A stretch of DNA of 64,000 nt from Candidatus Berkelbacteria bacterium (GTDB lineage: Bacteria > Patescibacteriota > UBA1384 > XYA2-FULL-43-10 > CAINNR01): assembly GCA_026397205.1 (NCBI GenBank), contig JAPLVH010000006.1, positions 13,392 to 77,391 on the forward strand, in the 5' to 3' direction. Shown here one piece after another: positions 1 through 64,000 of the stretch. The notes under the pieces are model-generated. The model made no database searches. It was given only the letters and a program-made list of their open reading frames with translations, and was not told where the DNA came from. The position numbers and the translations under genes are program-made. Each line of letters begins with the position of its first letter. Within the stretch, counting starts at the first letter, position 1.

Positions 1-1292
1 CTTTTGATGATATTCACCATTTCTTGAAAAAAAATGGCGTCTATTACTGGTTATCGGAAAATTCCGACGCCGTCGGTGGCGGCGGCGATTATTATTCTCG
101 AACCGGCTCGCAAACCGACAGCACTTTTGTCATCAAATCGCTCCAGCTCGACAAAACCTTTACCAAGGGCTCGACAAATATGATTCAACAGACAACCGAT
201 TCTCACAACGATACTTTTGTCGTGGATACGACTGTCGGGACGAAAGTTGACGAAACAAAGTGGGGCGATCTCTATCTCTGGCAAAGCACAGAGATTACCA
301 AGTCGGTCGGCAACGCCAAGGTTGCGCTTTACTACATTCTCCGCAATGACGGAATTAGAATGATTTATTGGCCCGATCCAAGCTTTCGCGGTGATGACGG
401 CTCGCTGAACGCCGATTGGACAAACTCCGCCGGCCAGAGCGACAAGTTTTCCCAAATTTCCGTTTCCGGTTGCGGCGCAGTTGGTGGCACTTTTCCCTTG
501 ATTATTGACAACGCTTCTTTGCAGAGCAAAATCCAAATCGGCACCGCTGGAAATACCGGAATTTACACCTTTCCCTCAACTTCGACGATGGTTGATTTTG
601 GTTATCAAGTTTATTTGATGGATTTAAACCCGACCAAAGTTTCAAAGGAGACATTTGCTGGAAATCTCGGCATCATCGCGATTCAGGATGGCTATGGCAA
701 CTGGGCGGCATTTTTGAATGAGAATTATCGGCCACAGGCCGAGTGCGGCAAACCAGTAATTTATCTTTATCCGACAAAAAGGGAAAATGTTTCGGTCAAA
801 GTTGGTGCCGACATTAGAAAATCCGATCCGATCTATAACGGTGGCTGGAATGTTTTGGCCGATCCGACCGGCTCTCTAAATATCGCTGGCAAAATTTACG
901 ATTCGCTTTTTTGGGAAGGCACCGGCTGGGGAAAATATCCGGAGATAACTTCCGGCACGGTTGTAAAATCATCGGAGGTTTCGGCAACAATTTCAAATCA
1001 ATTATCATCAATGGGATTAAACAACAAAGAAATTTCTGATTTCAAAGATTTCTGGTTACCGAAGATGCCGGCAACACCGTATGTCCGGCTGACTTGGCTG
1101 ACAAATAACCAGATGAATATTTTGGCACCGCTCGCCGTGTCGCCGAAACCGGATTCGGAAATTCGGGTTTTCCTTGATTTTGAAGGACTCTCATCGCCGA
1201 TAAATATCACCCAACAAATTTTGCCAAAATACCAGCGCAGTGGATTTACTTTGGTTGAGTGGGGCGGACTTTTAAGAATCAAAAATAATTAA
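1..1292 (+). CDS. Hypothetical protein, probably 5'-partial; the frame is open back to the window edge. No recognisable domain; Gly/Thr/Ser-rich.
   Basis: Long ORF (tool start 24, TTG) with no in-frame stop upstream. Followed closely by the next gene. Confidence 0.45.
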   Translation, partial: FDDIHHFLKKNGVYYWLSENSDAVGGGGDYYSRTGSQTDSTFVIKSLQLDKTFTKGSTNMIQQTTDSHNDTFVVDTTVGTKVDETKWGDLYLWQSTEITKSVGNAKVALYYILRNDGIRMIYWPDPSFRGDDGSLNADWTNSAGQSDKFSQISVSGCGAVGGTFPLIIDNASLQSKIQIGTAGNTGIYTFPSTSTMVDFGYQVYLMDLNPTKVSKETFAGNLGIIAIQDGYGNWAAFLNENYRPQAECGKPVIYLYPTKRENVSVKVGADIRKSDPIYNGGWNVLADPTGSLNIAGKIYDSLFWEGTGWGKYPEITSGTVVKSSEVSATISNQLSSMGLNNKEISDFKDFWLPKMPATPYVRLTWLTNNQMNILAPLAVSPKPDSEIRVFLDFEGLSSPINITQQILPKYQRSGFTLVEWGGLLRIKNN

Positions 1293-1306
1293 TCGCGGAG
1301 GGTTTT

Positions 1307-1876
1307 ATGAAAACTTGGCTGAAGATTTTGATTACGGTGATTCTGACGACAGCGATTGTTGGCGGTGGGACATACTATTATATGTCTCGAAAAGCGACGA
1401 GGGACAAGAATAACTTGCAGACACAAATTGATGATTTGAATAAGCAGGTCGCGACGCTAAAAACCGCGACAACGGCGGCAACACCGGCGACGGTTGCCGA
1501 TGCTTGGAAAAATTATGCAAACACGACTTACGGTTTTACTTTGACTTTTAATGATTTGTGGAAAGGCGCCACAATCATTTCCGGGACGAAAACTGATCCC
1601 AATGCTGTTGATGAACTTTATCTTTGGGTCCCGACAACCGATAAAACTTGGCAGACAACAAAAGCCGGCTATTGGTATCCAATAATAATTTCTGTCTACA
1701 CGCCGGACAATTGGAACACAGTTCAAAATCAGGCAATCGAAGGTGCACCGACTTTTCTCGGTCAGACCGCAAGTTATGTTTTTGGCTATAATCAGTCGCA
1801 AGCCGACCCGAAAGACGGTGCAGCCATTTTCGCCAACATCACAGCATTAATGAAAACCTTTGTCTTGACGAAGTAA
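1307..1876 (+). CDS. Hypothetical membrane-anchored protein (N-terminal TM helix, coiled-coil-like segment).
   Basis: 189-aa ORF. RBS-like GGAGGG 8 nt upstream of ATG. Hydrophobic N-terminus 'ILITVILTTAIVGGG'. Rho-independent terminator immediately downstream. Confidence 0.5.
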   Translation: MKTWLKILITVILTTAIVGGGTYYYMSRKATRDKNNLQTQIDDLNKQVATLKTATTAATPATVADAWKNYANTTYGFTLTFNDLWKGATIISGTKTDPNAVDELYLWVPTTDKTWQTTKAGYWYPIIISVYTPDNWNTVQNQAIEGAPTFLGQTASYVFGYNQSQADPKDGAAIFANITALMKTFVLTK

Positions 1877-1895
1877 AAACAGAGTGACGAAAAAA

Positions 1896-1929
1896 ATCAA
1901 TCCTATCAAAAGTGGGATTGATTTTTTTG
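1896..1929 (+). terminator. Rho-independent terminator
   Basis: Stem ATCAATCC / GGATTGAT with an 11-nt loop, followed by TTTTTTT. Confidence 0.6.
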
Positions 1930-2041
1930 ATGTCTTCGTTTATCGTTAAGAAGTAGGGAGGCGGCTCTCTGTTTTTCGTCTCATCCATTGTTTTATTTGT
2001 AATTTCGTTCTTGGTATTATTCGTAAATTTGTAGGGACTAA

Positions 2042-3100
2042 ATGAAATCACCGCTTTCTTTCATCTTCAACCGATTTTCCCACGACATTGGGATTGATTT
2101 GGGTACCGCCAACTCTTTGGTTTATGTCTCCGGCCGCGGCATTGTCATCTCCGAGCCGTCGGTTGTCGCCATCAATAAAAAAACCAAGGAGATTTTGGCG
2201 ATCGGCGAAGAAGCCAAGCGGATGGTCGGCCGAACACCGGCCCACATTGTCGCCGTCCGGCCGTTGGTTGACGGCGTCATCTCCAATTTTGAAGTCACTG
2301 AGCAGATGCTCCGATATTATTTTGATAAAGTTCAACGAGAAAAATTTTCCCTTTTTCCACATCCGCGAGTCATCATTGGAATTCCTTACGGCGTAACCGA
2401 AGTAGAAAAACGAGCGGTTGAAGAGGGCGCAATCGCCGCCGGCGCCCGGGAAATTTATCTGATTGAGGAGCCAATCGCCGCGGCGATTGGCGCCCGTCTA
2501 CCGGTTCAGGACCCGGCTGGCTCAATGATTGTTGATATCGGCGGTGGCACGACTGAGGTGGCAATTATGTCGCTCGGCGGAATTGTTTCATCAAGATCTT
2601 TGCGGATTGCTGGCGATGAGATGAATCAAGATATTATTCAATATGCCAGGGACGAATTTAATTTGCTCCTCGGCGAACGAACGGCGGAGGAGATCAAAAT
2701 TAAAGTCGGCGCAGCGATACCGATAAAGGAGAAATTGGAAACACCGATGCGCGGCCGTGATTTGGTCTCCGGTCTACCGAAAGAAATTATCGTTGACTCG
2801 GCGCAAATTAGCCAAGCAATTTCCAAGTCGGTTTCGGCAATAATTGATGCGGTCAAGGTGACAATGGAGGAGTCGCCACCCGAACTTTTGGCTGATATCA
2901 TGGACCGGGGTATCATGCTCGCTGGTGGTGGAGCGCTTTTGCGCGGTCTCGACATACTGATTGCCGCCGAAACCCGGACCATCGTCCACATTGCCGATGA
3001 TCCACTAACCTGCGTCGTTCGTGGCACCGGAATTGTTTTGGAGGATATTGATATGCTTTCTGGAGTGCTGGTGCCAAATAAGTTTAAAAAAAGAATGTGA
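2042..3100 (+). CDS. mreB: Rod shape-determining protein MreB (actin-like ATPase)
   Basis: N-terminal 'IGIDLGTANSLVYV', 'DIGGGTTEVAI', 'GGGALLRGLD' actin/MreB motifs. 352 aa. Followed by mreC/mreD/PBP2. Confidence 0.9.
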   Translation: MKSPLSFIFNRFSHDIGIDLGTANSLVYVSGRGIVISEPSVVAINKKTKEILAIGEEAKRMVGRTPAHIVAVRPLVDGVISNFEVTEQMLRYYFDKVQREKFSLFPHPRVIIGIPYGVTEVEKRAVEEGAIAAGAREIYLIEEPIAAAIGARLPVQDPAGSMIVDIGGGTTEVAIMSLGGIVSSRSLRIAGDEMNQDIIQYARDEFNLLLGERTAEEIKIKVGAAIPIKEKLETPMRGRDLVSGLPKEIIVDSAQISQAISKSVSAIIDAVKVTMEESPPELLADIMDRGIMLAGGGALLRGLDILIAAETRTIVHIADDPLTCVVRGTGIVLEDIDMLSGVLVPNKFKKRM

Positions 3101-3108
3101 AAAGGAAA

Positions 3109-3267
3109 GCTCTAAATTCTAAATCCTAAGCTCTAAACAAATAAAACCAATGTTAAAAATTTCAAATAAATCCAAAGCTAAAACCGGAAAATTTTTATTT
3201 GACATTATTTGATTTTCATTTGAGTTTTGCATTTATTTGTTTAGAATTTAGAGCTTAGAGTTTAGTG
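3109..3267. repeat. Inverted tandem-heptamer arrays with an ~85-nt central region in the mreB-mreC spacer. Same architecture as the heptamer-array mini-elements elsewhere in the window.
   Basis: Left arm 3109-3145: 'gctctaa attctaa atcctaa gctctaa acaaataaa', four tandem heptamers NYTCTAA. Right arm 3232-3267: 'tttatttg ttagaat ttagagc ttagagt ttagtg'. The central region contains 'atttgacattatttg...gcatttattt', a motif that also occurs at 25.66, 25.80 and 54.93 kb. Confidence 0.6.
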
Positions 3268-4077
3268 TTTTTCATTATGTCCCCAAAACCCAACTCCTCA
3301 ATTTGTATATTAATCATCCTCGTCCTGACGATCTTTTTTCTCATCCCCTCGACTTTGAATCGCAAAGTTTCCGCCGGCATTTCCAGTTTTTTTCGACCGG
3401 TTTCCCGTTCGCTAGTTCACGCTGGCAAAAAAATTGCCAGCGGATTTTCCTTTATTTCGGAAATTTCCGACCTCCGGTCAAAAAATAATCAGCTGACCGC
3501 CGACTTAATCGCCGCCAAAGTTTACAACTCGAAATTGCAGGAATCAGAGTCAGAAAATGCCGGCCTATTAAAACAGCTCGATTATAAAAACGATAATCAA
3601 AATCAAAATCTGGTTCTGGCCGAGGTTGTCGAGCTCGATCCGACAAATTTTTATGACACAATTTCGATTGATCGCGGTACTGCTGACGGAGTTAAGCCGG
3701 GAATGGCCGTCGTCTCTCTCGGGGTTCTCGTTGGTAAAATTGACCAGGTTTTCCCAACTTCGGCAAAGGTGATTTTGATTACCGGCAAAGATTCGATCGT
3801 TCAGGTGATGCTCGGCGAGTCGAGGACAACCGGAATTCTGCGTGGCGGGATCTCCGGCATGACGCTGGAGGACATTCCGATTGATACTCCGGTTGCCGAC
3901 AACGAAAATATTATTACCTCCGGCCTTGGCGGCTTTCTGCCGAAGGGAATTTTTGTCGGCAATGCCGACAAGGAGATTTCCGGCAAATCGGACATTTTCA
4001 AAACACTAAAAGTCATTTCACCGATTGATTTTTCCAAGTTGGAAAGGGTTTTTGTGGTCATAGAAGGAACGACATAA
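3265..4077 (+). CDS. mreC: Rod shape-determining protein MreC. The tool start is GTG at 3265; the ATG at 3277 is also possible.
   Basis: N-terminal TM helix, coiled-coil segment, C-terminal beta domains with 'GMAVVSLGVLVGKIDQV...VILITGKDS' typical of MreC. Position between mreB and mreD. Confidence 0.75.
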   Translation: MFFIMSPKPNSSICILIILVLTIFFLIPSTLNRKVSAGISSFFRPVSRSLVHAGKKIASGFSFISEISDLRSKNNQLTADLIAAKVYNSKLQESESENAGLLKQLDYKNDNQNQNLVLAEVVELDPTNFYDTISIDRGTADGVKPGMAVVSLGVLVGKIDQVFPTSAKVILITGKDSIVQVMLGESRTTGILRGGISGMTLEDIPIDTPVADNENIITSGLGGFLPKGIFVGNADKEISGKSDIFKTLKVISPIDFSKLERVFVVIEGTT

Positions 4078-4087
4078 CTACAAGTTT

Positions 4088-4109
4088 CTTAAGTGACTTA
4101 AGTGACTTA
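4088..4109. repeat. Operon-junction palindrome CTTAAGTGACTTAAG (two overlapping copies) 6 nt upstream of the mreD ATG.
   Basis: 'cttaagtgacttaagtgactta'. No Shine-Dalgarno between it and the ATG at 4115. The same palindrome recurs at 10.87, 13.90, 25.29 and 58.07 kb. Confidence 0.6.
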
Positions 4110-4114
4110 TAATT

Positions 4115-4618
4115 ATGTATCCATTTTTATTTTTCCTTGCCATCTTTTCCACACTACTCCAAACAACTTTGCTGCCATCGCTTTCAATTTACGGCGGAGT
4201 TTTTGAACTTTCACTGATCCTAGCATTGCTACTAATTTTCGGCGGCAATTTCCGCCAAGCGGCATTTTTTTCTTTGGCATCGGCACTTTTTTTGGCCCTT
4301 TTTTCCGGCGAAAGTTTCGGGATATTTTTACTGCCAATAATCGTTGTACTTGCCTGTCTCTATCTTTTTCACTACCGGCGAATCATCACCGGCCCAAGCA
4401 TTTATCTTTCAATCCCCTTTTTTTTCTTTGCTGTTGCCGTCGCCGAGATTGTTGAAATGCTCCTAGCAAAGCAATCGTCGCTGTCGTCGCTCCGACAAAT
4501 CGTCGCCTCCGGAGTTATTTCAACGGTTCTTGGCAGCATTCTCTATTACTTTCAGCGAAAAATCCAGCGATATTTGAATCCGCAAGTCGAACCGATTAGA
4601 GCAATTAATAGGAGCTAG
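4115..4618 (+). CDS. mreD: Rod shape-determining protein MreD (polytopic membrane protein)
   Basis: 167 aa, about five hydrophobic helices. Located between mreC and PBP2 as in the canonical mreBCD-mrdA arrangement. Confidence 0.55.
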   Translation: MYPFLFFLAIFSTLLQTTLLPSLSIYGGVFELSLILALLLIFGGNFRQAAFFSLASALFLALFSGESFGIFLLPIIVVLACLYLFHYRRIITGPSIYLSIPFFFFAVAVAEIVEMLLAKQSSLSSLRQIVASGVISTVLGSILYYFQRKIQRYLNPQVEPIRAINRS

Positions 4619-4620
4619 CA

Positions 4621-6552
4621 ATGGATTTTTTGGGCAACTTTTCCCGTCTTCCGGGCGACAGAAAAAAGCGCCAAGTCGAAGCAAGCGATGACGCTGATTT
4701 TCAATATCAAGATCTGACGCTTGAAGCCCAGGCAAAAATTTCTGATGAAGAAAATCAGCGAAGGCCGTTTCCGGTTTTGAAACTGATAATTTTCCTTCTT
4801 TTCGCTCTGCTTTTGACCCGGATTTTTTATCTTCAGGTTGTCGGCGCCGAAAAAAATCTCAATTTGGCCGTGGGAAACAGCGTTCGCCCGCGTGCGATAA
4901 TCTCCGGCCGTGGCGTCATCAGTGATGTAAACGGAGTTTGGCTGGCGCGCGATGTCCCGAGTTTTGTCCTTGGCGTTTATCCCTCCGACCTGCCGAAAAA
5001 AACTTCCGACCGCGAAGCCGAATACCAGAAGCTGGCGGCTTTGTCCGGCGTTTCCGCCGACGAGATTCGCCGTCGGGTTGATGCCTCCGGACTAACCTCA
5101 ATTCAATTGGAGATTATCAAGCCCGACCTTGGGCGCGAGGAGTCGCTGATTTTACAGGAGTCAACTTCCGGCATGCCGGGCGTTACCGTCTCCGCTCAAT
5201 CAATGCGCCAATATAAAAACGACTCCGGTTTGGCGGAAATTTTGGGCTACACCGGGCTGATTTCCACCGACGAACTTTCGACCGACCCCAATTATCTGAT
5301 GAACGAATACACCGGCAAGGCCGGACTGGAAAAAAGTTATCAGGGTGATTTGCGCGGGACACCGGGAATCGAAAAAGTCGAGGTTAATTCTCACGGCAAA
5401 GTTGCCCAAACTTTGAGCGATTCGTCAAACAAACTTCCAGTTGCCGGGAATAATTTGACTCTAAATATTGATTACAACTTGCAAAAAGTTATGTCCGACC
5501 AGCTGGCGGCCGGCATCGCCGGCTCGGGCACCGGCTCAACCGCCGGCACCGTTGTCGCGATGAATCCGCAAACCGGCGCTGTTTTGGGTATGGTGTCGCT
5601 CCCAAGTTATGACAATAATATCTTTGCTGGCAAAGTTGATTCAAGTGAATATCAGAAACTTTTAGCTGACCCAAACTTTCCGCTCCTAAATCGGGCAACA
5701 ATGGGAATTTATCCTTCGGGCTCAATAATTAAAATCGTTATGGCCGCCGCCGGCATTGACGCCGGCGTCATCACGCCATCAACAGCGATCGAAACGCCGG
5801 CGGAAATTGACATCGGCGATTACAAATTTCCCGACTGGAAATATCACACCGGCCTGACCGATGTCGAGCGGGCAATCGCCGAATCGAATGATATTTTTTT
5901 CTACGCCGTCGCCGGCGGTTATGACAAAATCAAAGGACTCGGCATTAGATTGATTGATAACTATCTCTCGCTTTTTGGTTTCGGCGAGAAAACCGGCATT
6001 GATCTGCCATCGGAGGCCGCCGGCTTGGTGCCGACGCCGGAGTGGAAGGAAAAAGTTCGCGGCGAACCGTGGTATCTCGGCGACAGCTACCACCTCGGCA
6101 TCGGCCAGGGCGACTTTTTGATCACGCCACTGCAAATGGTTCGGGCGGTTTGCGCCATCGCCAACGGCGGAAAATTAGTTGTGCCAGAGTTAGTAAAAAA
6201 TATCACCGACCAGAGCGAAAAAATTGTCCAAACGATGTCGCCAAAAACCCTGCGACAAAATTTTGTTTCGGCCGAAGCGATTGCAACATCGCAAGCCGGA
6301 ATGCGGCAAGCAGTGACTTCGGCATCCGGCTCCGGCCGACTTTTACAGAATTTACCGGTAACTTCGGCGGCAAAAACCGGCACTGCTCAATTTATGAACA
6401 ACCAAAAAGAGCACGCTTGGTTTGAGGCCTACGCGCCATACGAAAATCCGCAAATTGCCATTGTTGTGATGATTGAAGGCGGCGGCGAAGGTTATACCGC
6501 CGCCGGCCCTGTCGCTGATAATATTTTGCAGTACTATTTTTCCCAAAGGTAA
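4621..6552 (+). CDS. mrdA: Penicillin-binding protein 2 (peptidoglycan D,D-transpeptidase MrdA)
   Basis: N-terminal TM anchor; transpeptidase motifs SxxK ('SGSIIK'), SxN-like and 'KTGTAQ'. AGGAG RBS 7 nt before the ATG. Confidence 0.85.
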   Translation: MDFLGNFSRLPGDRKKRQVEASDDADFQYQDLTLEAQAKISDEENQRRPFPVLKLIIFLLFALLLTRIFYLQVVGAEKNLNLAVGNSVRPRAIISGRGVISDVNGVWLARDVPSFVLGVYPSDLPKKTSDREAEYQKLAALSGVSADEIRRRVDASGLTSIQLEIIKPDLGREESLILQESTSGMPGVTVSAQSMRQYKNDSGLAEILGYTGLISTDELSTDPNYLMNEYTGKAGLEKSYQGDLRGTPGIEKVEVNSHGKVAQTLSDSSNKLPVAGNNLTLNIDYNLQKVMSDQLAAGIAGSGTGSTAGTVVAMNPQTGAVLGMVSLPSYDNNIFAGKVDSSEYQKLLADPNFPLLNRATMGIYPSGSIIKIVMAAAGIDAGVITPSTAIETPAEIDIGDYKFPDWKYHTGLTDVERAIAESNDIFFYAVAGGYDKIKGLGIRLIDNYLSLFGFGEKTGIDLPSEAAGLVPTPEWKEKVRGEPWYLGDSYHLGIGQGDFLITPLQMVRAVCAIANGGKLVVPELVKNITDQSEKIVQTMSPKTLRQNFVSAEAIATSQAGMRQAVTSASGSGRLLQNLPVTSAAKTGTAQFMNNQKEHAWFEAYAPYENPQIAIVVMIEGGGEGYTAAGPVADNILQYYFSQR

Positions 6553-6558
6553 TTTTAT

Positions 6559-6601
6559 GTCATTGCGAGAAGTCAAGCAGTCGGCAAACGACGAAGCAAT
6601 C
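6559..6601. repeat. Partial copy of the GTCATTGCGAG...CGAAGCAATC palindromic repeat (left half only)
   Basis: 'gtcattgcgag-N22-cgaagcaatc'. Full copies are at 19084-19154 and 21602-21664. Confidence 0.5.
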
Positions 6602-6892
6602 TTGTTTTTGTCTGGCGGTTTTATTCCCTCCGACGCTCTGATCGGAATCCCAACATTCGCCGGCTGGCGAATCGTCGGGGCGTGTCAAAATCCATGTGCT
6701 TGCATTTTTTCCTTGACTTTTATTTCGCCATTTGATAAATTGATTTTGTTGTTCCAATCCGAAGGGAGCTGGTTGAAGATGCCGGCACGAAAAGTCAGAG
6801 TCAAAAAATAAAAGTCACCGGAGGATTCGACACCGAATTCGTTCAAGAACCGGCCAAAGGCCGAAGGTTCGTATCTTTGGCTAAAAATTCTA

Positions 6893-7087
6893 TTGGCGAT
6901 ATTGATTATTTCATTTGTTGTCGGAGTTTTGGCCGCGATTTATTATGCCGTGATTGCACCACAAAACGCGGCGAGAAATTTCCGTGAAAATCAAAAAACA
7001 ACTTCGAGTTTGTATACTCCCTCTCCGGCCGAAACTGGTCGGAATTTTTGTCTCAAATTTTGGCAAGAAAAACCGGGGAATTTTTAA
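6893..7087 (+). CDS. Possible small membrane protein (64 aa, TTG start). Weak call.
   Basis: One TM helix, 'ILIISFVVGVLAAIYYAVIA'. No ATG start. The stop lies inside a palindrome/terminator. Could be non-coding. Confidence 0.2.
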   Translation: MAILIISFVVGVLAAIYYAVIAPQNAARNFRENQKTTSSLYTPSPAETGRNFCLKFWQEKPGNF

Positions 7088-7180
7088 GCTCCAGCTTAAA
7101 AATTCCCCAAAATGCTTTTTATTTTCTGAATTTCGTGCTTATAATTCGGGAAAAATTAAGCTCCAGCTTATTTTTTCCCG
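7075..7180. repeat. Two tandem, near-identical 34-bp palindromes sharing the core TAAGCTCCAGCTTA. The first is followed by a T-rich tract and may act as a plus-strand terminator.
   Basis: 7075-7108 'ggggaatttttaagctCCagcttaaaaattcccc' is a perfect 16+2+16 palindrome. 7147-7180 'cgggaaaaattaagctCCagcttattttttcccg' has one mismatch. Confidence 0.6.
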
Positions 7181-7198
7181 AAAACAAATTCCAGAAAA

Positions 7199-7228
7199 AA
7201 AATCAAGCCCGGGATTTGGGCTTGTGGG
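7199..7228 (-). terminator. Rho-independent terminator of the minus-strand small-protein gene
   Basis: Minus-strand reading is 'caagcccaaatcccgggcttg' + TTTTTTTT. The stop codon lies at the stem base. Confidence 0.6.
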
Positions 7229-7394
7229 TTTGGGATTTTCGCGTTTTTGGTTTTGAATCCGGATCTGGATGCGTCATTGCGGAACGAATTTGAGTCATTC
7301 GAGCAATTGCTGATTCGTCAAGTTTCATTGCGTCTGAAGGAATTCTTCTGCCAAGGGGAATAACAATAACGGGACCGTCATTTTTCTTCCTCAT
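7203..7394 (-). CDS. Small basic protein (63 aa), unknown function. A complete mono-cistronic unit with promoter, strong RBS and terminator.
   Basis: GGAGGTG 8 nt upstream of the ATG. Divergent promoter TTGAAA-17-TATACT. Terminator at the stop. C-terminus is Lys/Arg/Pro-rich. Confidence 0.5.
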   Translation of the reverse strand: MRKKNDGPVIVIPLGRRIPSDAMKLDESAIARMTQIRSAMTHPDPDSKPKTRKSQTHKPKSRA

Positions 7395-7417
7395 TTCGGT
7401 GACACCTCCATAATTTC

Positions 7418-7446
7418 AGTATAACCTCTTGACAAGATTTTTTCAA
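7418..7446 (-). promoter_or_regulatory. Sigma70-type promoter for the small basic protein gene (minus strand)
   Basis: On the minus strand: TTGAAA (7441-7446), a 17-nt spacer, TATACT (7418-7423). Confidence 0.5.
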
Positions 7447-7457
7447 TCGGCTAAAAT
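7429..7457 (+). promoter_or_regulatory. Sigma70-type promoter for greA. Its -35 abuts the -35 of the divergent minus-strand promoter.
   Basis: TTGACA (7429-7434), a 17-nt spacer, TAAAAT (7452-7457). GGGAG RBS before the greA ATG at 7550. Confidence 0.6.
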
Positions 7458-7549
7458 TACAATATAGTTTAAAAATTAAAAACTGGGCTAGGACATATCC
7501 TCTAAAAAGGGATTTATTTTTTTAGAGCCCGATCAATTAGGGAGAAATT

Positions 7550-8011
7550 ATGATCGAGGAAATTATTCTGACGGCTAGTGGTCGAGCAAAACTTGAAGCC
7601 GAACTAACGAAACTCAAAAATGAGGATTTGAAGGAAGTTGCCGAGCAAATTAAATCCGCCCGGGAACTTGGTGATCTTTCGGAAAATGCCGATTATCATC
7701 AGGCGCGTGAAAAGCAGGCATTTGTTGCCGGCCGAATTGAGGAGATCGAGTGGAAACTTTCGCACGCCCGAATGGCAGAAAAATCAAACGGTTGTAATGT
7801 CGTCGCCATCGGTTGCCGAGCGGTTTTGAAGTCAAGTGACGGAAACGAAAATTATGAAATTGTTGGCGCCACTGAAGCCGATCCAGCAGTTGGAAAAATC
7901 TCCGTTTCCTCGCCGATTGCCAAAGCGATTCTGGGCCACAAAGTCGGCGACAAAGTTGCGGCCGAAACTCCGGTCGGCGAAATTAAATATGAAATTAAAT
8001 CAATAGAATAA
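7550..8011 (+). CDS. greA: Transcription elongation factor GreA
   Basis: 'DLSENADYHQAREKQAFVAGRIEEIE' matches the GreA coiled-coil consensus. 153 aa; C-terminal FKBP-like domain. Confidence 0.9.
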   Translation: MIEEIILTASGRAKLEAELTKLKNEDLKEVAEQIKSARELGDLSENADYHQAREKQAFVAGRIEEIEWKLSHARMAEKSNGCNVVAIGCRAVLKSSDGNENYEIVGATEADPAVGKISVSSPIAKAILGHKVGDKVAAETPVGEIKYEIKSIE

Positions 8012-8018
8012 GCCGATA

Positions 8019-8043
8019 AGTCGTAAGCTTGTAAGCTGTAAGC
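8019..8043. repeat. (TGTAAGC)n tandem heptamer tract just after the greA stop
   Basis: 'cgtaagcttgtaagctgtaagc'. The same heptamer occurs inside ksgA (21181-21203) and, reverse-complemented, in iscU (10701-10730). Confidence 0.5.
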
Positions 8044-8071
8044 AAAAAACCATCCGGAAAGGGTGGTTTTT
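8044..8071 (+). terminator. Rho-independent terminator of greA
   Basis: Stem AACCATCC / GGGTGGTT (one G-U pair), loop ggaaa, then TTTTT. Confidence 0.6.
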
Positions 8072-8296
8072 CGAAAGAAAAAAGACGCGAGTTACCGCGT
8101 CAAGGTTCGGGGTCTAGTTGTTGATAGTGGAGAAAGTAAATTGCGATTTTGGTTTCGAAACGCCGGCGGCAAATCCGGAAGCGAATTTCGTTTCATATTT
8201 CGGAAGTTATTGGTGTCTTTCAGCTTCATGTCAGCCCTCCGATAGTCAGAATCTATTTTTATCCTAGCAAAAAAATCCTTTTGGGGCAAGAGAAAA

Positions 8297-9550
8297 TCAG
8301 CTTTCGATTATTCCGCCGCCCAAAACTTCGTCCCACTTCGCCCGACCAAAGCGGGCTTCGCGGGACGGGCTTCGCCCGTAAATCACCGCCGACTGGCCGG
8401 GTGTAATTGCTCGTTGTGGCTCGGCGAATATGACTTTGATGTTGTCGCTAGATCCTTCGACAAGCTCAGGATGACTTGTGATTTTACAAGTCACTTCCGA
8501 ATGCCGGTATCTGATTTTAACTGAAAGATTTGAATTCTGAATTATGAATTCTGAATTGTGAATAAAATTTAAACTATTGACAATCATTTCTTTTTTGAAC
8601 ACTTCATTGTTGCCGCCAACAATCAACTGATTTTTTTCTTGATTAAATCCAACAACATAAAGCGGTTTTTTATCTTTGATTTTTGATTTGTCATTTTGAT
8701 TTTTGATTTTTGATTTTTGATCTATTAACTTTCTCTGTCCAATCGTATAATTTAGCAAACCTTGATGCTGACCGACAACATTGCCTTCGATATCGACAAT
8801 TTCGCCCGGCAGAAAAAACTTTTCTGGCAAATACCGGCGCAAAAAGTTGCGGTAATCTTTGTCGGCAAAAAAACAGATTTCCTGACTCTCCGGCTTCTCT
8901 TTGACTGGCAAATTATATTTGATCGCCAATTTTCGGACATCGATTTTTTTCATCTCGCCTAGCGGAAATAAAATTTTCGCCAACTGATTTTGATTCAGCC
9001 GGTAAAGCATATATGACTGGTCTTTGGTTTCGTCAACGCCTTTCAACAAATGATATTCCTTTTTACTTTTTGATTTATCATTTTGATCTTTGATTTTTGA
9101 TCTTTGATTTATTCTGGCATAGTGTCCCGTCGCCAATTTTTCGCAACCGATTGCCAATGCTTTTTTCAGAAGCAAATCAAATTTTATTTTTTCGTTACAG
9201 ATAATGCAGGGATTTGGCGTCCGCAAATTTTGATATTCGGTCAAAAAATAATCTACGACAGCTTTTTTGAACTCGCTTTTGGCGTTTATAACATAAAATG
9301 GAATGTTTAATTTCGCCGCTACCGCCCGGGCATCTTCCAGCGCCTGATAATCGCAACAGTGGTTGTCGCGCCGACAAGTTTTGCCATCCGGGAATAAGGG
9401 ACTTGTCCCGCGAAGTCCGCCTTGGGCAGACGAAGTGGGATCGCTCCACAATTTCAAAAACAGCCCGACCAAGTCGTGCCCGTAATCCTTTAGGATTTTT
9501 GCCGCCACGGCGGAATCAACACCACCGGACAGGGCAATTGCTAATTTCAT
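8297..9550 (-). CDS. mnmA: tRNA-specific 2-thiouridylase MnmA, carrying two in-frame heptamer-repeat insertions
   Basis: 'MKLAIALSGGVDSAVAA' PP-loop, catalytic Cys motifs, 417 aa. Inserted peptides 'KSKIKDQNDKSKSKKEY' and 'DQKSKIKNQNDKSKIKDKK' are encoded by (TGATTTT)n tracts. Confidence 0.85.
   Translation of the reverse strand: MKLAIALSGGVDSAVAAKILKDYGHDLVGLFLKLWSDPTSSAQGGLRGTSPLFPDGKTCRRDNHCCDYQALEDARAVAAKLNIPFYVINAKSEFKKAVVDYFLTEYQNLRTPNPCIICNEKIKFDLLLKKALAIGCEKLATGHYARINQRSKIKDQNDKSKSKKEYHLLKGVDETKDQSYMLYRLNQNQLAKILFPLGEMKKIDVRKLAIKYNLPVKEKPESQEICFFADKDYRNFLRRYLPEKFFLPGEIVDIEGNVVGQHQGLLNYTIGQRKLIDQKSKIKNQNDKSKIKDKKPLYVVGFNQEKNQLIVGGNNEVFKKEMIVNSLNFIHNSEFIIQNSNLSVKIRYRHSEVTCKITSHPELVEGSSDNIKVIFAEPQRAITPGQSAVIYGRSPSREARFGRAKWDEVLGGGIIES
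8670..8725. repeat. (TGATTTT)n heptamer tract, in frame inside mnmA
   Basis: 'tatctttgatttttgatttgtcattttgatttttgatttttgatttttgatc'. Confidence 0.7.
9061..9112. repeat. (TGATTTT)n heptamer tract, in frame inside mnmA
   Basis: 'ttttactttttgatttatcattttgatctttgatttttgatctttgattt'. Confidence 0.7.
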
Positions 9551-9651
9551 AATTGAGAGTTAAGAATTCAGAATGCAGAATGTAATTTAGAATTGAGAAT
9601 TTTTCAAAACAAAATCCCCTTCCGCAATTCTAAATTCTGAGATCTTAATTC

Positions 9652-10443
9652 TTAATTGTTTCTACTAAATAATTCATTCCTTCGGACCATCGCAACCAAA
9701 AGTTCGTGCAAAATCGGCGTTCGAAGCTGAGTTTTATACTCGGAAAGTGCTTGAAATTTTGTATCTTCCTCCGATTGACTTAAAGATAATTTCTGCCAGT
9801 TGTGGTTACCATTTGCTAATCGTTTTGGCGGCGTCAAAAATTTATCTTCATGCAAACCAATTGGTCGCGGGTAAAAAGTCGAATGAACCAAATATGAATA
9901 GCCGCTGGCATTTTGGTAATTTGGCAAAAGATTTTTGACTGTTTGACCGATAAATTTGTGATCAGGATTTTGATCCGACGAATCGGGGTAGATAATTATC
10001 GTTGGCGAAAAATTATCAATCTGATTTTTCAACATCGCCGATAAGTCAGCGGCGGAAACTTTTTTTGCCAGATAAAATTCCGGCTGATTCAAAAAAACCA
10101 GGTCGGATGATGATAATCCTAAAATTTCCGCTACTTTTTGAAACTCCGCCCGGCGCTCGGCACCTAAACCGCGACGATTACCATCGGTAACCAGAACGAC
10201 TTCGACTTTGGCGCCAAGATTTTTTGCTTTGACGATAGCTCCACCGGTGGCGATCGTTTCGTCATCCGGGTGTGGTGAAAAAACTAAAACTCGGTCGGAA
10301 CTTTTTATCTGAATCTCCGCCATATTTTCGATCGACGATTGCGGCAAAACCGAATAAAAATGACGATAAACTAGGTAACCGGCAAGTGCCAAAATAGCAA
10401 CGCTGAAAACAATCCAGAGAAATTTTTTAGAAAGAAATTTCAT
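9652..10443 (-). CDS. PIG-L/LmbE family N-acetylglucosaminyl deacetylase, with N-terminal TM anchor
   Basis: 'VFSPHPDDETIATGG' signature of the LmbE-like (PIG-L) family; 263 aa. Confidence 0.7.
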   Translation of the reverse strand: MKFLSKKFLWIVFSVAILALAGYLVYRHFYSVLPQSSIENMAEIQIKSSDRVLVFSPHPDDETIATGGAIVKAKNLGAKVEVVLVTDGNRRGLGAERRAEFQKVAEILGLSSSDLVFLNQPEFYLAKKVSAADLSAMLKNQIDNFSPTIIIYPDSSDQNPDHKFIGQTVKNLLPNYQNASGYSYLVHSTFYPRPIGLHEDKFLTPPKRLANGNHNWQKLSLSQSEEDTKFQALSEYKTQLRTPILHELLVAMVRRNELFSRNN

Positions 10444-10865
10444 TTTTTAAGTATCTTAAGTTGCTTAATTTTCTTCCGATAATCTTTTATCGCTTTCCTC
10501 ACCCCCTCTTCGGCCAAAATTGAGCAGTGGTATTTTGCCGGCGGGAATTTGCCCATCTCGGCGGCGATCTGTTTTGATGTTAGCTTTAACGCTTCTTCAA
10601 GTGATTTACCTTTCACTAGTTCGGTCGCAATAGACGACGAAGCAATCGCCGCCCCACAGCCCAAGGTTTGGAATTTGATGTCGGAAATGTATTCTTCTGG
10701 CTTACCGCTTACTAGCTTACGACTTACGACTTTTATAAAAATTCGCATAACATCCCCGCAATTCGGATTGCCGACAGTTCCGACGCCGTCGGCACCTTTA
10801 ATCTCACCGAGATTTCTCGGGTTTCGAAAATGCTCCATTATTTTTTCACTATATAAATTTTCCAT
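10440..10865 (-). CDS. iscU: Fe-S cluster assembly scaffold IscU/NifU-like, with an internal heptamer-derived insertion
   Basis: Three conserved Cys: 'NPNCGD', 'LGCGAA', 'YHCS'. Insert 'KVVSRKLVSGKP' is encoded by a (GCTTAC)-type tract at 10701-10730. Confidence 0.8.
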   Translation of the reverse strand: MENLYSEKIMEHFRNPRNLGEIKGADGVGTVGNPNCGDVMRIFIKVVSRKLVSGKPEEYISDIKFQTLGCGAAIASSSIATELVKGKSLEEALKLTSKQIAAEMGKFPPAKYHCSILAEEGVRKAIKDYRKKIKQLKILKK

Positions 10866-10871
10866 CTTTAT

Positions 10872-10903
10872 TCTTAAAAATCTTAAGTGGCTTAAGTTAC
10901 TTA
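10872..10903. repeat. Operon-junction palindrome (CTTAAGTGGCTTAAG variant) between the iscS stop and the iscU start
   Basis: 'tcttaaaaatcttaagtggcttaagttac'. No Shine-Dalgarno before the iscU ATG. Confidence 0.55.
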
Positions 10904-12142
10904 TTTCATCGGTGACATATTTCTAAGTTTTTCGACGATTTTTGGCATTACTTCCAATACCTTACCAATTTCCGCCTTGGTTGTCGAGCGGCCGAGGGTG
11001 AAACGAATCGAGCCGTGACACTGCTCTGGGTGCAAACCCATCGAAATCAGGACATGAGACGGCTCAAGCGAGCCGGAGGTGCAAGCCGAACCGGTCGAGG
11101 CGGCAATATTTTCCATATCAAGATTCAATAAAATTGATTCGCCTTCGGCATTCAAAAAAGAGATGTTGACATTCGCCGGCGACCGAAACTCCCGGCTACC
11201 GTTCAAAAATGAATTTGGAATTTTCAAAAGTCCATCGATTAATCCGTTTCTTAAATTTTCAATTCCATTTTTATTATTTATTATTTTTGATTTATTATTT
11301 AAAATTTCCACCGCTTTCCCAAACCCAACAATTCCCGCAACATTCTCCGTCCCGGCTCGCTTTTTATACTCCTGTCCGCCACCAACAATTTGCTGTTTGA
11401 TTTCGACCCCGTCGCGAAGATATAAAAGTCCGACACCTTTGGGTCCGTAAATTTTGTGTGCCGACAGCGTCAAAAGATCAACATGCAAATAGTCAACATT
11501 CATTTCAAAATACTCCGCCGCCTGCACCGCATCAGTGTGAAAAAAAATCCTACCGATATTTTGATCTTTGATCTTTGATTTTTGATTTTGTTTTTCAATC
11601 ATTTTCCCGATTTCCCGAATTGGCTGAACCGTTCCGATTTCGTTGTTGACATACATAATTGAAACCAATACTGTGTTTTTTTTGATTGCCGCCTCGACGT
11701 CGGCAACTTCGATAATTCCGTCGCGATTCGGCTTAACATATGTCGCTTCAATTTTCCCCTCTTCCTCCAACTCCTTGACCGACTGCAGCACCGCATGATG
11801 TTCAAACACACTGGTGATAATATGTGGTTTTTGGTTTTCTTTTTCTATTTTTACTCTGTCATTTTGCATTTTGATTTTTGATATTTGATTTTCTATAATT
11901 CCTCTTATCGCCAAATTGTCGGATTCCGATCCACCCGAAGTGAAAATAATTTCCTCCGTTTTGCAATTCAAAAACTCGGCAATTTTTCGCCGCGCTTCAT
12001 CAACGGCAAAACGCGCTTCCTGGCCGAGACCGTGAATCGAGGACGGATTTCCAAACTTATCGCTAAAATATGGCAGCATCTTTTTCAGCACATTATCATC
12101 CACCAAAGTCGTAGCCGCGTGATCTAAATATATTTTTTTCAT
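10901..12142 (-). CDS. iscS: Cysteine desulfurase IscS/NifS, with two in-frame heptamer insertions. The likely start is M at 12142; the tool ORF extends to 12166 through repeat sequence.
   Basis: 'MKKIYLDHAATT', PLP-Lys motif 'SAHKIYGPKGVGLLY', C-terminal catalytic Cys 'SACTSGS'. Inserts 'QNQKSKIKDQNIG' and 'ISKIKMQNDRVKIEKENQ'. Confidence 0.85.
   Translation of the reverse strand: MKKIYLDHAATTLVDDNVLKKMLPYFSDKFGNPSSIHGLGQEARFAVDEARRKIAEFLNCKTEEIIFTSGGSESDNLAIRGIIENQISKIKMQNDRVKIEKENQKPHIITSVFEHHAVLQSVKELEEEGKIEATYVKPNRDGIIEVADVEAAIKKNTVLVSIMYVNNEIGTVQPIREIGKMIEKQNQKSKIKDQNIGRIFFHTDAVQAAEYFEMNVDYLHVDLLTLSAHKIYGPKGVGLLYLRDGVEIKQQIVGGGQEYKKRAGTENVAGIVGFGKAVEILNNKSKIINNKNGIENLRNGLIDGLLKIPNSFLNGSREFRSPANVNISFLNAEGESILLNLDMENIAASTGSACTSGSLEPSHVLISMGLHPEQCHGSIRFTLGRSTTKAEIGKVLEVMPKIVEKLRNMSPMK
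11558..11598. repeat. (TGATYTT)n heptamer tract, in frame inside iscS
   Basis: 'ttttgatctttgatctttgatttttgattttg'. Confidence 0.7.
11848..11895. repeat. Heptamer tract (GTCATTTTGCATTTTGATTTTTGATATTTGATTTTC), in frame inside iscS
   Basis: Same arm sequence as in the complete elements at 12.2, 23.2 and 26.0 kb. Confidence 0.7.
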
Positions 12143-12300
12143 AAGAAATAAAAAATAAAAAATCAAATATTAAAATGATAAATCAAAATTCAAAAAGGAT
12201 TTCTGGAATCTTTTTCTTTTTTACTCCGTCATTTTGCATTTTGATTTTTTCTAGCTTCAGCTGACCCTGCGGGGATATTTGCATTTGCAATCCTTCGCAA
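12142..12300. repeat. Complete heptamer-array mini-element: left arm (AAAATCA-like)n, central unique segment, right arm (TGATTTT)n, plus a GATAGCTGACCCTGCGGGGA-type module. It overlaps the iscS 5' end and the 3' end of the Phd-like ORF.
   Basis: 'aaaaatcaaatattaaaatgataaatcaaaattcaaaaagg ... ccgtcattttgcattttgattttttctagcttcagctgaccctgcggggatatttgc'. Confidence 0.65.
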
Positions 12301-12480
12301 ATCCTCCATGCATTTTTTACAACCACTACCGGAAACCGCCGACTCAAATTCTTCTTTTGGCAACAAAAACGCCACCGGCTTTGAATAGCGACTGACTTGA
12401 TAAATTTCACCCGCCTCGACCTCTTTCATTACTTTCGAGATTTGATTTTGTAGCTGGTTGATATTAATTTGTTTCATCAT
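12229..12480 (-). CDS. Phd/YefM-family antitoxin-like protein. No cognate toxin gene is evident. The C-terminus is read through the repeat element.
   Basis: N-terminal 50 aa 'MMKQININQLQNQISKVMKEVEAGEIYQVSRYSKPVAFLLPKEEFE' fits the Phd/YefM pattern (sEar.nls.ll..v..ge.v.itr.gkpvAvLv). The ORF terminates inside the mini-element. Confidence 0.45.
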   Translation of the reverse strand: MMKQININQLQNQISKVMKEVEAGEIYQVSRYSKPVAFLLPKEEFESAVSGSGCKKCMEDLRRIANANIPAGSAEARKNQNAK

Positions 12481-12626
12481 TTTCCGAAATTAGTTATTCG
12501 TTATTTGGACCATTCGTCATCCATTTCTGTCATTTCTAATATAACATTTGACCTAACATTTTGTCAAGCATTGCTTTCTGTAAATTTAATTGCTATTATT
12601 GAGATAACCAAACGGAGGTGTTGGCG

Positions 12627-13004
12627 ATGGCACATGTCCGAACACATAGCATTTTCCCCCGGTTTTTGCGCCGTTATATTGAGAAATTCTATCGGCGACA
12701 AAATAACTTCAAAATCGGATTCTATCGGCTAGCGGGAAAAAAGATATTCTTAGACAGCTCTGTTCGAATGCAATTGTGGTCCGATCTAGTGGAAATACTG
12801 GAAAAAGCTGGTTGTCTGATTGTTGACAGCCAGCCAAATTCGGATATCCGTATCAGATTTCATGGCGGAATGTTGATAGCTAGCTTCAAAAACCGTCCGC
12901 ACAACGGAATGGCATCGCCGATTTACAGCAACATCGGATCCAGCGTAAAAATATTCTTTTTCAACTTGGCGGAAAAATTCGGTGGCTTCACCACGGCTGG
13001 CTAG
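12627..13004 (+). CDS. Hypothetical protein (about 126 aa), transcribed divergently from the Phd-like gene
   Basis: GGAGG 9 nt upstream of the ATG at 12627 (tool start 12618). The terminator hairpin overlaps the stop. No recognisable domain. Confidence 0.45.
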   Translation: MAHVRTHSIFPRFLRRYIEKFYRRQNNFKIGFYRLAGKKIFLDSSVRMQLWSDLVEILEKAGCLIVDSQPNSDIRIRFHGGMLIASFKNRPHNGMASPIYSNIGSSVKIFFFNLAEKFGGFTTAG

Positions 13005-13018
13005 CTGTGGTTTTTTTA
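12991..13018 (+). terminator. Rho-independent terminator
   Basis: 'ccacggctggctagctgtgg' hairpin + TTTTTTT. A second inverted repeat (tgtgtaatt...aattacaca) follows at 13024-13060. Confidence 0.5.
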
Positions 13019-13107
13019 TAATTTGTGTAATTAGCTCACGATCGGAAGTGAATTACACAAATCTGAGACCAAATAGTTCTCGCTTAGACACTCGAACGAT
13101 AAAAAAT

Positions 13108-13896
13108 TTAATTGAGTCCAAAAAGTGTCATCGCTTTTTTGGTTGTTGTTCGCTCGACTTCGGTCAAAGAAACTTTTTTAATTCTGGCGATCTCTTCAGC
13201 GACGCGAACGACAAAAGCCGGCTCATTTCTTTTGCCGCGGTACGGCTCCGGCGCCAAATACGGGCAATCGGTTTCGATCATCATCGCACCCAAGGGAATT
13301 GACTCAATCAAAACCTCTCGCGAGCTGTCGCGACCAAAAGTGATATTGCCGGTGAAAGAGATCGCCATTCCGAGCTCCAAAATCTTTTTGGCGAATTCGT
13401 TGTCGCCGGAAAAACAGTGTAGAACGCCACGGATATCTTTTTGGTAGCTTTTGAGGATGGCGTAAATATCGCTTTCGGCTTCGCGGCAGTGAATAATTAC
13501 CGGCTTTCGGAGCTCGATCGAAAGATCCAACATTTGCTCGAAACAAAAAATCTGTTTCTCTCTTGTCGGATATTTTGAAAATTGCGACGAGCGTTTTAAG
13601 TAATAATAATCAAGACCGATTTCACCGACAGCGACAACTTTCGGGTGGGCGGCCAGAGTAAAAAGTCGTTGTTTGGTTTCAATGTCTAGGTCGTTAGCCG
13701 AGTGTGGGTGGACGCCGACGGCGGCGAAGATCTCCGGATACTTTCGCGCCAGATCAACCGATTTTTTTGACGACTCAAAATCAACGCCGACATTGATAAT
13801 TCGACCGACATCATTTTCACCAGCCCGACCCAAAACCTCATGAACTTCGTTTTTGAAGTCGGGAAAATCAAGATGTGTGTGAGTATCGATAAGCAT
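13108..13896 (-). CDS. tatD: TatD-family metal-dependent DNase/hydrolase
   Basis: 'MLIDTHTHLDFPDF' start, conserved His/Glu/Asp positions ('HCFSG', 'ETDCPYLAP'). 262 aa. Confidence 0.85.
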   Translation of the reverse strand: MLIDTHTHLDFPDFKNEVHEVLGRAGENDVGRIINVGVDFESSKKSVDLARKYPEIFAAVGVHPHSANDLDIETKQRLFTLAAHPKVVAVGEIGLDYYYLKRSSQFSKYPTREKQIFCFEQMLDLSIELRKPVIIHCREAESDIYAILKSYQKDIRGVLHCFSGDNEFAKKILELGMAISFTGNITFGRDSSREVLIESIPLGAMMIETDCPYLAPEPYRGKRNEPAFVVRVAEEIARIKKVSLTEVERTTTKKAMTLFGLN

Positions 13897-13902
13897 TTTT
13901 TA

Positions 13903-13934
13903 CCTAAGTTGCTTAGGTGACTTAAGTGACTTAG
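13903..13934. repeat. Operon-junction palindrome (two copies, CCTAAGTTGCTTAGG + TGACTTAAGTGACTTAG) between the upstream gene stop and the tatD start
   Basis: 'cctaagttgcttaggtgacttaagtgacttag'. Confidence 0.6.
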
Positions 13935-13935
13935 A

Positions 13936-14775
13936 TTATCTAAAGAAGCTAACCCAAACCACCGTCGCGATTATGATTGCCGAGGCGATAATATCCCGTT
14001 TTTTCAGATTCTCCTTAAAGTAAAAGGCGGAAAAAAAGTAGACCAGGAGCGGACCCAAAACCAGAATGATCGTCGTTTCAACAACGCCAAGCCGGGCAAA
14101 GCCGTAAAATTTCAAAACCATTTGCACGACACCAAAAGCCGCCGACAAAATTATATAAGCAAAACAGCGTGCCGGCATTGCCAAAAGTTTCGGTCGCCAA
14201 AAGATTAGGAATATAATTGCCATCACCGAAGTTCGGGCAAAATAGAGCGACGCCGGTGAAAAAACGCCGAGAAGCATTTTAATAATGATTGATTCGAGCG
14301 ACATTAAAAGCATCGCTAGCACGATGACGCCGGTGTTACGGCTGATTTGCAGGTGATGATGGCGGAATCGTGAAGCGACCAAAACAATCGAAGCAATACC
14401 ACCGGCAATGAATAGCGGCAAATTCCGCTCATTTGGAAGAAAAATTTCGGAAAAAACGATGGTGAACAGCGGCGCCAAAAGCATTACCATTTCAAAATTG
14501 TGAATCTCCTCCGACTGAATTCCGCGATAATAAAACGAGTTCCAGGTGATGGCGACAATAATCATTGCCAAAAATAGCAAGATATATTTCGTCGTAAATA
14601 GTAACTGCCAGTTGACGACACCGAATTTCGGCAGAAGAAAGGCAGTGATAACTGCCAACCACAAAAAAAGTAGCGGCACAAATCGCTTGACCGGAATTTT
14701 ATAGCGGGAGAGGACAACCTTGTCAACAACCACCCCGCCGGCATAGCCAATTGCAGCGATGAATGATTCAATCAT
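13936..14775 (-). CDS. Polytopic membrane protein, possibly an EamA/DMT-type transporter
   Basis: 279 aa, about 9-10 hydrophobic helices in two halves. No diagnostic motif recognised. Confidence 0.35.
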   Translation of the reverse strand: MIESFIAAIGYAGGVVVDKVVLSRYKIPVKRFVPLLFLWLAVITAFLLPKFGVVNWQLLFTTKYILLFLAMIIVAITWNSFYYRGIQSEEIHNFEMVMLLAPLFTIVFSEIFLPNERNLPLFIAGGIASIVLVASRFRHHHLQISRNTGVIVLAMLLMSLESIIIKMLLGVFSPASLYFARTSVMAIIFLIFWRPKLLAMPARCFAYIILSAAFGVVQMVLKFYGFARLGVVETTIILVLGPLLVYFFSAFYFKENLKKRDIIASAIIIATVVWVSFFR

Positions 14776-14831
14776 AAAAGTTCAAAATTAAAAGTGAAAA
14801 GTGAAAAATTATAATTTAAAACTTGAAAATA

Positions 14832-15110
14832 TCATTTAACCCTCAGTCCCGAATACTCCGAAAGAGTTTTCAAAGTTTCTCGGACCGACGGGTTGCCCGT
14901 GTTTTCAACATTAACCGAATAATTTTCCGCCAACTTGGTAATTACTTCGTCAGCCCAAGAAGGAGTCAAAACTTTGATACCGGAGAAATCAACGACAATC
15001 GTTTCCTTTTTGTCTACATCTCTCAAATGAGATGACATAACCAAAAACGCTTCTCTACCAGCCGGACGAGAAACCAAAATGTCACCAAATTTTACCAATT
15101 CAATTTTCAT
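14832..15110 (-). CDS. STAS-domain / DUF4325-like anti-sigma-antagonist-type protein
   Basis: 92 aa, 'IVVDFSGIKVLTPSWADEVITKL' resembles SpoIIAA-like STAS folds. Immediately downstream of a GHKL ATPase gene. Confidence 0.45.
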   Translation of the reverse strand: MKIELVKFGDILVSRPAGREAFLVMSSHLRDVDKKETIVVDFSGIKVLTPSWADEVITKLAENYSVNVENTGNPSVRETLKTLSEYSGLRVK

Positions 15111-15116
15111 AATATT

Positions 15117-15683
15117 TTAGTTAGAAATAATTGCCAAACAGCCGTTAATTTTTCCTGACTGACTAATTTTCATTTCATTATTTAGCTCGGCTTTGGCCGA
15201 ACCGGAAATGAAAACCAGATGGCTTTCTGTTTGTTTCACACTTTCTTTGACAAATTTCAATCCGTTACCACGAGACTCCGGTGCCCGACCGGAAATTTTT
15301 TCGTTGAAAGCAGTGTCCAAAGCTTCTTGATCATTTTTCAACTCCGGTTTTACTCGTTTCAAAGTTTTTAAAATTCCCTGGCCACGATCGGCTAAAATTA
15401 TTGTCAGCTTTTTGCCGTCAATTTCATAAGCGAAGAAAATTCCAACAATATCCGGCCAGTTCCCCAAATTGTGGTCGAATGAATTATTCCCAATCTCACT
15501 AGCGATTGCTGACAAAATATAAACATCGTTTTCCGGAATCTCAGAATTGTTGAGAAGAAAATTCACCATCGAATCAAATCGAGGTTGAAAAATGTCTCTT
15601 GTGGCACAATAATACTTTTCTTCGATTTGAAAAGCCGTGTCGGATTCTGCCCATTTTTGAGCCAAATTAATAATTTTTTTCAT
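15117..15683 (-). CDS. GHKL-type ATP-binding protein (anti-sigma-factor/RsbW-like serine kinase)
   Basis: HATPase_c boxes: N-box 'EIGNNSFDH', G1 'ADRGQGI', G2 'RGNGLK'. 188 aa with no sensor or transmitter domain. Confidence 0.6.
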   Translation of the reverse strand: MKKIINLAQKWAESDTAFQIEEKYYCATRDIFQPRFDSMVNFLLNNSEIPENDVYILSAIASEIGNNSFDHNLGNWPDIVGIFFAYEIDGKKLTIILADRGQGILKTLKRVKPELKNDQEALDTAFNEKISGRAPESRGNGLKFVKESVKQTESHLVFISGSAKAELNNEMKISQSGKINGCLAIISN

Positions 15684-15703
15684 GTTTTGATTATATCAGA
15701 AAT

Positions 15704-17131
15704 TTATTTCTCAATTCGTGGGAAAAGCGGTTCGGGTTTTAAGGTTTCCAGTTGATGTTTCATTTTGTCCGCGGTTTCCGGCATAAAGTAGGAAATCGGC
15801 GTGACCAGATTCGACAGCGACCGATGGACTTCCGACAAAACCTCAACCAGTTTTCCACTGTCGGACTTCGCCAACTCCCAAGGTTTACTTTGGTCAATAA
15901 ATTGATTTAATTCGGCAATGACTTTCCAAATTTCCGTTAGCGCTTGATCGAATTTCAATTCCTCGATCAGATTTAATATTTTTATGTTTGTTTCTGGTTT
16001 TTCTTCATTTGTTTCGGATTTCGATATTCGGATTTTGTATTTATTTATCATACTTATCGTTCTCTGCAGCAAATTCCCCAACCCGTTCGCCAGGTCAGAT
16101 TGATAACGTGCCGCCAATTTTTCCTCCGAGACATCGCCGTCTTGACCAAAAGGAACTTCACGCAAAAGAAAATAGCGAACGGCATCAACGCAATATTTTT
16201 CCGCAAGCTCTACCGGATCAAGAACATTGCCGAGCGACTTACTCATCTTTGCGCCACCGGAAGTAAAAAATCCGTGAGCGAAAACTTTTCGCGGAATTTC
16301 CTCACCGATCGCCAACAAAAGTGCCGGCCAAATAACGCAATGGAATTTGATAATGTCTTTGCCGACGAGATGTAAATCAGCCGGCCAAAAACGATGAAAT
16401 TCCCGAACATCTTCGCCATAACAGATCGCCGAACAGTAATTAAAAAGTTCATCGAGCCAAACATAAATCGTTTGATTTTTATCCCATGGCAAAGGGAGGG
16501 CAAATTTGGCATTTTGGCGCGAAACGGCGATGTCTTCCAATCCTTGCGAGATAAACGACAAAACTTCGTTCTTGCGTTCATCTGGTGCAATGATTAATTC
16601 GTCACTCTTGATTTTTTTTGTTAAAATTTCGCCATATTCCGACAGTTTGAAAAACCAATTTTTTTCCTTGACGATTTCCGGCTTCGTTTTGTGTTCCGGA
16701 CAAACTCCGTCAACTAAATCTGACTGTTTGACAAACGCCTCGTGGCCGACACAATACAAACCTTCGTAATCCTTTTCATACAATTTCCCCGATTCTTTTA
16801 GTTTGATGAAGAATTTTTCGACCGCTTTTTCGTGGCGCGGTTCGGTTGTCCGAATAAAATCATCGTTGGAAATGTTTAATTTTTTCCAAGCCGACTTAAA
16901 TTTCGGTGCCATCTCGTCGACAAATTCCTCCGGCTCTTTGCCGGCTTTTTCAGCGCTGGCGGCGATTTTGCTACCATGCTCGGCGACACCGGTCAGGAAA
17001 AAAACCTCGTCGCCGCGGGCGCGATAAAACCTTGCCAAAACATCGGCGGCGATTGTCGTATAAGCCGAGCCGACATGCGGTTTATCATTGACATAATAAA
17101 TCGGAGTTGTGATGTAAAACTTTTTGTTCAT
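15704..17131 (-). CDS. metG: Methionyl-tRNA synthetase, short form lacking the C-terminal tRNA-binding extension
   Basis: 'PHVGSAY' HIGH-type motif, 'KMSKSLGNV' KMSKS motif, 475 aa. Confidence 0.85.
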   Translation of the reverse strand: MNKKFYITTPIYYVNDKPHVGSAYTTIAADVLARFYRARGDEVFFLTGVAEHGSKIAASAEKAGKEPEEFVDEMAPKFKSAWKKLNISNDDFIRTTEPRHEKAVEKFFIKLKESGKLYEKDYEGLYCVGHEAFVKQSDLVDGVCPEHKTKPEIVKEKNWFFKLSEYGEILTKKIKSDELIIAPDERKNEVLSFISQGLEDIAVSRQNAKFALPLPWDKNQTIYVWLDELFNYCSAICYGEDVREFHRFWPADLHLVGKDIIKFHCVIWPALLLAIGEEIPRKVFAHGFFTSGGAKMSKSLGNVLDPVELAEKYCVDAVRYFLLREVPFGQDGDVSEEKLAARYQSDLANGLGNLLQRTISMINKYKIRISKSETNEEKPETNIKILNLIEELKFDQALTEIWKVIAELNQFIDQSKPWELAKSDSGKLVEVLSEVHRSLSNLVTPISYFMPETADKMKHQLETLKPEPLFPRIEK

Positions 17132-17168
17132 AATCCAATCGTATCAAATCGAAGTTCTCTCGTAAAGC

Positions 17169-17204
17169 TTGACAAAGCCAAAATTTTTGTGTACTATATA
17201 TAGT
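17169..17204 (+). promoter_or_regulatory. Strong sigma70-type promoter (TTGACA-17-TACTAT) overlapping a 12-bp palindrome, ACTATATATAGT
   Basis: TTGACA 17169-17174; TACTAT 17192-17197; palindrome 17193-17204. The same palindrome plus 'CCACGCT' recurs at 29365-29395. Confidence 0.6.
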
Positions 17205-17234
17205 AAACGACCACGCTCCACAGGGGGCGAGACG

Positions 17235-17393
17235 ATGAGTAAGCTTCTCGAGGTTGCAATGGGAATAGGTTTGGTGTGTATAGCTGCCGGACTTTTGACG
17301 ATCTTCGCCTGTTTGTGTAATGGCAGAAAAACTCGAGAATTCGAAACCATAAATCACATTTCTCTTGACGGCCAACCGCTAGCCCCACACTAG
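17235..17393 (+). CDS. Small hydrophobic membrane peptide (52 aa), stand-alone transcription unit
   Basis: AGGGGG 6 nt upstream of the ATG. 'MSKLLEVAMGIGLVCIAAGLLTIFACLCNGRK...' has a single TM helix. Terminator overlaps the stop. Confidence 0.45.
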   Translation: MSKLLEVAMGIGLVCIAAGLLTIFACLCNGRKTREFETINHISLDGQPLAPH

Positions 17394-17411
17394 CGGCTTT
17401 TTTTTATTTTC
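17377..17411 (+). terminator. Rho-independent terminator
   Basis: 'ccgctagccccacactagcgg' + CTTTTTTTTATTTT. Confidence 0.65.
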
Positions 17412-17431
17412 GCCAAAGAAAAAAGCGACCA

Positions 17432-17899
17432 TTATTCGGCCGCTTCAATGTTTTGTTTTAATTCTTTTTCTTTTTGCCGTAAAATCCAGATTCCAAACAG
17501 AGTCGCGTACAAGGCCGACGCCGATTCCAATGCAAGAAACAACTGGAAATGTCGGCCATCAGCCAAAAAAACCAGTAGAATCGTCAGCGACGCAACTAAT
17601 CCGAGCAACCAAAGACATCGGAAAATAATTCGAGATGACTCGGAGTTTACCAGCTCTGGCAAAACACGCTTTTCTTCCAAAAGATATGCAATGCAGAAAA
17701 TACAGGCGGAAGAAATCCCAAGAAATGCGATCGCGGCTAAAATCAACCCAACAAGTTGCAACGCGTACAAATCAACTGATGGATGTCTGGCAGAAAAAGT
17801 CAGACCAGAACATGTGAGCGCCATTGGAGCCACTCCGAGCCACAAAACAAACATCATGATATTAAACAGCGTCTTGAAAAGATACTTCGCCGTCACCAT
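17432..17899 (-). CDS. Hypothetical membrane protein (four TM helices)
   Basis: 155-aa ORF. Hydrophobic segments with no recognised family. Confidence 0.4.
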   Translation of the reverse strand: MVTAKYLFKTLFNIMMFVLWLGVAPMALTCSGLTFSARHPSVDLYALQLVGLILAAIAFLGISSACIFCIAYLLEEKRVLPELVNSESSRIIFRCLWLLGLVASLTILLVFLADGRHFQLFLALESASALYATLFGIWILRQKEKELKQNIEAAE

Positions 17900-17971
17900 T
17901 TGTCTTCGCCTCCGGAACCTGGAATACCTATTTTATACCACAACGAGAAAAATTTTACAATGCAAAAATTC

Positions 17972-18748
17972 TTAATTCTCAATTACATTCTGAGATCTTA
18001 ATTTTGAATTCTTAATTATCACCACAAATTCGCCTTTTATTTTATGATTTTTTAGGCCAGAAATGATGTCGGCAATTTTGCCGCTCCAATATTCTTCAAA
18101 CTTTTTTGTCATTTCGCGGGCGATGAATATCTCTGTGTCGGCGGCAAAAAAAACTGATATATCTTTCAGTGTCCGCTCGATTCTCTGTGCCGATTCGTAG
18201 ATAACGACCGGACATTTTAGTGCCGATAATTCTTTCAGTTTTGTCTGCCGACCTTTTTTCTTCGGCAAAAAACCGGCAAAGTAAAATTCTTTGTCAACAA
18301 TTCCCGAAACACTAACCGCCGCCGTCAACGCCGACGGTCCGGGAATTGGAATGATTTGGATTTCATTTCCATCATTTTGACTTTTGATTTTTGATTTTTG
18401 AATTAATTTCTGTCCCGGATCAGAAATTCCCGGCGTGCCATTATCGCTGACATAAGCCGCATTTTCACCATCACTTATCCGCCGAATCACCATTTCAATT
18501 TTCTCCTCCGACGAATGCCGGTGAAGTGAGATCAACTCTTTTTTGATTCCCATGTGATGTAAAAGTCCACCGGCAACTCGAGTATCTTCGCAAACAACAA
18601 AATCAACGGCTGATAAAATCTCAATCGCTCGTTTCGTTATATCGCCCAAATTCCCAATCGGCGTCGCCACAATGTAGAGTATCCCCTGTTTCATCTTGAC
18701 AAAAGTGTAGCATTTTTTTTCAAAATATGATAGTATCTGGAAAGACAA
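17972..18748 (-). CDS. rsmI: 16S rRNA (cytidine1402-2'-O)-methyltransferase RsmI, with an in-frame heptamer insertion
   Basis: 'ILYIVATPIGNLGDIT...EDTR' tetrapyrrole-methylase-fold RsmI signature. Insert 'KSKIKSQNDGNE'. Confidence 0.8.
   Translation of the reverse strand: MSFQILSYFEKKCYTFVKMKQGILYIVATPIGNLGDITKRAIEILSAVDFVVCEDTRVAGGLLHHMGIKKELISLHRHSSEEKIEMVIRRISDGENAAYVSDNGTPGISDPGQKLIQKSKIKSQNDGNEIQIIPIPGPSALTAAVSVSGIVDKEFYFAGFLPKKKGRQTKLKELSALKCPVVIYESAQRIERTLKDISVFFAADTEIFIAREMTKKFEEYWSGKIADIISGLKNHKIKGEFVVIIKNSKLRSQNVIEN
18369..18404. repeat. (TGATTTT)n heptamer tract, in frame inside rsmI
   Basis: 'ccatcattttgacttttgatttttgatttttgaat'. Confidence 0.7.
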
Positions 18749-18774
18749 AACGCCACCGGAAAGGGGTAGCGATT

Positions 18775-19044
18775 ATGAAACTTCTGGTTTCAGCCGACAT
18801 CGACCCCTGCGATGGGGGCGAAATCTTGAGTTATGTTTTTCTCGAAGTTACGCTGAGAGACGAAGAAGTCGGAGTGATAACTGCGATTGAAAGTTGCATA
18901 AAAGAAAATAATCCGGACGAATTCTTTTCCAGATTTGATAGAGCTTTTTTAGATTTTGTATCGGGGAAAATAATGATCCGCCCACCATTCAATAATCCGT
19001 ATCCGAATGCTTTAATTCGTGGAATTGCAATCCTTTCGAAATAA
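18775..19044 (+). CDS. Hypothetical small protein (about 90 aa)
   Basis: AAAGGGG RBS before the ATG at 18775 (tool start 18727). Terminator follows. Confidence 0.4.
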   Translation: MKLLVSADIDPCDGGEILSYVFLEVTLRDEEVGVITAIESCIKENNPDEFFSRFDRAFLDFVSGKIMIRPPFNNPYPNALIRGIAILSK

Positions 19045-19047
19045 TCC

Positions 19048-19080
19048 AGCCCACCCGAACCATAGGTTCGGGCTTTTTAT
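19048..19080 (+). terminator. Rho-independent terminator
   Basis: 'agcccacccgaaccataggttcgggct' + TTTTTATTTT. Confidence 0.6.
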
Positions 19081-19083
19081 TTT

Positions 19084-19154
19084 GTCATTGCGAGCCATTG
19101 AGCAAAGCGAAAGGCGAAGCAATCCTTTAAGATTGCTTCGTTCCTCGCAATGAC
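19084..19154. repeat. Long nested palindromic repeat GTCATTGCGAG...GAAGCAATC-ctttaa-GATTGCTTC...CTCGCAATGAC (copy 1)
   Basis: 11-bp outer stem and 9-bp inner stem. Lies downstream of the Nramp-like gene. A second copy at 21602-21664 brackets a two-gene minus-strand unit. Confidence 0.65.
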
Positions 19155-19164
19155 AAAGGGAAAA

Positions 19165-20667
19165 CTATTTCAGCCACTGTAAAATCATCATCAAAATTAG
19201 TGCCATCATGACTACGAAAGCAAACCAACCGCCGGCGTTTGACCAAAATTTATTTTTGTGTTCGCCCATAATTTCTTTTGAATTGGCGATTTTTAAGGTG
19301 ATGACGAGCAAAATCGGAACTAAAATTCCGGCGATAACTTGCGAATAGAGTAGCATTCGCATCGGGTCAATGCCGAAAAGCGCCACCAGTCCGGAGGCGA
19401 GGACGGAGAAAATTATGACAATGTAAAAACCGCGGGCCTCGGAAAATTTTCTGTCGAGTCCTTCGCGCCAGTGAAAAACATCGGAGATAACATAAGCCGA
19501 TGTCGCCGCCATCACCGGCAGAGCAATTAGCCCGGCGCCCAAAATCCCGATCGAAAACAGGGCAAAGGAGAAATTTCCGGCTAATGGTTTTAGCGCCAGC
19601 GCTGCCGATTGTGGCGAGGAGATAAAAACATTTTTGCCGGCGAAAACCGTCGCTGTCGCGACGATGATAAAAAACGAGATCATATTCGACCAAATCATTC
19701 CGGCGGTGACGCCGGTTTGGGTCTTGCCCAGATCCTTGACCCGAACATTCTCCTCGACTTCCTCGGTCGTCTGCCAGAAAAAATTGTAAGCTGAAAGCGT
19801 ACCACCAACCAAGGCGACCGCTACCAGCCACCAGTCATGACCAAATGATATTGAAGGCAAAAAAGTGCCGTGAAGAATCTGCATCCACGGCGGGTGCATC
19901 ATAAATGTTGAAACGACATAAGCCAGAAGTGCCAAAGTGACAACAAAAAGATAACGGCTGATAACGGCATAACCTTTGGTGACGAGAAAAATCGCAATCA
20001 AAAGTCCGATCGGCAGAATCAACCAAAACCAGCTGATGCCGAGAATCGTGCCTAAAATATTGGACATCGCCGCAATGTCGGCGCCGATGATGATAAAATT
20101 TGTAATTAAAATTGCCAGCGCCACCGGCACACCGACACGCATTCCAAATCTTTCGCTGATAATTCGGCCAAGTCCCTTTTTTGTCACAACACCGATTCTG
20201 GCGGTCATCTCTTCGATGGCGATCAACATCGGCGTCGAAATCAACAAAAGCCAGAGTTGCGAGAAGCCGGCAATTGCGCCGGACTGGGCGTAGGTGACGA
20301 CCGAACTGGGATCGTCATCGGCCGAACCGGTGATAACGCCCTTGCGTGAATAAAGAAAAAAATCCCGAATATTTCGACGTTTTTTATAGGGCAGGGAGAC
20401 AATCCGCCCAAGTTCGCCAGCAACTAATTTTGCGCTCTCCGACTCAACTTTAGCGGTAATTTTTGCTCCGCTGGCAACTTCTCGGCCAGCAAATTCAACC
20501 ACCTCTTTGCCGGCATTAGCTCCGCCGGCAATGACATCGTAAAAACCCTCTCCGACTTTCTCGACACCACTGCCAACCTGGCCGACATCACTGACAGCTC
20601 GCCTAACCTCGGGGATTTTTTCTTTGGCTGATTTTTCTTTCCCTATTTTTGAATTTTGATCTGTCAT
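19165..20667 (-). CDS. Nramp-family-like divalent metal cation transporter with an N-terminal soluble extension
   Basis: 'GSADDDPSSVVTYAQSGAIAGFSQLWLLL' resembles the Nramp 'DPGN...QAGA.FGY.LLW' motif. About 11 TM helices; 500 aa. Confidence 0.5.
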   Translation of the reverse strand: MTDQNSKIGKEKSAKEKIPEVRRAVSDVGQVGSGVEKVGEGFYDVIAGGANAGKEVVEFAGREVASGAKITAKVESESAKLVAGELGRIVSLPYKKRRNIRDFFLYSRKGVITGSADDDPSSVVTYAQSGAIAGFSQLWLLLISTPMLIAIEEMTARIGVVTKKGLGRIISERFGMRVGVPVALAILITNFIIIGADIAAMSNILGTILGISWFWLILPIGLLIAIFLVTKGYAVISRYLFVVTLALLAYVVSTFMMHPPWMQILHGTFLPSISFGHDWWLVAVALVGGTLSAYNFFWQTTEEVEENVRVKDLGKTQTGVTAGMIWSNMISFFIIVATATVFAGKNVFISSPQSAALALKPLAGNFSFALFSIGILGAGLIALPVMAATSAYVISDVFHWREGLDRKFSEARGFYIVIIFSVLASGLVALFGIDPMRMLLYSQVIAGILVPILLVITLKIANSKEIMGEHKNKFWSNAGGWFAFVVMMALILMMILQWLK

Positions 20668-20695
20668 TTTGATTTTTAATTTTTGATTTTTGAAT
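20647..20695. repeat. (TGATTTT)n heptamer tract spanning the 5' end of the transporter gene and the gap to ksgA
   Basis: 'tttgaattttgatctgtcattttgatttttaatttttgatttttgaattt'. Confidence 0.65.
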
Positions 20696-21554
20696 TTACA
20701 ACATTATATAATTTTAGCCAGTCCTCAATTGTCAATTCTTGCGCTCTGATTTTTTCCGACAACCCCGCACTTTTAATTATATCAGATGCTTCGGTTTTAG
20801 AGATATGAAGTCCGGCGGCCAAATTATTTTCCAAGGTCTTTCTTCGGCTAGCAAAACCAAATTTGACAATTCGAAATAGATCCGCTTCCTTAACTTTACG
20901 CTTTTCGCTTTTAGTTTTGAGTTTGATAATCGCCGACTCAACTTTTGGCAGCGGGAAAAACGAAGTTGATTTTACAATGTCGACAATTTCCACATCGGCA
21001 TAAAACTGAACTGAAACCGACAAAAGCGACATCTCGCCAGGACGAGCAACAATTCGTTCGGCAACTTCTTTCTGCACCAACAAAACCATCAACTCCGGTT
21101 TGTTGTCCGCTTCCAAAAATTTTCTAATGATGGCAGAAGTAATATTGTAGGGAATATTTGCGACGACTTTGTAGTCATAAGCCGTAAGCTGTAAGCTGTA
21201 AGCCGATAAATCCAGATCCAGCGCGTCTTCATTTACTATTTTAATTTTTACTTTGTCATTTTTCTTGCGATAGCTGACCCTGCGGGGATTTTTGATATTT
21301 GATATTTGATTTAGAAGTTCGGCGAGAAAGTCGTCTTTTTCAATTGCCACGACCCGGCCGGCTCGGCTGACAAGTTCCTCGGTCAAAACTCCCAGCCCCG
21401 GCCCGATTTCGATGACGGTGTCGGTTGATTTTAAATCCGCTGCTTCGACGATTTTCGCCAACACCTCATCGTCAACCAAAAAATTCTGCCCCATATTCTT
21501 TTTCGCCCAAATTTTATTCGCCTGCAAGAATTGAATCAGTTCTTCTTTGTTCAT
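20676..21554 (-). CDS. rsmA: 16S rRNA (adenine1518/1519-N6)-dimethyltransferase RsmA/KsgA, with heptamer insertions
   Basis: 'MGQNFLVDDEVLAKIV...VIEIGPGLGVLTEEL' KsgA signature. Inserts 'SAYSLQLTAY' and 'KNPRRVSYRKKNDKVKIKI'. Confidence 0.85.
   Translation of the reverse strand: MNKEELIQFLQANKIWAKKNMGQNFLVDDEVLAKIVEAADLKSTDTVIEIGPGLGVLTEELVSRAGRVVAIEKDDFLAELLNQISNIKNPRRVSYRKKNDKVKIKIVNEDALDLDLSAYSLQLTAYDYKVVANIPYNITSAIIRKFLEADNKPELMVLLVQKEVAERIVARPGEMSLLSVSVQFYADVEIVDIVKSTSFFPLPKVESAIIKLKTKSEKRKVKEADLFRIVKFGFASRRKTLENNLAAGLHISKTEASDIIKSAGLSEKIRAQELTIEDWLKLYNVVNSKIKN
21181..21203. repeat. (TGTAAGC)n heptamer tract, in frame inside ksgA
   Basis: 'gccgtaagctgtaagctgtaagc'. Confidence 0.65.
21245..21318. 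repeat. Mini-element fragment (GATAGCTGACCCTGCGGGGA module + (TGATATT)n arm), in frame inside ksgA
   Basis: 'gtcatttttcttgcgatagctgaccctgcggggatttttgatatttgatatttgatttag'. Confidence 0.7.
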
Positions 21555-21601
21555 ATTCTTATCTTATCTTTTCTCTCCACTTTGAGCAAGAAAAATGATT
21601 T

Positions 21602-21664
21602 GTCATTGCGAGCCATCAGCGGAGGCGCGGCAAACTTTTTGGATTGCTTCGTTCCTCGCAATGA
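21602..21664. repeat. Copy 2 of the GTCATTGCGAG...CTCGCAATGAC palindromic repeat
   Basis: 'gtcattgcgagccatcagcggaggcgcggcaaactttttggattgcttcgttcctcgcaatgac'. Confidence 0.65.
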
Positions 21665-21673
21665 CGAAATTCC

Positions 21674-21702
21674 TTGACAAATTCAAACTTCTGCGCTAAG
21701 AT
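21674..21702 (+). promoter_or_regulatory. Sigma70-type promoter
   Basis: TTGACA (21674-21679), a 17-nt spacer, TAAGAT (21697-21702). GGAGG RBS before the ATG at 21741. Confidence 0.5.
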
Positions 21703-21740
21703 CTTTTTAGTCGCAACATCACCAACCGGAGGCGAGAACA

Positions 21741-22118
21741 ATGCCATTTGTGACCGTCAGGCATTCGAAATTCGTCGCAGTCCCAATATTCTTCACGAAT
21801 ATGCATCACGATTTGCCAAGAATTGTTGCCGATGCTTTGTCGTGTGGAGATGAAAACGGTTCCTTGTCTCCAAAAGACATAGAAATAAAGTTTGAAGCAC
21901 AGGGACCACACGATGTCGATAATTACGATGTTGAAATCCTTGTCACAGCAATGGATTTTCCGAGCCGGAAAGCAAACATACAAGAAAGAGCCGCGTTGAT
22001 TGCTGACAAACTATTGCCAAGAATTCCTCGTCTTGACGAAAAGTATCAGATTTGTGTATTCGTAACACTTTCACCGGCAGGTTTTGCCGAGCAAACTCGT
22101 ACTATACGAGAATCATAA
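21741..22118 (+). CDS. Hypothetical protein (125 aa). Begins Met-Pro; membership of the tautomerase superfamily is possible but unsupported.
   Basis: Promoter and RBS present. 'MPFVTVRH...'. No recognised motif. Confidence 0.4.
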   Translation: MPFVTVRHSKFVAVPIFFTNMHHDLPRIVADALSCGDENGSLSPKDIEIKFEAQGPHDVDNYDVEILVTAMDFPSRKANIQERAALIADKLLPRIPRLDEKYQICVFVTLSPAGFAEQTRTIRES

Positions 22119-22150
22119 ATCACATTGTGGTGCCAAACGCGCCACTTTTT

Positions 22151-23107
22151 TTATTGCTTGAGTTCTTCGACCAAAACGTTAGAACAACCGGCCGACGGAC
22201 AACCAAGTTGAGTGAGATAAGTTTGCGACAAATCGAGAACCACGCCATCCGGTGGCGAAGCGTTGCCCCAAGTGGCGTTGACGCTGACGATGATTGATTT
22301 GTTGCCTGACGAAATTCGGATTAAAGTTCCTTTTGGATATTTTGAAATGCCGGAAACAACATAGTTTGAAACCAGCGTCATCGTCGCCCGACCACGAACC
22401 GAGGAAAGTACCGTAACTTTCGTTCCGGTGTAATGAATTTCAGTTTTTGCTTCTTTGGTGATTTCAGTCGACAAAAGTGTCCGCTCAACCTCTTCGCCGT
22501 CTTCGCGACGAACGCGGTAGGTTAATTTTTTCTCGCCATTTATGCCAGCTTCAGTTCGTTTTTTGCCATAATCGAGATTTGGATCATCTTTATTTACAAT
22601 TTGGAAAGCGATCGGTTTCGTCTCAACAATATTTGTAATCGCAACTCTGGTGATGATAATTTTATCGCCATCGGCAATGGCCGAATCTAATTTGAAATTG
22701 GTTTTGTCATCGGTGCCGAGTTCGATATTTTTCTCGGTCAAAAGCTCACCGGCGGTTTTCAGCCAACTGCGAAAAATTATGGCTTTTTTGCCGTCAATAA
22801 TTGTGATCGCCGGCGCTTGATGAACAGTAATAACACTTCCAATTCTCGCCTCCGGATCAGGCAAAGTCGAGGCACGATCTTCGGGGTTGATCGTGATGCC
22901 GAGATCTTTGGCAATTACCTCGACCTTCAAACTACGGCTTGTACCGACGACTTCCGACGACTTTCCCGATGGCGCAATAACGATAAATTTGTAAGCAAAA
23001 CTTGGCGACGATTCGATGACTCCTGATGCCAGCGATTTTCGAGAAACAAAAAAGCCAGCGAAAATGATGGAAACCAAAACAATCGAGATGATAAAATTTC
23101 GACGCAT
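22151..23107 (-). CDS. Secreted/anchored cell-wall protein with G5-like and C-terminal 3D (MltA-like double-psi) domains
   Basis: N-terminal TM/signal. 'YTGTKVTV' G5-like segment. C-terminal 'GTLIRISSGNKSIIVSVNATWG...DGVVLDLSQTYLTQLG' resembles 3D-domain consensus. Confidence 0.45.
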   Translation of the reverse strand: MRRNFIISIVLVSIIFAGFFVSRKSLASGVIESSPSFAYKFIVIAPSGKSSEVVGTSRSLKVEVIAKDLGITINPEDRASTLPDPEARIGSVITVHQAPAITIIDGKKAIIFRSWLKTAGELLTEKNIELGTDDKTNFKLDSAIADGDKIIITRVAITNIVETKPIAFQIVNKDDPNLDYGKKRTEAGINGEKKLTYRVRREDGEEVERTLLSTEITKEAKTEIHYTGTKVTVLSSVRGRATMTLVSNYVVSGISKYPKGTLIRISSGNKSIIVSVNATWGNASPPDGVVLDLSQTYLTQLGCPSAGCSNVLVEELKQ

Positions 23108-23110
23108 AGG

Positions 23111-23236
23111 ATTATTATATCAAATATCAAATATCAAAGATCAAAATGTTGGTCGGCACTCCGTGCTGAGATTTTTATATTCTTTTTACCTTTTTCATCT
23201 ATCATTTTGATTTTTGATATTTTATTTTTGATTTTT
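23111..23236. repeat. Complete heptamer-array mini-element (intergenic): (ATCAAAT/ATCAAAG)n arm, core TTGGTCGGCACTCCGTGCTGAGATTT, unique segment, inverted (TGATTTT)n arm
   Basis: 'tatcaaatatcaaatatcaaagatcaaaatgttggtcggcactccgtgctgagattttta...catctatcattttgatttttgatattttatttttgatttttcc'. Fills the whole gap between two minus-strand genes. Confidence 0.7.
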
Positions 23237-23238
23237 CC

Positions 23239-25284
23239 TCAGATTTCCTCCTTCACTTCCTCCGGAATTTCCTCGAGGAAGCGCGACGGCAGATTCATTG
23301 TGAGCTTGCCAAAATAGGTTCGTTCGCCGGCATAAAGCAAATACAGCGTTTTTTGCGCCCGAGTCATTCCGACATAACACAGCCGGCGCTCCTCTTCGAC
23401 TTGATCCGGCTCAAATTCACTTCTGGAGTGCGGCAGAATCCCCTCCTCGAGACCGATAACGAAAACAATCGGAAATTCCAAACCCTTGGCCGAGTGGAGC
23501 GTCATTAATGTGACAACATTTTCATTTGATTTTATCTCGTCGGAGTCCTGATAGAGTGCGACCTTTTCTAAAAAATCATCGAGCGGACTTTCGCTGTCAG
23601 CCGTTTCGTTGTAAGTCGCAACCGTTTTTAATTCGAGAATATTTTCCCAACGACCCTCGCCCTCGGCCGTGCCGTCGAGAATAAAGTCCTTATAGCCGGA
23701 ACTCTCAGTGATGATGTCAATCATATCGGCAACCGACAAATTATCTTTACGCTCGCGAATTCCGTTGATCCAGGATAAGAATTTGGCGATTTTTTCTGGC
23801 AGCTCAACCGATAAATTTTCGGCGGCAAAATATTTTTCCAAGGTCTTAGCGCCTATTCCTCGCGGAGGGAGGTTTATCGCCCGCTCAAAGGAAACTCGAT
23901 CGTTCGGATTGGCGACCAAACGGAGATAGGCCAAAATGTCTTTGACTTCGCGCCGTTGGTAGAAGCGAATGCCGCCGACGACCCGATAGGGAATTTCGTA
24001 ACGCAAAAACGCTTCTTCGACCGCCCGGGATTGGGCGTTGGTGCGATACAAAACGGCAAATTGAGAAAAGCTTGTAGTTTGTAGTTTGTAGTTTGTAGAT
24101 AAATCCAAAAATCTAGCCACGGAGTGGCTACCATCATTTTGATTTTTGATTTTTGATTTTTGATTTTGCGCAAGAGATGTAATCTCTTGCGCAACAAACT
24201 CCGCTTCATCTTTTTCATTTAACGCTTCGTAAATCTGGATTTTCTGACCATCGGGATTATCGGTCCACAAAGTTTTCTCGGTTTTGTGCCGATTATATTT
24301 AATTAAAGCATCGGCGCCGACCAAAATATTTTTTGTCGAGCGATAATTTTGCTCAAGTTTTATCACCTTCGTTTGGGGAAAATCGCGCTCAAAATTTAAG
24401 ATATTTCGAAAGTTGGCGCCGCGAAAACCGTATATTGACTGCGAATCATCGCCGACGACACATAAATTTTTATGAATTTTCGACAGCTGGCGAATCCAGA
24501 GATACTGAACCTGGTTCGTATCCTGATATTCGTCAACCAAAATGTATTTGAAAATCCGCTGATATTTTTCCAGAGCCGTTGGGTTATCATCGAAAAGTTT
24601 GACGCAGTTCAAAAGCAAGTCATCGAAATCCATCGCCCCGATTGATTTTAGATATTTTTGATATTCCGCGTAGACATCGCGAACAATTTCATCAAAGTGT
24701 GAGTTGGCGTATTTGGAATACTCTTTTGGACCGAGAAATTCATTTTTCGCGCCAGAAATGTGAGAAAGAATGGCGTTTGGATTGTAATTTTTCGGATTGA
24801 TATTTTGATCGCGCATGATTTTCTTCACCACCGAAAGCTGGTCCTGCGAATCATAAATTGTAAAATTCGACGGGTAGCCGATATGCTGGGCCTCGCGTCG
24901 CAAAATCTTGACGCAAATTGAGTGGAAAGTGCCAAGCCATGGTAGTTTGTAGTTTGTAGAATTTTCTTCGTCATTCCAGTGAAGATGGGAATCTACTGAT
25001 AGTCCAGCCACGGAGTGGCTACCATCATTTTGATTTTTGATTTTTGATTTTTGATTTAGCAGAATTTCCATTCGCGCTTTCATCTCTCCCGCCGCTTTGT
25101 TGGTAAAAGTGACACAAAGGATATTGAAAGGTGAAACTTTTTTTTCTGATATCAAAAAAGCCAGTCGGTGCGTCAACGCCCGGGTTTTGCCGCTGCCGGC
25201 ACCAGCCAGGATTAACACCGGCCCTTCGGTTGTCCGAACCGCTTCCTGTTGTGGCGGGTTTAGTCCTTCGAAAATGTTTTTCAT
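23239..25284 (-). CDS. pcrA: UvrD/PcrA/Rep-family ATP-dependent DNA helicase, with two composite repeat insertions
   Basis: Walker A 'AGAGSGKTRALTHR', motifs Ia-VI ('TFHSICVKILR', 'VDEYQDTN', 'NYRS', 'TLHSAKGLEF'). Inserts '...NQKSKIKNQNDGSHSVAGLS...STNYKLP...' occur twice. Confidence 0.85.
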   Translation of the reverse strand: MKNIFEGLNPPQQEAVRTTEGPVLILAGAGSGKTRALTHRLAFLISEKKVSPFNILCVTFTNKAAGEMKARMEILLNQKSKIKNQNDGSHSVAGLSVDSHLHWNDEENSTNYKLPWLGTFHSICVKILRREAQHIGYPSNFTIYDSQDQLSVVKKIMRDQNINPKNYNPNAILSHISGAKNEFLGPKEYSKYANSHFDEIVRDVYAEYQKYLKSIGAMDFDDLLLNCVKLFDDNPTALEKYQRIFKYILVDEYQDTNQVQYLWIRQLSKIHKNLCVVGDDSQSIYGFRGANFRNILNFERDFPQTKVIKLEQNYRSTKNILVGADALIKYNRHKTEKTLWTDNPDGQKIQIYEALNEKDEAEFVAQEITSLAQNQKSKIKNQNDGSHSVARFLDLSTNYKLQTTSFSQFAVLYRTNAQSRAVEEAFLRYEIPYRVVGGIRFYQRREVKDILAYLRLVANPNDRVSFERAINLPPRGIGAKTLEKYFAAENLSVELPEKIAKFLSWINGIRERKDNLSVADMIDIITESSGYKDFILDGTAEGEGRWENILELKTVATYNETADSESPLDDFLEKVALYQDSDEIKSNENVVTLMTLHSAKGLEFPIVFVIGLEEGILPHSRSEFEPDQVEEERRLCYVGMTRAQKTLYLLYAGERTYFGKLTMNLPSRFLEEIPEEVKEEI
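24071..24169. repeat. Composite mini-element inside the helicase gene: (GTTTGTA)4, inverted core AGCCACGGAGTGGCT, (TGATTTT)5
   Basis: 'gcttgtagtttgtagtttgtagtttgtagataaatccaaaaatctagccacggagtggctaccatcattttgatttttgatttttgatttttgatttt'. The core is the reverse complement of the intergenic core motif CACTCCGTG. Confidence 0.75.
24941..25058. repeat. Second composite mini-element inside the helicase gene: (GTTTGTA)n, spacer, core, (TGATTTT)5
   Basis: 'ggtagtttgtagtttgtag...agtccagccacggagtggctaccatcattttgatttttgatttttgatttttgattt'. Confidence 0.75.
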
Positions 25285-25323
25285 AAGTTGCTTAAGTTTC
25301 TTAAGTGACGTAAGTCACTTATT
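25285..25323. repeat. Operon-junction palindromes immediately upstream of the helicase start codon
   Basis: 'taagttgcttaagtttcttaagtgacgtaagtcacttat' includes AAGTGACgtaaGTCACTT. Confidence 0.55.
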
Positions 25324-25659
25324 CATAATAGCCGAAAAAAATCCACTCGGCAATCAAAAAAGGCGCAGGATTTACTTGCTTATAGGGAACAAAAATTTTA
25401 ATTATTGCCCTGCAGTATCACTACGCCTTTGAGGGGTGTCGCGAAAACGACTTAGAATCGCTTCGTGGCATCCCTCAATTGATATTTTATCTATCAAGAG
25501 ACACCTTTCACGTTTCTTTTTTCCCCGTGTTCTTTGTCCTTACCAAATTTTTTTGATTTTCTGATTTACTTTTTCTTTTTGTTTTATTTGGTTTGGTTTT
25601 GGCAAGGAGATCAGAAAAAAAATTTCTAATGTCAAATTTCTAATTTCTAAAAAATATTT

Positions 25660-25838
25660 GACATTTGTAATTAGGAATTAGGCATTTATTTCTAACTTCC
25701 TTGCCAACGGTAAAATCAACGAAAAAACTCCTCGGAAGAGGAGCACATTAAAAATTTCAAATGACTAATTTCTAATGCCAAACAAAATCCATTTGACATT
25801 TGTAATTTGGAATTAGGCATTTATTTTATTCGCCCCTC
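25660..25838. repeat. Two direct copies (about 36 nt each) of ATTTGACATTTGTAATTNGGAATTAGGCATTTATTT, with (ATTTCTA)n tracts
   Basis: Copies at about 25663-25700 and 25800-25838. Related copies at 3206-3240 and 54930-54965. Confidence 0.5.
25720..25745 (-). terminator. Possible minus-strand rho-independent terminator in the long intergenic region
   Basis: Minus-strand reading 'ctcctcttccgaggag' + TTTTTTC. No annotated minus-strand gene upstream of it in the gap, so possibly a small RNA. Confidence 0.35.
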
Positions 25839-25968
25839 CAGACGAATGAGTGCTATTAAATTGTTAATGTTATATTTATTATAACGCACAATTCCCCAAT
25901 TTGTCAAGACATAAAGCGACTATTTTCGATCAGACAAAAAATTAGTCAGTGTGGAAATAGATAATTTA

Positions 25969-26073
25969 TATCAAAAATCAAAATGTTGGTCGGCACTCCG
26001 TACCGGGATTTTATTTCTTTAGATATATTTTATTTGTCATTTTGATTTTTGATATTTGCTTTTTGATTTTCTT
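25969..26073. repeat. Complete heptamer-array mini-element (intergenic). The right arm runs into the promoter of the downstream gene.
   Basis: 'tcaaaaatcaaaatgttggtcggcactccgtaccgggattttatttctttagatatattttatttgtcattttgatttttgatatttgctttttgattttc'. Confidence 0.7.
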
Positions 26074-26090
26074 TCCGATTTGACTTATTG

Positions 26091-26099
26091 TGCTATAAT
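26091..26099 (+). promoter_or_regulatory. Extended -10 promoter element (TGcTATAAT) for the TPR gene
   Basis: 'tgtgctataat' about 17 nt upstream of the ATG at 26116. It sits just downstream of the mini-element arm, in the 'ccgatttgacttattg' segment, so whether the element supplies it is unproven. Confidence 0.4.
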
Positions 26100-26115
26100 A
26101 TATCAAGAGGCAAAT

Positions 26116-26586
26116 ATGAACCGTGATCGGACAAAAAGCACAATACTCTATTTGCTGGTTTTGGTAGTTCTGGCGACGAGTTTCATCATTTTTGGTGTTT
26201 TTTATTTGAAAGACGCCAAAACTTCCGACAAAAATTCAACGACTTCGACCGCAACTGTGCCGACCGGCGATAATCAAAACCAGAATTTGGAGGAACTACC
26301 CCCCGACCAAAAACTTTACGCCGCGGCGATCGAGAGCATTGACGCTAAAAATTATAATCAGGCGATCAGTAATTTAACCGAGGCGATCAAGGAAAATCCC
26401 GACAATCCGAGTTACTATTCGGTAAAATCGGAGGCCGAGGTTTTGGCCGGCAAAAAAGATGATGCAATCGCAACGCTCGAAGCCGGATTGAAAATCAATC
26501 CGGACAATGAGGTCCTAAATTCCAAGCTGGATGTTCTTCAGAAGAATGATCTGGCGCCGGCGAATCAGGATACGCCGAGACAGTAA
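26116..26586 (+). CDS. TPR-repeat protein with N-terminal membrane anchor
   Basis: Likely start 'MNRDRTK' (tool start 26056). TM helix, then TPR-like 'YNQAISNLTEAIKENPDNPSYY...AGLKINPDN'. Confidence 0.5.
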   Translation: MNRDRTKSTILYLLVLVVLATSFIIFGVFYLKDAKTSDKNSTTSTATVPTGDNQNQNLEELPPDQKLYAAAIESIDAKNYNQAISNLTEAIKENPDNPSYYSVKSEAEVLAGKKDDAIATLEAGLKINPDNEVLNSKLDVLQKNDLAPANQDTPRQ

Positions 26587-26619
26587 AAAATTCCAAATTT
26601 CTAATTTCTAATTTCAAAA

Positions 26620-27573
26620 ATGGGATTGAAGCGAGGGGCAAAACTGGCAACGATTTTTGCGGCGGTGGTAATTGTTGCGCTGCCGGTTTTTGCTTTCGCT
26701 TCGCATGTCGAACTGCGAACCGTCAATGCTCGCCAGGCCTATCTCGACACTTTTTTCAATAAAACTGTTGCCCAACTGATTTATGACGAATCAACCCAAC
26801 ATAATGTTAACCCCCGGCTGATTTTGGATGTTCTGCAGCGGGAAAGTTCGGCGATTACCCAATCAACGCCGTCTTCGGACACTCGCCGCGCTTGGCCGAT
26901 GTTTTATAACTACGATGAAAGCATGGCGTCGTGCTTGACTTCGGGCATAAACTGCACCGACGCGAAATACAACAAACCGGATTACAGTTATCGGGCAGAA
27001 AATTACGGTGGTGTCGGCCAACAAATCGCCTACGCCACCGCTCAACTTCGAAATCTTCATGACTCTGCCGGCTATTGCGGCGGCGGACTGGCGGTTTCGG
27101 TTGATGGAAACACAATTACCACCGACAACGCCGGGTCGTGCGCGCTTTACAAATACACACCGCACATTGTCTCCTACAACACCGGTTCGGCATTTTACAC
27201 CAACTGGCAAAGCTGGTGGAGTGGAACGCCAAACGGCGGCAGTTACTCGGCGACAAATATTATTTCCGAGGATAATTTCGCTAATGACAGTCCGATGACA
27301 ACCGATCAAATCAACAGCTTCTTGACCGGAAAAGGCAGCTGGCTCGGTGGTCTTATGATTGCCGAATACATCTCTGTTCCCTATCCGGTTCTGGTTGCCG
27401 ACGCGCCGGCGCGGAAATCCGGTGACGCTAACGGCGACGGCAATATTGATCTGCTAGATCTGTCAATTCTCGCGACTTGGTGGGGCACTTCAAACACTGA
27501 TGCCGACTTCAATCACGACGGCACGGTTGATCTACTCGACTTATCAATCCTGGCAAGCCAGTGGGGACAATAA
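26620..27573 (+). CDS. Secreted protein with a C-terminal dockerin type I repeat pair
   Basis: Signal/TM 'LATIFAAVVIVALPVFAFA'. C-terminal 'DANGDGNIDLLDLSILATWWG...DFNHDGTVDLLDLSILASQWG' matches the dockerin calcium-binding repeat consensus. Confidence 0.55.
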   Translation: MGLKRGAKLATIFAAVVIVALPVFAFASHVELRTVNARQAYLDTFFNKTVAQLIYDESTQHNVNPRLILDVLQRESSAITQSTPSSDTRRAWPMFYNYDESMASCLTSGINCTDAKYNKPDYSYRAENYGGVGQQIAYATAQLRNLHDSAGYCGGGLAVSVDGNTITTDNAGSCALYKYTPHIVSYNTGSAFYTNWQSWWSGTPNGGSYSATNIISEDNFANDSPMTTDQINSFLTGKGSWLGGLMIAEYISVPYPVLVADAPARKSGDANGDGNIDLLDLSILATWWGTSNTDADFNHDGTVDLLDLSILASQWGQ

Positions 27574-27576
27574 AAT

Positions 27577-27615
27577 CAATTAACCTAATTGACCTAATTA
27601 TTCTAATTAACCTAA
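27577..27615. repeat. Tandem 9-mer array (TAATTRNYC)x4 upstream of the four-helix-bundle gene
   Basis: 'caattaacc taattgacc taattattc taattaacc taa'. Confidence 0.55.
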
Positions 27616-27618
27616 AAA

Positions 27619-27987
27619 ATGCCAGAAGCTCCAAGCCACAAAAGAAAATATGATCTCGAGGAAAGAACGGCGGCCTTTGGAGAAAATGTTATTCGACTTC
27701 TGAAGAAAATTGAAGATAACAGTATCACCAAGCCAATCAAAACCCAACTTACGAAATGCGCAACGAGTGTCGGAGCTAATTATTGTGAAGCTGATGACGC
27801 TGAAAATCCGCAAGATTTTAAACATAAAATCGGCATTTGCAAGAAAGAATCTAGGGAGTCGAAACACTTTCTTCGCATGCTGGCAGTCGCAACTCCCAAA
27901 CTGAAGGATGAGATTCCAATCCTCTGGCAAGAAGCCAAGGAATTAAACTTGATATTCAACACAATTTATCGCTCAGTGAAAAAATAG
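27619..27987 (+). CDS. Four-helix-bundle protein of the 23S rRNA intervening-sequence / DGR Avd-like family (TIGR02436-like)
   Basis: 'SVGANYCEADDAENPQDFKHKIGICKKESRESKHFLRMLA' fits the family pattern (S.GANiaEg...DFi.kl.ia.kE..ET.yWL). 122 aa. Confidence 0.5.
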   Translation: MPEAPSHKRKYDLEERTAAFGENVIRLLKKIEDNSITKPIKTQLTKCATSVGANYCEADDAENPQDFKHKIGICKKESRESKHFLRMLAVATPKLKDEIPILWQEAKELNLIFNTIYRSVKK

Positions 27988-28024
27988 ATTTCTTTTTGGG
28001 GCTTTGGTTATTGGTATTTGTTTA

Positions 28025-28060
28025 GAATAATTAGTATAATTAGAACAATTAGAATAATTT
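28025..28060. repeat. Inverted 9-mer array (GWAYAATTA)x4 downstream of the four-helix-bundle gene
   Basis: 'gaataatta gtataatta gaacaatta gaataattt' is the reverse-complement orientation of the upstream TAATTNNNC array. Confidence 0.55.
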
Positions 28061-28070
28061 GGAGGGTTCG

Positions 28071-29306
28071 GTGAAAAGGATTATTTCAATTCTTGTGATA
28101 TCGGCGATGCTCGTAATCTTTCTGCCAACCTCAACCCTGGCGGCTGGCGGCGTTTATGCAACAGGCGGCGGCGCGAAAACCGTCGGTGATTCTTTTACCG
28201 TCACGGTGGCGGCATCGGGCGCGACTTTTAACGCTCTCGAGGGCACGATCTCTGTTTCCGGACCAGTTTCGATTACCAGCTTTTCCGCCGGCGGCGCGAC
28301 CTGGACCTCGGTACCGGCGAACGGAACACATTTTGTCGGGATGATAATTCCGGCAACAACATCCCTAACAGTTGCAACAATTCGCCTGAAAGCGGCTGGA
28401 GTCGGCTCGGGCGCGGTTTCAATTTCTTCGGTTCGATTGGCAAATGCCGGCTCGGAGGTTGGCTCTGGCGCCGGATCTGCCAGTTTTTCAATCGCCAAAG
28501 CGCCACAACTGGCTAGTGTGACAGTGACTTCATCGTCTCACCCCGATCAAGCAACGGCCTATGACACAACAACGATCGCTCTCGCTTGGAACAAAGCTAG
28601 CGGCGTTGACGGTTTTTCCTATCTTTTAGACCAAGCGGCGGCGACAACACCGGCGGCAAAAATTATTGATGCCGCCACCAGTGCGACACACGCTAATAAA
28701 GCAATCGGAATTTACTACTTCCATATTCGCGCTCACAACACCGATGGCTGGGGGCCGACGACGCACTTCGAAATTCAGATCAAAGCGCCGGACGCTAAAG
28801 TTGACACAACACTTCCCCAACCAACAAATATCAAAATTGAAAAGTCGGATAATTTTGTCAATGATATTGAAAAAGGCACAATTTCCGGCCTGAAAATTTC
28901 CGGCGTCACCGTTCCGGCCTACACGGCAAAAATTACCTTGACTCCGGTGGTTACGATTCCCGACGGCAAAGTTTTAACCGCGGTTGCTGGTGATGATGGC
29001 AGTTTTGAAATTTTGATTGATTGGGCAATTCCCGCCGGCCGATATTCGCTGACTGTTCAAGGGCAGAAAGATCTGTCACTGACACCGGTTTCCGACCCGA
29101 CGATTTTTGAAATCTCGCAGGCCAAAGGCGGCGCCATCAACATTTTGACCGACGCCGACAGCAACCCGCCGACAATTTCCTCGGCGGTTAAATCAGCGAC
29201 ACGAAATTGGAAACTAATCAGCGAAATCGCCGGCGGTGTTTTAATCTTGTTTTTGATCGGACTTTTGATTTATCTCCGCCGCCGCAAATCCCGAAGAACT
29301 ATTTAA
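28071..29306 (+). CDS. Cell-surface protein, Ser/Thr/Ala/Gly-rich, with signal peptide and a C-terminal TM anchor + RRRKSRR stop-transfer. Possible glycoprotein.
   Basis: Likely GTG start at 28071 after GGAGGG. 'ILVISAMLVIFLPTSTLA' signal. C-terminal 'IAGGVLILFLIGLLIYLRRRKSRRTI'. Confidence 0.5.
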   Translation: MKRIISILVISAMLVIFLPTSTLAAGGVYATGGGAKTVGDSFTVTVAASGATFNALEGTISVSGPVSITSFSAGGATWTSVPANGTHFVGMIIPATTSLTVATIRLKAAGVGSGAVSISSVRLANAGSEVGSGAGSASFSIAKAPQLASVTVTSSSHPDQATAYDTTTIALAWNKASGVDGFSYLLDQAAATTPAAKIIDAATSATHANKAIGIYYFHIRAHNTDGWGPTTHFEIQIKAPDAKVDTTLPQPTNIKIEKSDNFVNDIEKGTISGLKISGVTVPAYTAKITLTPVVTIPDGKVLTAVAGDDGSFEILIDWAIPAGRYSLTVQGQKDLSLTPVSDPTIFEISQAKGGAINILTDADSNPPTISSAVKSATRNWKLISEIAGGVLILFLIGLLIYLRRRKSRRTI

Positions 29307-29364
29307 TTTATTGTTCGAGAAGGAACGATCTACGAAGTAAACCTGTGGTCGAGAACTCTTTGAC

Positions 29365-29395
29365 TACTATATATAGTATATACCGCCACGCTTGT
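29365..29395 (+). promoter_or_regulatory. Second copy of the ACTATATATAGT palindrome + CCACGCT motif, upstream of the glycosyltransferase gene
   Basis: 'ttgactactatatatagtatataccgccacgcttg' matches 17169-17215 ('ttgacaaa...gtgtactatatatagtaaacgaccacgctcc'). Confidence 0.35.
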
Positions 29396-29497
29396 CAAGC
29401 GCTGATGATTTTGCTAAAATCAGAGATATTAAATCTACTATCTCGGATCACCGACGGATTTTACCCTGTGGGCGGGGATGAAAGCTAAATTAAAAAA

Positions 29498-30337
29498 ATG
29501 AAAAACGCTCTGGCAGAAAAAACTTTTGTCGTTGTTGTCACCTTTAATCCGGAGGTTGATCTTTTGAAAAAAAACTTGCGGGCGATTTCCAGTCAGTTTG
29601 CTAATATTTTGATTGTTGACAACGATTCAAAAAACATCGCCGAGATCGAAAAGTTGGCGGCGCGGCTGAATGTCAAAATCGAAAAGTTGGCGGAAAATTT
29701 CGGTATCGCCAAAGCCCAAAATGTCGGGCTGGCGGTGGCAAGCCGGAAAAAATTTGGTTGGCTCCTGACGATGGACCAGGACAGCATAATTCCAAAAAAT
29801 TTGTCGGCAGAGTATCAAAAAGTTTTGGAGTCGCACGATAATGTCGGTTTGATCGGCTGGAATCAACAACCGAGAAAAAATGATCCAGAAGTGAAAGATA
29901 GTTGGTGGATTATTAGTTCCGGTTGCCTATACAAAATTTCAGTGCTGGAGGAGTGCGGCAAATTCGACACTAAATTGTTTATTGATCACGTTGATGATGA
30001 CATAAACATTAGAGTTAGAAATTTAGGATACAAAACTTTAATAACCAAAAAAGTTGATTTGCATCATCAGTTGGGGACAAGAACCCTACACAAAACAATC
30101 CGTGGCGCAGTATATTTTGCCCATAATCCTGTTAGGGTTTATTATATTGTCAGAAATGGAGTGGTAATTTTCAAGAGATACTTCTTTTCCCAACCTCTTT
30201 GGATGATGTATGAAATAAAAAATAATATTCGCGAAGGAATTTACTTGCTCTTATATCAACCGAACAAATTCAAAAACTTTTTTCTGTTGCTCCGCGCCTG
30301 GTTCGACGGACTAACAAATCGGCTGGGGAAATATTAG
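29498..30337 (+). CDS. GT2 family glycosyltransferase (rhamnosyltransferase-like)
   Basis: 'FVVVVTFNPEVDLLKKNLRAISSQ...ILIVDNDS' and a DxD-like 'DQDS' motif. 279 aa. Confidence 0.7.
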   Translation: MKNALAEKTFVVVVTFNPEVDLLKKNLRAISSQFANILIVDNDSKNIAEIEKLAARLNVKIEKLAENFGIAKAQNVGLAVASRKKFGWLLTMDQDSIIPKNLSAEYQKVLESHDNVGLIGWNQQPRKNDPEVKDSWWIISSGCLYKISVLEECGKFDTKLFIDHVDDDINIRVRNLGYKTLITKKVDLHHQLGTRTLHKTIRGAVYFAHNPVRVYYIVRNGVVIFKRYFFSQPLWMMYEIKNNIREGIYLLLYQPNKFKNFFLLLRAWFDGLTNRLGKY

Positions 30338-30390
30338 GTCTAAAATTTTGAGTTTAGCGCTTTATTAGCGCAACATCGGCGATGGCATTT

Positions 30391-31095
30391 TCACCGGAGA
30401 GACCACTCTTCTTGAAGTGTTAAGATCACATAACTTTCTACCCTACCACTAACCACATCACAGTCAAAACCCAGAGATCGAAAATATTCCTGATATTCCA
30501 CTTCCGTTGCCTTCTCAATTTCTTTGACAGTTGACGATGGAATTCTTGGATTTTTGTGGCCGAAATCGATGATGATTTTCCCATCCTTTTTTAAAATTCT
30601 TTTGTACTCCCGAATTATTCGCTCAATCTGGTTTCCTCCAACTTCCGAGATATGAAATAACGCACCCATTCTCTCATGAATTATGTCTGCACTTCCGTCA
30701 GCAACTGGCATATTACGCGAATCGCAAGCAATTGCAAAGTAAGAGACATGTTTTAACTCGATTTTTGAATTCTCAACAACAGCATTTTTAGTATCTCCAA
30801 CTGTTTTCAAGGCAAAATCAGTCGCAATAATAGTTTGACTCGGCGGATTTTCTTCGGCGTCAAGAATTTCGTCGATCTTTTCTGCGACGCCAACCGCTTT
30901 TTCTCCCCTGCTGACGGATGACATAATAAAAACCAAACTTTCGTTTTTCATTCGCTCGACTATCCCCGACGATAAAAGCACAAGTATGACATCACTTACC
31001 GTGTCCTCAATCGAAGTTTCGATCCCATTTTCAGTATCCGAATACGGCGACTCGCCGTAATATTCTTGCCAGTCCTGAATTAATTTTTCCGACAT
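30391..31095 (-). CDS. Hypothetical protein with a C-terminal class I SAM-methyltransferase-like fold (degenerate)
   Basis: 'IIATDFA...ADIIHERMG...ILKKDGKIIIDF' resembles MTase motifs I, II and III. Weak. Confidence 0.35.
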   Translation of the reverse strand: MSEKLIQDWQEYYGESPYSDTENGIETSIEDTVSDVILVLLSSGIVERMKNESLVFIMSSVSRGEKAVGVAEKIDEILDAEENPPSQTIIATDFALKTVGDTKNAVVENSKIELKHVSYFAIACDSRNMPVADGSADIIHERMGALFHISEVGGNQIERIIREYKRILKKDGKIIIDFGHKNPRIPSSTVKEIEKATEVEYQEYFRSLGFDCDVVSGRVESYVILTLQEEWSLR

Positions 31096-31097
31096 GA

Positions 31098-33293
31098 TTA
31101 TCTCCTTGTTAAAACAACATCAGCAATGGCATTTTCACCGGAGACATTGGTGATTGTGACGCTATCGCCTTTTTTAATGCTGATTTTTCCCAGATCTTTC
31201 CGGGCAAACTTTTCCTCGCCCAAATTTTTTTGGATTTCATATTTGGAATTAGAAATTTGTAATTTGAAATTACCTGCTGTTCCGCCGTCCCCGTCCAAAT
31301 ATCTCACCTGCAAGTCATAGTCGCCCGTCTCGGTGATTTTTCCGCCCAATGTTGAGCCAGCTGCATCGGTGTAAATAAAATCCTGCCCGAGGTTGGCAAA
31401 GAGCAATTTCCGCCAGAAAAAATATCTGCCACGAGTCCAACCATCTTTGTAATTCGAAAATTCCGTCGCCCAGTCAGACAACGGTAGAAATGTCATCGAC
31501 GAATCATCCTTGAATTTTTGGATATTTGGATTTTCTCCTGTTTCATTTGAAATTTGTAATTTGTCATTTGAAATTTTATAGATGAATATTCTATTCCCAA
31601 ATTGACGATCGAGATACAATCCTTTTTTATTTTCCGCCAATGTTTTCATGTCGTCGTTCATCCACTTGTCACGAATCGTCAAATTTTTTTCACCAAGAAT
31701 TCCGCTGACTTGGTAGTATTTCGATCCCATGTCAGCGCGAACAATGGCACAATCAACACCGGCTGATTGCAAAAGTGCCGCGGTTTCTCCGTTATCATTC
31801 GGCTCTAAAAAATGCGAGGTAATTTTGTTTCTTTCGTACATCTGACTCGACGGCAAAACTAGTTGCGACGAATCCTCGGTTAAGTACGGAATGCCAAGAG
31901 CCAAGGCAATCAAATCAGAGTTGGCGGCGGCTGGCGAATTGTCATTTAAAAAATAATTGAAATCCAAACTCGGCGGATAGTAAACTTTCTGGCAATAATT
32001 CTTGTTCGATTGGAAAAAATTCGCTGCTTGATTGTATTCCTCCGGAATTTGCTGAAGCGGCAAAAAACCGGCGTAGTTGAAGCTGAAATAGGGCCAAATT
32101 ATCGCCAGCGTCAAGAAAAAAGTGATGGCGATGACCGCGACTCGACCGATTTTGCCGGAAATTTTTGAGACGATGGTATTAGCGCCAAAAACAAATAATG
32201 AGATCAGCGAAAACGCCAGCAGAAATTCGAAGTGATAGGTTTCCCGAAACACCGCCAGCAGTGAAAAGTGATTGAAAACAAAGGTGTAAAAACCAGTGAA
32301 AAATTTTGTCGGCCCGATGGTGAAAGGTAAAATCAATAGTGATGAGACAATGAGCGCCAAAACCAAATGGCGATTTTTGTGGTCAAAAATCGCCAAGAAA
32401 GCAATCAGATAAATCAAACCGAAAGCCAAAAGTATAACCGGCAATTTCGACAAGGGATAAAAATAATCTATCGTAATGTGGTGGTCGGAAAGCATCAAGA
32501 CATTTCGAAGTGAATGCGGCAGGTCAGCAATAAATTTAAGCGTTACCGCCTGGCCGGCTGAGCCGGTGGTCGTTGCCGTCCGGCTTGCGAGACCGATAAT
32601 AACCCAGGGTGAATTGGCAACGATCATCGCCAGCGCAAGTTTTGAGAGATTGATGATTTTGCCGACGATGATTTTTCGTTTCGGCCAAACGAAAACTTCG
32701 ACGATCAGGAAAAAAATCGTCAGAACTCCAGCCTGAATTTGAGAAATTATCAGAGAAAGTAAAAAAGCCAAATATAAATATCGGCAAAATGATTTTTTCC
32801 GTTCGTTAAAATAGCCGTCGAGAAAAAACGGCAAAGCGGCAGCAGCAATAAGCGAAAATTCAAAACCGACGATCGTCCGAATGAAAATGTATGGCGAAAG
32901 TCCGTAGGCCAGCCCAACAAAAAATGCTATTAATTTGGAACCTGATCGGCGCGAAGTGAAAAGATAAAAACCGTAAGCGGCAAAAACCGAGGTCAAAGGA
33001 ATGAAAATTTTGAAAGCAATTCCCGGTGTGATATGTAAAAGTCCAAAAAAACCGAGCAAAACTGTCGCATATTTGCCGAAAGCCGAGACGACGCCGAAAT
33101 TGGTTTGGCTAAAAAGTTGTCTCCAGACCTCGCTCGAATTGAAAATCGGCCAACTCCAATCGTATTTGAAGGGAATTCCCGGTTGGCGAATCGCCGGTAA
33201 TATTATTGCCACGATGATTGGGGCACAAAGAAAAAACAACCGGTGCCGGCCTAAAAACTGCCAGAAAATTGTCGAGAACTTTTTTTTTGTCAT
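31098..33293 (-). CDS. Large polytopic membrane protein with a C-terminal extracytoplasmic domain (GT-C-like / YfhO-like glycosyltransferase candidate)
   Basis: 731 aa; about 12 N-terminal TM helices followed by a soluble domain of about 300 aa. Lies within the glycan island. Confidence 0.45.
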   Translation of the reverse strand: MTKKKFSTIFWQFLGRHRLFFLCAPIIVAIILPAIRQPGIPFKYDWSWPIFNSSEVWRQLFSQTNFGVVSAFGKYATVLLGFFGLLHITPGIAFKIFIPLTSVFAAYGFYLFTSRRSGSKLIAFFVGLAYGLSPYIFIRTIVGFEFSLIAAAALPFFLDGYFNERKKSFCRYLYLAFLLSLIISQIQAGVLTIFFLIVEVFVWPKRKIIVGKIINLSKLALAMIVANSPWVIIGLASRTATTTGSAGQAVTLKFIADLPHSLRNVLMLSDHHITIDYFYPLSKLPVILLAFGLIYLIAFLAIFDHKNRHLVLALIVSSLLILPFTIGPTKFFTGFYTFVFNHFSLLAVFRETYHFEFLLAFSLISLFVFGANTIVSKISGKIGRVAVIAITFFLTLAIIWPYFSFNYAGFLPLQQIPEEYNQAANFFQSNKNYCQKVYYPPSLDFNYFLNDNSPAAANSDLIALALGIPYLTEDSSQLVLPSSQMYERNKITSHFLEPNDNGETAALLQSAGVDCAIVRADMGSKYYQVSGILGEKNLTIRDKWMNDDMKTLAENKKGLYLDRQFGNRIFIYKISNDKLQISNETGENPNIQKFKDDSSMTFLPLSDWATEFSNYKDGWTRGRYFFWRKLLFANLGQDFIYTDAAGSTLGGKITETGDYDLQVRYLDGDGGTAGNFKLQISNSKYEIQKNLGEEKFARKDLGKISIKKGDSVTITNVSGENAIADVVLTRR

Positions 33294-33558
33294 CTTGAGC
33301 GAAGTCGAAAGATCTTATCCAGAATAGTCTTATTGTTCGAGCAATCTAGTGAGAACTATTTTCCCTCGACTATCAACTGCCGACTGTCAACTATTTACTA
33401 TTTTTATTCTATCAATTCCTCCGCATAAAAAAAAGCCCCGGCAGAAGCCAGGCATATTAGATTAATCGCAAAAAGCAAAAATTTTTTATCAATTTCATTC
33501 GATCGAATTTTTTCGATTATTGATTAATTTTAGCCCGAGATTACAGCTTTGTCAAACC

Positions 33559-34608
33559 TCAAAAAAACTTTTTCACAAAAGCCAAAATTCCCTGTTTCCA
33601 GGGCGCCCGGTGAGAAACACCGCTCTTGCCTTCAATATTATTCAAATTCGCCAAATACCATTTGTAATTCCGAAGTAGTGCGTTTTTGTTGGAAAATTGT
33701 GGCCGAAACCCGAGAACTTTTTTTGCTTTGTTAATTGAAACCGATGAATCGGTGGCCGCGGTTTCGTAAACCCATTTATAAAGCGGGGAAAGGTGAAGTT
33801 TTTCCAAAAAACGCAATATCAAAATCATCGGTCTGGCGGGAAAGGTTTTAATTTTTTTGCCGAAACCGGCGGCGTCAAGAACGGATTGATAATCTTCGCG
33901 CATTGTGGTAAATTCTTCGGCGGCGATGTTGAAAGTGTCGTCAACTTTTTTTGATGATAGAGTCAGACAAAGAAAGATCGCTTGGCACAAATCTTCGACA
34001 TCTAATAATTGATAGCGATTTTTGCCATTGCCGATCAGCGGAAAGCCGTGTCCGGATCTCGCCCAGTCGTAAAACATGGCAAAAACTCCGAGTCGCTCCG
34101 GGCCGATGAAAGATTTCGGTCGGATTATTGGGATAACCAAATCACGACGACGAAATTTTAGGCACTCCTTTTCGGCGGCGATTTTTGCTTCGCCATATGG
34201 GCCGACGCCGACTAATTTGTCGTTTTCGACCAAAGGATGATGATCAGGAATACCGTAAACCGCGGTTGACGATATCATAACTACCCGCTTGATTTTATTC
34301 TTCACCGCCGCGCTTAAAACATTTCTGGTACCAAGGACATCGGTCGAAAAAATATCTTTCTTACTATATAAAGGCAAAGCCGCTGCTGTGTGGACAATCA
34401 GGTCGCAACCAGCCATCGCCCGTTCCAGCTCCTTGTGATTGCGGATATCGCCGTAAATTGCCCGAACCTGAAACTTCTCCGGATAATCAAACGGCGCCAA
34501 ATCGTAAGTGATGATTTCATAACCCGAAGCCAAAAGATAGCGGACCAAATTGATGCCCAGGAATCCGCTTCCGCCGGTGATAAAAATTTTTCGCTTTACT
34601 TTGGACAT
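33559..34608 (-). CDS. NAD-dependent epimerase/dehydratase (extended SDR, sugar nucleotide-modifying)
   Basis: 'KIFITGGSGFLGINLVRYLL' Rossmann GxxGxxG. YxxxK-type catalytic region 'YGEAKIAAE'. Confidence 0.75.
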   Translation of the reverse strand: MSKVKRKIFITGGSGFLGINLVRYLLASGYEIITYDLAPFDYPEKFQVRAIYGDIRNHKELERAMAGCDLIVHTAAALPLYSKKDIFSTDVLGTRNVLSAAVKNKIKRVVMISSTAVYGIPDHHPLVENDKLVGVGPYGEAKIAAEKECLKFRRRDLVIPIIRPKSFIGPERLGVFAMFYDWARSGHGFPLIGNGKNRYQLLDVEDLCQAIFLCLTLSSKKVDDTFNIAAEEFTTMREDYQSVLDAAGFGKKIKTFPARPMILILRFLEKLHLSPLYKWVYETAATDSSVSINKAKKVLGFRPQFSNKNALLRNYKWYLANLNNIEGKSGVSHRAPWKQGILAFVKKFF

Positions 34609-36245
34609 AATTTTCTTTTGATTTTTAGAATTTTAGACCATGTTTGAATCAAAATTCCCGATTTTTGACCGAAAATTTCGACCGATTTGAGCGACTTCTT
34701 CAACTCCGATTTAGTTTTGAAATCGTCCAGAATATTCAGCGATCTTGGCAATTCGATTTTTAGGTGCGCATCGCCAGCGACAATTTTTGGTTTGTGGTAT
34801 TTTTCCGCCAGATTTTCGGCGAAATTATTGGCTGACTGAAAAAGATTCCGCGAGTTAAAAATCTCGACAATGTCAATTTGGTTGATGATCTTTTCCGACA
34901 ACTCCCGATTGATCGCCGACCTACGAACTGTGTCGCCCGGGTGCGGCAGGCAAACCAGTCCACCCTGGCGCTTGATCTCCTCAATCGCCTCCGCCAGTAG
35001 TGTAAATTTAGCAATTTTCTTCTCTAAAAACAAACCGATAATTTCGCCCTCCGGCGTTCGAATCTCCTCGCCGATTATCACCAGCGGATTTCCGGCGGCA
35101 ATTTTTTTGACTGCCAACGCGCCGGCAATTTCGTTGTGGTCGCAAATTGCGACGATGGTAATTTTATTTTCCCGACAATATCCGACGATATCTTCCGGCG
35201 TCAATCGGCCATCAGATGAAAAATTAGTATGAACATGAAACAGCATTTTGACTTTTCCGACTGCCGACTGCCGACTGCCTCTTGCGCTAGCTGACTCTGT
35301 GGGGACTGCCGACTTTTTGCCAAATCTCCTTTCGGCAACCAATAAAAAAAATGTTCCGACAATGACGGCAAACCAGAGCGTCACCGCCCGAATCAGAATC
35401 GTTGCAAAAGCCGCCGTGCCTGAGTTGATTGACAAAAATTTCAGTAAACCGGCGATTGAACCATCGGTGACTCCAAGACCGGCCGGAAGCATCATAACCG
35501 CACCGATAATCGTCGAGAAACAGTAAACGAAAAAACCGGCGAAAACGCTGATATTTAATTTTAGAAGAACGAGAATTAAATAAAAATCTAGCGCCTCAAA
35601 TGACCAGGCGATAATCGAAACAAAAAAGGGAAAAATAATCCTTTTGGGCAGAAGCAAATTGTAAGAGGTTTCATAGAGATCCATAATTCGATTTGCGTGT
35701 TTCGAAACAAATTTTATTTTGGTTAAAAACCTAAAAAACGTTAACCCGACCGGCCTGATCAAAATCACTAAAATAACTGCCACGATCAAGAAAAATATTA
35801 TCCAGATGACATTTTTTCCATATGAAAAACCGTAGGCGCCGATTGCAGAAATTGTCAGAAAAGCCATCAGGTCCGCCAACCGGTCGGCAAAAACAATCGG
35901 CGCGGTTCGCGACACCGGAACATTAAATCCGGTCTTCAAAAAATAGGATTTAACCACTTCGCCGAGTTTTCCCGGCGTGATAGTTAACGATAGGCCGGAG
36001 ATAAAAATGATAAACGAGTCAATCGGCGGAATTTTTATCCTTAAAATTTTCAGATAGTATTGCCATTTGATAAACCGAACAAGATAATTTGAAAAAGCAA
36101 TGACAAGTAGCAGTGGCAAATACCTCCAATTAAAACCGGTAAATGCCTGCAGAAGACCGTTCTTGACTCCCCAAGCCGCCAAAATCAGGTAGACGACAAC
36201 CGCAAGCGCCAAACTGTAAATAATCTTTCTGGAAATATTTTTCAT
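34596..36245 (-). CDS. Fusion protein: N-terminal UPF0104 (lysylphosphatidylglycerol-synthase-TM-like flippase) domain + C-terminal PHP-domain phosphoesterase. The linker is encoded by a heptamer mini-element.
   Basis: TM region about 300 aa. 'MLFHVHTNFSSDGRLTPEDIV...ICDHNEIAGA' is PHP. The linker 'SAVPTESASARGSRQSAVGKVKM' is encoded by the 35247-35322 repeat. Confidence 0.55.
   Translation of the reverse strand: MKNISRKIIYSLALAVVVYLILAAWGVKNGLLQAFTGFNWRYLPLLLVIAFSNYLVRFIKWQYYLKILRIKIPPIDSFIIFISGLSLTITPGKLGEVVKSYFLKTGFNVPVSRTAPIVFADRLADLMAFLTISAIGAYGFSYGKNVIWIIFFLIVAVILVILIRPVGLTFFRFLTKIKFVSKHANRIMDLYETSYNLLLPKRIIFPFFVSIIAWSFEALDFYLILVLLKLNISVFAGFFVYCFSTIIGAVMMLPAGLGVTDGSIAGLLKFLSINSGTAAFATILIRAVTLWFAVIVGTFFLLVAERRFGKKSAVPTESASARGSRQSAVGKVKMLFHVHTNFSSDGRLTPEDIVGYCRENKITIVAICDHNEIAGALAVKKIAAGNPLVIIGEEIRTPEGEIIGLFLEKKIAKFTLLAEAIEEIKRQGGLVCLPHPGDTVRRSAINRELSEKIINQIDIVEIFNSRNLFQSANNFAENLAEKYHKPKIVAGDAHLKIELPRSLNILDDFKTKSELKKSLKSVEIFGQKSGILIQTWSKILKIKRKLCPK
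35247..35322. repeat. Mini-element variant: (CCGACTG)3, GCTAGCTGACTCTGTGGGGA module, CTGCCGACT. Forms the inter-domain linker of the UPF0104-PHP fusion.
   Basis: 'ttttgacttttccgactgccgactgccgactgcctcttgcgctagctgactctgtggggactgccgactttttgcc'. A related 'caactgccgactgtcaact' is at 33378-33400. Confidence 0.65.
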
Positions 36246-36246
36246 C

Positions 36247-37116
36247 TTAGTGGTATGAATATATTAAAGCTATGGCGCCGAGCCAGAAAACAAAGGTCAT
36301 TATCAGCTGTTTGTCTCCGAGAATAACTTGAACCGGATCGCCACCATCACTGCGATTATAAATCAAATGAAAATAGCGAAAGATGCCGAAAACCACCAGC
36401 GGAGTGGTATAAATCAAGCGATCGGTTTGAAAATGAGCGACGGTTGCCGGATCAATAGTATAAAGAGCGTAAAAAACAACCGAAATTCCGGCGGTCAGCG
36501 CCAGCATTTGGTCAATAAAACTCTCGGTGTATTCACTGATTGATCGGCGGTGAGCTTTATTTTCCTCCGACAGAATCAGCATTTCGTTCTTTCGTTTGCC
36601 GAAAGCCAAGAATAGTGAAATAAAAAAGGTGCAAAGAAGAAGCCAGTGCGACGCCGAAACATTGATCGCCAGGGCACCGGCGATCACCCGAAGAACATAA
36701 CCGAGAGAGATAATCATTACATCAACTATCGGCAAATGTTTCAGACCGAAAGTATAAAACAAATTGATGATTAAGTAGAACAAGCAGATGTAGTACACTT
36801 TGACACCGACAAAAGTTGCCAGCGCTGTGCCGGCGACGAGTAATAGAGCAAAAAAGATGAATGCCTGCCAAACTTTGATTTTTTTGGCGGCAATCGGCCG
36901 AAACTTTTTTGTCGGATGAAACCGGTCACGACGAAAATCAAAAATATCGTTTAGAACATAAATCGCCGAAGCAAAAAGGGAGAAAGCCAGAAAAGCGGAC
37001 ACCGCCTGCCAGACGCTTGCCGACTCGAACTTGAAGGCGAACAAGAGCGGAGCAAAAATCAAGAGATTTTTGACCAACTGTTTCGGCCGAAGAAGTCGGA
37101 GAAAATCAATCATCAC
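36247..37116 (-). CDS. UbiA-family prenyltransferase (decaprenyl-phosphate phosphoribosyltransferase-like)
   Basis: 289 aa, about 8 TM helices. 'KNLLIFAPLLFA' N-terminal motif and Asp-rich 'NDIFDFRRD' prenyl-diphosphate motif. Confidence 0.55.
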   Translation of the reverse strand: MMIDFLRLLRPKQLVKNLLIFAPLLFAFKFESASVWQAVSAFLAFSLFASAIYVLNDIFDFRRDRFHPTKKFRPIAAKKIKVWQAFIFFALLLVAGTALATFVGVKVYYICLFYLIINLFYTFGLKHLPIVDVMIISLGYVLRVIAGALAINVSASHWLLLCTFFISLFLAFGKRKNEMLILSEENKAHRRSISEYTESFIDQMLALTAGISVVFYALYTIDPATVAHFQTDRLIYTTPLVVFGIFRYFHLIYNRSDGGDPVQVILGDKQLIMTFVFWLGAIALIYSYH

Positions 37117-40100
37117 TTTTCCTCCGTTTCAGTTATTAGGTCAATTTGGACGCCGTTATCCAGAAATCTTCGCTCCTGCCCGGAAAAAATGTTGTAAGTG
37201 GCCGAGGTGCCGAATGAATAATTATTTTTTATGCCGACAGCGATAACGGATTCGGCCAAATTTTTGAAAGCCAGATTAAACTTTGTCCGATCGGACGAAG
37301 AGTAGTTGTCAAAAGTAATTTTTTCACTGCCGATGGTAATAATAATTTCCGAAGTCGGTTCAAGTTCGCAGACAAAAAGATCTTCAAAGTTCGCTTTGGC
37401 GCGAAATTGATTGACGACTCGAATCTGCTCCGGCCAATCGGAAGTTTTCGGCTGGTCCCGGATTACTGCCGATGCCAGCGGCAACGACTCCTCGCCGACA
37501 ATTTGCAAAATCGGCTTGCCAAGATTTTTTACATAAATAAAATTATTCTTATCAACTAATCTTGGATAGGTTTCGGGATTGATGTCAATAAAAACCGAGG
37601 TCAGATCGGTATAAAGTTGTCTCTTATTGATCAGATTTATTAACTCGCTCTCACCGATAATTTGATCCTGGTTGCGATAAAAAATTTGCTTTTTGCTATC
37701 ACCTAGCGGCGCTTTCTTGTAAATAATTTGCTCCGAATCGCTTTTAATTAAGCCGTCAGTGATAAAATAATTACCTTTATCTTCGGCCATTATTTTTAGA
37801 TCTTTGGAGCTTCTATAATATTCCCGAGCTAAAATAATCTCCTTTTCCAGCACCGGATAAAAAAAGCTAAACTGACAAATAAAAATCAATAAAATCAGCG
37901 TCGGATACGACCAGTTTCTGAAAAGTTGGCGAAAATTTGCCACTGCCAGAGCTACAAGCAGTGACATCGGAGCAAAAAGTGGCGCAACAAATCGGCTGTC
38001 GGCGAAAGTCGCGATGATCATCAAAAAATAGGGCAAAAACCAGAGCAGAAGTTTTTTCTTTTTGACAAAATAAACTCCAAGCAAACTGAAAAACAGCATC
38101 AGTGAAAATGTCAGCATTTTTAAAACTTTGAAGAGTTCTGCCGGCAGTTGATTCATACTTATCTCGTTACCGGAAAGGTCACCGTCGAGGGCAAAAAGAT
38201 ATTGAATTTTGCTTAGCGCCAATTTGGAAAACACAAGCGGATTTCTGACAATCCACTTCGCTGCGACTCTGGTAGATTTATGATCCAACTGGCTTTCGCT
38301 CAAAGTCGCACCACCGGTAATTCCGTTTTCCGTCAGATAATCCCTGCTCGGCCAAAAAGCCGCCCGGCCGTTAATATTATATGGATTATTTCCAAGCAAA
38401 TAGTTGATGCCGCCGTTGGTCGAAATCAAAACCGCTGATTTGGCGACAATAGTTGACCTCGCCGACCAGCCAATGACCGGGATCAGCGCCCAAATTAGAA
38501 AAACCAGAACCGTTTTGTTTAGCTTTCGTTTCCAAATCCAAGAGAAAAAAAATAAAAGGCCAAAAACCAAAAGATAAATCAGGAAAGTCGGTCGGACCAA
38601 AATCAACCAACCGAAAGCCAAACCGGAAACGATTAGCGTCAGATAGCGATAACGGTTTTTTTGACCGAGAAAATAATAGTAGAAAAAAGCCGAAATGATT
38701 AGCAGTGACAGCGTCAGTGATTCAGTCCAAAAGCTGTTGTTGATGAGATAAATCGTGAAATTTCCGCCGTAAATGGCGGCAGTGATTGTGGCGATTTTCC
38801 GGCCGAAATATTTTTTTGCCAGCAAAAAAAGCAGAACGATGCTGATTAAAAATAACATCACCTGAGCGACTATTACCAATCTCCAGGAATTAAATTTGAT
38901 CAGATAAATCAAAGCAATAAACAGTGGGTAGCCCGGTGGACGATAAGTGCTGGCACCGTGACCGACGATATTCGGCAAAAAATTTTCCGCGTAAATATGC
39001 GACTGGGCCAAACTTTTTGCCAGCCGGTTATAATCGTAGGAATCAGCGAGAAGCAGGTTCGGATTGTTCGGGTAATGGAAAAAAAATAGGACTGAAACCG
39101 CCGTCGCCAGCAACAAAATCAGAAAAAGCCATTTATTTTCTAAAAATATTTTCCAAAAATTTTTTATCATCGTATTTAACTTTGGGGTTAAGATGAATTT
39201 TTTAGAATATATTCGATCATTAAAGGTGATAAAACAGAGATAAACAAATAGCGCTAGACTGATTAATGACATTATATCAGTCACGGGTCCCAGTAATTGA
39301 TGATTGGTCAAAATAGTTTGCATCAGATTAAAATCTCGGCCGAAACCGTAAAAAAGAAAGTCCTGGGCGAAGAAAAAAATACTGACAAAAAGATAGATTA
39401 AAAAATAGCGCTTATTAAGAACGGCTATGAGCGCCAGTAGCGGAATCATTAAAAAATAGTGGTTAATTAATATCCCGGTCTCCAACATAAAATAGCCGTA
39501 AACTCCCAGAGCGGCAGCAAAAATAATTATTTCTCTCTTTTTACTTTTGCTCCGCAATAGATAGCGAACATTGAAAAAAGTAAAGATCAGAAAAATAAGA
39601 TGGCCGATATAAGATATCCTAACACCAAAAAGCTTGCTGTTCAGGTTGCCGGAGACAATTTTGGGTCCGAGGTGGTATTGGAAAAACCACCAGGCGTTAA
39701 GCGCCTCACTGGTTAGCTGTGAAGTATTAAAATTTTTTACCGATAGCACATTTGTTGCCATACTTAGGGCATGATGGCTAACAATAAACGGCAGAGAGAT
39801 AATCAGGGCGGTGATAATGGTTACGGTACTGGCCAATAAATTTTTCCTCCAGCCGATATCTTTTAATCCGGCGAAGAAAATAATCGGAGCAATCAAAATT
39901 CCCTGGGGTTTGGTCATAAACGAAAAGGCAAGGAGAATATAGGAGTAGAGGGTTTTTTTGTTGTAAGCAAAAATCACCGACATCACGACAAAAAAAGCGC
40001 AAAGCATATCTTGATATCCCTGAATCGGCGAATTCAGCAGGACTAATGGGCTTAGCCAAAAGAGTAGCGCCGCCCACCTGGCTTCATTTGGTGATCTTAT

Positions 40101-40550
40101 TTTTTTGACAAACAGATAGACCGCCGCCGCAATTAAGATTGAGGCGACAAGTGGAATCAGATTATTAAAAAAATTATAAAGCCGGGCGTTTGGCATCTCC
40201 GGACGAATCATTTTATACAGATGACCAGTTGTAAATAAGGCATAAATCAACACCGGCGGTTGGGTGCACTGAAAGACATTGCGAAGATATTTATAAGAGT
40301 CGTAGGGAATCATTCTCCGTGTTTGCTGATTAATTTCCACCAGCGACGCATGGCCGATTAGAGGCAAGACTTTTTTGTCCTCCTCCCCGTAAATATTTAA
40401 GAGGCTTTCTTTGGAAGCATATTCCGACCAGGCCTTCCACCACTCAACATCCTGCGTGCCAAGAAAAAAACTTCCAGTGATCCTGATCACCAGTCCTATG
40501 ACCAGCAAGATAATAAATATACTATTTTTGATCTTAATTTTTTTGAACAT
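37113..40550 (-). CDS. Giant (1145 aa) polytopic membrane glycosyltransferase with two PMT/ArnT-like GT-C modules
   Basis: Two separate blocks of about 12 TM helices (residues about 1-440 and 470-880), each with ArnT/PMT-like loops (e.g. 'YRPPGYPLFIALIY'). C-terminal soluble domain. Confidence 0.55.
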   Translation of the reverse strand: MFKKIKIKNSIFIILLVIGLVIRITGSFFLGTQDVEWWKAWSEYASKESLLNIYGEEDKKVLPLIGHASLVEINQQTRRMIPYDSYKYLRNVFQCTQPPVLIYALFTTGHLYKMIRPEMPNARLYNFFNNLIPLVASILIAAAVYLFVKKIRSPNEARWAALLFWLSPLVLLNSPIQGYQDMLCAFFVVMSVIFAYNKKTLYSYILLAFSFMTKPQGILIAPIIFFAGLKDIGWRKNLLASTVTIITALIISLPFIVSHHALSMATNVLSVKNFNTSQLTSEALNAWWFFQYHLGPKIVSGNLNSKLFGVRISYIGHLIFLIFTFFNVRYLLRSKSKKREIIIFAAALGVYGYFMLETGILINHYFLMIPLLALIAVLNKRYFLIYLFVSIFFFAQDFLFYGFGRDFNLMQTILTNHQLLGPVTDIMSLISLALFVYLCFITFNDRIYSKKFILTPKLNTMIKNFWKIFLENKWLFLILLLATAVSVLFFFHYPNNPNLLLADSYDYNRLAKSLAQSHIYAENFLPNIVGHGASTYRPPGYPLFIALIYLIKFNSWRLVIVAQVMLFLISIVLLFLLAKKYFGRKIATITAAIYGGNFTIYLINNSFWTESLTLSLLIISAFFYYYFLGQKNRYRYLTLIVSGLAFGWLILVRPTFLIYLLVFGLLFFFSWIWKRKLNKTVLVFLIWALIPVIGWSARSTIVAKSAVLISTNGGINYLLGNNPYNINGRAAFWPSRDYLTENGITGGATLSESQLDHKSTRVAAKWIVRNPLVFSKLALSKIQYLFALDGDLSGNEISMNQLPAELFKVLKMLTFSLMLFFSLLGVYFVKKKKLLLWFLPYFLMIIATFADSRFVAPLFAPMSLLVALAVANFRQLFRNWSYPTLILLIFICQFSFFYPVLEKEIILAREYYRSSKDLKIMAEDKGNYFITDGLIKSDSEQIIYKKAPLGDSKKQIFYRNQDQIIGESELINLINKRQLYTDLTSVFIDINPETYPRLVDKNNFIYVKNLGKPILQIVGEESLPLASAVIRDQPKTSDWPEQIRVVNQFRAKANFEDLFVCELEPTSEIIITIGSEKITFDNYSSSDRTKFNLAFKNLAESVIAVGIKNNYSFGTSATYNIFSGQERRFLDNGVQIDLITETEEK

Positions 40551-40566
40551 AGTTAGAAATTGAAAT

Positions 40567-41445
40567 TCAGTGCTTGATTAAAATTGTAAACAACTTCGTG
40601 GTTGCAAGATCGGCTTTAGAGTATCTCTGAAAATCTTTTGAAATTGCTGGGGCGGGCGCTAGCGCCTTTTTTTCGACTTCGGACCGGCAAAATATCTCTT
40701 GCAAGTCGTTAATCATAAATTCTTTTTTGTAGTCCGATGCTCTTAACCGATTAGTGTAAAAAATTGTGCCACGAGTTAATTTATTCCAACGATCTTCGCC
40801 ATAACGATAAAAATTGAGAGGGCAGATAACATTGATATGATCGCGCAAATCAATCTCATGAATCATTATTCCGCCTTTTTTTATATATCTTGAAAGATTT
40901 TTTATTGCCGCCGGCAACTTTTTTCTGTCAATATGTTCAAAAACAGCTTGGGAAATTACAACATCAAAGGTGTTTTCGAAAGATTTATTGAAATGGGTAA
41001 TATCTAATTTTCTAAATTTGAATGGGGGTTTAATTTTAATTTTGTCACCATTAAATTTAATAAATGATTTGACCTCGGACCAATATTTTTTGCTGATTTC
41101 TCCGACAATTTTCTTCTCGTTCCTTATCCAGTTCGCGTCCGTGAGTAAATTGGAGTATAAATCCGTTGCCAGCCAGGACTTGCAACCTGCGGCGACAAAA
41201 AAGTAGCCCATACCAACCGAGCCGCCCGAACCGACTTCAAGCACCGAGAGACCGGAAAGTGACAGACCGGCTTTGTCCAGATACTTTTTCAGCAATAAAT
41301 ACTCTCGGCGATAATCATCCAGCGATCGCTTTTCCCAAAAAGAGAAAAACGAATTTACCGCCGGCAAATGAACAATCTTTAAAAGAATTGGCGTGGCGCC
41401 AATTTTTTGGATAAAATTAAGTCCTTTTCTGGTTATTGATTTCAT
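40567..41445 (-). CDS. Class I SAM-dependent methyltransferase
   Basis: Motif I 'VLEVGSGGSVGMGYF', motif post-I 'ATDLY'. Confidence 0.6.
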   Translation of the reverse strand: MKSITRKGLNFIQKIGATPILLKIVHLPAVNSFFSFWEKRSLDDYRREYLLLKKYLDKAGLSLSGLSVLEVGSGGSVGMGYFFVAAGCKSWLATDLYSNLLTDANWIRNEKKIVGEISKKYWSEVKSFIKFNGDKIKIKPPFKFRKLDITHFNKSFENTFDVVISQAVFEHIDRKKLPAAIKNLSRYIKKGGIMIHEIDLRDHINVICPLNFYRYGEDRWNKLTRGTIFYTNRLRASDYKKEFMINDLQEIFCRSEVEKKALAPAPAISKDFQRYSKADLATTKLFTILIKH

Positions 41446-42128
41446 CGGCGATGAGAGTTCGGATCAAAGATTATAATAATGACCAAAAATCCAATCAAAA
41501 CGGCCAAAAGTATTTCATAGCAAAGGGAAAATTTCCGGTCTTGACTAAATTTATTCCACGATTCTCTGGCGATGTGTTTGATATTTTCATGATAAATAAT
41601 TCTCGGCGAAGTGTTGATAAATTCGTCAGGATTCATATCGCGGTTAAAAAACTTTAAGCTGTTTTGGGAGTCAAGATCGGACAAGAGGACAAATTTTACT
41701 GCCACCGGTTGAGTATTATCAACTTTAAGCGGCAAAAATTTAATTTGGTTCAGGCCCTTTTTTATCTCGCTGATTTTAATCAGTTTTTGAAAAGTCAGCG
41801 GCTGGTTATTTAATGATTTGTAATTTATCGTTAATTCCAAACTCTTCTGATTTTCTCCGGCGATTAAATAATCTCGATGAAAATAAACTTCCAGGCCAGA
41901 AATTTGGTTGCGAATCGGTGTAAAAGTGAAGGCCGAACTGTCACCGGCTACGTCTAAATTTTGATTTAATCCCTCTGGCTCGGTGTGATAATGATATTCG
42001 GAAAAATCAAAGACTCCGAACCAAAAAATCGTTGCCAGCGCTGCCAGAGACAAAAGAGCGATTGATGTTTTAAGTGGGTTTAGTTTCATTTCTGGATTTG
42101 TAAAGAATAAAAGCCAAAAGGCCAGCAA
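41442..42128 (-). CDS. Hypothetical membrane-anchored extracytoplasmic protein
   Basis: N-terminal TM helix; 228 aa; no recognised domain. Confidence 0.4.
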   Translation of the reverse strand: MLAFWLLFFTNPEMKLNPLKTSIALLSLAALATIFWFGVFDFSEYHYHTEPEGLNQNLDVAGDSSAFTFTPIRNQISGLEVYFHRDYLIAGENQKSLELTINYKSLNNQPLTFQKLIKISEIKKGLNQIKFLPLKVDNTQPVAVKFVLLSDLDSQNSLKFFNRDMNPDEFINTSPRIIYHENIKHIARESWNKFSQDRKFSLCYEILLAVLIGFLVIIIIFDPNSHRR

Positions 42129-43332
42129 AAATTACCAACAGTGTGTGGAAAATTGAGACCACCAGATAGCGGTCAATATTTAGAAGATGATTTGCCGCCA
42201 AACTACTCATGTTCGGAAAAAGTGATGGGTCAAGCGGCGAGAACAGTGTCCAGCTAACCGCAGCCCCATAATAAATTTCAATAAAAAGAAAATAGCTGAC
42301 GAACAAACCAAGCATTGGTAGAAGGGTTTTCCTGTTCTGGGCAAAAATTATGATTAAAAATGGCATAATCCAAACCGGATAGTGCGGATTGAAATAGCCG
42401 AAACTTAAATAAGTCAGAAAAGCGATGGCGGAATAATTTGAGAATTTAAAGAACGACCGTTTTTTATCGTAGTAAAACAAAATCAAAACCAGCAGGTAGA
42501 GAACTGGGAAAATCGAGGTTGTGGTAAAACCGGAACCGATCTGGCCGGAGAAAAACAGTTTGTAACTGTCGCCAAGGGTCAAGTCGGGCAACAAACTGCC
42601 GCCGCCAAGAAAGGAGATTAACTGGCTTATCAGCAACACCGGCAGAAGCCCAGAAATTGAATATTTTATCGCCTCTTTCCAATTTTTGGAGAAATAAATC
42701 ACTAGAAATGGAAGTATTAACAGATAGCTAGTCCGACAAGCCAGCGCTAGGCCAATAAAGATCAAAGACCAAAAGCTTTTATTGCGATAAGCGAAATATA
42801 AAGCCAGAAAGGTAAAAAGCAGGCCGAAAATTTCGTAGCGGCCCCAAATATAAACCGAGTAAAGCGTGAGTGGACACAGGGCCCAAAAGGCGACCATCCG
42901 AAGTTTTCTGGTCCAATCGGGGAAGAGTTTCCAGGCGAAAAACAGCAGAAGCAAGTCGGTGAGTAAAAATGGAAATTTCAGGACGAAAAGCAGCCGAGCC
43001 GAGTGGACGGAATTAACAAAAAGATTGTAGCCATTGGGATTAATACTACCGGTGGTAAAAAACTCCGGCTTAAAGAGCCCGGGCAACTCTCTGGTCAGAG
43101 GTGAAACGGCTTTAAGGTAAAAACAGAGCAGAAATTCCGGGACCGCGCCGCTGATTCGGAAATTGCCACCAAAGGCGTAAAGTGATTCTCTCCAGGTCGC
43201 GGAAAGCAGATCGGCATGAGTAGTTAAAGGCATTAGCAACATTCGGATAAGAAGTCCAACCAAAATCCAAATCAAAACAAGCCGTAACTTTGGTTCAAAT
43301 ATTTTAGCGATAACTTTTTTTAAAGCGATCAT
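42070..43332 (-). CDS. Polytopic membrane protein (GT-C/DUF2029-like mannosyltransferase candidate)
   Basis: 420 aa, about 11 TM helices. Translationally coupled to neighbours. Confidence 0.4.
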   Translation of the reverse strand: MIALKKVIAKIFEPKLRLVLIWILVGLLIRMLLMPLTTHADLLSATWRESLYAFGGNFRISGAVPEFLLCFYLKAVSPLTRELPGLFKPEFFTTGSINPNGYNLFVNSVHSARLLFVLKFPFLLTDLLLLFFAWKLFPDWTRKLRMVAFWALCPLTLYSVYIWGRYEIFGLLFTFLALYFAYRNKSFWSLIFIGLALACRTSYLLILPFLVIYFSKNWKEAIKYSISGLLPVLLISQLISFLGGGSLLPDLTLGDSYKLFFSGQIGSGFTTTSIFPVLYLLVLILFYYDKKRSFFKFSNYSAIAFLTYLSFGYFNPHYPVWIMPFLIIIFAQNRKTLLPMLGLFVSYFLFIEIYYGAAVSWTLFSPLDPSLFPNMSSLAANHLLNIDRYLVVSIFHTLLVIFAGLLAFILYKSRNETKPT

Positions 43333-44255
43333 TGTTTTTTCCCTGATCTGTAAATTATTAAGCCAAAAACTCCTTCAATCAGAGCAAAAATCCAAAGCAT
43401 CAGCGAAACTGACACCGCACCTTCCTTTGTCAATCCAAGACAGGAAGCGAAGAAAATATATAGCCATTCGCGGACTCCCAAACCGCCAATCGAAATCGGC
43501 AACATTGCGCCAAAACAAATAATTGGGACAGCGACAAAAAACCAGCCGATATTTACCTTGGGGTTTATCGCCAAGCCAATTAAAATGGTAATCGCGACGA
43601 CAAAAAAAACATAAACTAGCGACAATAAAAGACAGCGCAGGAAAACCAAAGCTGTTTTTTTGTTTTTGCCAAAAATAGAAACGAAAGCCGAGACCAAAAA
43701 TAGCAAAAAACTGATTGCAAGCCAAACCATCCATTGGTGAATGAATGATGAATAGTGGAAGCTGGTAAAAATAATCGAGGTAGCCAAAATTGTCAAAAGT
43801 CCGCAGAAACCGATCAGCCGGTCCCAAATCAAACTTATGACGCTGGTTTTTAGCCGAACATGGCTACGGGTTTTAAGCAGAATAAATTTGGAAATGTCGG
43901 CACCGACCGGCAGAAATAGTGAAGCAAAAAGGCCAAAAAAATAAAACCGGGTCATTTGCCAGAGAGTCAGATCGGATTTTAACAGGCGCAAAATCAGCTG
44001 ATGGCGTTTTATCGAAAAAAATTCGCTGATAAAAGTCAAAACCAGAGCGAGAAAAATGATTGAAAAATTGAGAGTTGAAAAAACTTTCCCAACGGCCGAC
44101 CAGTTGACTCTAAAAATCAGATAAATTATTAATCCGGCACTGACAATTATCCGCAAAAACTTTCCGGAAGTGCTTTTATCTTGCCAATCAAAAACCTTTT
44201 TACCAAAAACAATTAAAAGTCGAGTTTTTCTTCCTGTTTTCTCCGGCTGGCTCAT
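43329..44255 (-). CDS. UPF0104 family membrane protein (lysylphosphatidylglycerol synthase TM region-like / putative flippase)
   Basis: 308 aa, about 8 TM helices. Charged N-terminus then 'FLRIIVSAGLIIYLIFRVNW', typical of UPF0104. Confidence 0.5.
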   Translation of the reverse strand: MSQPEKTGRKTRLLIVFGKKVFDWQDKSTSGKFLRIIVSAGLIIYLIFRVNWSAVGKVFSTLNFSIIFLALVLTFISEFFSIKRHQLILRLLKSDLTLWQMTRFYFFGLFASLFLPVGADISKFILLKTRSHVRLKTSVISLIWDRLIGFCGLLTILATSIIFTSFHYSSFIHQWMVWLAISFLLFLVSAFVSIFGKNKKTALVFLRCLLLSLVYVFFVVAITILIGLAINPKVNIGWFFVAVPIICFGAMLPISIGGLGVREWLYIFFASCLGLTKEGAVSVSLMLWIFALIEGVFGLIIYRSGKKQ

Positions 44256-44258
44256 TTA

Positions 44259-45407
44259 TTACCACCCCGACTTTATTACTTTGCAAATTCTTTTGACATC
44301 GGCTTCGGAAACTTTCATATGAAGCGGCAAGACAAGGTATTTGTCCTCTATCGCATCCATATTTGGAAGATCGTCGCGCCTGGAGCCAAAAATTGAATAA
44401 CGATCATTTCGATAATGGGTTTGGTTTGATTCGATGTGATTTTCCCGCAACTTTTTCTGCAAATCCCAGCGCTTTTCGGCGATAACAGTGCAAAGCCAAG
44501 CGGCGTGTTCGCGATCGCGATAATTGGCGCCGACAACTTTGATGCCGGAAACACCGGCCAACTCCTGTTCATAAATTGCCAAAATTTTTCGCCGATGGGA
44601 AATTATTTTATCAAACTCTTCCAGACCAGCCAATCCCATCGAAGCGGCAATGTCGGTCATCTGGTATTTATAGCCGACTTCTTTGATGTCGTTCTCCCAA
44701 GTTCCCTTCTGTTTCGACGATCGGTCAATACCAAACCAGCGAATCCTCTTTGCTTGATCGAGCAGAGATTCATCTTTTATTGTCAGCATTCCGCCATCGC
44801 CGGTGGTAATGTGTTTTATCGCCTGAAAAGAGAAAGTAGTGAATTCGGAAATCGCACCGATGCTTTTGTTCAAATAAGTCGCGCCGAGTGCTTGAGCGGC
44901 ATCTTCAATAATTGGGATTCCCCAATAATCAGCAATCCGGCGAAGCTCGGTCATGTCGCAAGGCAAACCGCCATAATGGACACAAACAATTGCTTTGGTT
45001 TTGTAATCAACCAATTTTTTGACATGGACGGGATCAATATTCATTGTATCCGGTTGGATATCGGCAAACTTGACTTTCGCCCCCATATAATGAAACGGAA
45101 TGTTGGTTGCGGTGCAAGTGAAAACCGGAACGACGACTTCGTCATCCTTTTTGATGTCGGCCAAAATGTAAGCCAAATGCAAAGCATCAGTGCAGGAGCC
45201 AACGGCCAATGGCGAAAAACCCTTGGCGAATCGAGCAGCGAACTGCTGTTCAAAAAGATCAACTTTCGGCCCCTGACCGATCCATCTGGTTGACAAGGTC
45301 TGACTGACATTTTCAATCGCCTTTTTCGGAATGTAGGGGTGAAAAAGGACAATATTATCATCAACCGGATCAAGAAGTCCCATATCTTTGGTTTTTGTCT
45401 CCGCCAT
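44259..45407 (-). CDS. DegT/DnrJ/EryC1/StrS-family PLP-dependent sugar aminotransferase (ArnB-like)
   Basis: 'GIPIIEDAAQALGA' and PLP-Lys region 'FSFQAIKHITTGDGG'. 382 aa. Confidence 0.8.
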   Translation of the reverse strand: MAETKTKDMGLLDPVDDNIVLFHPYIPKKAIENVSQTLSTRWIGQGPKVDLFEQQFAARFAKGFSPLAVGSCTDALHLAYILADIKKDDEVVVPVFTCTATNIPFHYMGAKVKFADIQPDTMNIDPVHVKKLVDYKTKAIVCVHYGGLPCDMTELRRIADYWGIPIIEDAAQALGATYLNKSIGAISEFTTFSFQAIKHITTGDGGMLTIKDESLLDQAKRIRWFGIDRSSKQKGTWENDIKEVGYKYQMTDIAASMGLAGLEEFDKIISHRRKILAIYEQELAGVSGIKVVGANYRDREHAAWLCTVIAEKRWDLQKKLRENHIESNQTHYRNDRYSIFGSRRDDLPNMDAIEDKYLVLPLHMKVSEADVKRICKVIKSGW

Positions 45408-45419
45408 TTCGTCTCCCGA

Positions 45420-47270
45420 TTATTTTTTAAACACTATGATAAATTTATTACCAATGACTATTTTTTGCAAGAAAAAGTCAAGTGATGAGACAAACACTGC
45501 TAGCGGGTAGAAAAAACGAAGTAAAAAAATCTGCTTCGGATTGACGGCTTTTGTGTTTGTCAACTCGATACTTTTCTTGCCGCGATTATTTATTTTGATC
45601 TGAGAGATATCAATCAGGAGCAGAATTATTTCAGTGAAAAAGTTGGAAAAGGTTTTATAATAATCGGCGGAAAATCCGGCCTGATGGAATCTTTTTTTAA
45701 CCGTATCTGCCGATTCCTCAAACTGGAAACCGCGAATTTTTTTGCCCAGACTGATTTTTTCCCGGATTTTATTTATCAGCCGTCGCCGGTTCCCATCATT
45801 CAAAGTCAGAAGAATCTTGCCCTTCGGTTTTAAAATTTTGCTCAAGCGACGAATTTCAAGATCGGGATTTTTGAAGTAGAAAAAAGTGTCAACAACCGTT
45901 ATCAAATCGAATTTCTGATTTTTAATTTGGCGAAGGTCGGTAAAAAATTTTGGCACCGTTCCTAAAACTTTTTTTGCCTCGACGATTATTTCTTTCTCCG
46001 GCTCAAGGTAAGACCAGCGGTCGCCGTATTTTTGGTATTTCCCGGCAATCGCGCCGGTGCCGGTGCCGATATCCAAACAGTTTGGAAACGTTTTCTCGCC
46101 GGCGAAAAAACGCTTAATTTCCTGAAGTTTCTGCCGTTTGCCAAGATGGTAACGCAAAATCGAATTTTGCCACGGCTCTCCTGTTCGACTATTTGCTTCC
46201 GCGACATTGTAAATTAATCTTATATACTTTTCGGCGCAAAGATCAAGAGCGTAAATACTCTCGGCTGCCGTTCTTCCGCTCCTGCCGATACTTTTTCTTA
46301 ATTTTTCGCTTTCGATTAATTTCTTCAAAACCAAAATCCACTCTTTTTCATCCTTAACCAGAAAACCGTTTTCGCCGTTTTTTATTGCCGTTTTGTTCAG
46401 CCCGACATTGCTGGCGACGGTCGGAATTCCCATGGCGAAATAGACAATCATTTTATAACCCAGCCGCCCCCGGTTAAACGGCGAATTGTCAAGTGGCATT
46501 AGGCCGATGTCAAATTTTCGAAGATTTCCGACTTCGCTTTTTTCTGTCCAAGCGATATTTTCAACCTTTATTTTGTCAAATTTGACCTCATTGCCACCGA
46601 TGTTGTGTAAAACGACATCATTTTTTTCGGCAATTTTATCAAGAACGCTCTTCAAAGACAAAAGGAGATAAGTTGTTGTCGGGCTTCCAAGCCAGCCGAT
46701 AACGATCTGTTTTTTGCTCGGTTTTTTTGCCGGTTGATATTTTTTTGTGTCAATCGGCGCCGAAATAATTTCAAGATTTTTATTAAATTGTTTTGCGTAG
46801 CGCAAAAGATAGGAATTTTCGGCTAAAACATAGGCCGATTTTTTCAGAATTCGGCTCAATAATTTTTTTCGATAGCTGAACAACCAAGCAGAAATCCGGT
46901 TTTTTTTCACTCCCGGATTCGGTTGCCAAATCGCATCATCGAATTCATAAATGATTTTCCGATTAAAAAGTCGCAAAATACTGAACTGCAAAAACGGCAG
47001 GGTGTCCTTTTGGACAACAACGACATCATAACCGAGAGCAGAAATGACATCAATGTAGCGGCGAAAAAAATTTCCAATTAAAACGGCGCCAGTCCTGATT
47101 TTTAAAAAAAAGGGGCTGTCGTTTTGAGAGATAATTTTCAGCTCTTTGGTCAGGAGCGGCTTGACGGAAAATTTCAAACCGGCCTTTTTAAAATTCGGCA
47201 AAAATTGGTAAACCCTGACTCGGCTTGACGGTCCGGTTTCGTCGTATTGGGTCAAAAACAGAACTTTCAT
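45420..47270 (-). CDS. Bifunctional fusion: N-terminal GT4 (GT-B) glycosyltransferase + C-terminal class I SAM methyltransferase
   Basis: GT4 'EGFPLSxxEAxAxGxP'-like region 'GIPTVASNVGLNKTAIKNGENGFLV'. MTase motif I 'CLDIGTGTGAIAG'. Confidence 0.6.
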   Translation of the reverse strand: MKVLFLTQYDETGPSSRVRVYQFLPNFKKAGLKFSVKPLLTKELKIISQNDSPFFLKIRTGAVLIGNFFRRYIDVISALGYDVVVVQKDTLPFLQFSILRLFNRKIIYEFDDAIWQPNPGVKKNRISAWLFSYRKKLLSRILKKSAYVLAENSYLLRYAKQFNKNLEIISAPIDTKKYQPAKKPSKKQIVIGWLGSPTTTYLLLSLKSVLDKIAEKNDVVLHNIGGNEVKFDKIKVENIAWTEKSEVGNLRKFDIGLMPLDNSPFNRGRLGYKMIVYFAMGIPTVASNVGLNKTAIKNGENGFLVKDEKEWILVLKKLIESEKLRKSIGRSGRTAAESIYALDLCAEKYIRLIYNVAEANSRTGEPWQNSILRYHLGKRQKLQEIKRFFAGEKTFPNCLDIGTGTGAIAGKYQKYGDRWSYLEPEKEIIVEAKKVLGTVPKFFTDLRQIKNQKFDLITVVDTFFYFKNPDLEIRRLSKILKPKGKILLTLNDGNRRRLINKIREKISLGKKIRGFQFEESADTVKKRFHQAGFSADYYKTFSNFFTEIILLLIDISQIKINNRGKKSIELTNTKAVNPKQIFLLRFFYPLAVFVSSLDFFLQKIVIGNKFIIVFKK

Positions 47271-48244
47271 TTCTTTTTGATTATTTTTTTGATGACATAG
47301 GGTTTTTTATTTTGCGATTCGTAGTAGGTCCGCATCATAAGCTCGGCTAAAATTCCGGTTAGAATTAATTGGATGCCGACGATTAAAAACATCATCGAAA
47401 TTGTCGGTAGCGGCGTTCGGCTGATGGAGATATCGGAGATGATTTTTAAAAGTAGCGACCAAATTGCGAAGCCAATGCTTAAAGCGATGGCATAAAATCC
47501 GTACTTGCCGAAAAAATGCATCGGCCGGCTCATATATTTATGGAGAAATTTCAAAACCTGCAAATCAAGAATTACCTTAAAAATTCTCGAAAATCCGTAT
47601 TTGCTTTTGCCGGCAACTCTAGACCGGTGATTGACGACAACTTCGGTGACCCGACCACCGGACCAAAGGGCATAGACGGAAATGAAGCGGTGCATTTCGC
47701 CGTAAAGTTGAACGCCGGCGATAACATCGCGACGATATGCTTTTAATGAGCAGCCGTTGTCGTGGATTTCGACGCCGGAGGACCAGCGGATAATCCAGTT
47801 GGCGATTTTTGACAGCAGAACGCGGATGAATGCGTCACGGCGATTTTTTCGCCAGCCGGAAACGACAGAATAGCCCTCTTCGATTTTTTCGACTAATTTC
47901 GGAATGTCAGCTGGATCATTTTGCCGGTCGCCATCCATCGGAATAATAATTTCGCCACGCGACTCAACGATGCCGGCCGACAGCGCCGCCGTCTGGCCAA
48001 AATTACGCTCGAAATCAATGACAGTAACTCTTTTGTCTTTACTGGCAAGTTGATTTAAAATCCGAAGCGAATTATCAGTCGAGAAATCATTAACGAAAAT
48101 GATTTCATAACTCCGATCGGTTAATAAAAAAACTTGTCGAATTTCGTCATAAAGTTCTTCGATATTTTCCGCTTCGTTATAAACAGGAATAATAATTGAA
48201 ATGTCAATTTTTGCCATTTCTTCTTCGCTTTTCTTTATTTTCAC
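47267..48244 (-). CDS. GT2 polyprenyl-phosphate sugar transferase (DPM1/ArnC-like) with C-terminal TM helices
   Basis: 'ISIIIPVYNEAENI...IIFVNDFSTDNS...IPMDGDRQNDP' DXD motif. Two C-terminal TM segments. Confidence 0.7.
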   Translation of the reverse strand: MKIKKSEEEMAKIDISIIIPVYNEAENIEELYDEIRQVFLLTDRSYEIIFVNDFSTDNSLRILNQLASKDKRVTVIDFERNFGQTAALSAGIVESRGEIIIPMDGDRQNDPADIPKLVEKIEEGYSVVSGWRKNRRDAFIRVLLSKIANWIIRWSSGVEIHDNGCSLKAYRRDVIAGVQLYGEMHRFISVYALWSGGRVTEVVVNHRSRVAGKSKYGFSRIFKVILDLQVLKFLHKYMSRPMHFFGKYGFYAIALSIGFAIWSLLLKIISDISISRTPLPTISMMFLIVGIQLILTGILAELMMRTYYESQNKKPYVIKKIIKKK

Positions 48245-49616
48245 TCTTCCAGGGACCGATCAAAACAATTGTTGCAATTAAAAGGAGAATGAAAATTATG
48301 TTTTCTAGGTTTCTTTGGACCACAACATAATCGGTCTGGCTAAGAATCGCAATGGCAAAAACTAAAATTGCGATCAGTGTTGCAATAAAACGAATTGAAA
48401 AACGGCGATAAACCACAAAGAAAAGGAAAATTGTTGTTGCCAGAAAAGGAAAATCAATTATCGAAGAAAAATAATTATTAGTTCGAATAACCAAAAGTCC
48501 ACTGACAATCGAGAAGTAGATTACAATTTCTGCCGGAACTTGGCGAACAAAAAGTCGAAACCATTGCCAAAGATTAAAAATTTCTGCCGGCAAATTGATA
48601 ATGAACGGCCTAATTTTCGACCAAAAATATATTGCAACTCCCAAACCAATTAAAACCAATGAAACTAAACTGTATTTCGAACTTCTGGCGCTATTGCCAG
48701 GGTCGGTTGAATCATAAGCCCCGGAGTGACTAACAACATTAAAATAATGCGGCAGATTAAGATTTACTGTTGGCGTCACACTTGACGACCAACTTTCGCC
48801 ATCATAAAAGACACCACTGGTGACAATTTCTTTTTTTGATTGATTACTGCCGAGAGCTAAATTCCGTTCCGAGCGAATAAAAGCAAAGCTGTTTTCCGGC
48901 AAACCAATCTCCACCTGGCTGCCCTTGACTGACATTTTTACATCAGAATCAGAAATCACTCTTGAAAATTGATTTAGAGAGCTAATATTTTTAGTGACAA
49001 AAACAGCACGATCAATTTTATAGTTTGTATCAAGCGGCTTGATTCCGGCAAACTGGTTCGAATCACTATGAAAATTTTTCAGGCGATAAAACTGGCCGAA
49101 GCTCTGATCGGTATCATATTCTCCGCCGTTAATTACCAGTCGGTGGTTGATCGGAGCCGAACCGTCGAAGGAGACATAAAGATCATAATTTTGATCTGTT
49201 GCGTAACGGACAAATTTCTGATAATCGGGATCGGAGAAAAGATTGGAAAAATCGGCCGCCAGCGGATCTTTGGTGTCAATTGTGCCGACACCGGCAAGAA
49301 AGTGATCCGGATCGGAAGACCAGAAAAGGTTGCAGTCGGCAAAGTTCTGTGGCCAAATCGTCGAGGAGATGTAAAAATTTCGGACACCGGGTTGATAGTC
49401 GGCAACAATTTTTGCCGAATTGGCAATCACATTGTCATTTTCAGCATCTGCCGCCTCCGGAGAGTCGTCAGTTGTTGGCGAATAGTTAACGGCAATTATT
49501 TCACTTGAACCTAAATTTAATACCGCCGGTGAAGTTTTTAAATAATAACGAAGCCAGAGCCCGATAATAGTCAGAACCAAAACTGCCAAAAATATTATTC
49601 TGGTTTTAATCCTCAT
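48204..49616 (-). CDS. Hypothetical membrane protein (N-terminal TM, large extracytoplasmic domain, C-terminal TM bundle)
   Basis: 470 aa; no recognised domain. Confidence 0.4.
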   Translation of the reverse strand: MRIKTRIIFLAVLVLTIIGLWLRYYLKTSPAVLNLGSSEIIAVNYSPTTDDSPEAADAENDNVIANSAKIVADYQPGVRNFYISSTIWPQNFADCNLFWSSDPDHFLAGVGTIDTKDPLAADFSNLFSDPDYQKFVRYATDQNYDLYVSFDGSAPINHRLVINGGEYDTDQSFGQFYRLKNFHSDSNQFAGIKPLDTNYKIDRAVFVTKNISSLNQFSRVISDSDVKMSVKGSQVEIGLPENSFAFIRSERNLALGSNQSKKEIVTSGVFYDGESWSSSVTPTVNLNLPHYFNVVSHSGAYDSTDPGNSARSSKYSLVSLVLIGLGVAIYFWSKIRPFIINLPAEIFNLWQWFRLFVRQVPAEIVIYFSIVSGLLVIRTNNYFSSIIDFPFLATTIFLFFVVYRRFSIRFIATLIAILVFAIAILSQTDYVVVQRNLENIIFILLLIATIVLIGPWKSENKEKRRRNGKN

Positions 49617-52315
49617 TTTTTCCTCCGACGAAAAGATACGATAAATGGTATCACAAGAAGAAAAGCCAAGGACAAAACCTCGCCGATTGTTTCGAATTTT
49701 TGCGGCTCAAATTCAAGATAGAACACGGCTGATTTTTTGCCGCTGGAATCAATTTTGATCAAGCCAGCTTTTTGTAAATCGCTGACTTTAATCGAAAAAC
49801 CGTTGGCATAGCCGTCGGAAACGAAATGCTGGTCGTCAGCAACAATTGGCTTTGAAAACAAGCCGCCAGAATTTCTCAGTTGCCAGTAGTAATTAAAACC
49901 GTCGAGAAAGTTTAGGACAAAGTCGTCGCTGATGTTGTCGGCAGTAATTCGAAAACCGGTTTCAGATAGCTTATCAAAGGTGATTTTCGGCGGTTGATTT
50001 TTCGGCAACTCCTCATCAACCTGAACAAACAGCGGAACAAGACCGCTCTCGACTTGAAAAATGCTAACGCCGTTATCTAATTTTATTCCGCCGATCTTCT
50101 TCAGAGAGTTGGAGCTTGCAGACAGTGTGTAATTTGAATCGTTTATCTTAAAATTTTCACTGCTTCCGGGCGAGGAACTTTGGAACCAGACAGTCATGTT
50201 TTCACCGCCATTTTCGGCGTAGACCAAATAGCGACCGGCGTTACTCTCAAGGAAACTGGCTTTTTTAAGCTGGGTTAGTGCTTTGTCATTTTCTTCGCGC
50301 AAACCGTTGTCAAGCATTTTATTTTTATTCTGCTCATTCAGCCACCAAATTGTCATTGGAATTTTTTCGCTCAAATCCTTAAGAGAAAAAAATTGATAAA
50401 TCCTGGGATTAGTTGAAACATATTTCGAGAAGGATGTGTCCTGATAGTTAAATGTGAGGGCGGTTTTGTCGCCGAATAAATTATTTAAATTGATCAAATT
50501 ACCGATCTGATAAAAATCATTAACGGAAATTATTTGGTCGGAAATGAAATTGGCCAATATTTTTTGAAAATTTGATTTAATTTCGACCGGTCCGGACATC
50601 GAATCAATTAAATTTGTCTGCGGCAAAAATTTGACGGCAAAAATATCGCCGCTGTCATAGTAGACCTCCACTTTGCCACTTGCCACTAGAGCTTTTAATT
50701 TCGACTCAAAGTCGGTTTCTTGCTTTGTGTCCCAATCATAAATCTGCATATCGCGACGGATGACGATAAGATCGCTACCGGTAATTTTCATCAACGACAG
50801 CAAACTCCCGACATCCTGATTCTTTACCGCTTCAGTTAATTGATAGATTATTTCCGACGGCACCGCTTGACCACGGCTGGAGATGCTGATAACGCCGGGA
50901 ACGGAAGAAAAACTCGGATAAACATCAGCAATTTCATTAAAGGCGCCAGAGAATTTTTGATCGTCGGTTAAAGAAAGTTTGCCGCCAATCGGCAAATAAA
51001 GTGCCCGACTGATCTCTTTATCGTTTGAAACTTTAGCGTCAAATTGATCATAATCGCTCGGCCAGACTTTAGTTCGAAAACGAAAATCGTAATCTTGAGT
51101 ATTGCCGGAAAAAAGCTTTCCAGTCCAAAACGGTATAATATTCAAAAACAGAATAAGAAAAATAATGGCGATATAAATTTTTTTGCCCCGCCAGAGAAAA
51201 ATATTATCCAAAGTAATTCCGATCATTGCTACCAGGGAGAATGTTGATAATGTGGTAAACCGAGCGACATCGCGAATCAAATTCGAAAACGGCAATTTGG
51301 CAACAGTATTTCTATCAACAGAGAAAAGTAAAACCAAGGTCAAGAAAAGCAAAATCAAGTAACCAAGGTGACGACGAAATTTCCGCCAATAAAAAAGAGC
51401 GGAAAAACCGAGTAGTGGAGTGATATAGGCCAGTGGCCAAAGGACATTGGGATAACTATCCTCAAACTGGTAGTTAAATAAACTGCCCCAAAGTTTGATG
51501 ATGTTTGATGAGTAAAGCCGATAGGAAGTGCCGACGCTATCGGCTCCCCAAACCAGAGCGCTACCGGTCACTGCCTTGTCCGGCATAAGCAGAAGCGACG
51601 GCAACCAATACAAATTTAGGAGAAAAAAGGTAGTGAAGGTCACAAATCCGTATTTTAAACCAAGAAAGAAAAGCTCCTTGCCCCGACAATATCCGATAAT
51701 GACAAAGAAAAGTGTCAGCGGATACCAGATCAAGGTTTGTGATTGGATCATCGCTAGAGCAAAAATCAGGCCGGCCAGAACTGCCTGACGGGAGTTTCTT
51801 TGATCAACTGCCTGAATAAAAAAGTAGATAAACAGTGGTAAAAGGGCCAAAGCAAAGAGAACATAAATCCAGCCCATCAAGGCATAATCAAAAAAAATCG
51901 GGCTGAAAATAAAGACCAAGCCGGCTATCATTGCCGGAATCGGTCGAAGACCGATTTTGCCAAGAAAAAGTCGCATGTTGGCGGCGGCGGCGGCAAAAAT
52001 TACCAGTAAAAATAATTTCACTGTCAGTGAGATCGAAACGCCGAGGAGTGCCAAAAGATATGCCGGACCAAAAAAGATAATTGATGTTGGCGCTAACTGG
52101 CGAGTACCAAAAAGCTGACCGGCATGAGTCCAAGACGACAAAAGAGAAGTGAAAGAAACCTTAAGTTGAGAAAAATTCGCCGGCATTCCCCAATCGCCGC
52201 CAGAGATCGAACCGGGCATAATAAACAATTTGAAAAGCACGGCAAAAGATACCAGCAAATAAAATAAAAAATACCAGCGATAATTTGTCAGGAATTTTTC
52301 TTTGAAATTTTCCAT
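49613..52315 (-). CDS. Large (about 900 aa) polytopic membrane protein with an extracytoplasmic C-terminal domain and a terminal TM anchor (GT-C-like candidate). Likely start M at 52315; the tool start is 52399.
   Basis: About 13 TM helices at the N-terminus, a long soluble domain, final TM 'LSLAFLLVIPFIVSFRRRKK'. Confidence 0.45.
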   Translation of the reverse strand: MENFKEKFLTNYRWYFLFYLLVSFAVLFKLFIMPGSISGGDWGMPANFSQLKVSFTSLLSSWTHAGQLFGTRQLAPTSIIFFGPAYLLALLGVSISLTVKLFLLVIFAAAAANMRLFLGKIGLRPIPAMIAGLVFIFSPIFFDYALMGWIYVLFALALLPLFIYFFIQAVDQRNSRQAVLAGLIFALAMIQSQTLIWYPLTLFFVIIGYCRGKELFFLGLKYGFVTFTTFFLLNLYWLPSLLLMPDKAVTGSALVWGADSVGTSYRLYSSNIIKLWGSLFNYQFEDSYPNVLWPLAYITPLLGFSALFYWRKFRRHLGYLILLFLTLVLLFSVDRNTVAKLPFSNLIRDVARFTTLSTFSLVAMIGITLDNIFLWRGKKIYIAIIFLILFLNIIPFWTGKLFSGNTQDYDFRFRTKVWPSDYDQFDAKVSNDKEISRALYLPIGGKLSLTDDQKFSGAFNEIADVYPSFSSVPGVISISSRGQAVPSEIIYQLTEAVKNQDVGSLLSLMKITGSDLIVIRRDMQIYDWDTKQETDFESKLKALVASGKVEVYYDSGDIFAVKFLPQTNLIDSMSGPVEIKSNFQKILANFISDQIISVNDFYQIGNLINLNNLFGDKTALTFNYQDTSFSKYVSTNPRIYQFFSLKDLSEKIPMTIWWLNEQNKNKMLDNGLREENDKALTQLKKASFLESNAGRYLVYAENGGENMTVWFQSSSPGSSENFKINDSNYTLSASSNSLKKIGGIKLDNGVSIFQVESGLVPLFVQVDEELPKNQPPKITFDKLSETGFRITADNISDDFVLNFLDGFNYYWQLRNSGGLFSKPIVADDQHFVSDGYANGFSIKVSDLQKAGLIKIDSSGKKSAVFYLEFEPQKFETIGEVLSLAFLLVIPFIVSFRRRKK

Positions 52316-52328
52316 CGTTTGCCAAAAT

Positions 52329-53282
52329 TTATACTCTCTGATAGCCAAAGATAAATCCACGAATTGAAAACAGCAAACTGATAAAAAGCAAATAGACATT
52401 TAGAAACGGCAAAAGCAAAATTCGCCAGTTTTTATATTCAGCCAGGAACATCAGCTTGGTGTAATAAAAAGCATATACTATTATGAGCGCAATTCCAAGA
52501 GGACGCAAATACGGCACCAACAGCGAGATCAAAAGAAGCTCGCGGAAAAAAGCACTAACGATTTGTTTTGGGGACTGAATGACTCCAAGTCGCAGCATTA
52601 CTCCTTGGGCCTCGGAATACTGGCACTGTTTTTTGATGATGTCACTAAGTGAAAATTTTTTGTCATCGCGGTGAAGATGGATAATCTCCGCCTCAGACGG
52701 AACGATTCTGCCGATTTTTTTCAAGCGGTTGATAATCTCGCCATCTTCGCCGGCGGTCCGAAAATTTTTCTGATCGAAACCGCCGATTTTCAGCAGTGAC
52801 GACTTTCGGAAACAATCAAATTTGCCGTCGAGTCCGGAGTATTTTTTTCCGACTAGTCGCGAGAAAAAAACTTTCTGCCAGAAATTATATTTTTGCCAAA
52901 CTTCTTTTGGATGCAAAACATTGTGGTAAGCGGCGACGATTTCCGGCTGATCTTTTTCGAATGGCTCGATCAATTTTGATAGCGAATTTTTTTTGAATAT
53001 CACATCTTGGTGGAGTGTCACAATCAACTCCGACTTTGATTTTTTGATTCCCTCGTTATAACTCGCCGCCAGCCCAATCGGTTTTTTGTGATTGATAATC
53101 GTCGCATTTTTAAGTTTTTTCGACTTAACAAAACCAGAAATAATTTTAAATGAGTCATCGCGAGAGCCGTCGTTGATTAAAAAAATTTCATCAATTTTGA
53201 TGCTTTGTTTAACCAAACTGTCTAAAGTTTTCTCAATTGTCGAAGCGCCGTTATAAATCGGCACGAGGATGCTGATCGTCAT
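52329..53282 (-). CDS. GT2 family glycosyltransferase. Likely start M at 53282; the tool start is 53318.
   Basis: 'MTISILVPIYNGASTIEKTLDSLVKQS...IFLINDGSRDDS', DxD 'HQD'-region. Confidence 0.7.
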   Translation of the reverse strand: MTISILVPIYNGASTIEKTLDSLVKQSIKIDEIFLINDGSRDDSFKIISGFVKSKKLKNATIINHKKPIGLAASYNEGIKKSKSELIVTLHQDVIFKKNSLSKLIEPFEKDQPEIVAAYHNVLHPKEVWQKYNFWQKVFFSRLVGKKYSGLDGKFDCFRKSSLLKIGGFDQKNFRTAGEDGEIINRLKKIGRIVPSEAEIIHLHRDDKKFSLSDIIKKQCQYSEAQGVMLRLGVIQSPKQIVSAFFRELLLISLLVPYLRPLGIALIIVYAFYYTKLMFLAEYKNWRILLLPFLNVYLLFISLLFSIRGFIFGYQRV

Positions 53283-53283
53283 A

Positions 53284-53955
53284 TTACTTTTTTTTGACGC
53301 TGAAAAGTTCGAAAGCACCGGCAGGAAAACGATAAGTGAAAAATTGCGACAATGATGCGATAATAAACCAGAATGTCCGTGGTTTCAAGCGAATTGATGA
53401 AGTCAGATCATCGCCCATCGTATCATTTTCGACTTCCTGACGGAGAAATTTAACACCGGCGAGTCCGTGACTTTTGAACCCAAGCGATTTCATTTTAGCA
53501 AAATCCCAACCGGAAAGATGTTTTTGCCAAGGATTGTTATCAACCGCTTTCTGTTTAATAAAACCGTTTGGCGAGGTGATAATGACTTTTTTCTTCGCCC
53601 ATTTCTCCGCCAGTTTGATGATTTTTCGGCCGACCGGGGACGGCAAATGTTCCAAAACCTCGATCATAATCACGGCATCAAAGGAATTTTCCGGAAAATC
53701 CAAATCCTCAATCTTTTTTTTCAAATATCGGCTGTGAATTTTTTTCGCCTTCGATTCCGCCAAATAGCGGTCGAAAATTTCAACGCCGACGCTCTCCTTT
53801 ACATTTTGGCAAAACTGAAGCGGTGACGACGGACCGCAACCCAAATCCAGAACACTCCGGCAATCCTTTAGTTCGCGTCGCAAGCAATAGACGACGGTCG
53901 GAAAAAAGGAGTTGATTATTCGGTTATGATAAAGTTTGGCAATTAGTTTTTTCAT
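53284..53955 (-). CDS. Class I SAM-dependent methyltransferase
   Basis: Motif I 'VLDLGCGPSSP', motif II 'FDAVIMIEVLEHL'. Confidence 0.6.
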   Translation of the reverse strand: MKKLIAKLYHNRIINSFFPTVVYCLRRELKDCRSVLDLGCGPSSPLQFCQNVKESVGVEIFDRYLAESKAKKIHSRYLKKKIEDLDFPENSFDAVIMIEVLEHLPSPVGRKIIKLAEKWAKKKVIITSPNGFIKQKAVDNNPWQKHLSGWDFAKMKSLGFKSHGLAGVKFLRQEVENDTMGDDLTSSIRLKPRTFWFIIASLSQFFTYRFPAGAFELFSVKKK

Positions 53956-54012
53956 CCGGTAAATAAATTAATTCGAGTCAATTTCCTTGAATTCAATCTA
54001 TCTTTGTACCAA

Positions 54013-54915
54013 TCAACCAGCGGAATTAGAATTGGCCGCGGTGTGATCGCCAATCCGAGAAAGTAAAACCAAAATCGAGCTGACAAAAGATTTTTCGGCC
54101 GATACTTCAAAAGCGTCCGGGCTTCGCGCAAAAAGATCCGATACTTGGTTTTGATAACGTTTGCCGGCAAAAACCGTCTTGAACATCCTGACCCAAGTAA
54201 ATGTTGGCGACGGCTGATAAATTGATGACAGAGATCGGGTTTGCGACGACAAAATTCGGACGGCTAAAATATAATCTTTAAGAAATACCGCTTTGTGTTT
54301 TTTGAAAATCGACATAAAAGGATAAATGTGAGCCGGAAAGATGTCCGGATGAATCGGCAAGTCCATCCAATCGCGCCGGTAACAGAGGCCAGAGAGTTGG
54401 CCGACCGATTCGATGACTTTTTCAAAAACCTGCCGACCGTCGCTGGCGGAGATTAAACGGTCGGCCGATTCGTCGAGCGGCCGGACAACCCGAACGGCAG
54501 AGTTGACATCATTCTGCTCAAACCAATAATACGGTCGAGTGACGACACCGACATCTTTGTCCATTTTAAAAGCGACAAGAGTTTTTTCCAGCGCTTGCGA
54601 TGACAAAATGTCGTCGTTGCCCATCAAATAAATATATTTCCCTGACGCCAGCTGCCGGCAACGCTCCAAATTACCCGAATAGCCGAGGTTTTTTTCGTTC
54701 CGGAAATATTTAATTCGCCGATCTTTTTTTTGCCAGTTTTTGATCACTTTCTCCGTGTCATCCGGCGAACAATCATCAACGATAATGAGTTCAAAATCGC
54801 TGAAAGTTTGATCCAAAATACTTTTGATCGTCGCGCCAATTATTCCGGCTGACTTATATGCCGGAATCAAAACGGAAAAAGTTGGTTTCGATATTTTCTT
54901 TTTGACATTCGTCAT
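54013..54915 (-). CDS. GT2 family glycosyltransferase
   Basis: 'FSVLIPAYKSAGIIGATIKSILDQTFSDFELIIVDDCSPDDT', 'YLMGNDDIL'. Confidence 0.7.
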   Translation of the reverse strand: MTNVKKKISKPTFSVLIPAYKSAGIIGATIKSILDQTFSDFELIIVDDCSPDDTEKVIKNWQKKDRRIKYFRNEKNLGYSGNLERCRQLASGKYIYLMGNDDILSSQALEKTLVAFKMDKDVGVVTRPYYWFEQNDVNSAVRVVRPLDESADRLISASDGRQVFEKVIESVGQLSGLCYRRDWMDLPIHPDIFPAHIYPFMSIFKKHKAVFLKDYILAVRILSSQTRSLSSIYQPSPTFTWVRMFKTVFAGKRYQNQVSDLFARSPDAFEVSAEKSFVSSILVLLSRIGDHTAANSNSAG

Positions 54916-56096
54916 TTGGATTTTATCCTTTCATTTGACATTTGTAATTTGGCATTTGAAATTATTTTCATTTCCTCGGCGGCGATTGCCTGCCAGCTAT
55001 ATTTTTTTACCACACTTCTACCCCGAGATGCAAGTTTAGCCAAAGATTTTTGATTTTTTAAGAGCGAGGAGATTTTTTCGGCAAAATTTTTCCTCTCGCC
55101 GATTCCCGCCGTCACAACCGCACCGGCAAAAACTTCGGCGTAAACCGGCAAATTCCAAGCGACGACCGGAACGCCGGCGGCAAACGCTTCAGCGATCGCA
55201 ATGCCAAAACCCTCTTCGTGGCTGGGAAAAATAAACAGCTCCGATGATTTTAGAATTTTGTAGGCCACTTCATCCGGCAAAAAACCGAGAATTTCGATGT
55301 TTTTTTTAAGGCCGAGATTCTCGAATTCTTTTCGCAGTTGATCTTTTATCGCCTGACTCCCGCCGCCGATAATTTTTAGTTTGGCGTCAGAATTTTTGGC
55401 AACGACTTCCCGCCAAATCTCCGGCAGATCAAATATTCCTTTTGACGGAACCAGCCGAGCCAAAAAACAAGCTTGGTTTTTATTTTTTTTCGCTTTGATC
55501 TTTTCAAAATATTTCATATCAATGCCGCACGGATTTACGCCAATTTTATTTTTTTCGAGATGATACTTGTGAATTAGTTCTTCTCGAACTTGATAATTGA
55601 TGTTAACGATTTTGTCGGCCCGGCGCTGAATCAATTTTAGACAACGGTTTTGGGAAACGCCGGCAAAGAAATTGATAATTTTATTGCCCGGTCGTTTTCG
55701 CCAGTTTGGATACAGATGGAAAATGCACTGAACCCAAATCGCCGACGGATTTTTACTTTTATATTTCGTCGCCGGCAAAACCTCGGTGATAAAATCCGAA
55801 CCGCAATAAATAATATCGTAATTTTTTTTGACAATTTCTCGCTTCACCCAACGGCTACGCCAAAAATAGGCCGGAAAAATTCCAAAGCGATCAAATTTTT
55901 TCGGCGCAACAATAAAGTTAGCACTCGGAAGACCGCTGGCCATTGACTTCTTTCCGTCAGTCGAAGTCCAGACATCAACTTGAAAATTTTTGCCGATTCG
56001 ATTGAAAATCTTAATCAGCCGCTGGTCACCGCCGCTCATGCCGGCACCAGAAACCCAAAAAGAATTAAGTAATAAAGCAATTTTTGGTTTTTCCAT
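54912..56096 (-). CDS. GT4 family (GT-B) glycosyltransferase
   Basis: 'ELFIFPSHEEGFGIAIAEAFAAGVPVVAWN' is the canonical GT4 EX7E region. Confidence 0.75.
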   Translation of the reverse strand: MEKPKIALLLNSFWVSGAGMSGGDQRLIKIFNRIGKNFQVDVWTSTDGKKSMASGLPSANFIVAPKKFDRFGIFPAYFWRSRWVKREIVKKNYDIIYCGSDFITEVLPATKYKSKNPSAIWVQCIFHLYPNWRKRPGNKIINFFAGVSQNRCLKLIQRRADKIVNINYQVREELIHKYHLEKNKIGVNPCGIDMKYFEKIKAKKNKNQACFLARLVPSKGIFDLPEIWREVVAKNSDAKLKIIGGGSQAIKDQLRKEFENLGLKKNIEILGFLPDEVAYKILKSSELFIFPSHEEGFGIAIAEAFAAGVPVVAWNLPVYAEVFAGAVVTAGIGERKNFAEKISSLLKNQKSLAKLASRGRSVVKKYSWQAIAAEEMKIISNAKLQMSNERIKSK

Positions 56097-56106
56097 TTCT
56101 CAATAA

Positions 56107-56736
56107 TTATTTTTTAGCTGAAACAAAAAGATATTGCGCCAATGATTTAATCACTGGGCTGTTCAAACCACGATTTGCCCTCCCTCTAAGACCAAACCAA
56201 AATGACTCAACACCGACTTCTCTAAAGTTGATTTTTTGGAATAAAATTTTTAGTTCTCCCGAAATGTACTCTCGCAAATGTATAACTTCCCCCAACCGAC
56301 TATCTTCGGACAAAACATACGGATATCTAACTGGTTTTCCAGCAATTTTCATCAACATATTGGAAAAACGAGTTCTGTTTGGGGTTGCCAAAAAAACTTC
56401 ACCATTTTTTTTAAGGACACGATGAATTTCATTCAAAAAAAATAAATCATTTTCGACGTGTTCAATCACATCAAAACTCACAACGACATCAAATTCTTGA
56501 TTCGTGAATGGCAATTTTTTGCCGTCATATTTTATAAAATCGAACTTCTTAACAAATTTTTTCTGCCGAAAATCGTTAATGTCAACTCCAATAACCTCAT
56601 TTCGATCATGAGAAAACATCGAAGTATAATCTCCAGTTCCGCAACCAACATCTAAAATTCTTCTGCCCTTGACTTGATCGGCAAATCTTTTGATTTTATT
56701 TTCGTAGGCAACCATACATTTATCTTTTTTGATCAT
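56107..56736 (-). CDS. Class I SAM-dependent methyltransferase. Likely start M at 56736; the tool ORF extends to 56859 and overlaps the upstream GT2.
   Basis: Motif I 'ILDVGCGTGDYTSMF', motif II 'FDVVVSFDVIEHV'. Confidence 0.6.
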   Translation of the reverse strand: MIKKDKCMVAYENKIKRFADQVKGRRILDVGCGTGDYTSMFSHDRNEVIGVDINDFRQKKFVKKFDFIKYDGKKLPFTNQEFDVVVSFDVIEHVENDLFFLNEIHRVLKKNGEVFLATPNRTRFSNMLMKIAGKPVRYPYVLSEDSRLGEVIHLREYISGELKILFQKINFREVGVESFWFGLRGRANRGLNSPVIKSLAQYLFVSAKK

Positions 56737-56749
56737 CAGGGTGCTTTTC

Positions 56750-57646
56750 TTAATTTCTTTTTCGCATAATAAATTTGACGCCGACCGAAAATCGCAGATA
56801 AAACATTCCAGCGGATAAAATCGGATGAGCCAGAAGTTTTTTCCACTTTCCATTTTCAATAAAAACGGCGAAGTAGCGGTATTTCAAACCGAGTTGACGA
56901 CAGATGTCCGGATCATTTTTTCCCCACTTTTTAATATAAGTATCAAAACTTCCGGCGTAATAACTTTTTTTTGCCAGATATTTTTTTAAATTGAATTCTG
57001 CTTCGTTGTGGTAAATAACTGGGCCAAAATTCTCCGGATAAACTCCGCGTAAACTAATAAATTTTGACATTTTCCATTTTGATATTTTGTCACCAGCATA
57101 TAATAAACCGATTTTGCCGATCTTTTTCATTTTTTTGTCAATGTCCCAATCCTCCGGGCCAGACATTGATTCATCAAACCCGCCGGCTTTAACGAATTTT
57201 TCTTTGCCAAAAAATCTGGCGCCATCAATCACCGTTCCATTATAAAAAGTCCGCTCAAATCGTCGAACTCGGCTCCAAAAGTTTTTTCCAAGAACAATCT
57301 CTGGGATGTGAAGTGCGACAAAAATTTTTTTTGACATTAATTCGACGCAATTGGCGATCAAATTCGGCGCTAAAATCATGTCGCAATCAATAAACATTAC
57401 ATATTTGCCAGCCGACTTTTCGATCATACCGTAATTTCTCTGCGCCGATCGCTCCGGTCCTTTATTATAAACTTTTCTGGTATATTTCATGGCGATCTCT
57501 TTTGTTCGATCGGTCGAGCCGTTGTCAACCAAAATAATTTCGATCGGCTCGTATGTCTGGGCCAAAATTGACTTCATGACATTATCAACATTTTTTGCCT
57601 CGTTTTTGGTCGTGATGACTAAACTGACGAGCGGGTTATTTTTCAT
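56750..57646 (-). CDS. GT2 family glycosyltransferase
   Basis: 'LVSLVITTKNEAKNV...IEIILVDNGSTDRT', 'FIDCDMIL'. Confidence 0.7.
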   Translation of the reverse strand: MKNNPLVSLVITTKNEAKNVDNVMKSILAQTYEPIEIILVDNGSTDRTKEIAMKYTRKVYNKGPERSAQRNYGMIEKSAGKYVMFIDCDMILAPNLIANCVELMSKKIFVALHIPEIVLGKNFWSRVRRFERTFYNGTVIDGARFFGKEKFVKAGGFDESMSGPEDWDIDKKMKKIGKIGLLYAGDKISKWKMSKFISLRGVYPENFGPVIYHNEAEFNLKKYLAKKSYYAGSFDTYIKKWGKNDPDICRQLGLKYRYFAVFIENGKWKKLLAHPILSAGMFYLRFSVGVKFIMRKRN

Positions 57647-58073
57647 TTTTTATCCAAAGTTTTTTATGGTCGAAGTTTTTGGCGATGCGAAAAGTTAAAA
57701 AATATGTCGGCCAGACGGCGCCATTGCAGAAAGTATCATAGAAAAGATGAAATAAATTGGCAAAACCAAGCGAGAAAAACAGCCAACCAAGATTCGGAAA
57801 GATCAAACTGAGCACAATCAGAATTATCGCAAATTCGAAACCGTGAAAAAAAACATAAACTTTTCCCGAATCGTCAAAATGTTTACCGGAAAAAAAATCG
57901 TTTATGTTGAATTTCCAGCCACGATGAATAAAATAGTCAATCAGGTGGTCAGCGTCGAGAAAAAAACCGGAGGCTATGGCCAGCGGAACCGCCCAAAAAT
58001 TGCCAGTTAATTTTCCAACAACCAAACCGATTGCAACTGACAAAACGAAATGAATAAATTCGTCAATAAACAT
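57636..58073 (-). CDS. Small polytopic membrane protein (DUF457/YdjM-like membrane-bound metal-dependent hydrolase candidate)
   Basis: 145 aa, 4 TM helices, conserved His/Asp 'DADHLIDYFIH'. Weak. Confidence 0.3.
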   Translation of the reverse strand: MFIDEFIHFVLSVAIGLVVGKLTGNFWAVPLAIASGFFLDADHLIDYFIHRGWKFNINDFFSGKHFDDSGKVYVFFHGFEFAIILIVLSLIFPNLGWLFFSLGFANLFHLFYDTFCNGAVWPTYFLTFRIAKNFDHKKLWIKNEK

Positions 58074-58095
58074 CTTAAGCTTCTTAAGCGACTTA
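58074..58095. repeat. Operon-junction palindrome (CTTAAGCTTCTTAAG variant) between the rSAM stop and the downstream start
   Basis: 'cttaagcttcttaagcgactta'. Confidence 0.55.
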
Positions 58096-59706
58096 TGTCT
58101 TTTTTTTCGAAAAATCGGTCAGGTGGCCAAGCAATTTCCCGCCGGCACGCCAGAGAAATTTTAAATCATCAGCACTTCGGATGCCACCGATTTTTCGAAA
58201 AATGAATTTCGGTGTCATAAATGACTTATAAAGTCCTTGTGTCAACTCTTTTATGTCCGACTCCGACAACTCCGATTTCATTATGATTTTCCGCTGGTCG
58301 TAATCGTCCCAATTTTTCGTTGTCAGCCAGCCGTTTTTTTGGCACTCTTTAAATAGTGGCGTGCCGGGATAAGGAATAACGATTGTCGCCTGCAAAGTAT
58401 CAACAAAACCCGAGTCAAATAATTTCTTCGACAAAGCGATCGTTCGTTTCGCGTCTTCCAAACTCTCCCACGGATAGCCCATCATTGTCGTAATGTGCGG
58501 CTCGAGTCCAGCCTTTTTCGCCATCCGAACCCCTTTTTCAATTTCGGCGACGCGCAAATTTTTATTAATATGATCGAGAGTTTTCTGATTTGCCGACTCT
58601 AGCCCATACAAAATAAAGCGAAAACCGGCTTTGCCCATTAAATTATATTCTTCTTGCGACAGGGCTTTCAACCGCATATTGCAATCAATTTTGATCTTTT
58701 TGTTGTAGCCGCGAGAAATCATCCCGTCGCAAAATTCTTCAAGCCACGGCCCAATCGGAAACGAGCCGGCGTCGTCCATAACTTCTTTAACTTTATATTT
58801 GTGGATCAGAATTCCGATTTCGTCCAACATTCGCTTGGCCGAATGTTTGCGGTAATCCTTGCCGGGGTAAAGCGTCGTCCAGGAGCAAAATGTGCACTTT
58901 CCCCACCAACAGTCGCGAGCGGAAAAAGTGTAAGTTCCCGGCGTTCGTTTGTAGTTGCCGTTTTTATAGGCGTATAGTTTCCACTTGGTTAAATCCCGAT
59001 CAATCATCGGCAGCTCGTCCAAAATATGATTTAATTCGAAATGTCCGGTATTTTCGAACAGATCCCCTTCCTTCATTTTTCTTGCGATAGCTGACCCTGT
59101 GGGGATCTTTGATTTTTGATCTTTGATTTTTCTAAACCAGATTCCTGCCTCCAATTTTTCTCCGTGATTGATATGGTTCGCAATATTCAGTGCCAAAAAA
59201 TCCCAATCGCCACCGGTGGCGATAAAATCAACCTTTGAATTTTTCATTGACTCCTCCGGCATCGCCGTCACATGATCGCCAACCAAAACGACTTTTACCG
59301 CCGGCATTTCCTTTTTTATCACATCGATGACTTTCCAGTGGCGCTTGACAACCGGTGTTTTGGTTTCAAAGATGATGAGATCGGGACGAAATTTTTTGAT
59401 GCGATCGAGCCAAATTTCCGGCAACAATTCTTCGGCAATGCCATCATCCCACAAGACATCAAATCCTTGCAACTGTAAAAGCGTCGCGACGTAAGCCGGC
59501 ACCATCGGATAAATGTAGGTCGGATTCTTAAACCATTGAAACTGGCGATTCTGCCCAAGACACGGCGTTCCCTTTTTACTCGGCATCGGCGGATAGGAAA
59601 TTGCGATTTTGAATTTTTTATTTTTCTCCAAATGTTCTTTTGTCGGTTTTGAAATGTGTTTAATCGCCATAAGATTTTCATAAAAATAAATATTGAGTTT
59701 CATCAC
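58093..59706 (-). CDS. B12-binding-domain radical SAM protein (class B rSAM), with an in-frame mini-element insertion
   Basis: N-terminal cobalamin-binding-like domain. Cys cluster 'CWWGKCTFC' (CX4CX2C spacing). Insert 'KIKDQKSKIPTGSAIARKMKEG'. Confidence 0.55.
   Translation of the reverse strand: MMKLNIYFYENLMAIKHISKPTKEHLEKNKKFKIAISYPPMPSKKGTPCLGQNRQFQWFKNPTYIYPMVPAYVATLLQLQGFDVLWDDGIAEELLPEIWLDRIKKFRPDLIIFETKTPVVKRHWKVIDVIKKEMPAVKVVLVGDHVTAMPEESMKNSKVDFIATGGDWDFLALNIANHINHGEKLEAGIWFRKIKDQKSKIPTGSAIARKMKEGDLFENTGHFELNHILDELPMIDRDLTKWKLYAYKNGNYKRTPGTYTFSARDCWWGKCTFCSWTTLYPGKDYRKHSAKRMLDEIGILIHKYKVKEVMDDAGSFPIGPWLEEFCDGMISRGYNKKIKIDCNMRLKALSQEEYNLMGKAGFRFILYGLESANQKTLDHINKNLRVAEIEKGVRMAKKAGLEPHITTMMGYPWESLEDAKRTIALSKKLFDSGFVDTLQATIVIPYPGTPLFKECQKNGWLTTKNWDDYDQRKIIMKSELSESDIKELTQGLYKSFMTPKFIFRKIGGIRSADDLKFLWRAGGKLLGHLTDFSKKKT
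59083..59131. repeat. Mini-element fragment (GATAGCTGACCCTGTGGGGA + (TGATYTT)n), in frame inside the rSAM gene
   Basis: 'cttgcgatagctgaccctgtggggatctttgatttttgatctttgattttt'. Confidence 0.7.
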
Positions 59707-59770
59707 AATCGTAATTTCACGATATCAAATTACGGCAACCGGTGCAACATAAAAAATCTGGAAGGTTATT

Positions 59771-59998
59771 TTATTTGATTTTATCGAGATCTTTTTTGTC
59801 GAGTTCGGCGAATTTCAAAATATTATTAAGAGTTCCAGGCTTGATAAACTTGTGATTCGGAACAATCAAAACTTTCTTCCGGCCGTTAGTTTTTTCAAGT
59901 TTGATGTGGCTGCCTTTTTGCCCAACAATTTTGAAACCAAAACCAACCAAAACTTTGAGCAATGTTTTGGCCGAAATTTGTGAGTACTTGGCGATCAT
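59771..59998 (-). CDS. hicA: HicA-family mRNA interferase toxin
   Basis: 75 aa. 'LLKVLVGFGFKIVGQKGSHIKLEK...VLIVPNHKFIKPGTLNNILKFAEL' fits the HicA/YcfA pattern (GSH, P.H). Confidence 0.7.
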   Translation of the reverse strand: MIAKYSQISAKTLLKVLVGFGFKIVGQKGSHIKLEKTNGRKKVLIVPNHKFIKPGTLNNILKFAELDKKDLDKIK

Positions 59999-60208
59999 TT
60001 AACAAACTTTCAATTTTAGTGGCACGACAAATTCTCTTTTGCTTTTTGGCAAGGGATTTTTTCCCAAATACAAATTCACCGCTTCGGAAATGTTGCACAT
60101 CGCTTCTTCAAAAGTTTCTCCTTGGGAAAAACAACCAGGAAGCGACGGAACCGAAACGGAAAAACCGCCGTCATTCTCTTCTTGCATTAGAACAAAGATT
60201 TCTTTCAT
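59999..60208 (-). CDS. hicB: HicB-family antitoxin (UPF0150, RNase-H-like fold without a DNA-binding extension)
   Basis: 69 aa. 'GGFSVSVPSLPGCFSQGETFEEAMCNISEAVNLYL' matches the HicB N-domain pattern. Its stop abuts the hicA start. Confidence 0.6.
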   Translation of the reverse strand: MKEIFVLMQEENDGGFSVSVPSLPGCFSQGETFEEAMCNISEAVNLYLGKNPLPKSKREFVVPLKLKVC

Positions 60209-60246
60209 GATTTTATTTTACCACCAGATTTTTTGATTGTAAATAC

Positions 60247-61224
60247 TTATCGTTCCAATTTCCGAACCGTCAGTCCTTGGACAAAACGAATTCCATACCA
60301 AATGTGAGTTAGAAAGATCATTGGAATTGTTAGAATACCAATAAGCGGATTTTTGTGACGGAGGGAAATGATGACGGCATCAAATAAAAGTCCTAATCCG
60401 TAAGCAATAAGCGGTAAGAAAAACAAAATTCGAAATTCGAAATTCGAAATTCGAAACAATATCGAAAATAAGAAAATTAAATACAAAACAAATAAAGTCG
60501 GGATAAAGTAGCCGATTTTCAAAGATGTCTGCGGATATTTTTTGGCAAAAAAGCCGCGGTGGAGTGCATAGTTTCCGATTTGTTTGAAATGCTTTAAGAG
60601 ATTGGCGCGACGATGGTGGTAGACAATACCGGCCGGGTCATAAATAATTTTGTAGCCGGCACTTACAATGTCGAGACAAAGTTTTGTGTCCTCGCCCGGC
60701 CAATACTGGCAATCAAATCCGCCGACTTCCTTAAAAACATCGCGCCAGATCAGCAAACTGACCGTCGGCCAGTCGTCGCAAGTTCGACGATTTCCGATTG
60801 GTAGATAACGGTTGCGGGTGAAACCGCCACCGAGATACGACTCGAAAATCGCGCCGGAAACTTTTTGCAAAACGCCGTTTGATGACGGCGTCACTGCTGG
60901 ACAACCGACGGCGCCAACTTCAGATTTGCGAAAATTGGGAATCATCTTTTTTAGCCAGTCGCGGCGCGGATAGGCATCATCATCTAAAAAAGCCAGGACT
61001 TTCCCACGGGCAAATTTCAGCGCCAAATCACGCTTTTCTGCCGGTCCGATCTTGCCAGAAGCGATGATTTTTGTTTTTGGCCAGCGGTGAATTTCATCCG
61101 GTCGGTCGGGAAATATTAAAACCTCAAACTCCGGCCAATCGAGTTTCAGAATATGCTCCATTGATTCGTAAATGTAGTCGTTGATCTTTTTAACCGGAAT
61201 GATAATTGAAACTTTGGGTTTCAT
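60247..61224 (-). CDS. GT2 family glycosyltransferase with a C-terminal TM region
   Basis: 'KVSIIIPVKKINDYI...LAFLDDDAYP' DXD motif. Three C-terminal hydrophobic helices. Confidence 0.65.
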   Translation of the reverse strand: MKPKVSIIIPVKKINDYIYESMEHILKLDWPEFEVLIFPDRPDEIHRWPKTKIIASGKIGPAEKRDLALKFARGKVLAFLDDDAYPRRDWLKKMIPNFRKSEVGAVGCPAVTPSSNGVLQKVSGAIFESYLGGGFTRNRYLPIGNRRTCDDWPTVSLLIWRDVFKEVGGFDCQYWPGEDTKLCLDIVSAGYKIIYDPAGIVYHHRRANLLKHFKQIGNYALHRGFFAKKYPQTSLKIGYFIPTLFVLYLIFLFSILFRISNFEFRILFFLPLIAYGLGLLFDAVIISLRHKNPLIGILTIPMIFLTHIWYGIRFVQGLTVRKLER

Positions 61225-61338
61225 AAATCAAAAATTAAATATCAAAGATCAAAATGTTGGTCGGCACTCCGTGCCGGGATTTATTCTTTTTCATCTTTTT
61301 TATTTATCATTTTAATTTTTGATATTTGATTTTTGCTT
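61225..61338. repeat. Complete heptamer-array mini-element filling the intergenic gap: (ATCAAAA)n arm, core TTGGTCGGCACTCCGTGCCGGGATTT, inverted (TGATTTT)n arm
   Basis: 'aaatcaaaaattaaatatcaaagatcaaaatgttggtcggcactccgtgccgggatttattctttttcatcttttttatttatcattttaatttttgatatttgatttttgc'. Confidence 0.7.
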
Positions 61339-63132
61339 TTAGTATCCCATCTCTCGCAAATATTTTATCGTTTTTGTCAGTCCGGCTTCGAGCGAAATTT
61401 TCGGCGACCAGCCGAGAAGTTTTTTTGCTCGGCTGATATCCGGCTTTCGGCGAGTCGGATCGGAAATCGCCGGCGCAACATGAATAATTTTTGACGACGA
61501 CTTCGTCAACTTGATAACTTTTTCCGCCAACTCTAGCATCGTGCACTCCTGCGGATTGCCAATATTGATCGGACCCTCCAGATCCGAGTGGATGAATTTC
61601 ATCTGGGCCTCGATTTGGTCATCAACAAAGCAAAAACTTCTGGTTTGATTTCCACTGCCCTGAATCGTGATTTCTTCGCCAGACAGCGCTTGCTTGATAA
61701 AGTTGGTGACAACCCGACCATCATCCGGATCCATCATTGGGCCGTAGGTGTTGAAAATTCGGACAATGCCACTGTTGAGACTTTTTTGCCGGCGGGCTTG
61801 GTAAATCAGGGCTTCGGCAAATCGTTTGCCTTCATCATAACATGATCGCATTGAATATGACCAAACATTGCCGGAATAACTCTCCTTTTGCGGATGCTCA
61901 AGTGGGTCGCCGTAAATTTCCGAGGTTGACGATTGAAAAAACCGGGCGCTGTTTTTGTGGGCAAACTTTAAAAGATTTTCGACACCGATAGAATTTGTCT
62001 CCAAAGTTTTAATCGGATCGAGATAATACTTCGGTGGCGACGCCGGGCAGGCGTAGTTCAAAACAAAATCAAACTGACCGCGGGATTTTATCGGCTGACA
62101 AATATCGTGTTTGACGAATGTGAATCTGGGAAACCTCTTTAATTGATCGAGATTGCGCCGATTTCCGGTTTGCAAATTATCAATGACGACAACTTCGCCA
62201 CCGGCAGTCAAAATTCTTTTTGCCATATTGGCGCCTAAAAATCCGGCGCCGCCGGCAATTAAATATTTTTTGCCAGCCGGTTTGAGTTTTTTTGTCGTTG
62301 TTTTTTTCGGCGATGACGGCAAATCCAAGGACAATTTCTGGTGGCGATAATAGTTCAAAATCCGAGCGCGGTAAAAAATCGCCAGTGTGTCGGTAATCAT
62401 TTTTATGATCGTTTTCGGACTGATACCGGAAGCGATAGCGTTAAAATCCAGCTCAACCGGTGCCTCAAAAATCCGCCGATAACCAAGCTGATGGGCGATA
62501 ACCAGCATTTCCAAATCGAAAGCGTACTGTTTAACTAATGCTCGCGGCAAAATATCGTTGGCAACATTACGACGCAAAAATTTCAGGCCAGCTTGAGTGT
62601 CGGTGACATTCAGGCCGAAAAGAATTTTGATCAGCCGCGAATAAATCCAGGAGTAAATTTTTCGCCGCGTCGGATAGTTGACCCGGCTGGCCGGATGCCG
62701 TTTTGAGCCAATGACAAAATCGGCATCAAAGATTTCCAGAAGGCGGACGAATTTGTCGAACTGCTTAGGATCAAAATCACCACCGGCATCAGTGAAAGTA
62801 ATAATTTCGCCGGAAGCTTTTTCGGCGCCGAATTTCAGGGCATAACCTTTGCCGTGATTCGGGAAATATTCAAAAACCTTGACATTTTTTGATTTCGCTC
62901 GCCTCGCCTCTTTCGCCGTTTTGTCCGGTGAGCCATCAACGACGACGATAACTTCAAAATCATATGATAATTGATCGTGAGTTCTGACGATTTTCTGAAT
63001 CGTCCGATAGATATTTTTTTCCTCGTTGTAGGCCGGAATGACGATCGAAAGTTTTGGGCGCTGATTTTTCGTCAACTTCAAAACCCTCCCCCGTTTTGCC
63101 CCTCCGGAAGATTTTTGATTTGATTCTGGCAT
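61339..63132 (-). CDS. Bifunctional fusion: N-terminal GT2 polyprenyl-phosphate glycosyltransferase (ArnC/DPM1-like) + C-terminal UDP-glucuronate decarboxylase/UXS-like SDR
   Basis: GT2 'LSIVIPAYNEEKNI...VIVVVDGSPDKT...FTDAGGDFDP'. SDR 'YLIAGGAGFLGANMAKRIL', 'YDEGKRFAEAL'. Confidence 0.7.
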   Translation of the reverse strand: MPESNQKSSGGAKRGRVLKLTKNQRPKLSIVIPAYNEEKNIYRTIQKIVRTHDQLSYDFEVIVVVDGSPDKTAKEARRAKSKNVKVFEYFPNHGKGYALKFGAEKASGEIITFTDAGGDFDPKQFDKFVRLLEIFDADFVIGSKRHPASRVNYPTRRKIYSWIYSRLIKILFGLNVTDTQAGLKFLRRNVANDILPRALVKQYAFDLEMLVIAHQLGYRRIFEAPVELDFNAIASGISPKTIIKMITDTLAIFYRARILNYYRHQKLSLDLPSSPKKTTTKKLKPAGKKYLIAGGAGFLGANMAKRILTAGGEVVVIDNLQTGNRRNLDQLKRFPRFTFVKHDICQPIKSRGQFDFVLNYACPASPPKYYLDPIKTLETNSIGVENLLKFAHKNSARFFQSSTSEIYGDPLEHPQKESYSGNVWSYSMRSCYDEGKRFAEALIYQARRQKSLNSGIVRIFNTYGPMMDPDDGRVVTNFIKQALSGEEITIQGSGNQTRSFCFVDDQIEAQMKFIHSDLEGPINIGNPQECTMLELAEKVIKLTKSSSKIIHVAPAISDPTRRKPDISRAKKLLGWSPKISLEAGLTKTIKYLREMGY

Positions 63133-63139
63133 TTTTAGT

Positions 63140-64000
63140 TCAAAAAGTTTCCCGCCGGAAAAAGGACTTTAACTGCTGGCGCTTTCCAAAAAGATAATAT
63201 ATCATCATTGCGGCAAAAAGCAAAGCAAACGACAAAATTATTATCCGGACGACCAACTCTAGCGACGAATGAAATTTGGCGATCGCTAGAATTTGCAAGA
63301 TTTCCGCCAAAGCGAAAAACCAGATAAAACGAAAATTTCTGACCACCAAGAAGTAATTGACCAAAAGATTTATCAGCGAATAAAGCAGAATTGCCAGACC
63401 GATCTCCGGTAGAAGATAAAATAAATTGATATACTGCGCGCCGTACAAAACGCCGATGATTTTCGCCGGCGCCACGGTGTAAGCGCCAAGAATCAAAAAC
63501 GATCCAACCAAAACCATGAGCAAAGAGTAAAAAAAGAGTGGATAGTGTTTGTCGCCACGGGTTTTTTTCTCGGAGATCATTGGAAACATCACCGAGACGA
63601 CCGGCGAGGTTATATATAGTATGATCTTGCCAACAGTCGAAACGGCGGCGTAGATGCCAGCGATGTCCGGTGGAAAATAGTGCTTGACCAAAATGATGTC
63701 AAGATTGATGGCGATCGCCAGAAGAAGCATCGAGCCGAGCGCCGGCCAGGAGTAATTCAAAATTTCTTTTTTATCGAAAGTGAAATTTTTTTCTGTTCGA
63801 TCCTTCTTGATTTTTTTGAAAATCCCCGATATCGGCCAGAAAGTCAAAGCGTATGTTGCCGCTGTGGCTAGGACAATTCCCAAAAGCGCGCCGGAAACCG
63901 CAAGGCCGATTTTTACCAAGATGATACCGAGCGCCAAACGAGCAGCCATTTCAAAAATCCCAACCGCTGATAGGGCGTAAAATTTCTGGGCGCCCTGCAA
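63140..64000 (-). CDS. Polysaccharide biosynthesis flippase (Wzx/MOP-superfamily-like), C-terminal part only; the gene continues beyond the window end
   Basis: Continuous hydrophobic helices, open frame to the window edge, typical O-unit flippase C-terminal half. Confidence 0.45.
   Translation of the reverse strand: MQGAQKFYALSAVGIFEMAARLALGIILVKIGLAVSGALLGIVLATAATYALTFWPISGIFKKIKKDRTEKNFTFDKKEILNYSWPALGSMLLLAIAINLDIILVKHYFPPDIAGIYAAVSTVGKIILYITSPVVSVMFPMISEKKTRGDKHYPLFFYSLLMVLVGSFLILGAYTVAPAKIIGVLYGAQYINLFYLLPEIGLAILLYSLINLLVNYFLVVRNFRFIWFFALAEILQILAIAKFHSSLELVVRIIILSFALLFAAMMIYYLFGKRQQLKSFFRRETF

What the first reader, a model, noticed from the sequence alone, without database searches (positions are those of the whole stretch)
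25285..26115. An 830-nt non-coding gap packed with repeats: duplicated 36-nt motif, (ATTTCTA)n tracts, a possible orphan minus-strand terminator, a structured GC-richer segment and a full mini-element feeding a promoter
This is the longest intergenic region in the window, and it contains five things.
- A GC-richer, potentially structured segment at 25400-25500 (gaggggtg...catccctc with internal stems). It lies upstream of the helicase start on the minus strand.
- Two 36-nt direct repeats, ATTTGACATTTGTAATT(A/T)GGAATTAGGCATTTATTT. Each contains TTGACA and is flanked by (ATTTCTA)n.
- A hairpin + T-run terminator-like structure on the minus strand (25720-25745) with no ORF feeding it. This is compatible with a small RNA.
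- A complete heptamer-array element whose right arm ends about 18 nt before the TGcTATAAT extended -10 and AGAGG RBS of the TPR gene, so the element appears to have inserted just upstream of that promoter.
- This gap also marks the boundary between the housekeeping block and the surface-protein locus.
Basis: seen in the sequence. Interest (0 to 1): 0.5.

Follow-up and report, generated by a model that had tools for sequence, protein, structure and literature searches.

The report
Hidden structured RNA gene, repeat-invaded
The 830-base "empty" gap in this Candidatus Berkelbacteria genome holds a conserved, roughly 516-nt structured non-coding RNA gene that matches no known RNA family, and the genome's 7-base repeat mini-elements have colonised its variable hairpin tips and the neighbouring promoter spacer.

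Summary

**The RNA gene.** On the minus strand, a perfect TTGACA/TATAAT promoter (25907-25878) drives a ~516-nt RNA (25871->25356).
- It ends at a covarying intrinsic terminator just upstream of the helicase.
- The "orphan terminator" (25744-25722) is an internal hairpin of this RNA.
- The "GC-richer segment" is its 3' domain.
- The two "36-nt repeats" and the ATTTCTA tracts are two copies of a ~90-nt palindromic heptamer-array module. They sit in the RNA's two hypervariable sites.

**Conservation.** The locus is conserved in 14 distinct Berkelbacteria-type sequences and in 3 more distant CPR lineages.
- Conserved RNA modules are 74-93% identical, against 59-67% for the flanking genes.
- 36 of 60 base pairs in the 3' domain show compensatory changes.
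- Rfam 15 gives no match.

**The mini-element.** The element at 25968-26072 is a real ~100-nt insertion between the divergent RNA and TPR promoters. It has two more intergenic copies and two in-frame copies inside the helicase gene.

**Function.** The RNA's function is unknown. I infer a stand-alone, trans-acting RNA, possibly with short and long isoforms.

The parts
25878..25907 (-). Sigma-70-type promoter of the RNA gene: -35 TTGACA at 25907-25902 and -10 TATAAT at 25883-25878.
   Evidence: 12/12 consensus match. TTGACA and TATAAT are invariant in all 9 aligned relatives. L005, L004 and L076 have a comparable promoter.
25356..25871 (-). Whole candidate RNA gene, about 516 nt. It runs from AACAUUAACAA just after the -10 to the U-run of the terminal terminator.
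   Evidence: Aligns at 72.8% over 552 nt with L002, where the helicase protein is only 62% identical. It is 405-596 nt in 14 distinct relatives. No Rfam match.
25829..25871 (-). 5' module: conserved leader AACAUUAACAAUUUAAUAGCACUC followed by UUCG-(U)CUGGAGGGG-CGAA.
   Evidence: 86-93% identical to relatives. The GGAGGGG motif also occurs in L005 and L004.
25745..25828 (-). Hypervariable site V1. In the window it is filled by copy 2 of a ~90-nt palindromic heptamer-array module.
   Evidence: V1 is 32-124 nt long and 36-61% identical among relatives. The duplication is D1/D2.
25722..25744 (-). Internal hairpin T: GCUCCUC-UUCC-GAGGAG followed by U6.
   Evidence: Terminator scan. The stem sequence is invariant in 13 of 14 relatives while the loops vary. 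In L005 and L004 the equivalent hairpin has no U-run.
25599..25710 (-). Hairpin H2. It has a conserved, covarying base (CCGUUGGCAAGGAAG...CUCCUUGCCAA) and a hypervariable tip. In the window the tip is copy 1 of the heptamer-array module, which includes the first 36-nt repeat (25656-25691) and (ATTTCTA)n at 25621-25650.
   Evidence: Inverted repeat I2. Fold z = -5.6. The base stem changes GGCAGGG/CCUUGCC to GGUAGGG/CCUUACC to GGCGGGG/CUCGCC among relatives.
25547..25598 (-). A-rich linker L2.
   Evidence: Variable, 48-64% identical. No cognate-specific pairing with V1.
25356..25546 (-). 3' domain D3: a multi-helix junction plus a long terminal hairpin ending in U6, which is the terminator.
   Evidence: RNAalifold predicts 60 pairs. 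Covariation: 94% of cells paired and 36/60 pairs with changes on both sides, against 39-50% paired in slid controls. The covariance model finds L005 (64 bits), L004 (34 bits) and L076 (26 bits).
25968..26072 (+). MITE-like mini-element: (ATCAAAA)n arm, hairpin core GGTCGGCAC-TCC-GTACCGGG, T-rich filler, then a (TTTTGAT)n arm. It is inserted between the RNA promoter and the TPR promoter.
   Evidence: 18-nt perfect inverted arms (I3). Single-strand DNA fold z = -5.2. Full copies at 61239-61340 (87%) and 23131-23235 (85%). Absent at this site in relatives.
26080..26118 (+). TPR gene promoter and leader: TTGACT 26080-26085, extended -10 TGCTATAAT 26091-26099, SD AGAGG 26106-26110 and ATG 26116.
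   Evidence: Sequence. The pattern AATTTGAC-N8-TGnTATAMT-N-GAGGC-N4-ATG recurs upstream of the TPR orthologues of L002, L092, L095 and L098. TPR domains are confirmed.
25284..25353 (-). Helicase promoter-like hexamers (TTGCCG-17-TATTAT, 25353-25325) and a leader made of 9-nt CTTAAGNNA-type repeats (25284-25322) that abuts the helicase ATG.
   Evidence: Promoter scan gives 9/12. Tandem-repeat finder. A 29-nt match to 4082-4110. Similar CTTAAG repeats lie in front of the helicase in L098 and L102.
23131..23235 (+). Sister copy of the mini-element. It fills the gap between the helicase stop and the G5 gene start.
   Evidence: The same junction is 21 nt in L098 and 59 nt in L092.
61239..61340 (+). 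Sister copy of the mini-element between two glycosyltransferase genes.
24940..25054 (-). In-frame variant of the mini-element inside the helicase ORF: (ATCAAAA)n-ATGATGGTAGCCACTCCGTGGCT...(CTACAAA)n. It encodes NQKSKIKNQNDGSHSVA...STNYKL.
   Evidence: Absent from six homologous helicases (columns 78-115).
24070..24160 (-). Second in-frame variant of the mini-element inside the helicase ORF.
   Evidence: Absent from homologues (columns 382-411).

Best explanation
The gap is a hub of three transcription units, and its core is an unannotated gene for a structured non-coding RNA.

**Shown**
- A consensus sigma-70-type promoter on the minus strand (25907-25878) precedes a ~516-nt conserved sequence (25871->25356).
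- That sequence has a modular build: a conserved 5' leader with a GGAGGGG motif, hypervariable site V1, an invariant hairpin followed by a U-run (T), a hairpin with a covarying base and a hypervariable tip (H2), an A-rich linker, and a ~190-nt multi-helix 3' domain (D3).
- The last long hairpin of D3 is an intrinsic terminator.
- The locus is conserved in Berkelbacteria-type genomes and, in diverged form, in three other CPR lineages. It matches no Rfam family.

**Inferred**
- It is a stand-alone, trans-acting RNA and not the helicase leader.
- In the Berkelbacteria clade the internal terminator gives a short form of about 150 nt and a read-through long form of about 516 nt.
- The balance may be set by pairing of GAGGGGC in the 5' module with GCUCCUC, the 5' arm of the terminator.
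- D3 may switch between two folds, because GAGGGAUGCC can pair with either an upstream or a downstream partner.

**The repeats**
- They are secondary decoration.
- This genome carries expanding 7-nt (and 9-nt) tandem arrays and small hairpin-core elements. These settle wherever they are tolerated.
- At RNA hairpin tips they arrive as palindromic modules that merely lengthen a helix. This accounts for the two 36-nt repeats and the ATTTCTA tracts.
- They also settle between promoters (the 103-nt element at 25968-26072), between genes, in front of start codons, and in frame inside proteins.
For: **Promoter**
- 12/12 consensus match.
- Invariant in 9 aligned relatives.
- Present in the distant homologues.

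**Conservation above the coding background**
- 5' module 86-93%, T 88-92% and D3 74-83% nucleotide identity.
- Helicase gene 65-67% and TPR gene 59-62%.
- V1 and L2 drift at 36-64%.

**Structure**
- RNAalifold predicts 60 pairs in D3, 14 of them compensatory, on a MAFFT alignment.
- On 17 sequences, 94.2% of cells are paired and 36/60 pairs have changes on both sides.
- 0 of 500 shuffles reach these values. Slid controls give 39-50% paired.
- Conserved U-G and G-U pairs in helix 3, together with the U-runs, fix the strand as minus.

**Homologues and context**
- The covariance model finds homologues in L005 (64 bits), L004 (34 bits) and L076 (26 bits), each downstream of its own TTGACA-17-TAnAAT promoter.
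- The gap is free of called genes and syntenic in five further contigs.
- The region is not coding. Indels are not multiples of three, and the only short ORFs are not conserved.

**Stand-alone gene**
- Small ORFs, and in L005 a separate terminator, a promoter and three genes, lie between the RNA and the helicase.

**Repeats as insertions**
- V1 and the H2 tip differ in length and content in every lineage.
- The mini-element is absent from the orthologous spacer.
- It has 2 other intergenic copies and 2 in-ORF copies.
Against: - There is no expression data. The transcription start, both 3' ends and the two isoforms are inferred from sequence alone.
- D3 has no promoter of its own, so if hairpin T terminates efficiently the best-conserved domain would rarely be made.
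- The 5'-module hairpin is not supported by covariation. The proposed GAGGGGC:GCUCCUC pairing is invariant in the Berkelbacteria clade, so it can be neither confirmed nor refuted there.
- The alignment holds only 17 sequences, 14 of them from one clade. The 17-sequence alignment was fitted to the model, which favours the structure.
- The RNA lies upstream of and co-oriented with the helicase in all four lineages. This fits a cis-leader role as well as plain synteny.
- No homologue was found in 32 other loci, most of them from CPR genomes, within 6 kb of their helicases.
- No function can be assigned.
Confidence: 0.75

Rival explanations
1. The conserved sequence is a very long cis-acting 5' leader of the pcrA/uvrD-type helicase operon, acting as an attenuator or riboswitch. 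The two terminators would gate transcription into the helicase.
For: - The RNA is upstream of and co-oriented with the helicase in the Berkelbacteria clade, L005, L004 and L076.
- It has two hairpin-plus-U-run structures and mutually exclusive pairings: GAGGGGC with GCUCCUC, and GAGGGAUGCC with either of two partners.
- The helicase promoter-like hexamers after the terminator are weak, at 9/12.
Against: - In L001/L095 and L092, one or two unrelated small ORFs lie between the RNA and the helicase.
- In L005, an extra terminator, a TTGACA promoter and three genes lie between them.
- In L004, a 489-aa ORF and an opposite-strand ORF intervene.
- The most conserved nucleotides of the whole RNA lie in the loops of the terminal terminator hairpin. 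That is unlike a riboswitch expression platform.
- The region enclosed by the putative antiterminator is hypervariable, so there is no aptamer there.
Confidence: 0.12
2. There are two independent RNA genes. One is a ~150-nt sRNA running from the promoter to hairpin T. The other is a separate ~360-nt RNA (H2 plus D3) with its own, unrecognised promoter or processing site.
For: - Hairpin T is a canonical intrinsic terminator in all 14 Berkelbacteria-type sequences.
- The modules before and after it fold independently.
Against: - No conserved promoter-like hexamers lie between T and D3.
- In L005 and L004 the equivalent hairpin lacks a U-run.
- In L005, L004 and L076 a single promoter precedes the whole unit.
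Confidence: 0.08
3. The gap is non-functional spacer DNA that has accumulated selfish repeats. The apparent structure is a by-product of palindromic repeat modules.
For: - Repeat modules make up about 300 of the 831 nt.
- Heptamer arrays are everywhere in this genome.
- Palindromic modules fold well on either strand.
Against: - The conserved, covarying parts (5' module, T, H2 base, D3) are the non-repeat parts.
- Those parts are more conserved than the neighbouring genes.
- They show compensatory changes across lineages that carry entirely different repeats.
Confidence: 0.02
4. It is a highly diverged copy of a universal RNA (RNase P RNA, tmRNA, 6S or SRP RNA) that Rfam models fail to recognise because of the large insertions.
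For: - The size (300-600 nt), strong promoter, hypervariable hairpin tips and retention in tiny CPR genomes all suit a housekeeping RNA.
- There are faint, by-eye resemblances: AGAACCNGGGUUUA to RNase P CR-V, and CAGCUCC to a tmRNA acceptor 3' strand.
Against: - No Rfam hit even at E<=10 on the gap, nor on six relatives.
- ARAGORN finds no tmRNA.
- The RNase P-like string is not conserved in the window itself, which reads GAACACGGGGAAAA. No GGAAAGUCC partner exists.
- There is no T-arm or CCA end.
- D3 diverges fast, scoring 26-64 bits in lineages whose helicases are 51-53% identical. That is unlike the universal RNAs.
Confidence: 0.03

Closest known systems
Cyanobacterial STRR heptamer repeats and small dispersed repeats (SDR) of Nostoc (Mazel et al. 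1990; Elhai et al. 2008, Genome Res 18:1484). Recalled from memory; the paper is not held in the library.
   Same: - Genome-wide tandem 7-nt arrays.
- Very small hairpin elements nested inside those arrays.
- Occurrence between genes, inside ORFs, and in tolerated loops of structural RNAs.
   Different: - A different phylum: CPR/Berkelbacteria rather than heterocystous cyanobacteria.
- Different, AT-rich unit sequences (TTTTGAT, AATTTCT).
- 9-nt arrays are also present.
- Many arrays abut start codons.
- No sequence relationship was tested.
Rickettsia palindromic elements (RPE; Ogata et al. 2000, Science). From memory.
   Same: - Roughly 100-nt palindromic elements inserted in frame into conserved housekeeping proteins without destroying them.
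- Here the hosts are the helicase and MnmA.
   Different: - Built from heptamer arrays around a short GC hairpin.
- Unrelated host lineage.
- No sequence similarity was tested.
MITEs that sit next to promoters, such as Neisseria Correia elements, ERIC/IRU and REP/REPIN. From memory.
   Same: - Terminal inverted repeats.
- Size of about 100 nt.
- Multiple dispersed copies.
- Insertion directly upstream of a gene's core promoter.
- A conserved hairpin: the stem covaries between the window (GCCAC-TCC-GTGGC) and L005 (GGCCTC-TCC-GAGGCC).
   Different: - No target-site duplication can be read, because the insertions lie inside arrays.
- No candidate transposase or RAYT is in the window.
- The arms are tandem arrays rather than unique inverted repeats.
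Orphan large structured bacterial ncRNAs (OLE, GOLLD, ROOL, raiA motif).
   Same: - Several hundred nucleotides long.
- Multi-helix structure supported by covariation.
- Own promoter and terminator.
- No known biochemical function.
- Narrow phylogenetic range.
   Different: - No match to any of their Rfam models.
- Found in CPR bacteria.
- Has an internal terminator-like hairpin and two hypervariable insertion sites.
Transcription attenuators and riboswitch expression platforms.
   Same: - Mutually exclusive pairings around a hairpin followed by a U-run: GAGGGGC or GAGGAG with GCUCCUC.
- A segment (GAGGGAUGCC) that can pair with either of two partners.
   Different: - No recognisable aptamer or leader peptide.
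- The segment between the competing strands is hypervariable.
- The switchable helix in D3 does not overlap the terminal terminator.

Membership tests
Any Rfam 15 family (including RNase P, tmRNA, 6S, SRP, OLE, GOLLD, ROOL, raiA and riboswitches) | Covariance-model score at or above the family's gathering threshold | tested here: not met
   There are 0 hits at gathering thresholds on the whole window. At E<=10 on the gap, only chance-level snoRNA and miRNA hits of 14-21 bits appear. There is nothing on the RNA in L081, L084, L085, L004, L005 or L076.
tmRNA | tRNA-like domain (acceptor stem, T-arm, CCA) and a tag reading frame | tested here: not met
   ARAGORN finds no tRNA or tmRNA in the window. 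No T-arm or conserved tag ORF is visible in the alignments.
Structured non-coding RNA gene (generic) | Base pairs maintained by compensatory substitutions across homologues | tested here: met
   14 of 60 pairs are compensatory on the MAFFT alignment. On 17 sequences, 36 of 60 pairs change on both sides, with 0 of 500 shuffles as high and slid controls at 39-50% paired.
Structured non-coding RNA gene (generic) | Own promoter and terminator, with no conserved ORF | tested here: met
   Promoter match is 12/12 and conserved. The terminal stem covaries (AAGGCG/CGCCUU to AAGGCAC/GUGCCUU) and is followed by a U-run. Indels break every reading frame.
Structured non-coding RNA gene (generic) | A detectable transcript with defined ends | not testable with these tools
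   No RNA-seq or transcription-start data are available.
Intrinsic (Rho-independent) terminator | GC-rich stem-loop directly followed by a U-run on the transcribed strand | tested here: met
   Hairpin T at 25744-25727 has 7 pairs, 4 of them GC, a 4-nt loop and TTTTTT. It is present in 14 of 14 Berkelbacteria-type sequences. The D3 terminal hairpin is followed by U6-7.
MITE / REP-like mini-element (for 25968-26072) | Terminal inverted repeats and several dispersed copies in one genome | tested here: met
   The arms are 18 nt and 100% complementary (I3). There are three full intergenic copies at 85-87% identity plus two in-ORF variants.
MITE / REP-like mini-element (for 25968-26072) | Presence/absence polymorphism at orthologous sites | tested here: met
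   The element is absent from the promoter spacer of relatives. The G5-helicase junction is 131 nt here, 21 nt in L098 and 59 nt in L092. The helicase insertions are absent from six homologues.
MITE / REP-like mini-element (for 25968-26072) | Target-site duplication and a cognate transposase | tested here: inconclusive
   The flanks are themselves heptamer arrays, so no duplication can be read. No transposase-like ORF was identified in the parts of the window I annotated. The rest of the genome is not available.
STRR-type heptamer repeats | Tandem arrays with a strict 7-nt period, dispersed genome-wide | tested here: met
   Period 7 is the only period from 3 to 12 with signal. There are 30 arrays against 0 in shuffles.
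STRR-type heptamer repeats | Cyanobacterial origin and the STRR1-3 unit sequences | tested here: not met
   The organism is Candidatus Berkelbacteria. The units are TTTTGAT, AATTTCT, TTGTAGT and similar, not the cyanobacterial units, which I recall from memory.
Repeat-RNA arrays (ToxI-type antitoxin, CRISPR, TIGR) | At least three regularly spaced repeat units next to a cognate protein gene | tested here: not met
   There are only two copies of the 36-mer, 135 nt apart, and each sits inside a different hairpin of the conserved RNA. They are absent from relatives. The neighbouring genes are the helicase and the TPR gene.
Riboswitch or attenuator leader of the helicase | The regulated gene lies directly downstream in one transcription unit | tested here: inconclusive
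   This holds in the window, L002 and L098. However, ORFs, promoters or terminators intervene in L001/L095, L092, L005 and L004.

The most novel reading that the evidence does not exclude
The RNA is a new class of large structured RNA in CPR bacteria, and its repeat-filled hairpin tips are functional.

- The tips carry the same 7- or 9-nt arrays that replace Shine-Dalgarno sequences in front of roughly a third of the genes.
- One example is an 18/18-nt antisense match between the H2 tip and the leader of the neighbouring dockerin-protein gene at 26594-26611.
- The array type changes together in the RNA and in that leader in L102.
- On this reading the RNA would act as a repeat-addressed, trans-acting regulator of translation of array-led mRNAs.
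- A bistable 3' domain would serve as the sensing or effector part.
Probability: 0.08. Interest if true: 0.9.

Novelty: new variant of a known kind. Interest (0 to 1): 0.62.

Why it matters
- **A large conserved RNA in a minimal genome.** CPR bacteria have some of the smallest, most streamlined genomes known, and almost nothing is known about their non-coding RNAs. A 400-600-nt RNA with a consensus promoter and well-supported structure is more conserved than its neighbouring genes and is kept across lineages whose proteins are about 50-65% identical. It is likely to do something important, and it is absent from the Rfam release searched here. Large structured RNAs of unknown function are rare and have repeatedly led to new biochemistry.
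- **A natural tolerance map.** The locus shows which RNA sites accept 30-125-nt insertions.
- **A genome-wide repeat system.** Heptamer and nonamer arrays plus hairpin-core mini-elements insert in frame into essential enzymes. They also sit directly in front of start codons. This bears on how these organisms initiate translation and how their proteins acquire lineage-specific insertions.
- **A practical lesson.** Long "empty" gaps in CPR MAGs should be screened for RNA genes before they are dismissed as repeat junk.

Tried and rejected
- **Known RNA family.** Rfam at gathering thresholds and at permissive E-values found nothing on the window or on six relatives. ARAGORN found nothing.
- **By-eye resemblance to RNase P.** I checked the P4/CR-V-like string against the alignments and dropped it. 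The string is not conserved in the window, and no partner strand exists.
- **By-eye resemblance to tmRNA.** I checked the acceptor-like string and dropped it. There is no T-arm or CCA end.
- **Small protein or leader peptide.** An ORF behind the SD-like GGAGGGG is not conserved. It reads as 16 aa in the window, 4 aa in L002 and none in L083 (sequences).
- **Long-range helix between the U/G-rich V1 and the A-rich linker L2.** Cognate pairs are no more stable than non-cognate pairs: -18.2 against -19.4 kcal/mol.
- **Plus-strand promoters from the TTGACA in each 36-mer.** There is no -10 at the right spacing.
- **Targets antisense to the conserved 5' leader.** The only match in the window is the RNA gene itself.
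- **Phage origin.** Neither the RNA core nor the mini-element core occurs in the viral contig collection.
- **Wider distribution.** A second-generation covariance model found no further homologues in 32 other loci, most of them from CPR genomes.
- **Literature.** Three searches for CPR, Patescibacteria or Berkelbacteria ncRNAs returned nothing relevant. The Elhai 2008 paper could not be read.
- **Replication origin.** Considered and rejected. There is no lasting strand or skew switch, and the conserved G-U pairs indicate RNA-level selection.
Full report
**Setting**

The window comes from a Candidatus Berkelbacteria (CPR/Patescibacteria) metagenome-assembled genome.
- The small TPR protein encoded at 26116-26586 is 100% identical to an NCBI protein of that name on an 82-kb contig.
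- The closest helicase relatives are Berkelbacteria and other CPR MAGs at 62-63% protein identity.
- The gap 25285-26115 lies between a UvrD/PcrA-type helicase (23239-25284, minus strand) and the TPR gene on the plus strand.

**Checking the observation**

- The hairpin has arms at 25429-25445 and 25462-25478.
- The two 36-mers are 97% identical.
- The minus-strand hairpin with a T-run lies at 25744-25727.
- The mini-element has perfect 18-nt inverted arms at 25968-25985 and 26038-26055.
- The TPR gene has TGCTATAAT, AGAGG and ATG in the stated places.

Period-7 repetition is a strong property of the whole window. It has 30 arrays against none in shuffles, and no other period from 3 to 12 gives signal.

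Two details do not hold.
- 6553-7549 is a longer stretch without a large ORF, although it has plausible 63-64 aa ORFs.
- The TTGACA in each 36-mer has no -10 partner.

**What the gap really contains**

The decisive evidence is comparative.
- In L002 the same TPR gene, gap and helicase arrangement exists. Its helicase protein is 62% identical.
- The window's minus strand from 25883 to 25356 aligns with L002 at 73% over 552 nt.
- An exact-pattern scan of metagenome contigs brought in 11 more loci.
- Look-ups of TPR homologues brought in further contigs.
- In all of them a gene-free gap of about 650-1000 nt separates the TPR gene from the helicase or from small ORFs in front of it.

A nine-sequence alignment shows the following elements in order:
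- an invariant TTGACA, a ~17-nt spacer and TATAAT;
- a conserved leader and a GGAGGGG motif;
- a hypervariable stretch;
- an invariant GCUCCUC-loop-GAGGAG followed by a U-run;
- a hairpin with a conserved base and a variable tip;
- an A-rich linker;
- a highly conserved domain of about 190 nt that ends in a long hairpin and a U-run.

The promoter in the window is a 12/12 consensus match. From the base after the -10 to the last U-run the unit measures 516 nt in the window (25871->25356). In 14 distinct relatives it measures 405-596 nt.

**Evidence that it is an RNA under selection**

*Conservation.*
- The conserved modules are 74-93% identical between the window and three relatives.
- The helicase and TPR genes are 59-67% identical at the nucleotide level.
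- The variable modules are 36-64% identical.

*Covariation.*
- RNAalifold on a MAFFT alignment of the 3' domain predicts 60 pairs, 14 with compensatory changes.
- A covariance model built from that alignment finds diverged homologues in L005 (64 bits), L004 (34 bits) and L076 (26 bits).
- Each homologue lies 300-420 nt downstream of its own TTGACA-17-TAnAAT promoter.
- On the resulting 17-sequence alignment, 94% of cells pair and 36 of 60 pairs change on both sides.
- No shuffle reaches these values, and sliding the partners drops pairing to 39-50%.
- That alignment was fitted to the model, which favours the structure. The MAFFT-based result points the same way.

*Strand and coding potential.*
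- Conserved G-U pairs and the U-runs fix the strand as minus.
- Indels break all reading frames, and no short ORF is conserved.

*Family membership.*
- Rfam 15 has no match, even at permissive thresholds, on the window or on six relatives.
- ARAGORN finds nothing.

- The "orphan terminator" is the internal hairpin T (25744-25722).
- The "GC-richer structured segment" lies inside the 3' domain D3 (25546-25356).
- The two 36-nt repeats and the ATTTCTA tracts belong to two copies of a ~90-nt palindromic heptamer-array module, at 25604-25691 and 25736-25826 (D1 and D2).
- One copy occupies the tip of hairpin H2. The other occupies hypervariable site V1.
- In other lineages these two sites hold quite different content: U/G-rich runs, other heptamer or nonamer palindromes, or almost nothing.
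- The modules are therefore lineage-specific decoration of tolerant sites, not functional repeats of the locus.

- The consensus structure instead pairs GAGGGAUGCC with the upstream GGUGUCUC.
- That upstream helix is retained in L004 and L076, where the downstream partner is deleted.
- The downstream pairing still shows some covariation at its outer pairs, and it can form in L005.
- A two-state 3' domain is therefore possible but unproven.

**Is it a helicase leader?**

The RNA is upstream of and co-oriented with the helicase in all four lineages. This keeps the leader hypothesis alive. Several observations argue against it.
- Small unrelated ORFs separate the RNA and the helicase in L001/L095 and L092.
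- An additional terminator, a promoter and three genes separate them in L005.
- Other ORFs intervene in L004.
- The U-run of the terminal terminator is followed by TTGnnn-17-TAnnAT hexamers in several relatives and in the window.
- The most conserved bases lie in the loops of the terminal hairpin.

I therefore favour a stand-alone, trans-acting RNA.

In the Berkelbacteria clade the internal hairpin T is a canonical terminator, so a short form of about 150 nt and a long form of about 516 nt are likely. In L005 and L004 the hairpin has no U-run, which suggests the ancestral product is the long RNA. GAGGGGC in the 5' module is complementary to the 5' arm of T, and some full-length minimum-energy folds choose that pairing. 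It is a plausible antiterminator, but the sequences do not vary, so it cannot be tested here. The function remains unknown.

**The mini-element**

- The element at 25968-26072 has two other full copies in the window, at 23131-23235 and 61239-61340 (85-87% identity).
- Two variants lie in frame inside the helicase ORF.
- A seven-protein alignment shows both helicase copies are lineage-specific insertions.
- L005's helicase carries the same SKIKNQNDG-encoding element at another site. Its hairpin stem has changed in a compensatory way (GCCAC-TCC-GTGGC to GGCCTC-TCC-GAGGCC).
- In the gap, the element is an insertion between two divergent promoters. The distance from the TPR-side TTGAC to the RNA's -35 is 171 nt here and 76 nt in L098.
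- The same spacer has taken other insertions in L102 and L104.
- The TPR core promoter and leader are conserved in relatives, so the element has not replaced them. Whether it alters their activity is unknown.

**Comparison with known systems**

- The repeat system works like the STRR and small-dispersed-repeat elements of heterocystous cyanobacteria, and like Rickettsia palindromic elements. It occurs in an unrelated phylum with different units. These comparisons rest on my memory of the literature, because the key paper could not be read.
- The RNA resembles the orphan large bacterial ncRNAs (OLE, GOLLD, ROOL, raiA) in kind only. Membership of each was tested through Rfam and not met.

**Verdict**

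- The main object, a conserved ~516-nt structured RNA gene of no described family, was not recognised as such.
- I put the existence of this RNA gene at about 0.75-0.85. My confidence in its mode of action is low.
- The data are limited to 17 sequences, there is no expression evidence, and no further homologues appeared in 32 other loci, most of them from CPR genomes.

Noticed in passing
window 24940-25054 and 24070-24160 (helicase); 8529-8563, 8668-8725 and 9081-9110 (MnmA, 8297-9550); 11268-11892 (class-V aminotransferase); 20894-21313 (KsgA): Heptamer arrays and hairpin-core mini-elements sit in frame inside conserved housekeeping genes. They add peptides such as QKSKIKNQND. MnmA matches 229 residues to a 201-position Pfam domain, which fits an insertion.
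   Followed up: partly
window, 45 nt upstream of start codons, for example 4115, 9652, 10440, 13108, 19165, 22151, 23239, 26620, 27619, 28059, 54013, 57636 and 60247: About 17 of 53 genes have a 7- or 9-nt tandem array running right up to the start codon, with no Shine-Dalgarno sequence. Other genes have a clear GGAGG. This suggests a repeat-built leader class with an unknown role in translation.
   Followed up: partly
window 4082-4110, 10447-10468, 10882-10903, 13912-13933, 25284-25322 and 58074-58095; L098 and L102 in front of the helicase: A 9-nt CTTAAG(T/A)NA repeat family sits specifically in very short gaps just before start codons. It is conserved in front of the helicase gene in relatives.
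   Followed up: partly
window 25633-25650 versus 26594-26611; L102 H2 tip versus L102 2323-2375: The tip of RNA hairpin H2 is perfectly antisense (18/18 nt) to the leader of the dockerin-domain gene two genes away. In L102 both carry a different, nonamer array type, and the cognate duplex is -42 kcal/mol against about -17 to -21 for most non-cognates. This could be regulatory pairing, or it could merely reflect genome-specific repeat families.
   Followed up: partly
window 23108-23130 (minus strand, upstream of the G5-domain gene 22151-23107): TTTGATATAAT, an extended -10, ends only 6 nt before the ATG of the G5/DUF348 gene. This suggests a leaderless mRNA. The (TTTGATA)n array merges into this -10 element.
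   Followed up: no
window 6553-7549: A 997-nt stretch between the penicillin-binding-protein-like gene and greA has no ORF of 120 aa or more. It has 63-64 aa ORFs and a GC-rich palindromic unit (GTCATTGCGAG...) of the kind also inserted in the L102 gap. A TTGACA-17-TAAAAT promoter lies near 7430-7460.
   Followed up: no
L098 (RNA linker L1 and downstream of the RNA); L102 and L104 promoter spacers: Relatives carry other GC-rich hairpin insertions at the tolerant sites of the same locus. One example is CTCCGACGCTCAGCGTTGC...GCGCTAAGCGTTGCAG in L098. These mark the sites as recurrent insertion hot spots.
   Followed up: no
L076 7812-7906 and L005 7768-7869 (inside helicase ORFs): There are weak, sub-threshold Rfam hits to RF03531 (n00280, "C. 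difficile sRNA included into helicase gene") at 39.6 and 30.8 bits against a gathering score of 65.2. They probably reflect conserved helicase coding sequence.
   Followed up: no
L005 696-2111 and L076 about 4700-5030: In the distant lineages the RNA lies downstream of dnaB. In L005 a LuxR-family ORF intervenes. In L076 dnaB ends with an intein-like IVHNS segment. This suggests an ancestral dnaB - RNA - pcrA neighbourhood.
   Followed up: no

What the first reader, a model, noticed from the sequence alone, without database searches (positions are those of the whole stretch)
27577..28060. Four-helix-bundle (23S-IVS / Avd-like) gene carried as a cassette between inverted 9-mer tandem arrays
The 122-aa ORF has the GANxxEA...DFxxKl...KE..E..hFL pattern of the four-helix-bundle family. 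Members of that family are characteristically encoded inside rRNA intervening sequences, or serve as Avd accessory proteins of diversity-generating retroelements.

Here the gene is flanked by (TAATTNNCC)x4 upstream and the inverted (GNNNAATTA)x4 downstream. This is the same inverted short-tandem-array architecture used by the heptamer mini-elements. The family as a whole may therefore be able to carry cargo.

No reverse transcriptase or template/variable repeat pair is visible in the window, so a classical DGR is not supported. The position, directly upstream of a large surface protein gene, is still notable.
Basis: partly seen in the sequence, partly recalled or inferred. Interest (0 to 1): 0.55.

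Follow-up and report, generated by a model that had tools for sequence, protein, structure and literature searches.

The report
IVS-like four-helix-bundle gene cassette
A 482-bp cassette, a small four-helix-bundle gene boxed in by mirror-image runs of four short repeats, sits between two genes of a Berkelbacteria genome; the same design is seen in bacteria labelled as seven or more phyla, matches the intervening sequences of ribosomal RNA genes, and may explain long-puzzling heptamer repeats.

Summary
A 122-aa ORF (27619-27987) scores as TIGR02436/PF05635. It folds as a four-helix bundle closest to the S23p proteins 2RLD and 2GSC. It lies between 42-nt arms (27578-27619, 28018-28059), each made of four 9-mers (AATTNNNCT) in opposite orientation.

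The arrangement is not local. Most of 80 related loci, from Patescibacteria, Ignavibacteriota, Calditrichota and others, carry the same unit of about 465 bp. Divergent homologues in Planctomycetota, Cyanobacteria, Bacteroidota and Chloroflexota have the same layout with other 7-mers; Xanthomonas XCC0516 has one such array at its start codon.

The Coxiella 23S rRNA intervening sequence has the same design: S23p ORF, heptamers before the ATG, a 28-bp stem cut by RNase III.

Orthologous junctions exist as empty, mini-element or full-cassette states. Gene-less mini-elements outnumber gene-bearing ones. The only cargo found is this gene.

No reverse transcriptase was seen within about 8 kb, none recurs next to the 80 relatives, and no template/variable repeat pair is present. 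This is not a diversity-generating retroelement (DGR).

Best reading: an IVS-type selfish cassette living in an mRNA operon and read through from the host gene. Cutting by RNase III and binding of the arms by its own protein are inferences.

I found no paper linking this family to the unexplained heptamer repeats.

The parts
27578..27618 (+). Left arm: four 9-mers (AATTAACCT AATTGACCT AATTATTCT AATTAACCT) followed by AAAAA. It abuts the ATG, and there is no Shine-Dalgarno sequence.
   Evidence: The same arm, a CTAATT core spaced 7 or 9 nt apart, lies upstream of the homologous gene in 68 of 80 loci. Only 0.4% of random 70-nt windows show it.
27619..27987 (+). Four-helix-bundle protein gene, 122 aa, of the S23p / 23S-rRNA-IVS protein family (TIGR02436, PF05635).
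   Evidence: It is under purifying selection across relatives: codon-position identity is 0.75 / 0.80 / 0.46.
27988..28017 (+). Inner right segment. In the predicted RNA fold it pairs with 27612-27645, that is, the end of the left arm, the AUG and the first codons.
   Evidence: the stem continues inward from the arms. MFE is -125.1 kcal/mol, z = -4.3 against 100 shuffles. Across loci the support is weak: cognate against non-cognate z = -1.8, sense more stable than antisense p = 0.001.
28018..28059 (+). Right arm: TTGTTT followed by four 9-mers (AGAATAATT AGTATAATT AGAACAATT AGAATAATT), the inverse of the left arm.
   Evidence: It contains a sigma-70-like site, TTGGTA-18-TATAAT at 28011-28040, that faces the downstream gene. 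This is a consensus match only.
26620..27573 (+). Upstream host gene (dockerin-domain protein). It is co-oriented, and its stop codon lies 4 nt before the left arm.
   Evidence: The upstream neighbour is co-oriented in 77 of 80 related loci, with a median gap of 42 nt (binomial p = 1e-5).
28059..29306 (+). Downstream host gene (secreted or membrane-anchored protein with no Pfam match). The likely start is GTG 28071, preceded by GGAGGG at 28062-28067, directly after the right arm.
25621..25693 (+). Gene-less mini-element of the same arm type: AATTTCT / AATGTCA heptamers, then the inverse ATTAGGA / ATTTGAC units, with almost no spacer.
25752..25827 (+). Second gene-less mini-element: AATTTCA AATGACT AATTTCT AATGCCA ... 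ATTTGAC ATTTGTA ATTTGGA ATTAGGC.
26590..26619 (+). Solo left-arm-type array, (AATTTCT) x3, ending directly at the ATG of ORF 26620.

Best explanation
The region 27578-28059 is one copy of a widespread, compact selfish cassette of the kind known as the S23p-encoding intervening sequence (IVS) of 23S rRNA. Here it sits in a protein-coding operon instead of an rRNA gene.

**Anatomy (shown).** A single gene for a basic (pI about 9) four-helix-bundle protein is enclosed by two arms. Each arm is about four tandem 7- or 9-nt units with a conserved core (CTAATT here), and the two arms are in opposite orientation.

**Shown by comparison.**
- The unit enters and leaves genomes as a block, at the few bases between the stop codon of one gene and the start codon of the next gene of an operon.
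- It decays into gene-less mini-elements that keep the arms.
- It multiplies within genomes, but rarely.

**Inferred.**
- It has no promoter of its own and is transcribed by read-through from the co-oriented upstream gene.
- In the transcript the arms pair into a long interrupted stem that also covers the start codon.
- As in the rRNA IVS, this stem is probably a substrate of host RNase III. Cleavage would free the cassette RNA from the host message.

**More speculative.** The core of every unit is conserved although the spacer positions neither co-vary nor need to pair. The arms also change in step with protein subfamilies, even within one genome. The arms therefore look like arrays of sequence-specific binding sites, and the most economical candidate reader is the element's own ring-forming protein. 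How the DNA moves is unknown.
For: **Same architecture elsewhere.**
- 68 of 80 related loci have at least three TAATT cores in the 70 nt upstream, against 0.4% of random windows. Spacing is 7 or 9 nt.
- Among the 55 loci where both arms could be delimited, the element measures 436-540 bp (median 465), with four units per arm in most.
- A flank-complementarity score of at least 15 is reached by 68% of these genes and by 2% of 418 neighbouring genes.

**Generality in divergent relatives.**
- A subfamily about 52% identical has NNNNCAA / TTGNNNN heptamer arms. It sits between pilB and pilC, between a histidine kinase and its response regulator, and between rfaE1 and rfaE2.
- Plasmid homologues 24-34% identical (by the alignment), from Cyanobacteria, Bacteroidota and Chloroflexota, carry arrays of about 4.7 heptamers. 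By my reading of the flanks, the arrays are inverted at about 13 of the 14 loci examined.
- Array density is 3.85 per kb beside the gene and 0.50 per kb elsewhere.
- Xanthomonas XCC0516 (PDB 2GSC) has a 28-nt, four-unit GGGAATC array over its start codon (supplement of PMC4692102).

**Match to the IVS (PMC4990558).** The Coxiella IVS is a 444-nt element with an S23p ORF. It has three GACAGAT heptamers plus one degenerate unit just before the ATG, a poor Shine-Dalgarno sequence, and a 28-bp terminal stem cut by RNase III in vitro.

**Insertion and loss at orthologous sites.**
- ftsE|ftsX: filled in L012, empty in L033.
- pheS|pheT: full cassette in L038, mini-element in L180, empty in L211.
- yebC|ruvC: full in L043 and L060, mini-element in L153.
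- A mini-element lies in frame inside an ORF of L078 and is absent from its orthologue in L020.

**Spread within genomes.** Copies in the same assembly (the same locus for two pairs) are 75-89% identical, against a family median of 70%.

**Read-through transcription.** The upstream gene is co-oriented in 77 of 80 loci, against a 79% background (p = 1e-5). The gap is the arm itself. No promoter-like or terminator-like site lies upstream.

**Stem.** The arm duplex is about -24 kcal/mol, against -6.8 for shuffled arms. The full element folds arm to arm with z = -4.3.

**Functional protein.** Codon-position identities are 0.75 / 0.80 / 0.46.

**Arms track protein clades.** CAATTCG, TAATTCG, GTCGGAG-type and TTCAAAA arms each go with their own protein clade, and they co-exist in single Nostoc strains.
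Against: - **No locus-specific pairing signal in the arms.** Cognate arms are no more complementary than arms taken from different loci (z = -1.5 by alignment, z = +2.1 by energy). There is no sense/antisense asymmetry.
- **This copy pairs imperfectly.** Its arms are only 81% complementary, with 2-nt internal loops.
- **RNase III is untested.** Cleavage has been shown only for the rRNA IVS of other bacteria. I did not check whether this organism has the enzyme.
- **Translation is uncertain.** The ORF lacks a Shine-Dalgarno sequence and its AUG is predicted to be paired. In Coxiella the protein appears not to be made (PMC4990558).
- **No movement machinery.** I saw no target-site duplication. 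The protein matches no family other than S23p, so no nuclease or recombinase is recognisable.
- **Mobility is slow.** Identical proteins were always found at the same genomic site.
- **Arm-protein co-divergence proves little.** It could reflect simple linkage rather than recognition.
- **Labels are shaky.** Several taxonomic labels come from metagenome bins.
Confidence: 0.6

Rival explanations
1. Host regulator with a regulon. The four-helix-bundle protein is a domesticated post-transcriptional or transcriptional regulator. It binds short tandem arrays placed just upstream of start codons of many host genes. The arrays around its own gene serve autoregulation, and the dispersed arrays are operators rather than remnants of mobile elements.
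For: - Solo arrays end directly at start codons: 26590-26619 before ORF 26620, and the ATCAAAA array before the Nramp gene at 20667.
- Published work places heptamer arrays within a few nt of start codons that lack ribosome-binding sites, and postulates an unidentified binding protein (PMC4679880; bioRxiv 10.1101/2022.06.06.494920).
- Protein and core motif are both conserved across phyla.
Against: - The gene sits in unrelated operons in each genome, with no conserved synteny across the 80 loci.
- It is multi-copy with within-genome duplicates.
- Orthologous junctions show presence/absence and a full/mini/empty series.
- Mini-elements occur in frame inside ORFs.
- All of this is the behaviour of an insertion element, although later co-option of arrays is not excluded.
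Confidence: 0.2
2. Generic transposable mini-element with a passenger. The arms are the terminal inverted repeats of a MITE-like family moved by a transposase encoded elsewhere. The four-helix-bundle gene is a passenger with a function of its own.
For: - Inverted arms with several subterminal repeats are typical binding-site arrays of transposon ends (own knowledge: Tn7, Mu, En/Spm, foldback elements).
- Gene-less copies outnumber gene-bearing ones about eight to one.
- The element encodes no recognisable nuclease or recombinase: the protein matches only the S23p family.
Against: - The only cargo ever found between such arms is this gene, both in the arm-based search and around 80 loci.
- The pairing of gene and arms holds in every lineage examined (labelled as seven or more phyla), with different unit sequences that track the protein clade.
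- No target-site duplication was seen.
- No transposase family recurs near the loci.
Confidence: 0.12
3. Accessory protein (Avd) of a diversity-generating retroelement whose reverse transcriptase lies outside the window.
For: The fold is distantly similar to Avd: 4DWL and 8UB7 chain E, TM 0.59-0.67.
Against: - No reverse-transcriptase domain in the 12 flanking ORFs scanned; the rest of the window was not scanned. No template/variable repeat pair anywhere in the window.
- No recurrent neighbour gene in 80 loci.
- No relatives on viral contigs.
- A family profile reaches only 2RLD among solved structures, not Avd.
Confidence: 0.02
4. Chance or low-complexity AT-rich spacer. The arrays are slippage products with no relation to the gene.
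For: The window is rich in short tandem arrays: 36 of period 7 or 9 in 64 kb. Strains differ by whole heptamers.
Against: - None was expected by chance in the window.
- The same arms flank the gene in most of 80 loci, whereas neighbouring genes lack them.
Confidence: 0.01

Closest known systems
S23p-encoding intervening sequence (IVS) of 23S rRNA (Coxiella burnetii, Leptospira, others)
   Same: - Size: 444 nt against 482 nt here.
- A single ORF of the same protein family, in sense orientation to the host transcript.
- Tandem short repeats (three or four GACAGAT units) ending at the ATG, and a poor or absent ribosome-binding site.
- Terminal inverted repeats that form a stem of about 28 bp. In Coxiella this stem is cut by RNase III.
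- Sporadic, horizontally patchy distribution (PMC4990558).
   Different: - The host site is the spacer between two protein genes, not helix 9, 25 or 45 of 23S rRNA. No rRNA is present in the window.
- The units are 9-mers mixed with 7-mers around a CTAATT core, and pairing is imperfect (81%).
- Here the ORF is under strong purifying selection. In Coxiella it is decaying.
Unexplained heptamer repeats: cyanobacterial STRR (CCCCAAT and others), Nostoc TTTTGAA, Xanthomonas GGGAATC, Beggiatoaceae/Bacteroidetes TAACTGA
   Same: - Tandem arrays of about 3-5 units of 7 nt. They are mostly intergenic, often end at a start codon that lacks a ribosome-binding site, and often occur in convergent pairs (PMC4692102, PMC4679880, bioRxiv 10.1101/2022.06.06.494920).
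- The very same units flank four-helix-bundle genes: TTCAAAA/TTTTGAA in L092, CCCCAAT in L082, NNACTGN (including TAACTGA) in L085, and GGGAATC at XCC0516.
   Different: - Those papers treat the repeats as G-quadruplex formers, translational signals or fingerprinting targets. None of the three read here names the four-helix-bundle gene, and no paper in the library couples the two. The IVS literature notes the heptamers only for Coxiella.
- The identification of STRR with CCCCAAT rests on my own knowledge (Mazel et al. 1990).
Avd, the accessory protein of diversity-generating retroelements
   Same: A four-helix bundle of similar size and positive charge. It forms a homopentamer that binds nucleic acid together with the reverse transcriptase (own knowledge; structural match).
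   Different: - No reverse transcriptase and no template/variable repeats.
- Sequence similarity is undetectable, even with a family profile.
- As far as I know, no tandem-array arms have been described for Avd genes. I did not test this here.
RAYT/REPIN systems, bacterial MITEs and Rickettsia palindromic elements (own knowledge)
   Same: - A gene-bearing form flanked by inverted copies of a short motif, plus many gene-less palindromic derivatives dispersed in intergenic spacers.
- Occasional in-frame insertions inside genes (L078; the helicase in the window).
   Different: - The encoded protein is not a recognisable transposase.
- The arms are tandem arrays of a 7-9-nt unit rather than a single palindrome.
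- No target-site duplication was seen.

Membership tests
TIGR02436 / PF05635 four-helix-bundle (S23p, 23S-rRNA-IVS protein) family | Scores above the curated cut-off of the family models. | tested here: met
   TIGR02436: 57.2 bits against a cut-off of 24. PF05635: 39 bits against 33.8.
TIGR02436 / PF05635 four-helix-bundle (S23p, 23S-rRNA-IVS protein) family | Up-down four-helix-bundle fold like the solved members. | tested here: met
   The AF2 model has pLDDT 91.6 and four helices. Foldseek gives 2RLD with TM 0.70-0.76 and 2GSC with TM 0.62-0.79. By sequence, 2RLD scores E = 3.6e-8, and 1.4e-16 with a family profile.
TIGR02436 / PF05635 four-helix-bundle (S23p, 23S-rRNA-IVS protein) family | Homopentameric ring. 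| not testable with these tools
   2RLD and 2GSC each hold five chains, and the literature states a pentamer for Xcc0516 (PMC4990558). The oligomer of this protein was not modelled.
S23p-type intervening sequence (IVS) element | A single S23p-family ORF enclosed by terminal inverted repeats that can form a stem of about 28 bp or more. | tested here: met
   42-nt arms, 81% complementary. The duplex energy is -23.8 kcal/mol. The whole element folds arm to arm.
S23p-type intervening sequence (IVS) element | Tandem short repeats directly upstream of the start codon, with no good ribosome-binding site. | tested here: met
   Four 9-mers followed by AAAAA and then the ATG. Coxiella has three GACAGAT units plus one degenerate unit.
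S23p-type intervening sequence (IVS) element | Inserted in a helix of 23S (or 16S) rRNA. | tested here: not met
   No rRNA is present in the window. The cassette lies between two protein genes. It works like an IVS but is not an rRNA IVS.
S23p-type intervening sequence (IVS) element | Excised from the host transcript by RNase III. | not testable with these tools
   This is known only from experiments on Coxiella, Leptospira and Salmonella.
DGR accessory protein Avd | Encoded next to a reverse transcriptase and a template/variable repeat pair. | tested here: not met
   No RT domain in the 12 flanking ORFs scanned; no TR/VR-like repeat in the window; no recurrent neighbour in 80 loci.
DGR accessory protein Avd | Detectable homology to Avd. 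| tested here: inconclusive
   There is only weak structural similarity: 4DWL and 8UB7 with TM 0.59-0.67 and E 0.3-1. The family profile does not reach them.
MITE / DNA transposon | Terminal inverted repeats, many copies in unrelated contexts, and filled and empty orthologous sites. | tested here: met
MITE / DNA transposon | Target-site duplication of fixed length. | tested here: not met
   No direct repeat is seen at the outer ends in 55 cassettes or at the filled/empty pairs. There is only a weak A...T preference.
MITE / DNA transposon | A cognate transposase in the autonomous copy. | tested here: not met
   The only element-encoded product is the 122-aa four-helix bundle. It has no PADLOC or PHROG match.
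Short tandemly repeated heptamer sequences (STRR-like) | Tandem arrays of 7-nt units, a few copies each, dispersed mostly between genes. | tested here: met
   The window holds 36 arrays of period 7 or 9, with a modal copy number of about 4.4-4.6. The cassette's own arms use 9-mers here and mixed 7- and 9-mers in relatives.

The most novel reading that the evidence does not exclude
S23p / TIGR02436 four-helix-bundle genes, together with their inverted arrays of about 4.5 short repeats, form a single, ancient class of compact mobile element that has not been recognised as such. It is seen in genomes labelled as seven or more bacterial phyla. The rRNA 'intervening sequences' are the special case that landed in rRNA. 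The enigmatic heptamer repeats (cyanobacterial STRR, Xanthomonas GGGAATC, TAACTGA, and the heptamer mini-elements of this window) are its gene-less derivatives. The ring-forming protein is the sequence-specific reader of the repeat units, with one subfamily per unit type.
Probability: 0.4. Interest if true: 0.85.

Novelty: new variant of a known kind. Interest (0 to 1): 0.72.

Why it matters
**Three puzzles may be one.**
- The function of the very large S23p / four-helix-bundle family is unknown. I counted 4029 clusters at 50% identity and more than 7000 close relatives of this subfamily alone.
- The origin of the rRNA intervening sequences is unknown.
- The nature of the heptamer repeats, used for decades as cyanobacterial fingerprints and repeatedly re-described without a partner protein, is unknown.

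If gene and arrays belong together, all three become testable with a purified protein and defined oligonucleotides in culturable hosts such as Nostoc and Xanthomonas.

**Practical consequences.**
- These genes are inserted inside CRISPR-cas, DISARM/BREX, pilus, two-component and aminoacyl-tRNA-synthetase operons. 23S_rRNA_IVP proteins have been reported near cas genes (terms found in PMC3936711 and PMC10910872; passages not read). If they are operon-inserting selfish cassettes, guilt-by-association calls for them are likely to mislead.
- ORF callers often run through the arrays.

Tried and rejected
**Tests of pairing**
- Covariation of the arms. Cognate arms were compared with non-cognate arms by alignment and by RNA duplex energy, and sense with antisense. 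There was no signal. I therefore dropped 'co-evolving RNA stem' as the main constraint on the arms.
- The inner stem gave only weak support.

**Searches that found nothing**
- Defence and phage libraries (PADLOC, PHROGs): no match.
- Viral contigs: no relatives.
- Target-site duplications: none found.
- Recent transposition. Two proteins seen on many contigs (24 and 23 contigs read) were always at the same genomic site.

**Ideas dropped**
- The L089 cassette seemed to split a cytosine methyltransferase gene. The upstream fragment matches only the first about 56 positions of the model and the downstream ORF has no match, so it is a degraded gene, not a clean split.
- Distant right arms in L040 and L067 looked like extra cargo. 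The intervening ORFs are on the opposite strand and unrelated (a trypsin-like peptidase and unknowns), so I read these as separate solo arms.

**Technical failures**
- My first general detector of inverted array pairs was too strict and missed degenerate and mixed 7/9 arrays. I replaced it with motif-based and TRF-based counts.

**Literature**
- No paper in the library couples heptamer repeats with the four-helix-bundle or Avd terms, and only the Coxiella paper couples them with the IVS. The three heptamer-repeat papers I read do not mention the family. The library lacks most subscription journals.
Full report
**1. Observation**

The window is a contig of a Candidatus Berkelbacteria genome bin: an identical protein is on record from an 82-kb contig.

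- At 27619-27987 (+) lies a 122-aa ORF. It passes the curated thresholds of PF05635 (39 bits against 33.8) and TIGR02436 (57.2 against 24).
- Directly upstream, at 27578-27618, are four 9-mers: AATTAACCT, AATTGACCT, AATTATTCT, AATTAACCT. They are followed by AAAAA and then the ATG.
- Downstream, at 28018-28059, is the inverse: TTGTTT, then AGAATAATT, AGTATAATT, AGAACAATT, AGAATAATT.
- The arms are 42 nt long and 81% complementary.
- AATTNNNCT x3 occurs nowhere else in the window. No match was found in 100 shuffles.

**2. The protein**

- AlphaFold2, run with 44 homologues, gives a confident four-helix bundle (pLDDT 91.6).
- The nearest solved structures are BT_0352 (2RLD, 'S23 ribosomal protein family') and Xcc0516 (2GSC). 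Both are deposited with five chains. Avd of the Bordetella phage DGR is a weak, distant match.
- The protein is basic (pI about 9) and has long invariant stretches: DLEERTAxFGE, TSxGANYxEADDAES, KKExRExKH, LWxEAKELNLIFN.
- Across 84 genes, identity is 0.75, 0.80 and 0.46 at codon positions 1, 2 and 3. The protein is therefore under purifying selection while silent sites are saturated. Gene GC content follows host GC content (r = 0.81). These are old, resident and functional genes.

**3. The cassette is a conserved unit**

A scan of one genome per species returned 506 relatives, of which I kept the best 80. By record title they come from many Patescibacteria classes, Ignavibacteriota, Calditrichota, Bacteroidota and a Phycisphaeraceae chromosome. 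Some labels are those of metagenome bins and may be wrong.

- 68 of 80 have at least three TAATT cores in the 70 nt before the ATG, against 0.4% of random windows. Spacing is 7 nt (55 cases) or 9 nt (101 cases).
- In the 55 loci where both arms could be delimited, the distance from outer AATT to outer AATT is 436-540 bp (median 465), with four units per arm in most.
- A simple score of flank complementarity reaches 15 or more in 68% of these genes and in 2% of 418 neighbouring genes.
- No other gene family recurs near the loci. The neighbours are housekeeping genes of every sort.

**4. Not a DGR**

- The window has no long direct repeat of the template/variable type.
- The 12 flanking ORFs scanned (about 19.2-34.6 kb) have no reverse-transcriptase domain. 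I did not scan the ORFs further out in the window.
- No gene family, RT or other, recurs next to the 80 relatives.
- No relatives were found on viral contigs.

**5. It behaves as an insertion**

Orthologous junctions occur in different states.

- ftsE|ftsX carries the cassette in L012. In L033 it is a 7-nt spacer.
- pheS|pheT is a 6-nt spacer in L211. It holds a mini-element of about 105 nt (arms only) in L180, and the full cassette in L038.
- yebC|ruvC holds the full cassette in L043 and L060, and a mini-element in L153.

Further observations:

- The element starts at, or overlaps, the stop codon of the upstream gene. The old spacer remains on its right side.
- A mini-element sits in frame inside a membrane-protein gene of L078 and is absent from the orthologue in L020.
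- L046 keeps a left arm followed by a truncated gene start.
- Copies in the same assembly (the same locus for two of the four pairs) are 75-89% identical, and three of the four pairs lie above the family's 95th percentile of 78%. This points to spread within genomes.
- Two exact proteins seen on many contigs (24 and 23 read) always sit at the same site, so movement is rare.
- I saw no target-site duplication.

**6. The only cargo is this gene**

A metagenome scan for the arm motif alone (CTAATTN3CTAATTN3CTAATT) gave 120 loci.

- About half are unrelated repeats.
- Among the genuine arms, there are roughly 48 gene-less mini-elements, with a median spacer of 53 nt. These were counted as 97 over the two strands.
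- There are 5-6 cassettes, all with the four-helix-bundle gene, one of them a pseudogene.
- Some arms are solo. Nothing else is enclosed.

The window itself holds two mini-elements (25621-25693 and 25752-25827) and a solo left arm that ends at the ATG of ORF 26620.

**7. The design is general for the family, with other repeat units**

- L063 (Phycisphaeraceae, 62% identical) has CGAATGN units.
- A second large subfamily is about 52% identical and has 7839 relatives. Source names for its members include Stahlbacteria, Candidatus Tripitaka, Brocadiales, Nitrospirae, Deltaproteobacteria and Patescibacteria. Its arms are NNNNCAA / TTGNNNN heptamers. It lies between pilB and pilC, between a histidine kinase and its response regulator, and between rfaE1 and rfaE2. 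These units are of the same type as the abundant TTTTGAT / ATTTGNA arrays of the window.
- Homologues on plasmids of Nostoc, Dolichospermum, Planktothrix, Pseudanabaena, Bernardetia, Chondrinema and Chlorohelix are 24-34% identical by the alignment. They again sit co-oriented inside operons: drmD|pglX, csx2|cas1, and RND adaptor|RND permease.
- By my reading of the flank sequences, they are flanked by inverted arrays in about 13 of the 14 loci examined; only the Bernardetia locus has arrays in direct orientation. Several are perfect, for example (TAATTCG)4...(CGAATTA)4, (CAATTCG)4...(CGAATTG)4, (GTCGGAG)4...(CTCCGAC)4 and (TTCAAAA)4...(TTTTGAA)4.
- Arrays are 3.85 per kb beside the gene and 0.50 per kb elsewhere in these loci.
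- Copy number clusters tightly around 4.3-4.9 units.
- Arm type follows protein clade. Different types co-exist in one strain: N. punctiforme has GTCGGAG and CAATTCG, and N. flagelliforme has TAATTCG and TTCAAAA.

**8. Link to known things**

- **The Coxiella IVS.** It is a 444-nt element in 23S rRNA with an S23p ORF. It has three GACAGAT heptamers plus a degenerate fourth just before the ATG, a poor ribosome-binding site, and a 28-bp terminal stem, which equals four heptamers. RNase III cuts that stem in vitro, at the first repeat. Strains differ by whole heptamers (PMC4990558). This is the same architecture.
- **CPR rRNA insertions.** Some CPR rRNA insertions also carry 23S_rRNA_IVP ORFs (PMC11270868).
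- **Published heptamer repeats.** Four families, reported without a partner protein, coincide with arms found here:
  - Nostoc TTTTGAA/TTCAAAA (bioRxiv 10.1101/2022.06.06.494920) matches L092.
  - GGGGATT, which is CCCCAAT on the other strand (PMC4692102), matches L082.
  - TAACTGA (PMC4679880) is present among the units of L085.
  - Xanthomonas GGGAATC matches XCC0516. In the supplement of PMC4692102, repeat 15 (28 nt, four units) overlaps the start codon of XCC0516, the very protein solved as 2GSC, and lies 6 nt from bccP.
- **The literature gap.** None of those three papers mentions the four-helix-bundle gene, and I found no paper in the library that couples the two. The library lacks most subscription journals.

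**9. How it probably works**

*Shown.*
- The upstream gene is co-oriented in 77 of 80 loci, against a background of 79% (p = 1e-5). The downstream gene shows no such bias.
- The gap to the upstream gene is just the arm.
- No promoter-like site precedes the ORF and no terminator follows it.

*Inferred: read-through transcription from the host operon.*

*Predicted.*
- The arms pair at -24 kcal/mol, against -6.8 for shuffled arms.
- The whole element folds arm to arm, and the stem extends over the AUG (z = -4.3).

*By analogy with the IVS: RNase III cleavage in the stem.*

*Against a purely structural role.*
- Cognate arms pair no better than non-cognate ones.
- The spacer positions do not co-vary.
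- There is no sense-strand bias.
- Yet the hexamer core is kept in lineages whose silent sites are saturated.
- In Nostoc, arrays stay perfect while the proteins differ by 10-17%.

The arms therefore look like arrays of recognition sites on double-stranded nucleic acid. The only element-encoded candidate reader is the ring-forming protein itself. This step is an inference. Linkage alone could explain the co-divergence. How the DNA moves is unknown: there is no nuclease and no duplication.

**10. Verdict**

- The specific cassette is an IVS-type S23p element in an mRNA operon, which is a new variant of a known kind.
- The wider reading has about 40% probability. It holds that this protein family and the unexplained heptamer repeats are two halves of one old mobile system. 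It would interest specialists in mobile elements, cyanobacterial genomics and CPR biology. It is directly testable.

Noticed in passing
window 23239-25284 (-), inserts at about 24060-24175 and 24935-25065: The UvrD/PcrA-type helicase ORF carries two in-frame inserts. Each is (ATCAAAA)x4, then a hairpin GCCACTCCGTGGC, then (ACTACAA)x3-4, and is translated as ...KSKIKNQNDGSHSVA...TNYKLQ.... The second array is not the inverse of the first, unlike the intergenic mini-elements.
   Followed up: partly
window, whole: There are 36 tandem arrays of period 7 or 9 in 64 kb, with a modal copy number of about 4.4-4.6. Half lie inside mechanically called ORFs. They are concentrated at 3-32 kb and 54-62 kb, and only one is seen in the long minus-strand operon at 33.5-54 kb.
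   Followed up: partly
window 23108-23238, 25946-26081, 61217-61345 and at least 7 further partial copies: This is a dispersed mini-element family. On the transcribed (minus) strand it reads as follows: stop codon, (ATCAAAA)x4, a short ATG-initiated stretch, the hairpin GGCACTCCGTGCC, then (TTGATAT)x4, then the next gene's ATG. Its unit type matches the arms of the second four-helix-bundle subfamily (L216-L224). No gene of that subfamily is in the window.
   Followed up: partly
window 20647-20697: An (ATCAAAA)-type array on the minus strand ends exactly at the ATG of the Nramp transporter gene (start 20667). It fills the 8-nt gap to the stop codon of ksgA.
   Followed up: no
window 4088-4109, 10447-10468, 10882-10903, 13912-13933, 25284-25306, 58074-58095: Arrays of a different 9-mer (CTTAAGTGA, about 2.4 copies) fill very short gaps between co-oriented genes.
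   Followed up: no
window 6553-6600, 19080-19160, 21600-21670: GTCATTGCGAG...CTCGCAATGAC hairpin repeats form another dispersed palindromic family. Similar GTCATT...AATGAC or GTCATCCTCGA...TCGAGGATGAC hairpins are nested inside cassettes or mini-elements in L036 and L192.
   Followed up: no
window 28011-28040: The right arm contains a 10-of-12 sigma-70-like site, TTGGTA-18-TATAAT, pointing at the downstream gene. It arises from the AGTATAATT unit and is not conserved in other loci.
   Followed up: no
L219, L220, L221 (three bins carrying the identical protein P0134, named Candidatus Tripitaka californicus by NCBI): With identical four-helix-bundle proteins, the region after the stop codon differs by a 14-nt indel, which is two heptamers. 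In L220 it also differs by a further insertion next to an assembly gap. This is the same kind of strain variation as in the Coxiella IVS.
   Followed up: partly
L091 (Nostoc sp. ATCC 53789 plasmid pNsp_b), downstream of the gene: The right array is expanded to about 38 copies of ACTTGCG. In L088 and L091 the next genes are xisH and xisI excision-factor homologues.
   Followed up: no
family-wide: Many cluster representatives are 150-175 aa long, with the match beginning near residue 50. These are probably ORF calls that run through the upstream array, as in L216, where the annotated ATG lies inside the heptamers.
   Followed up: no
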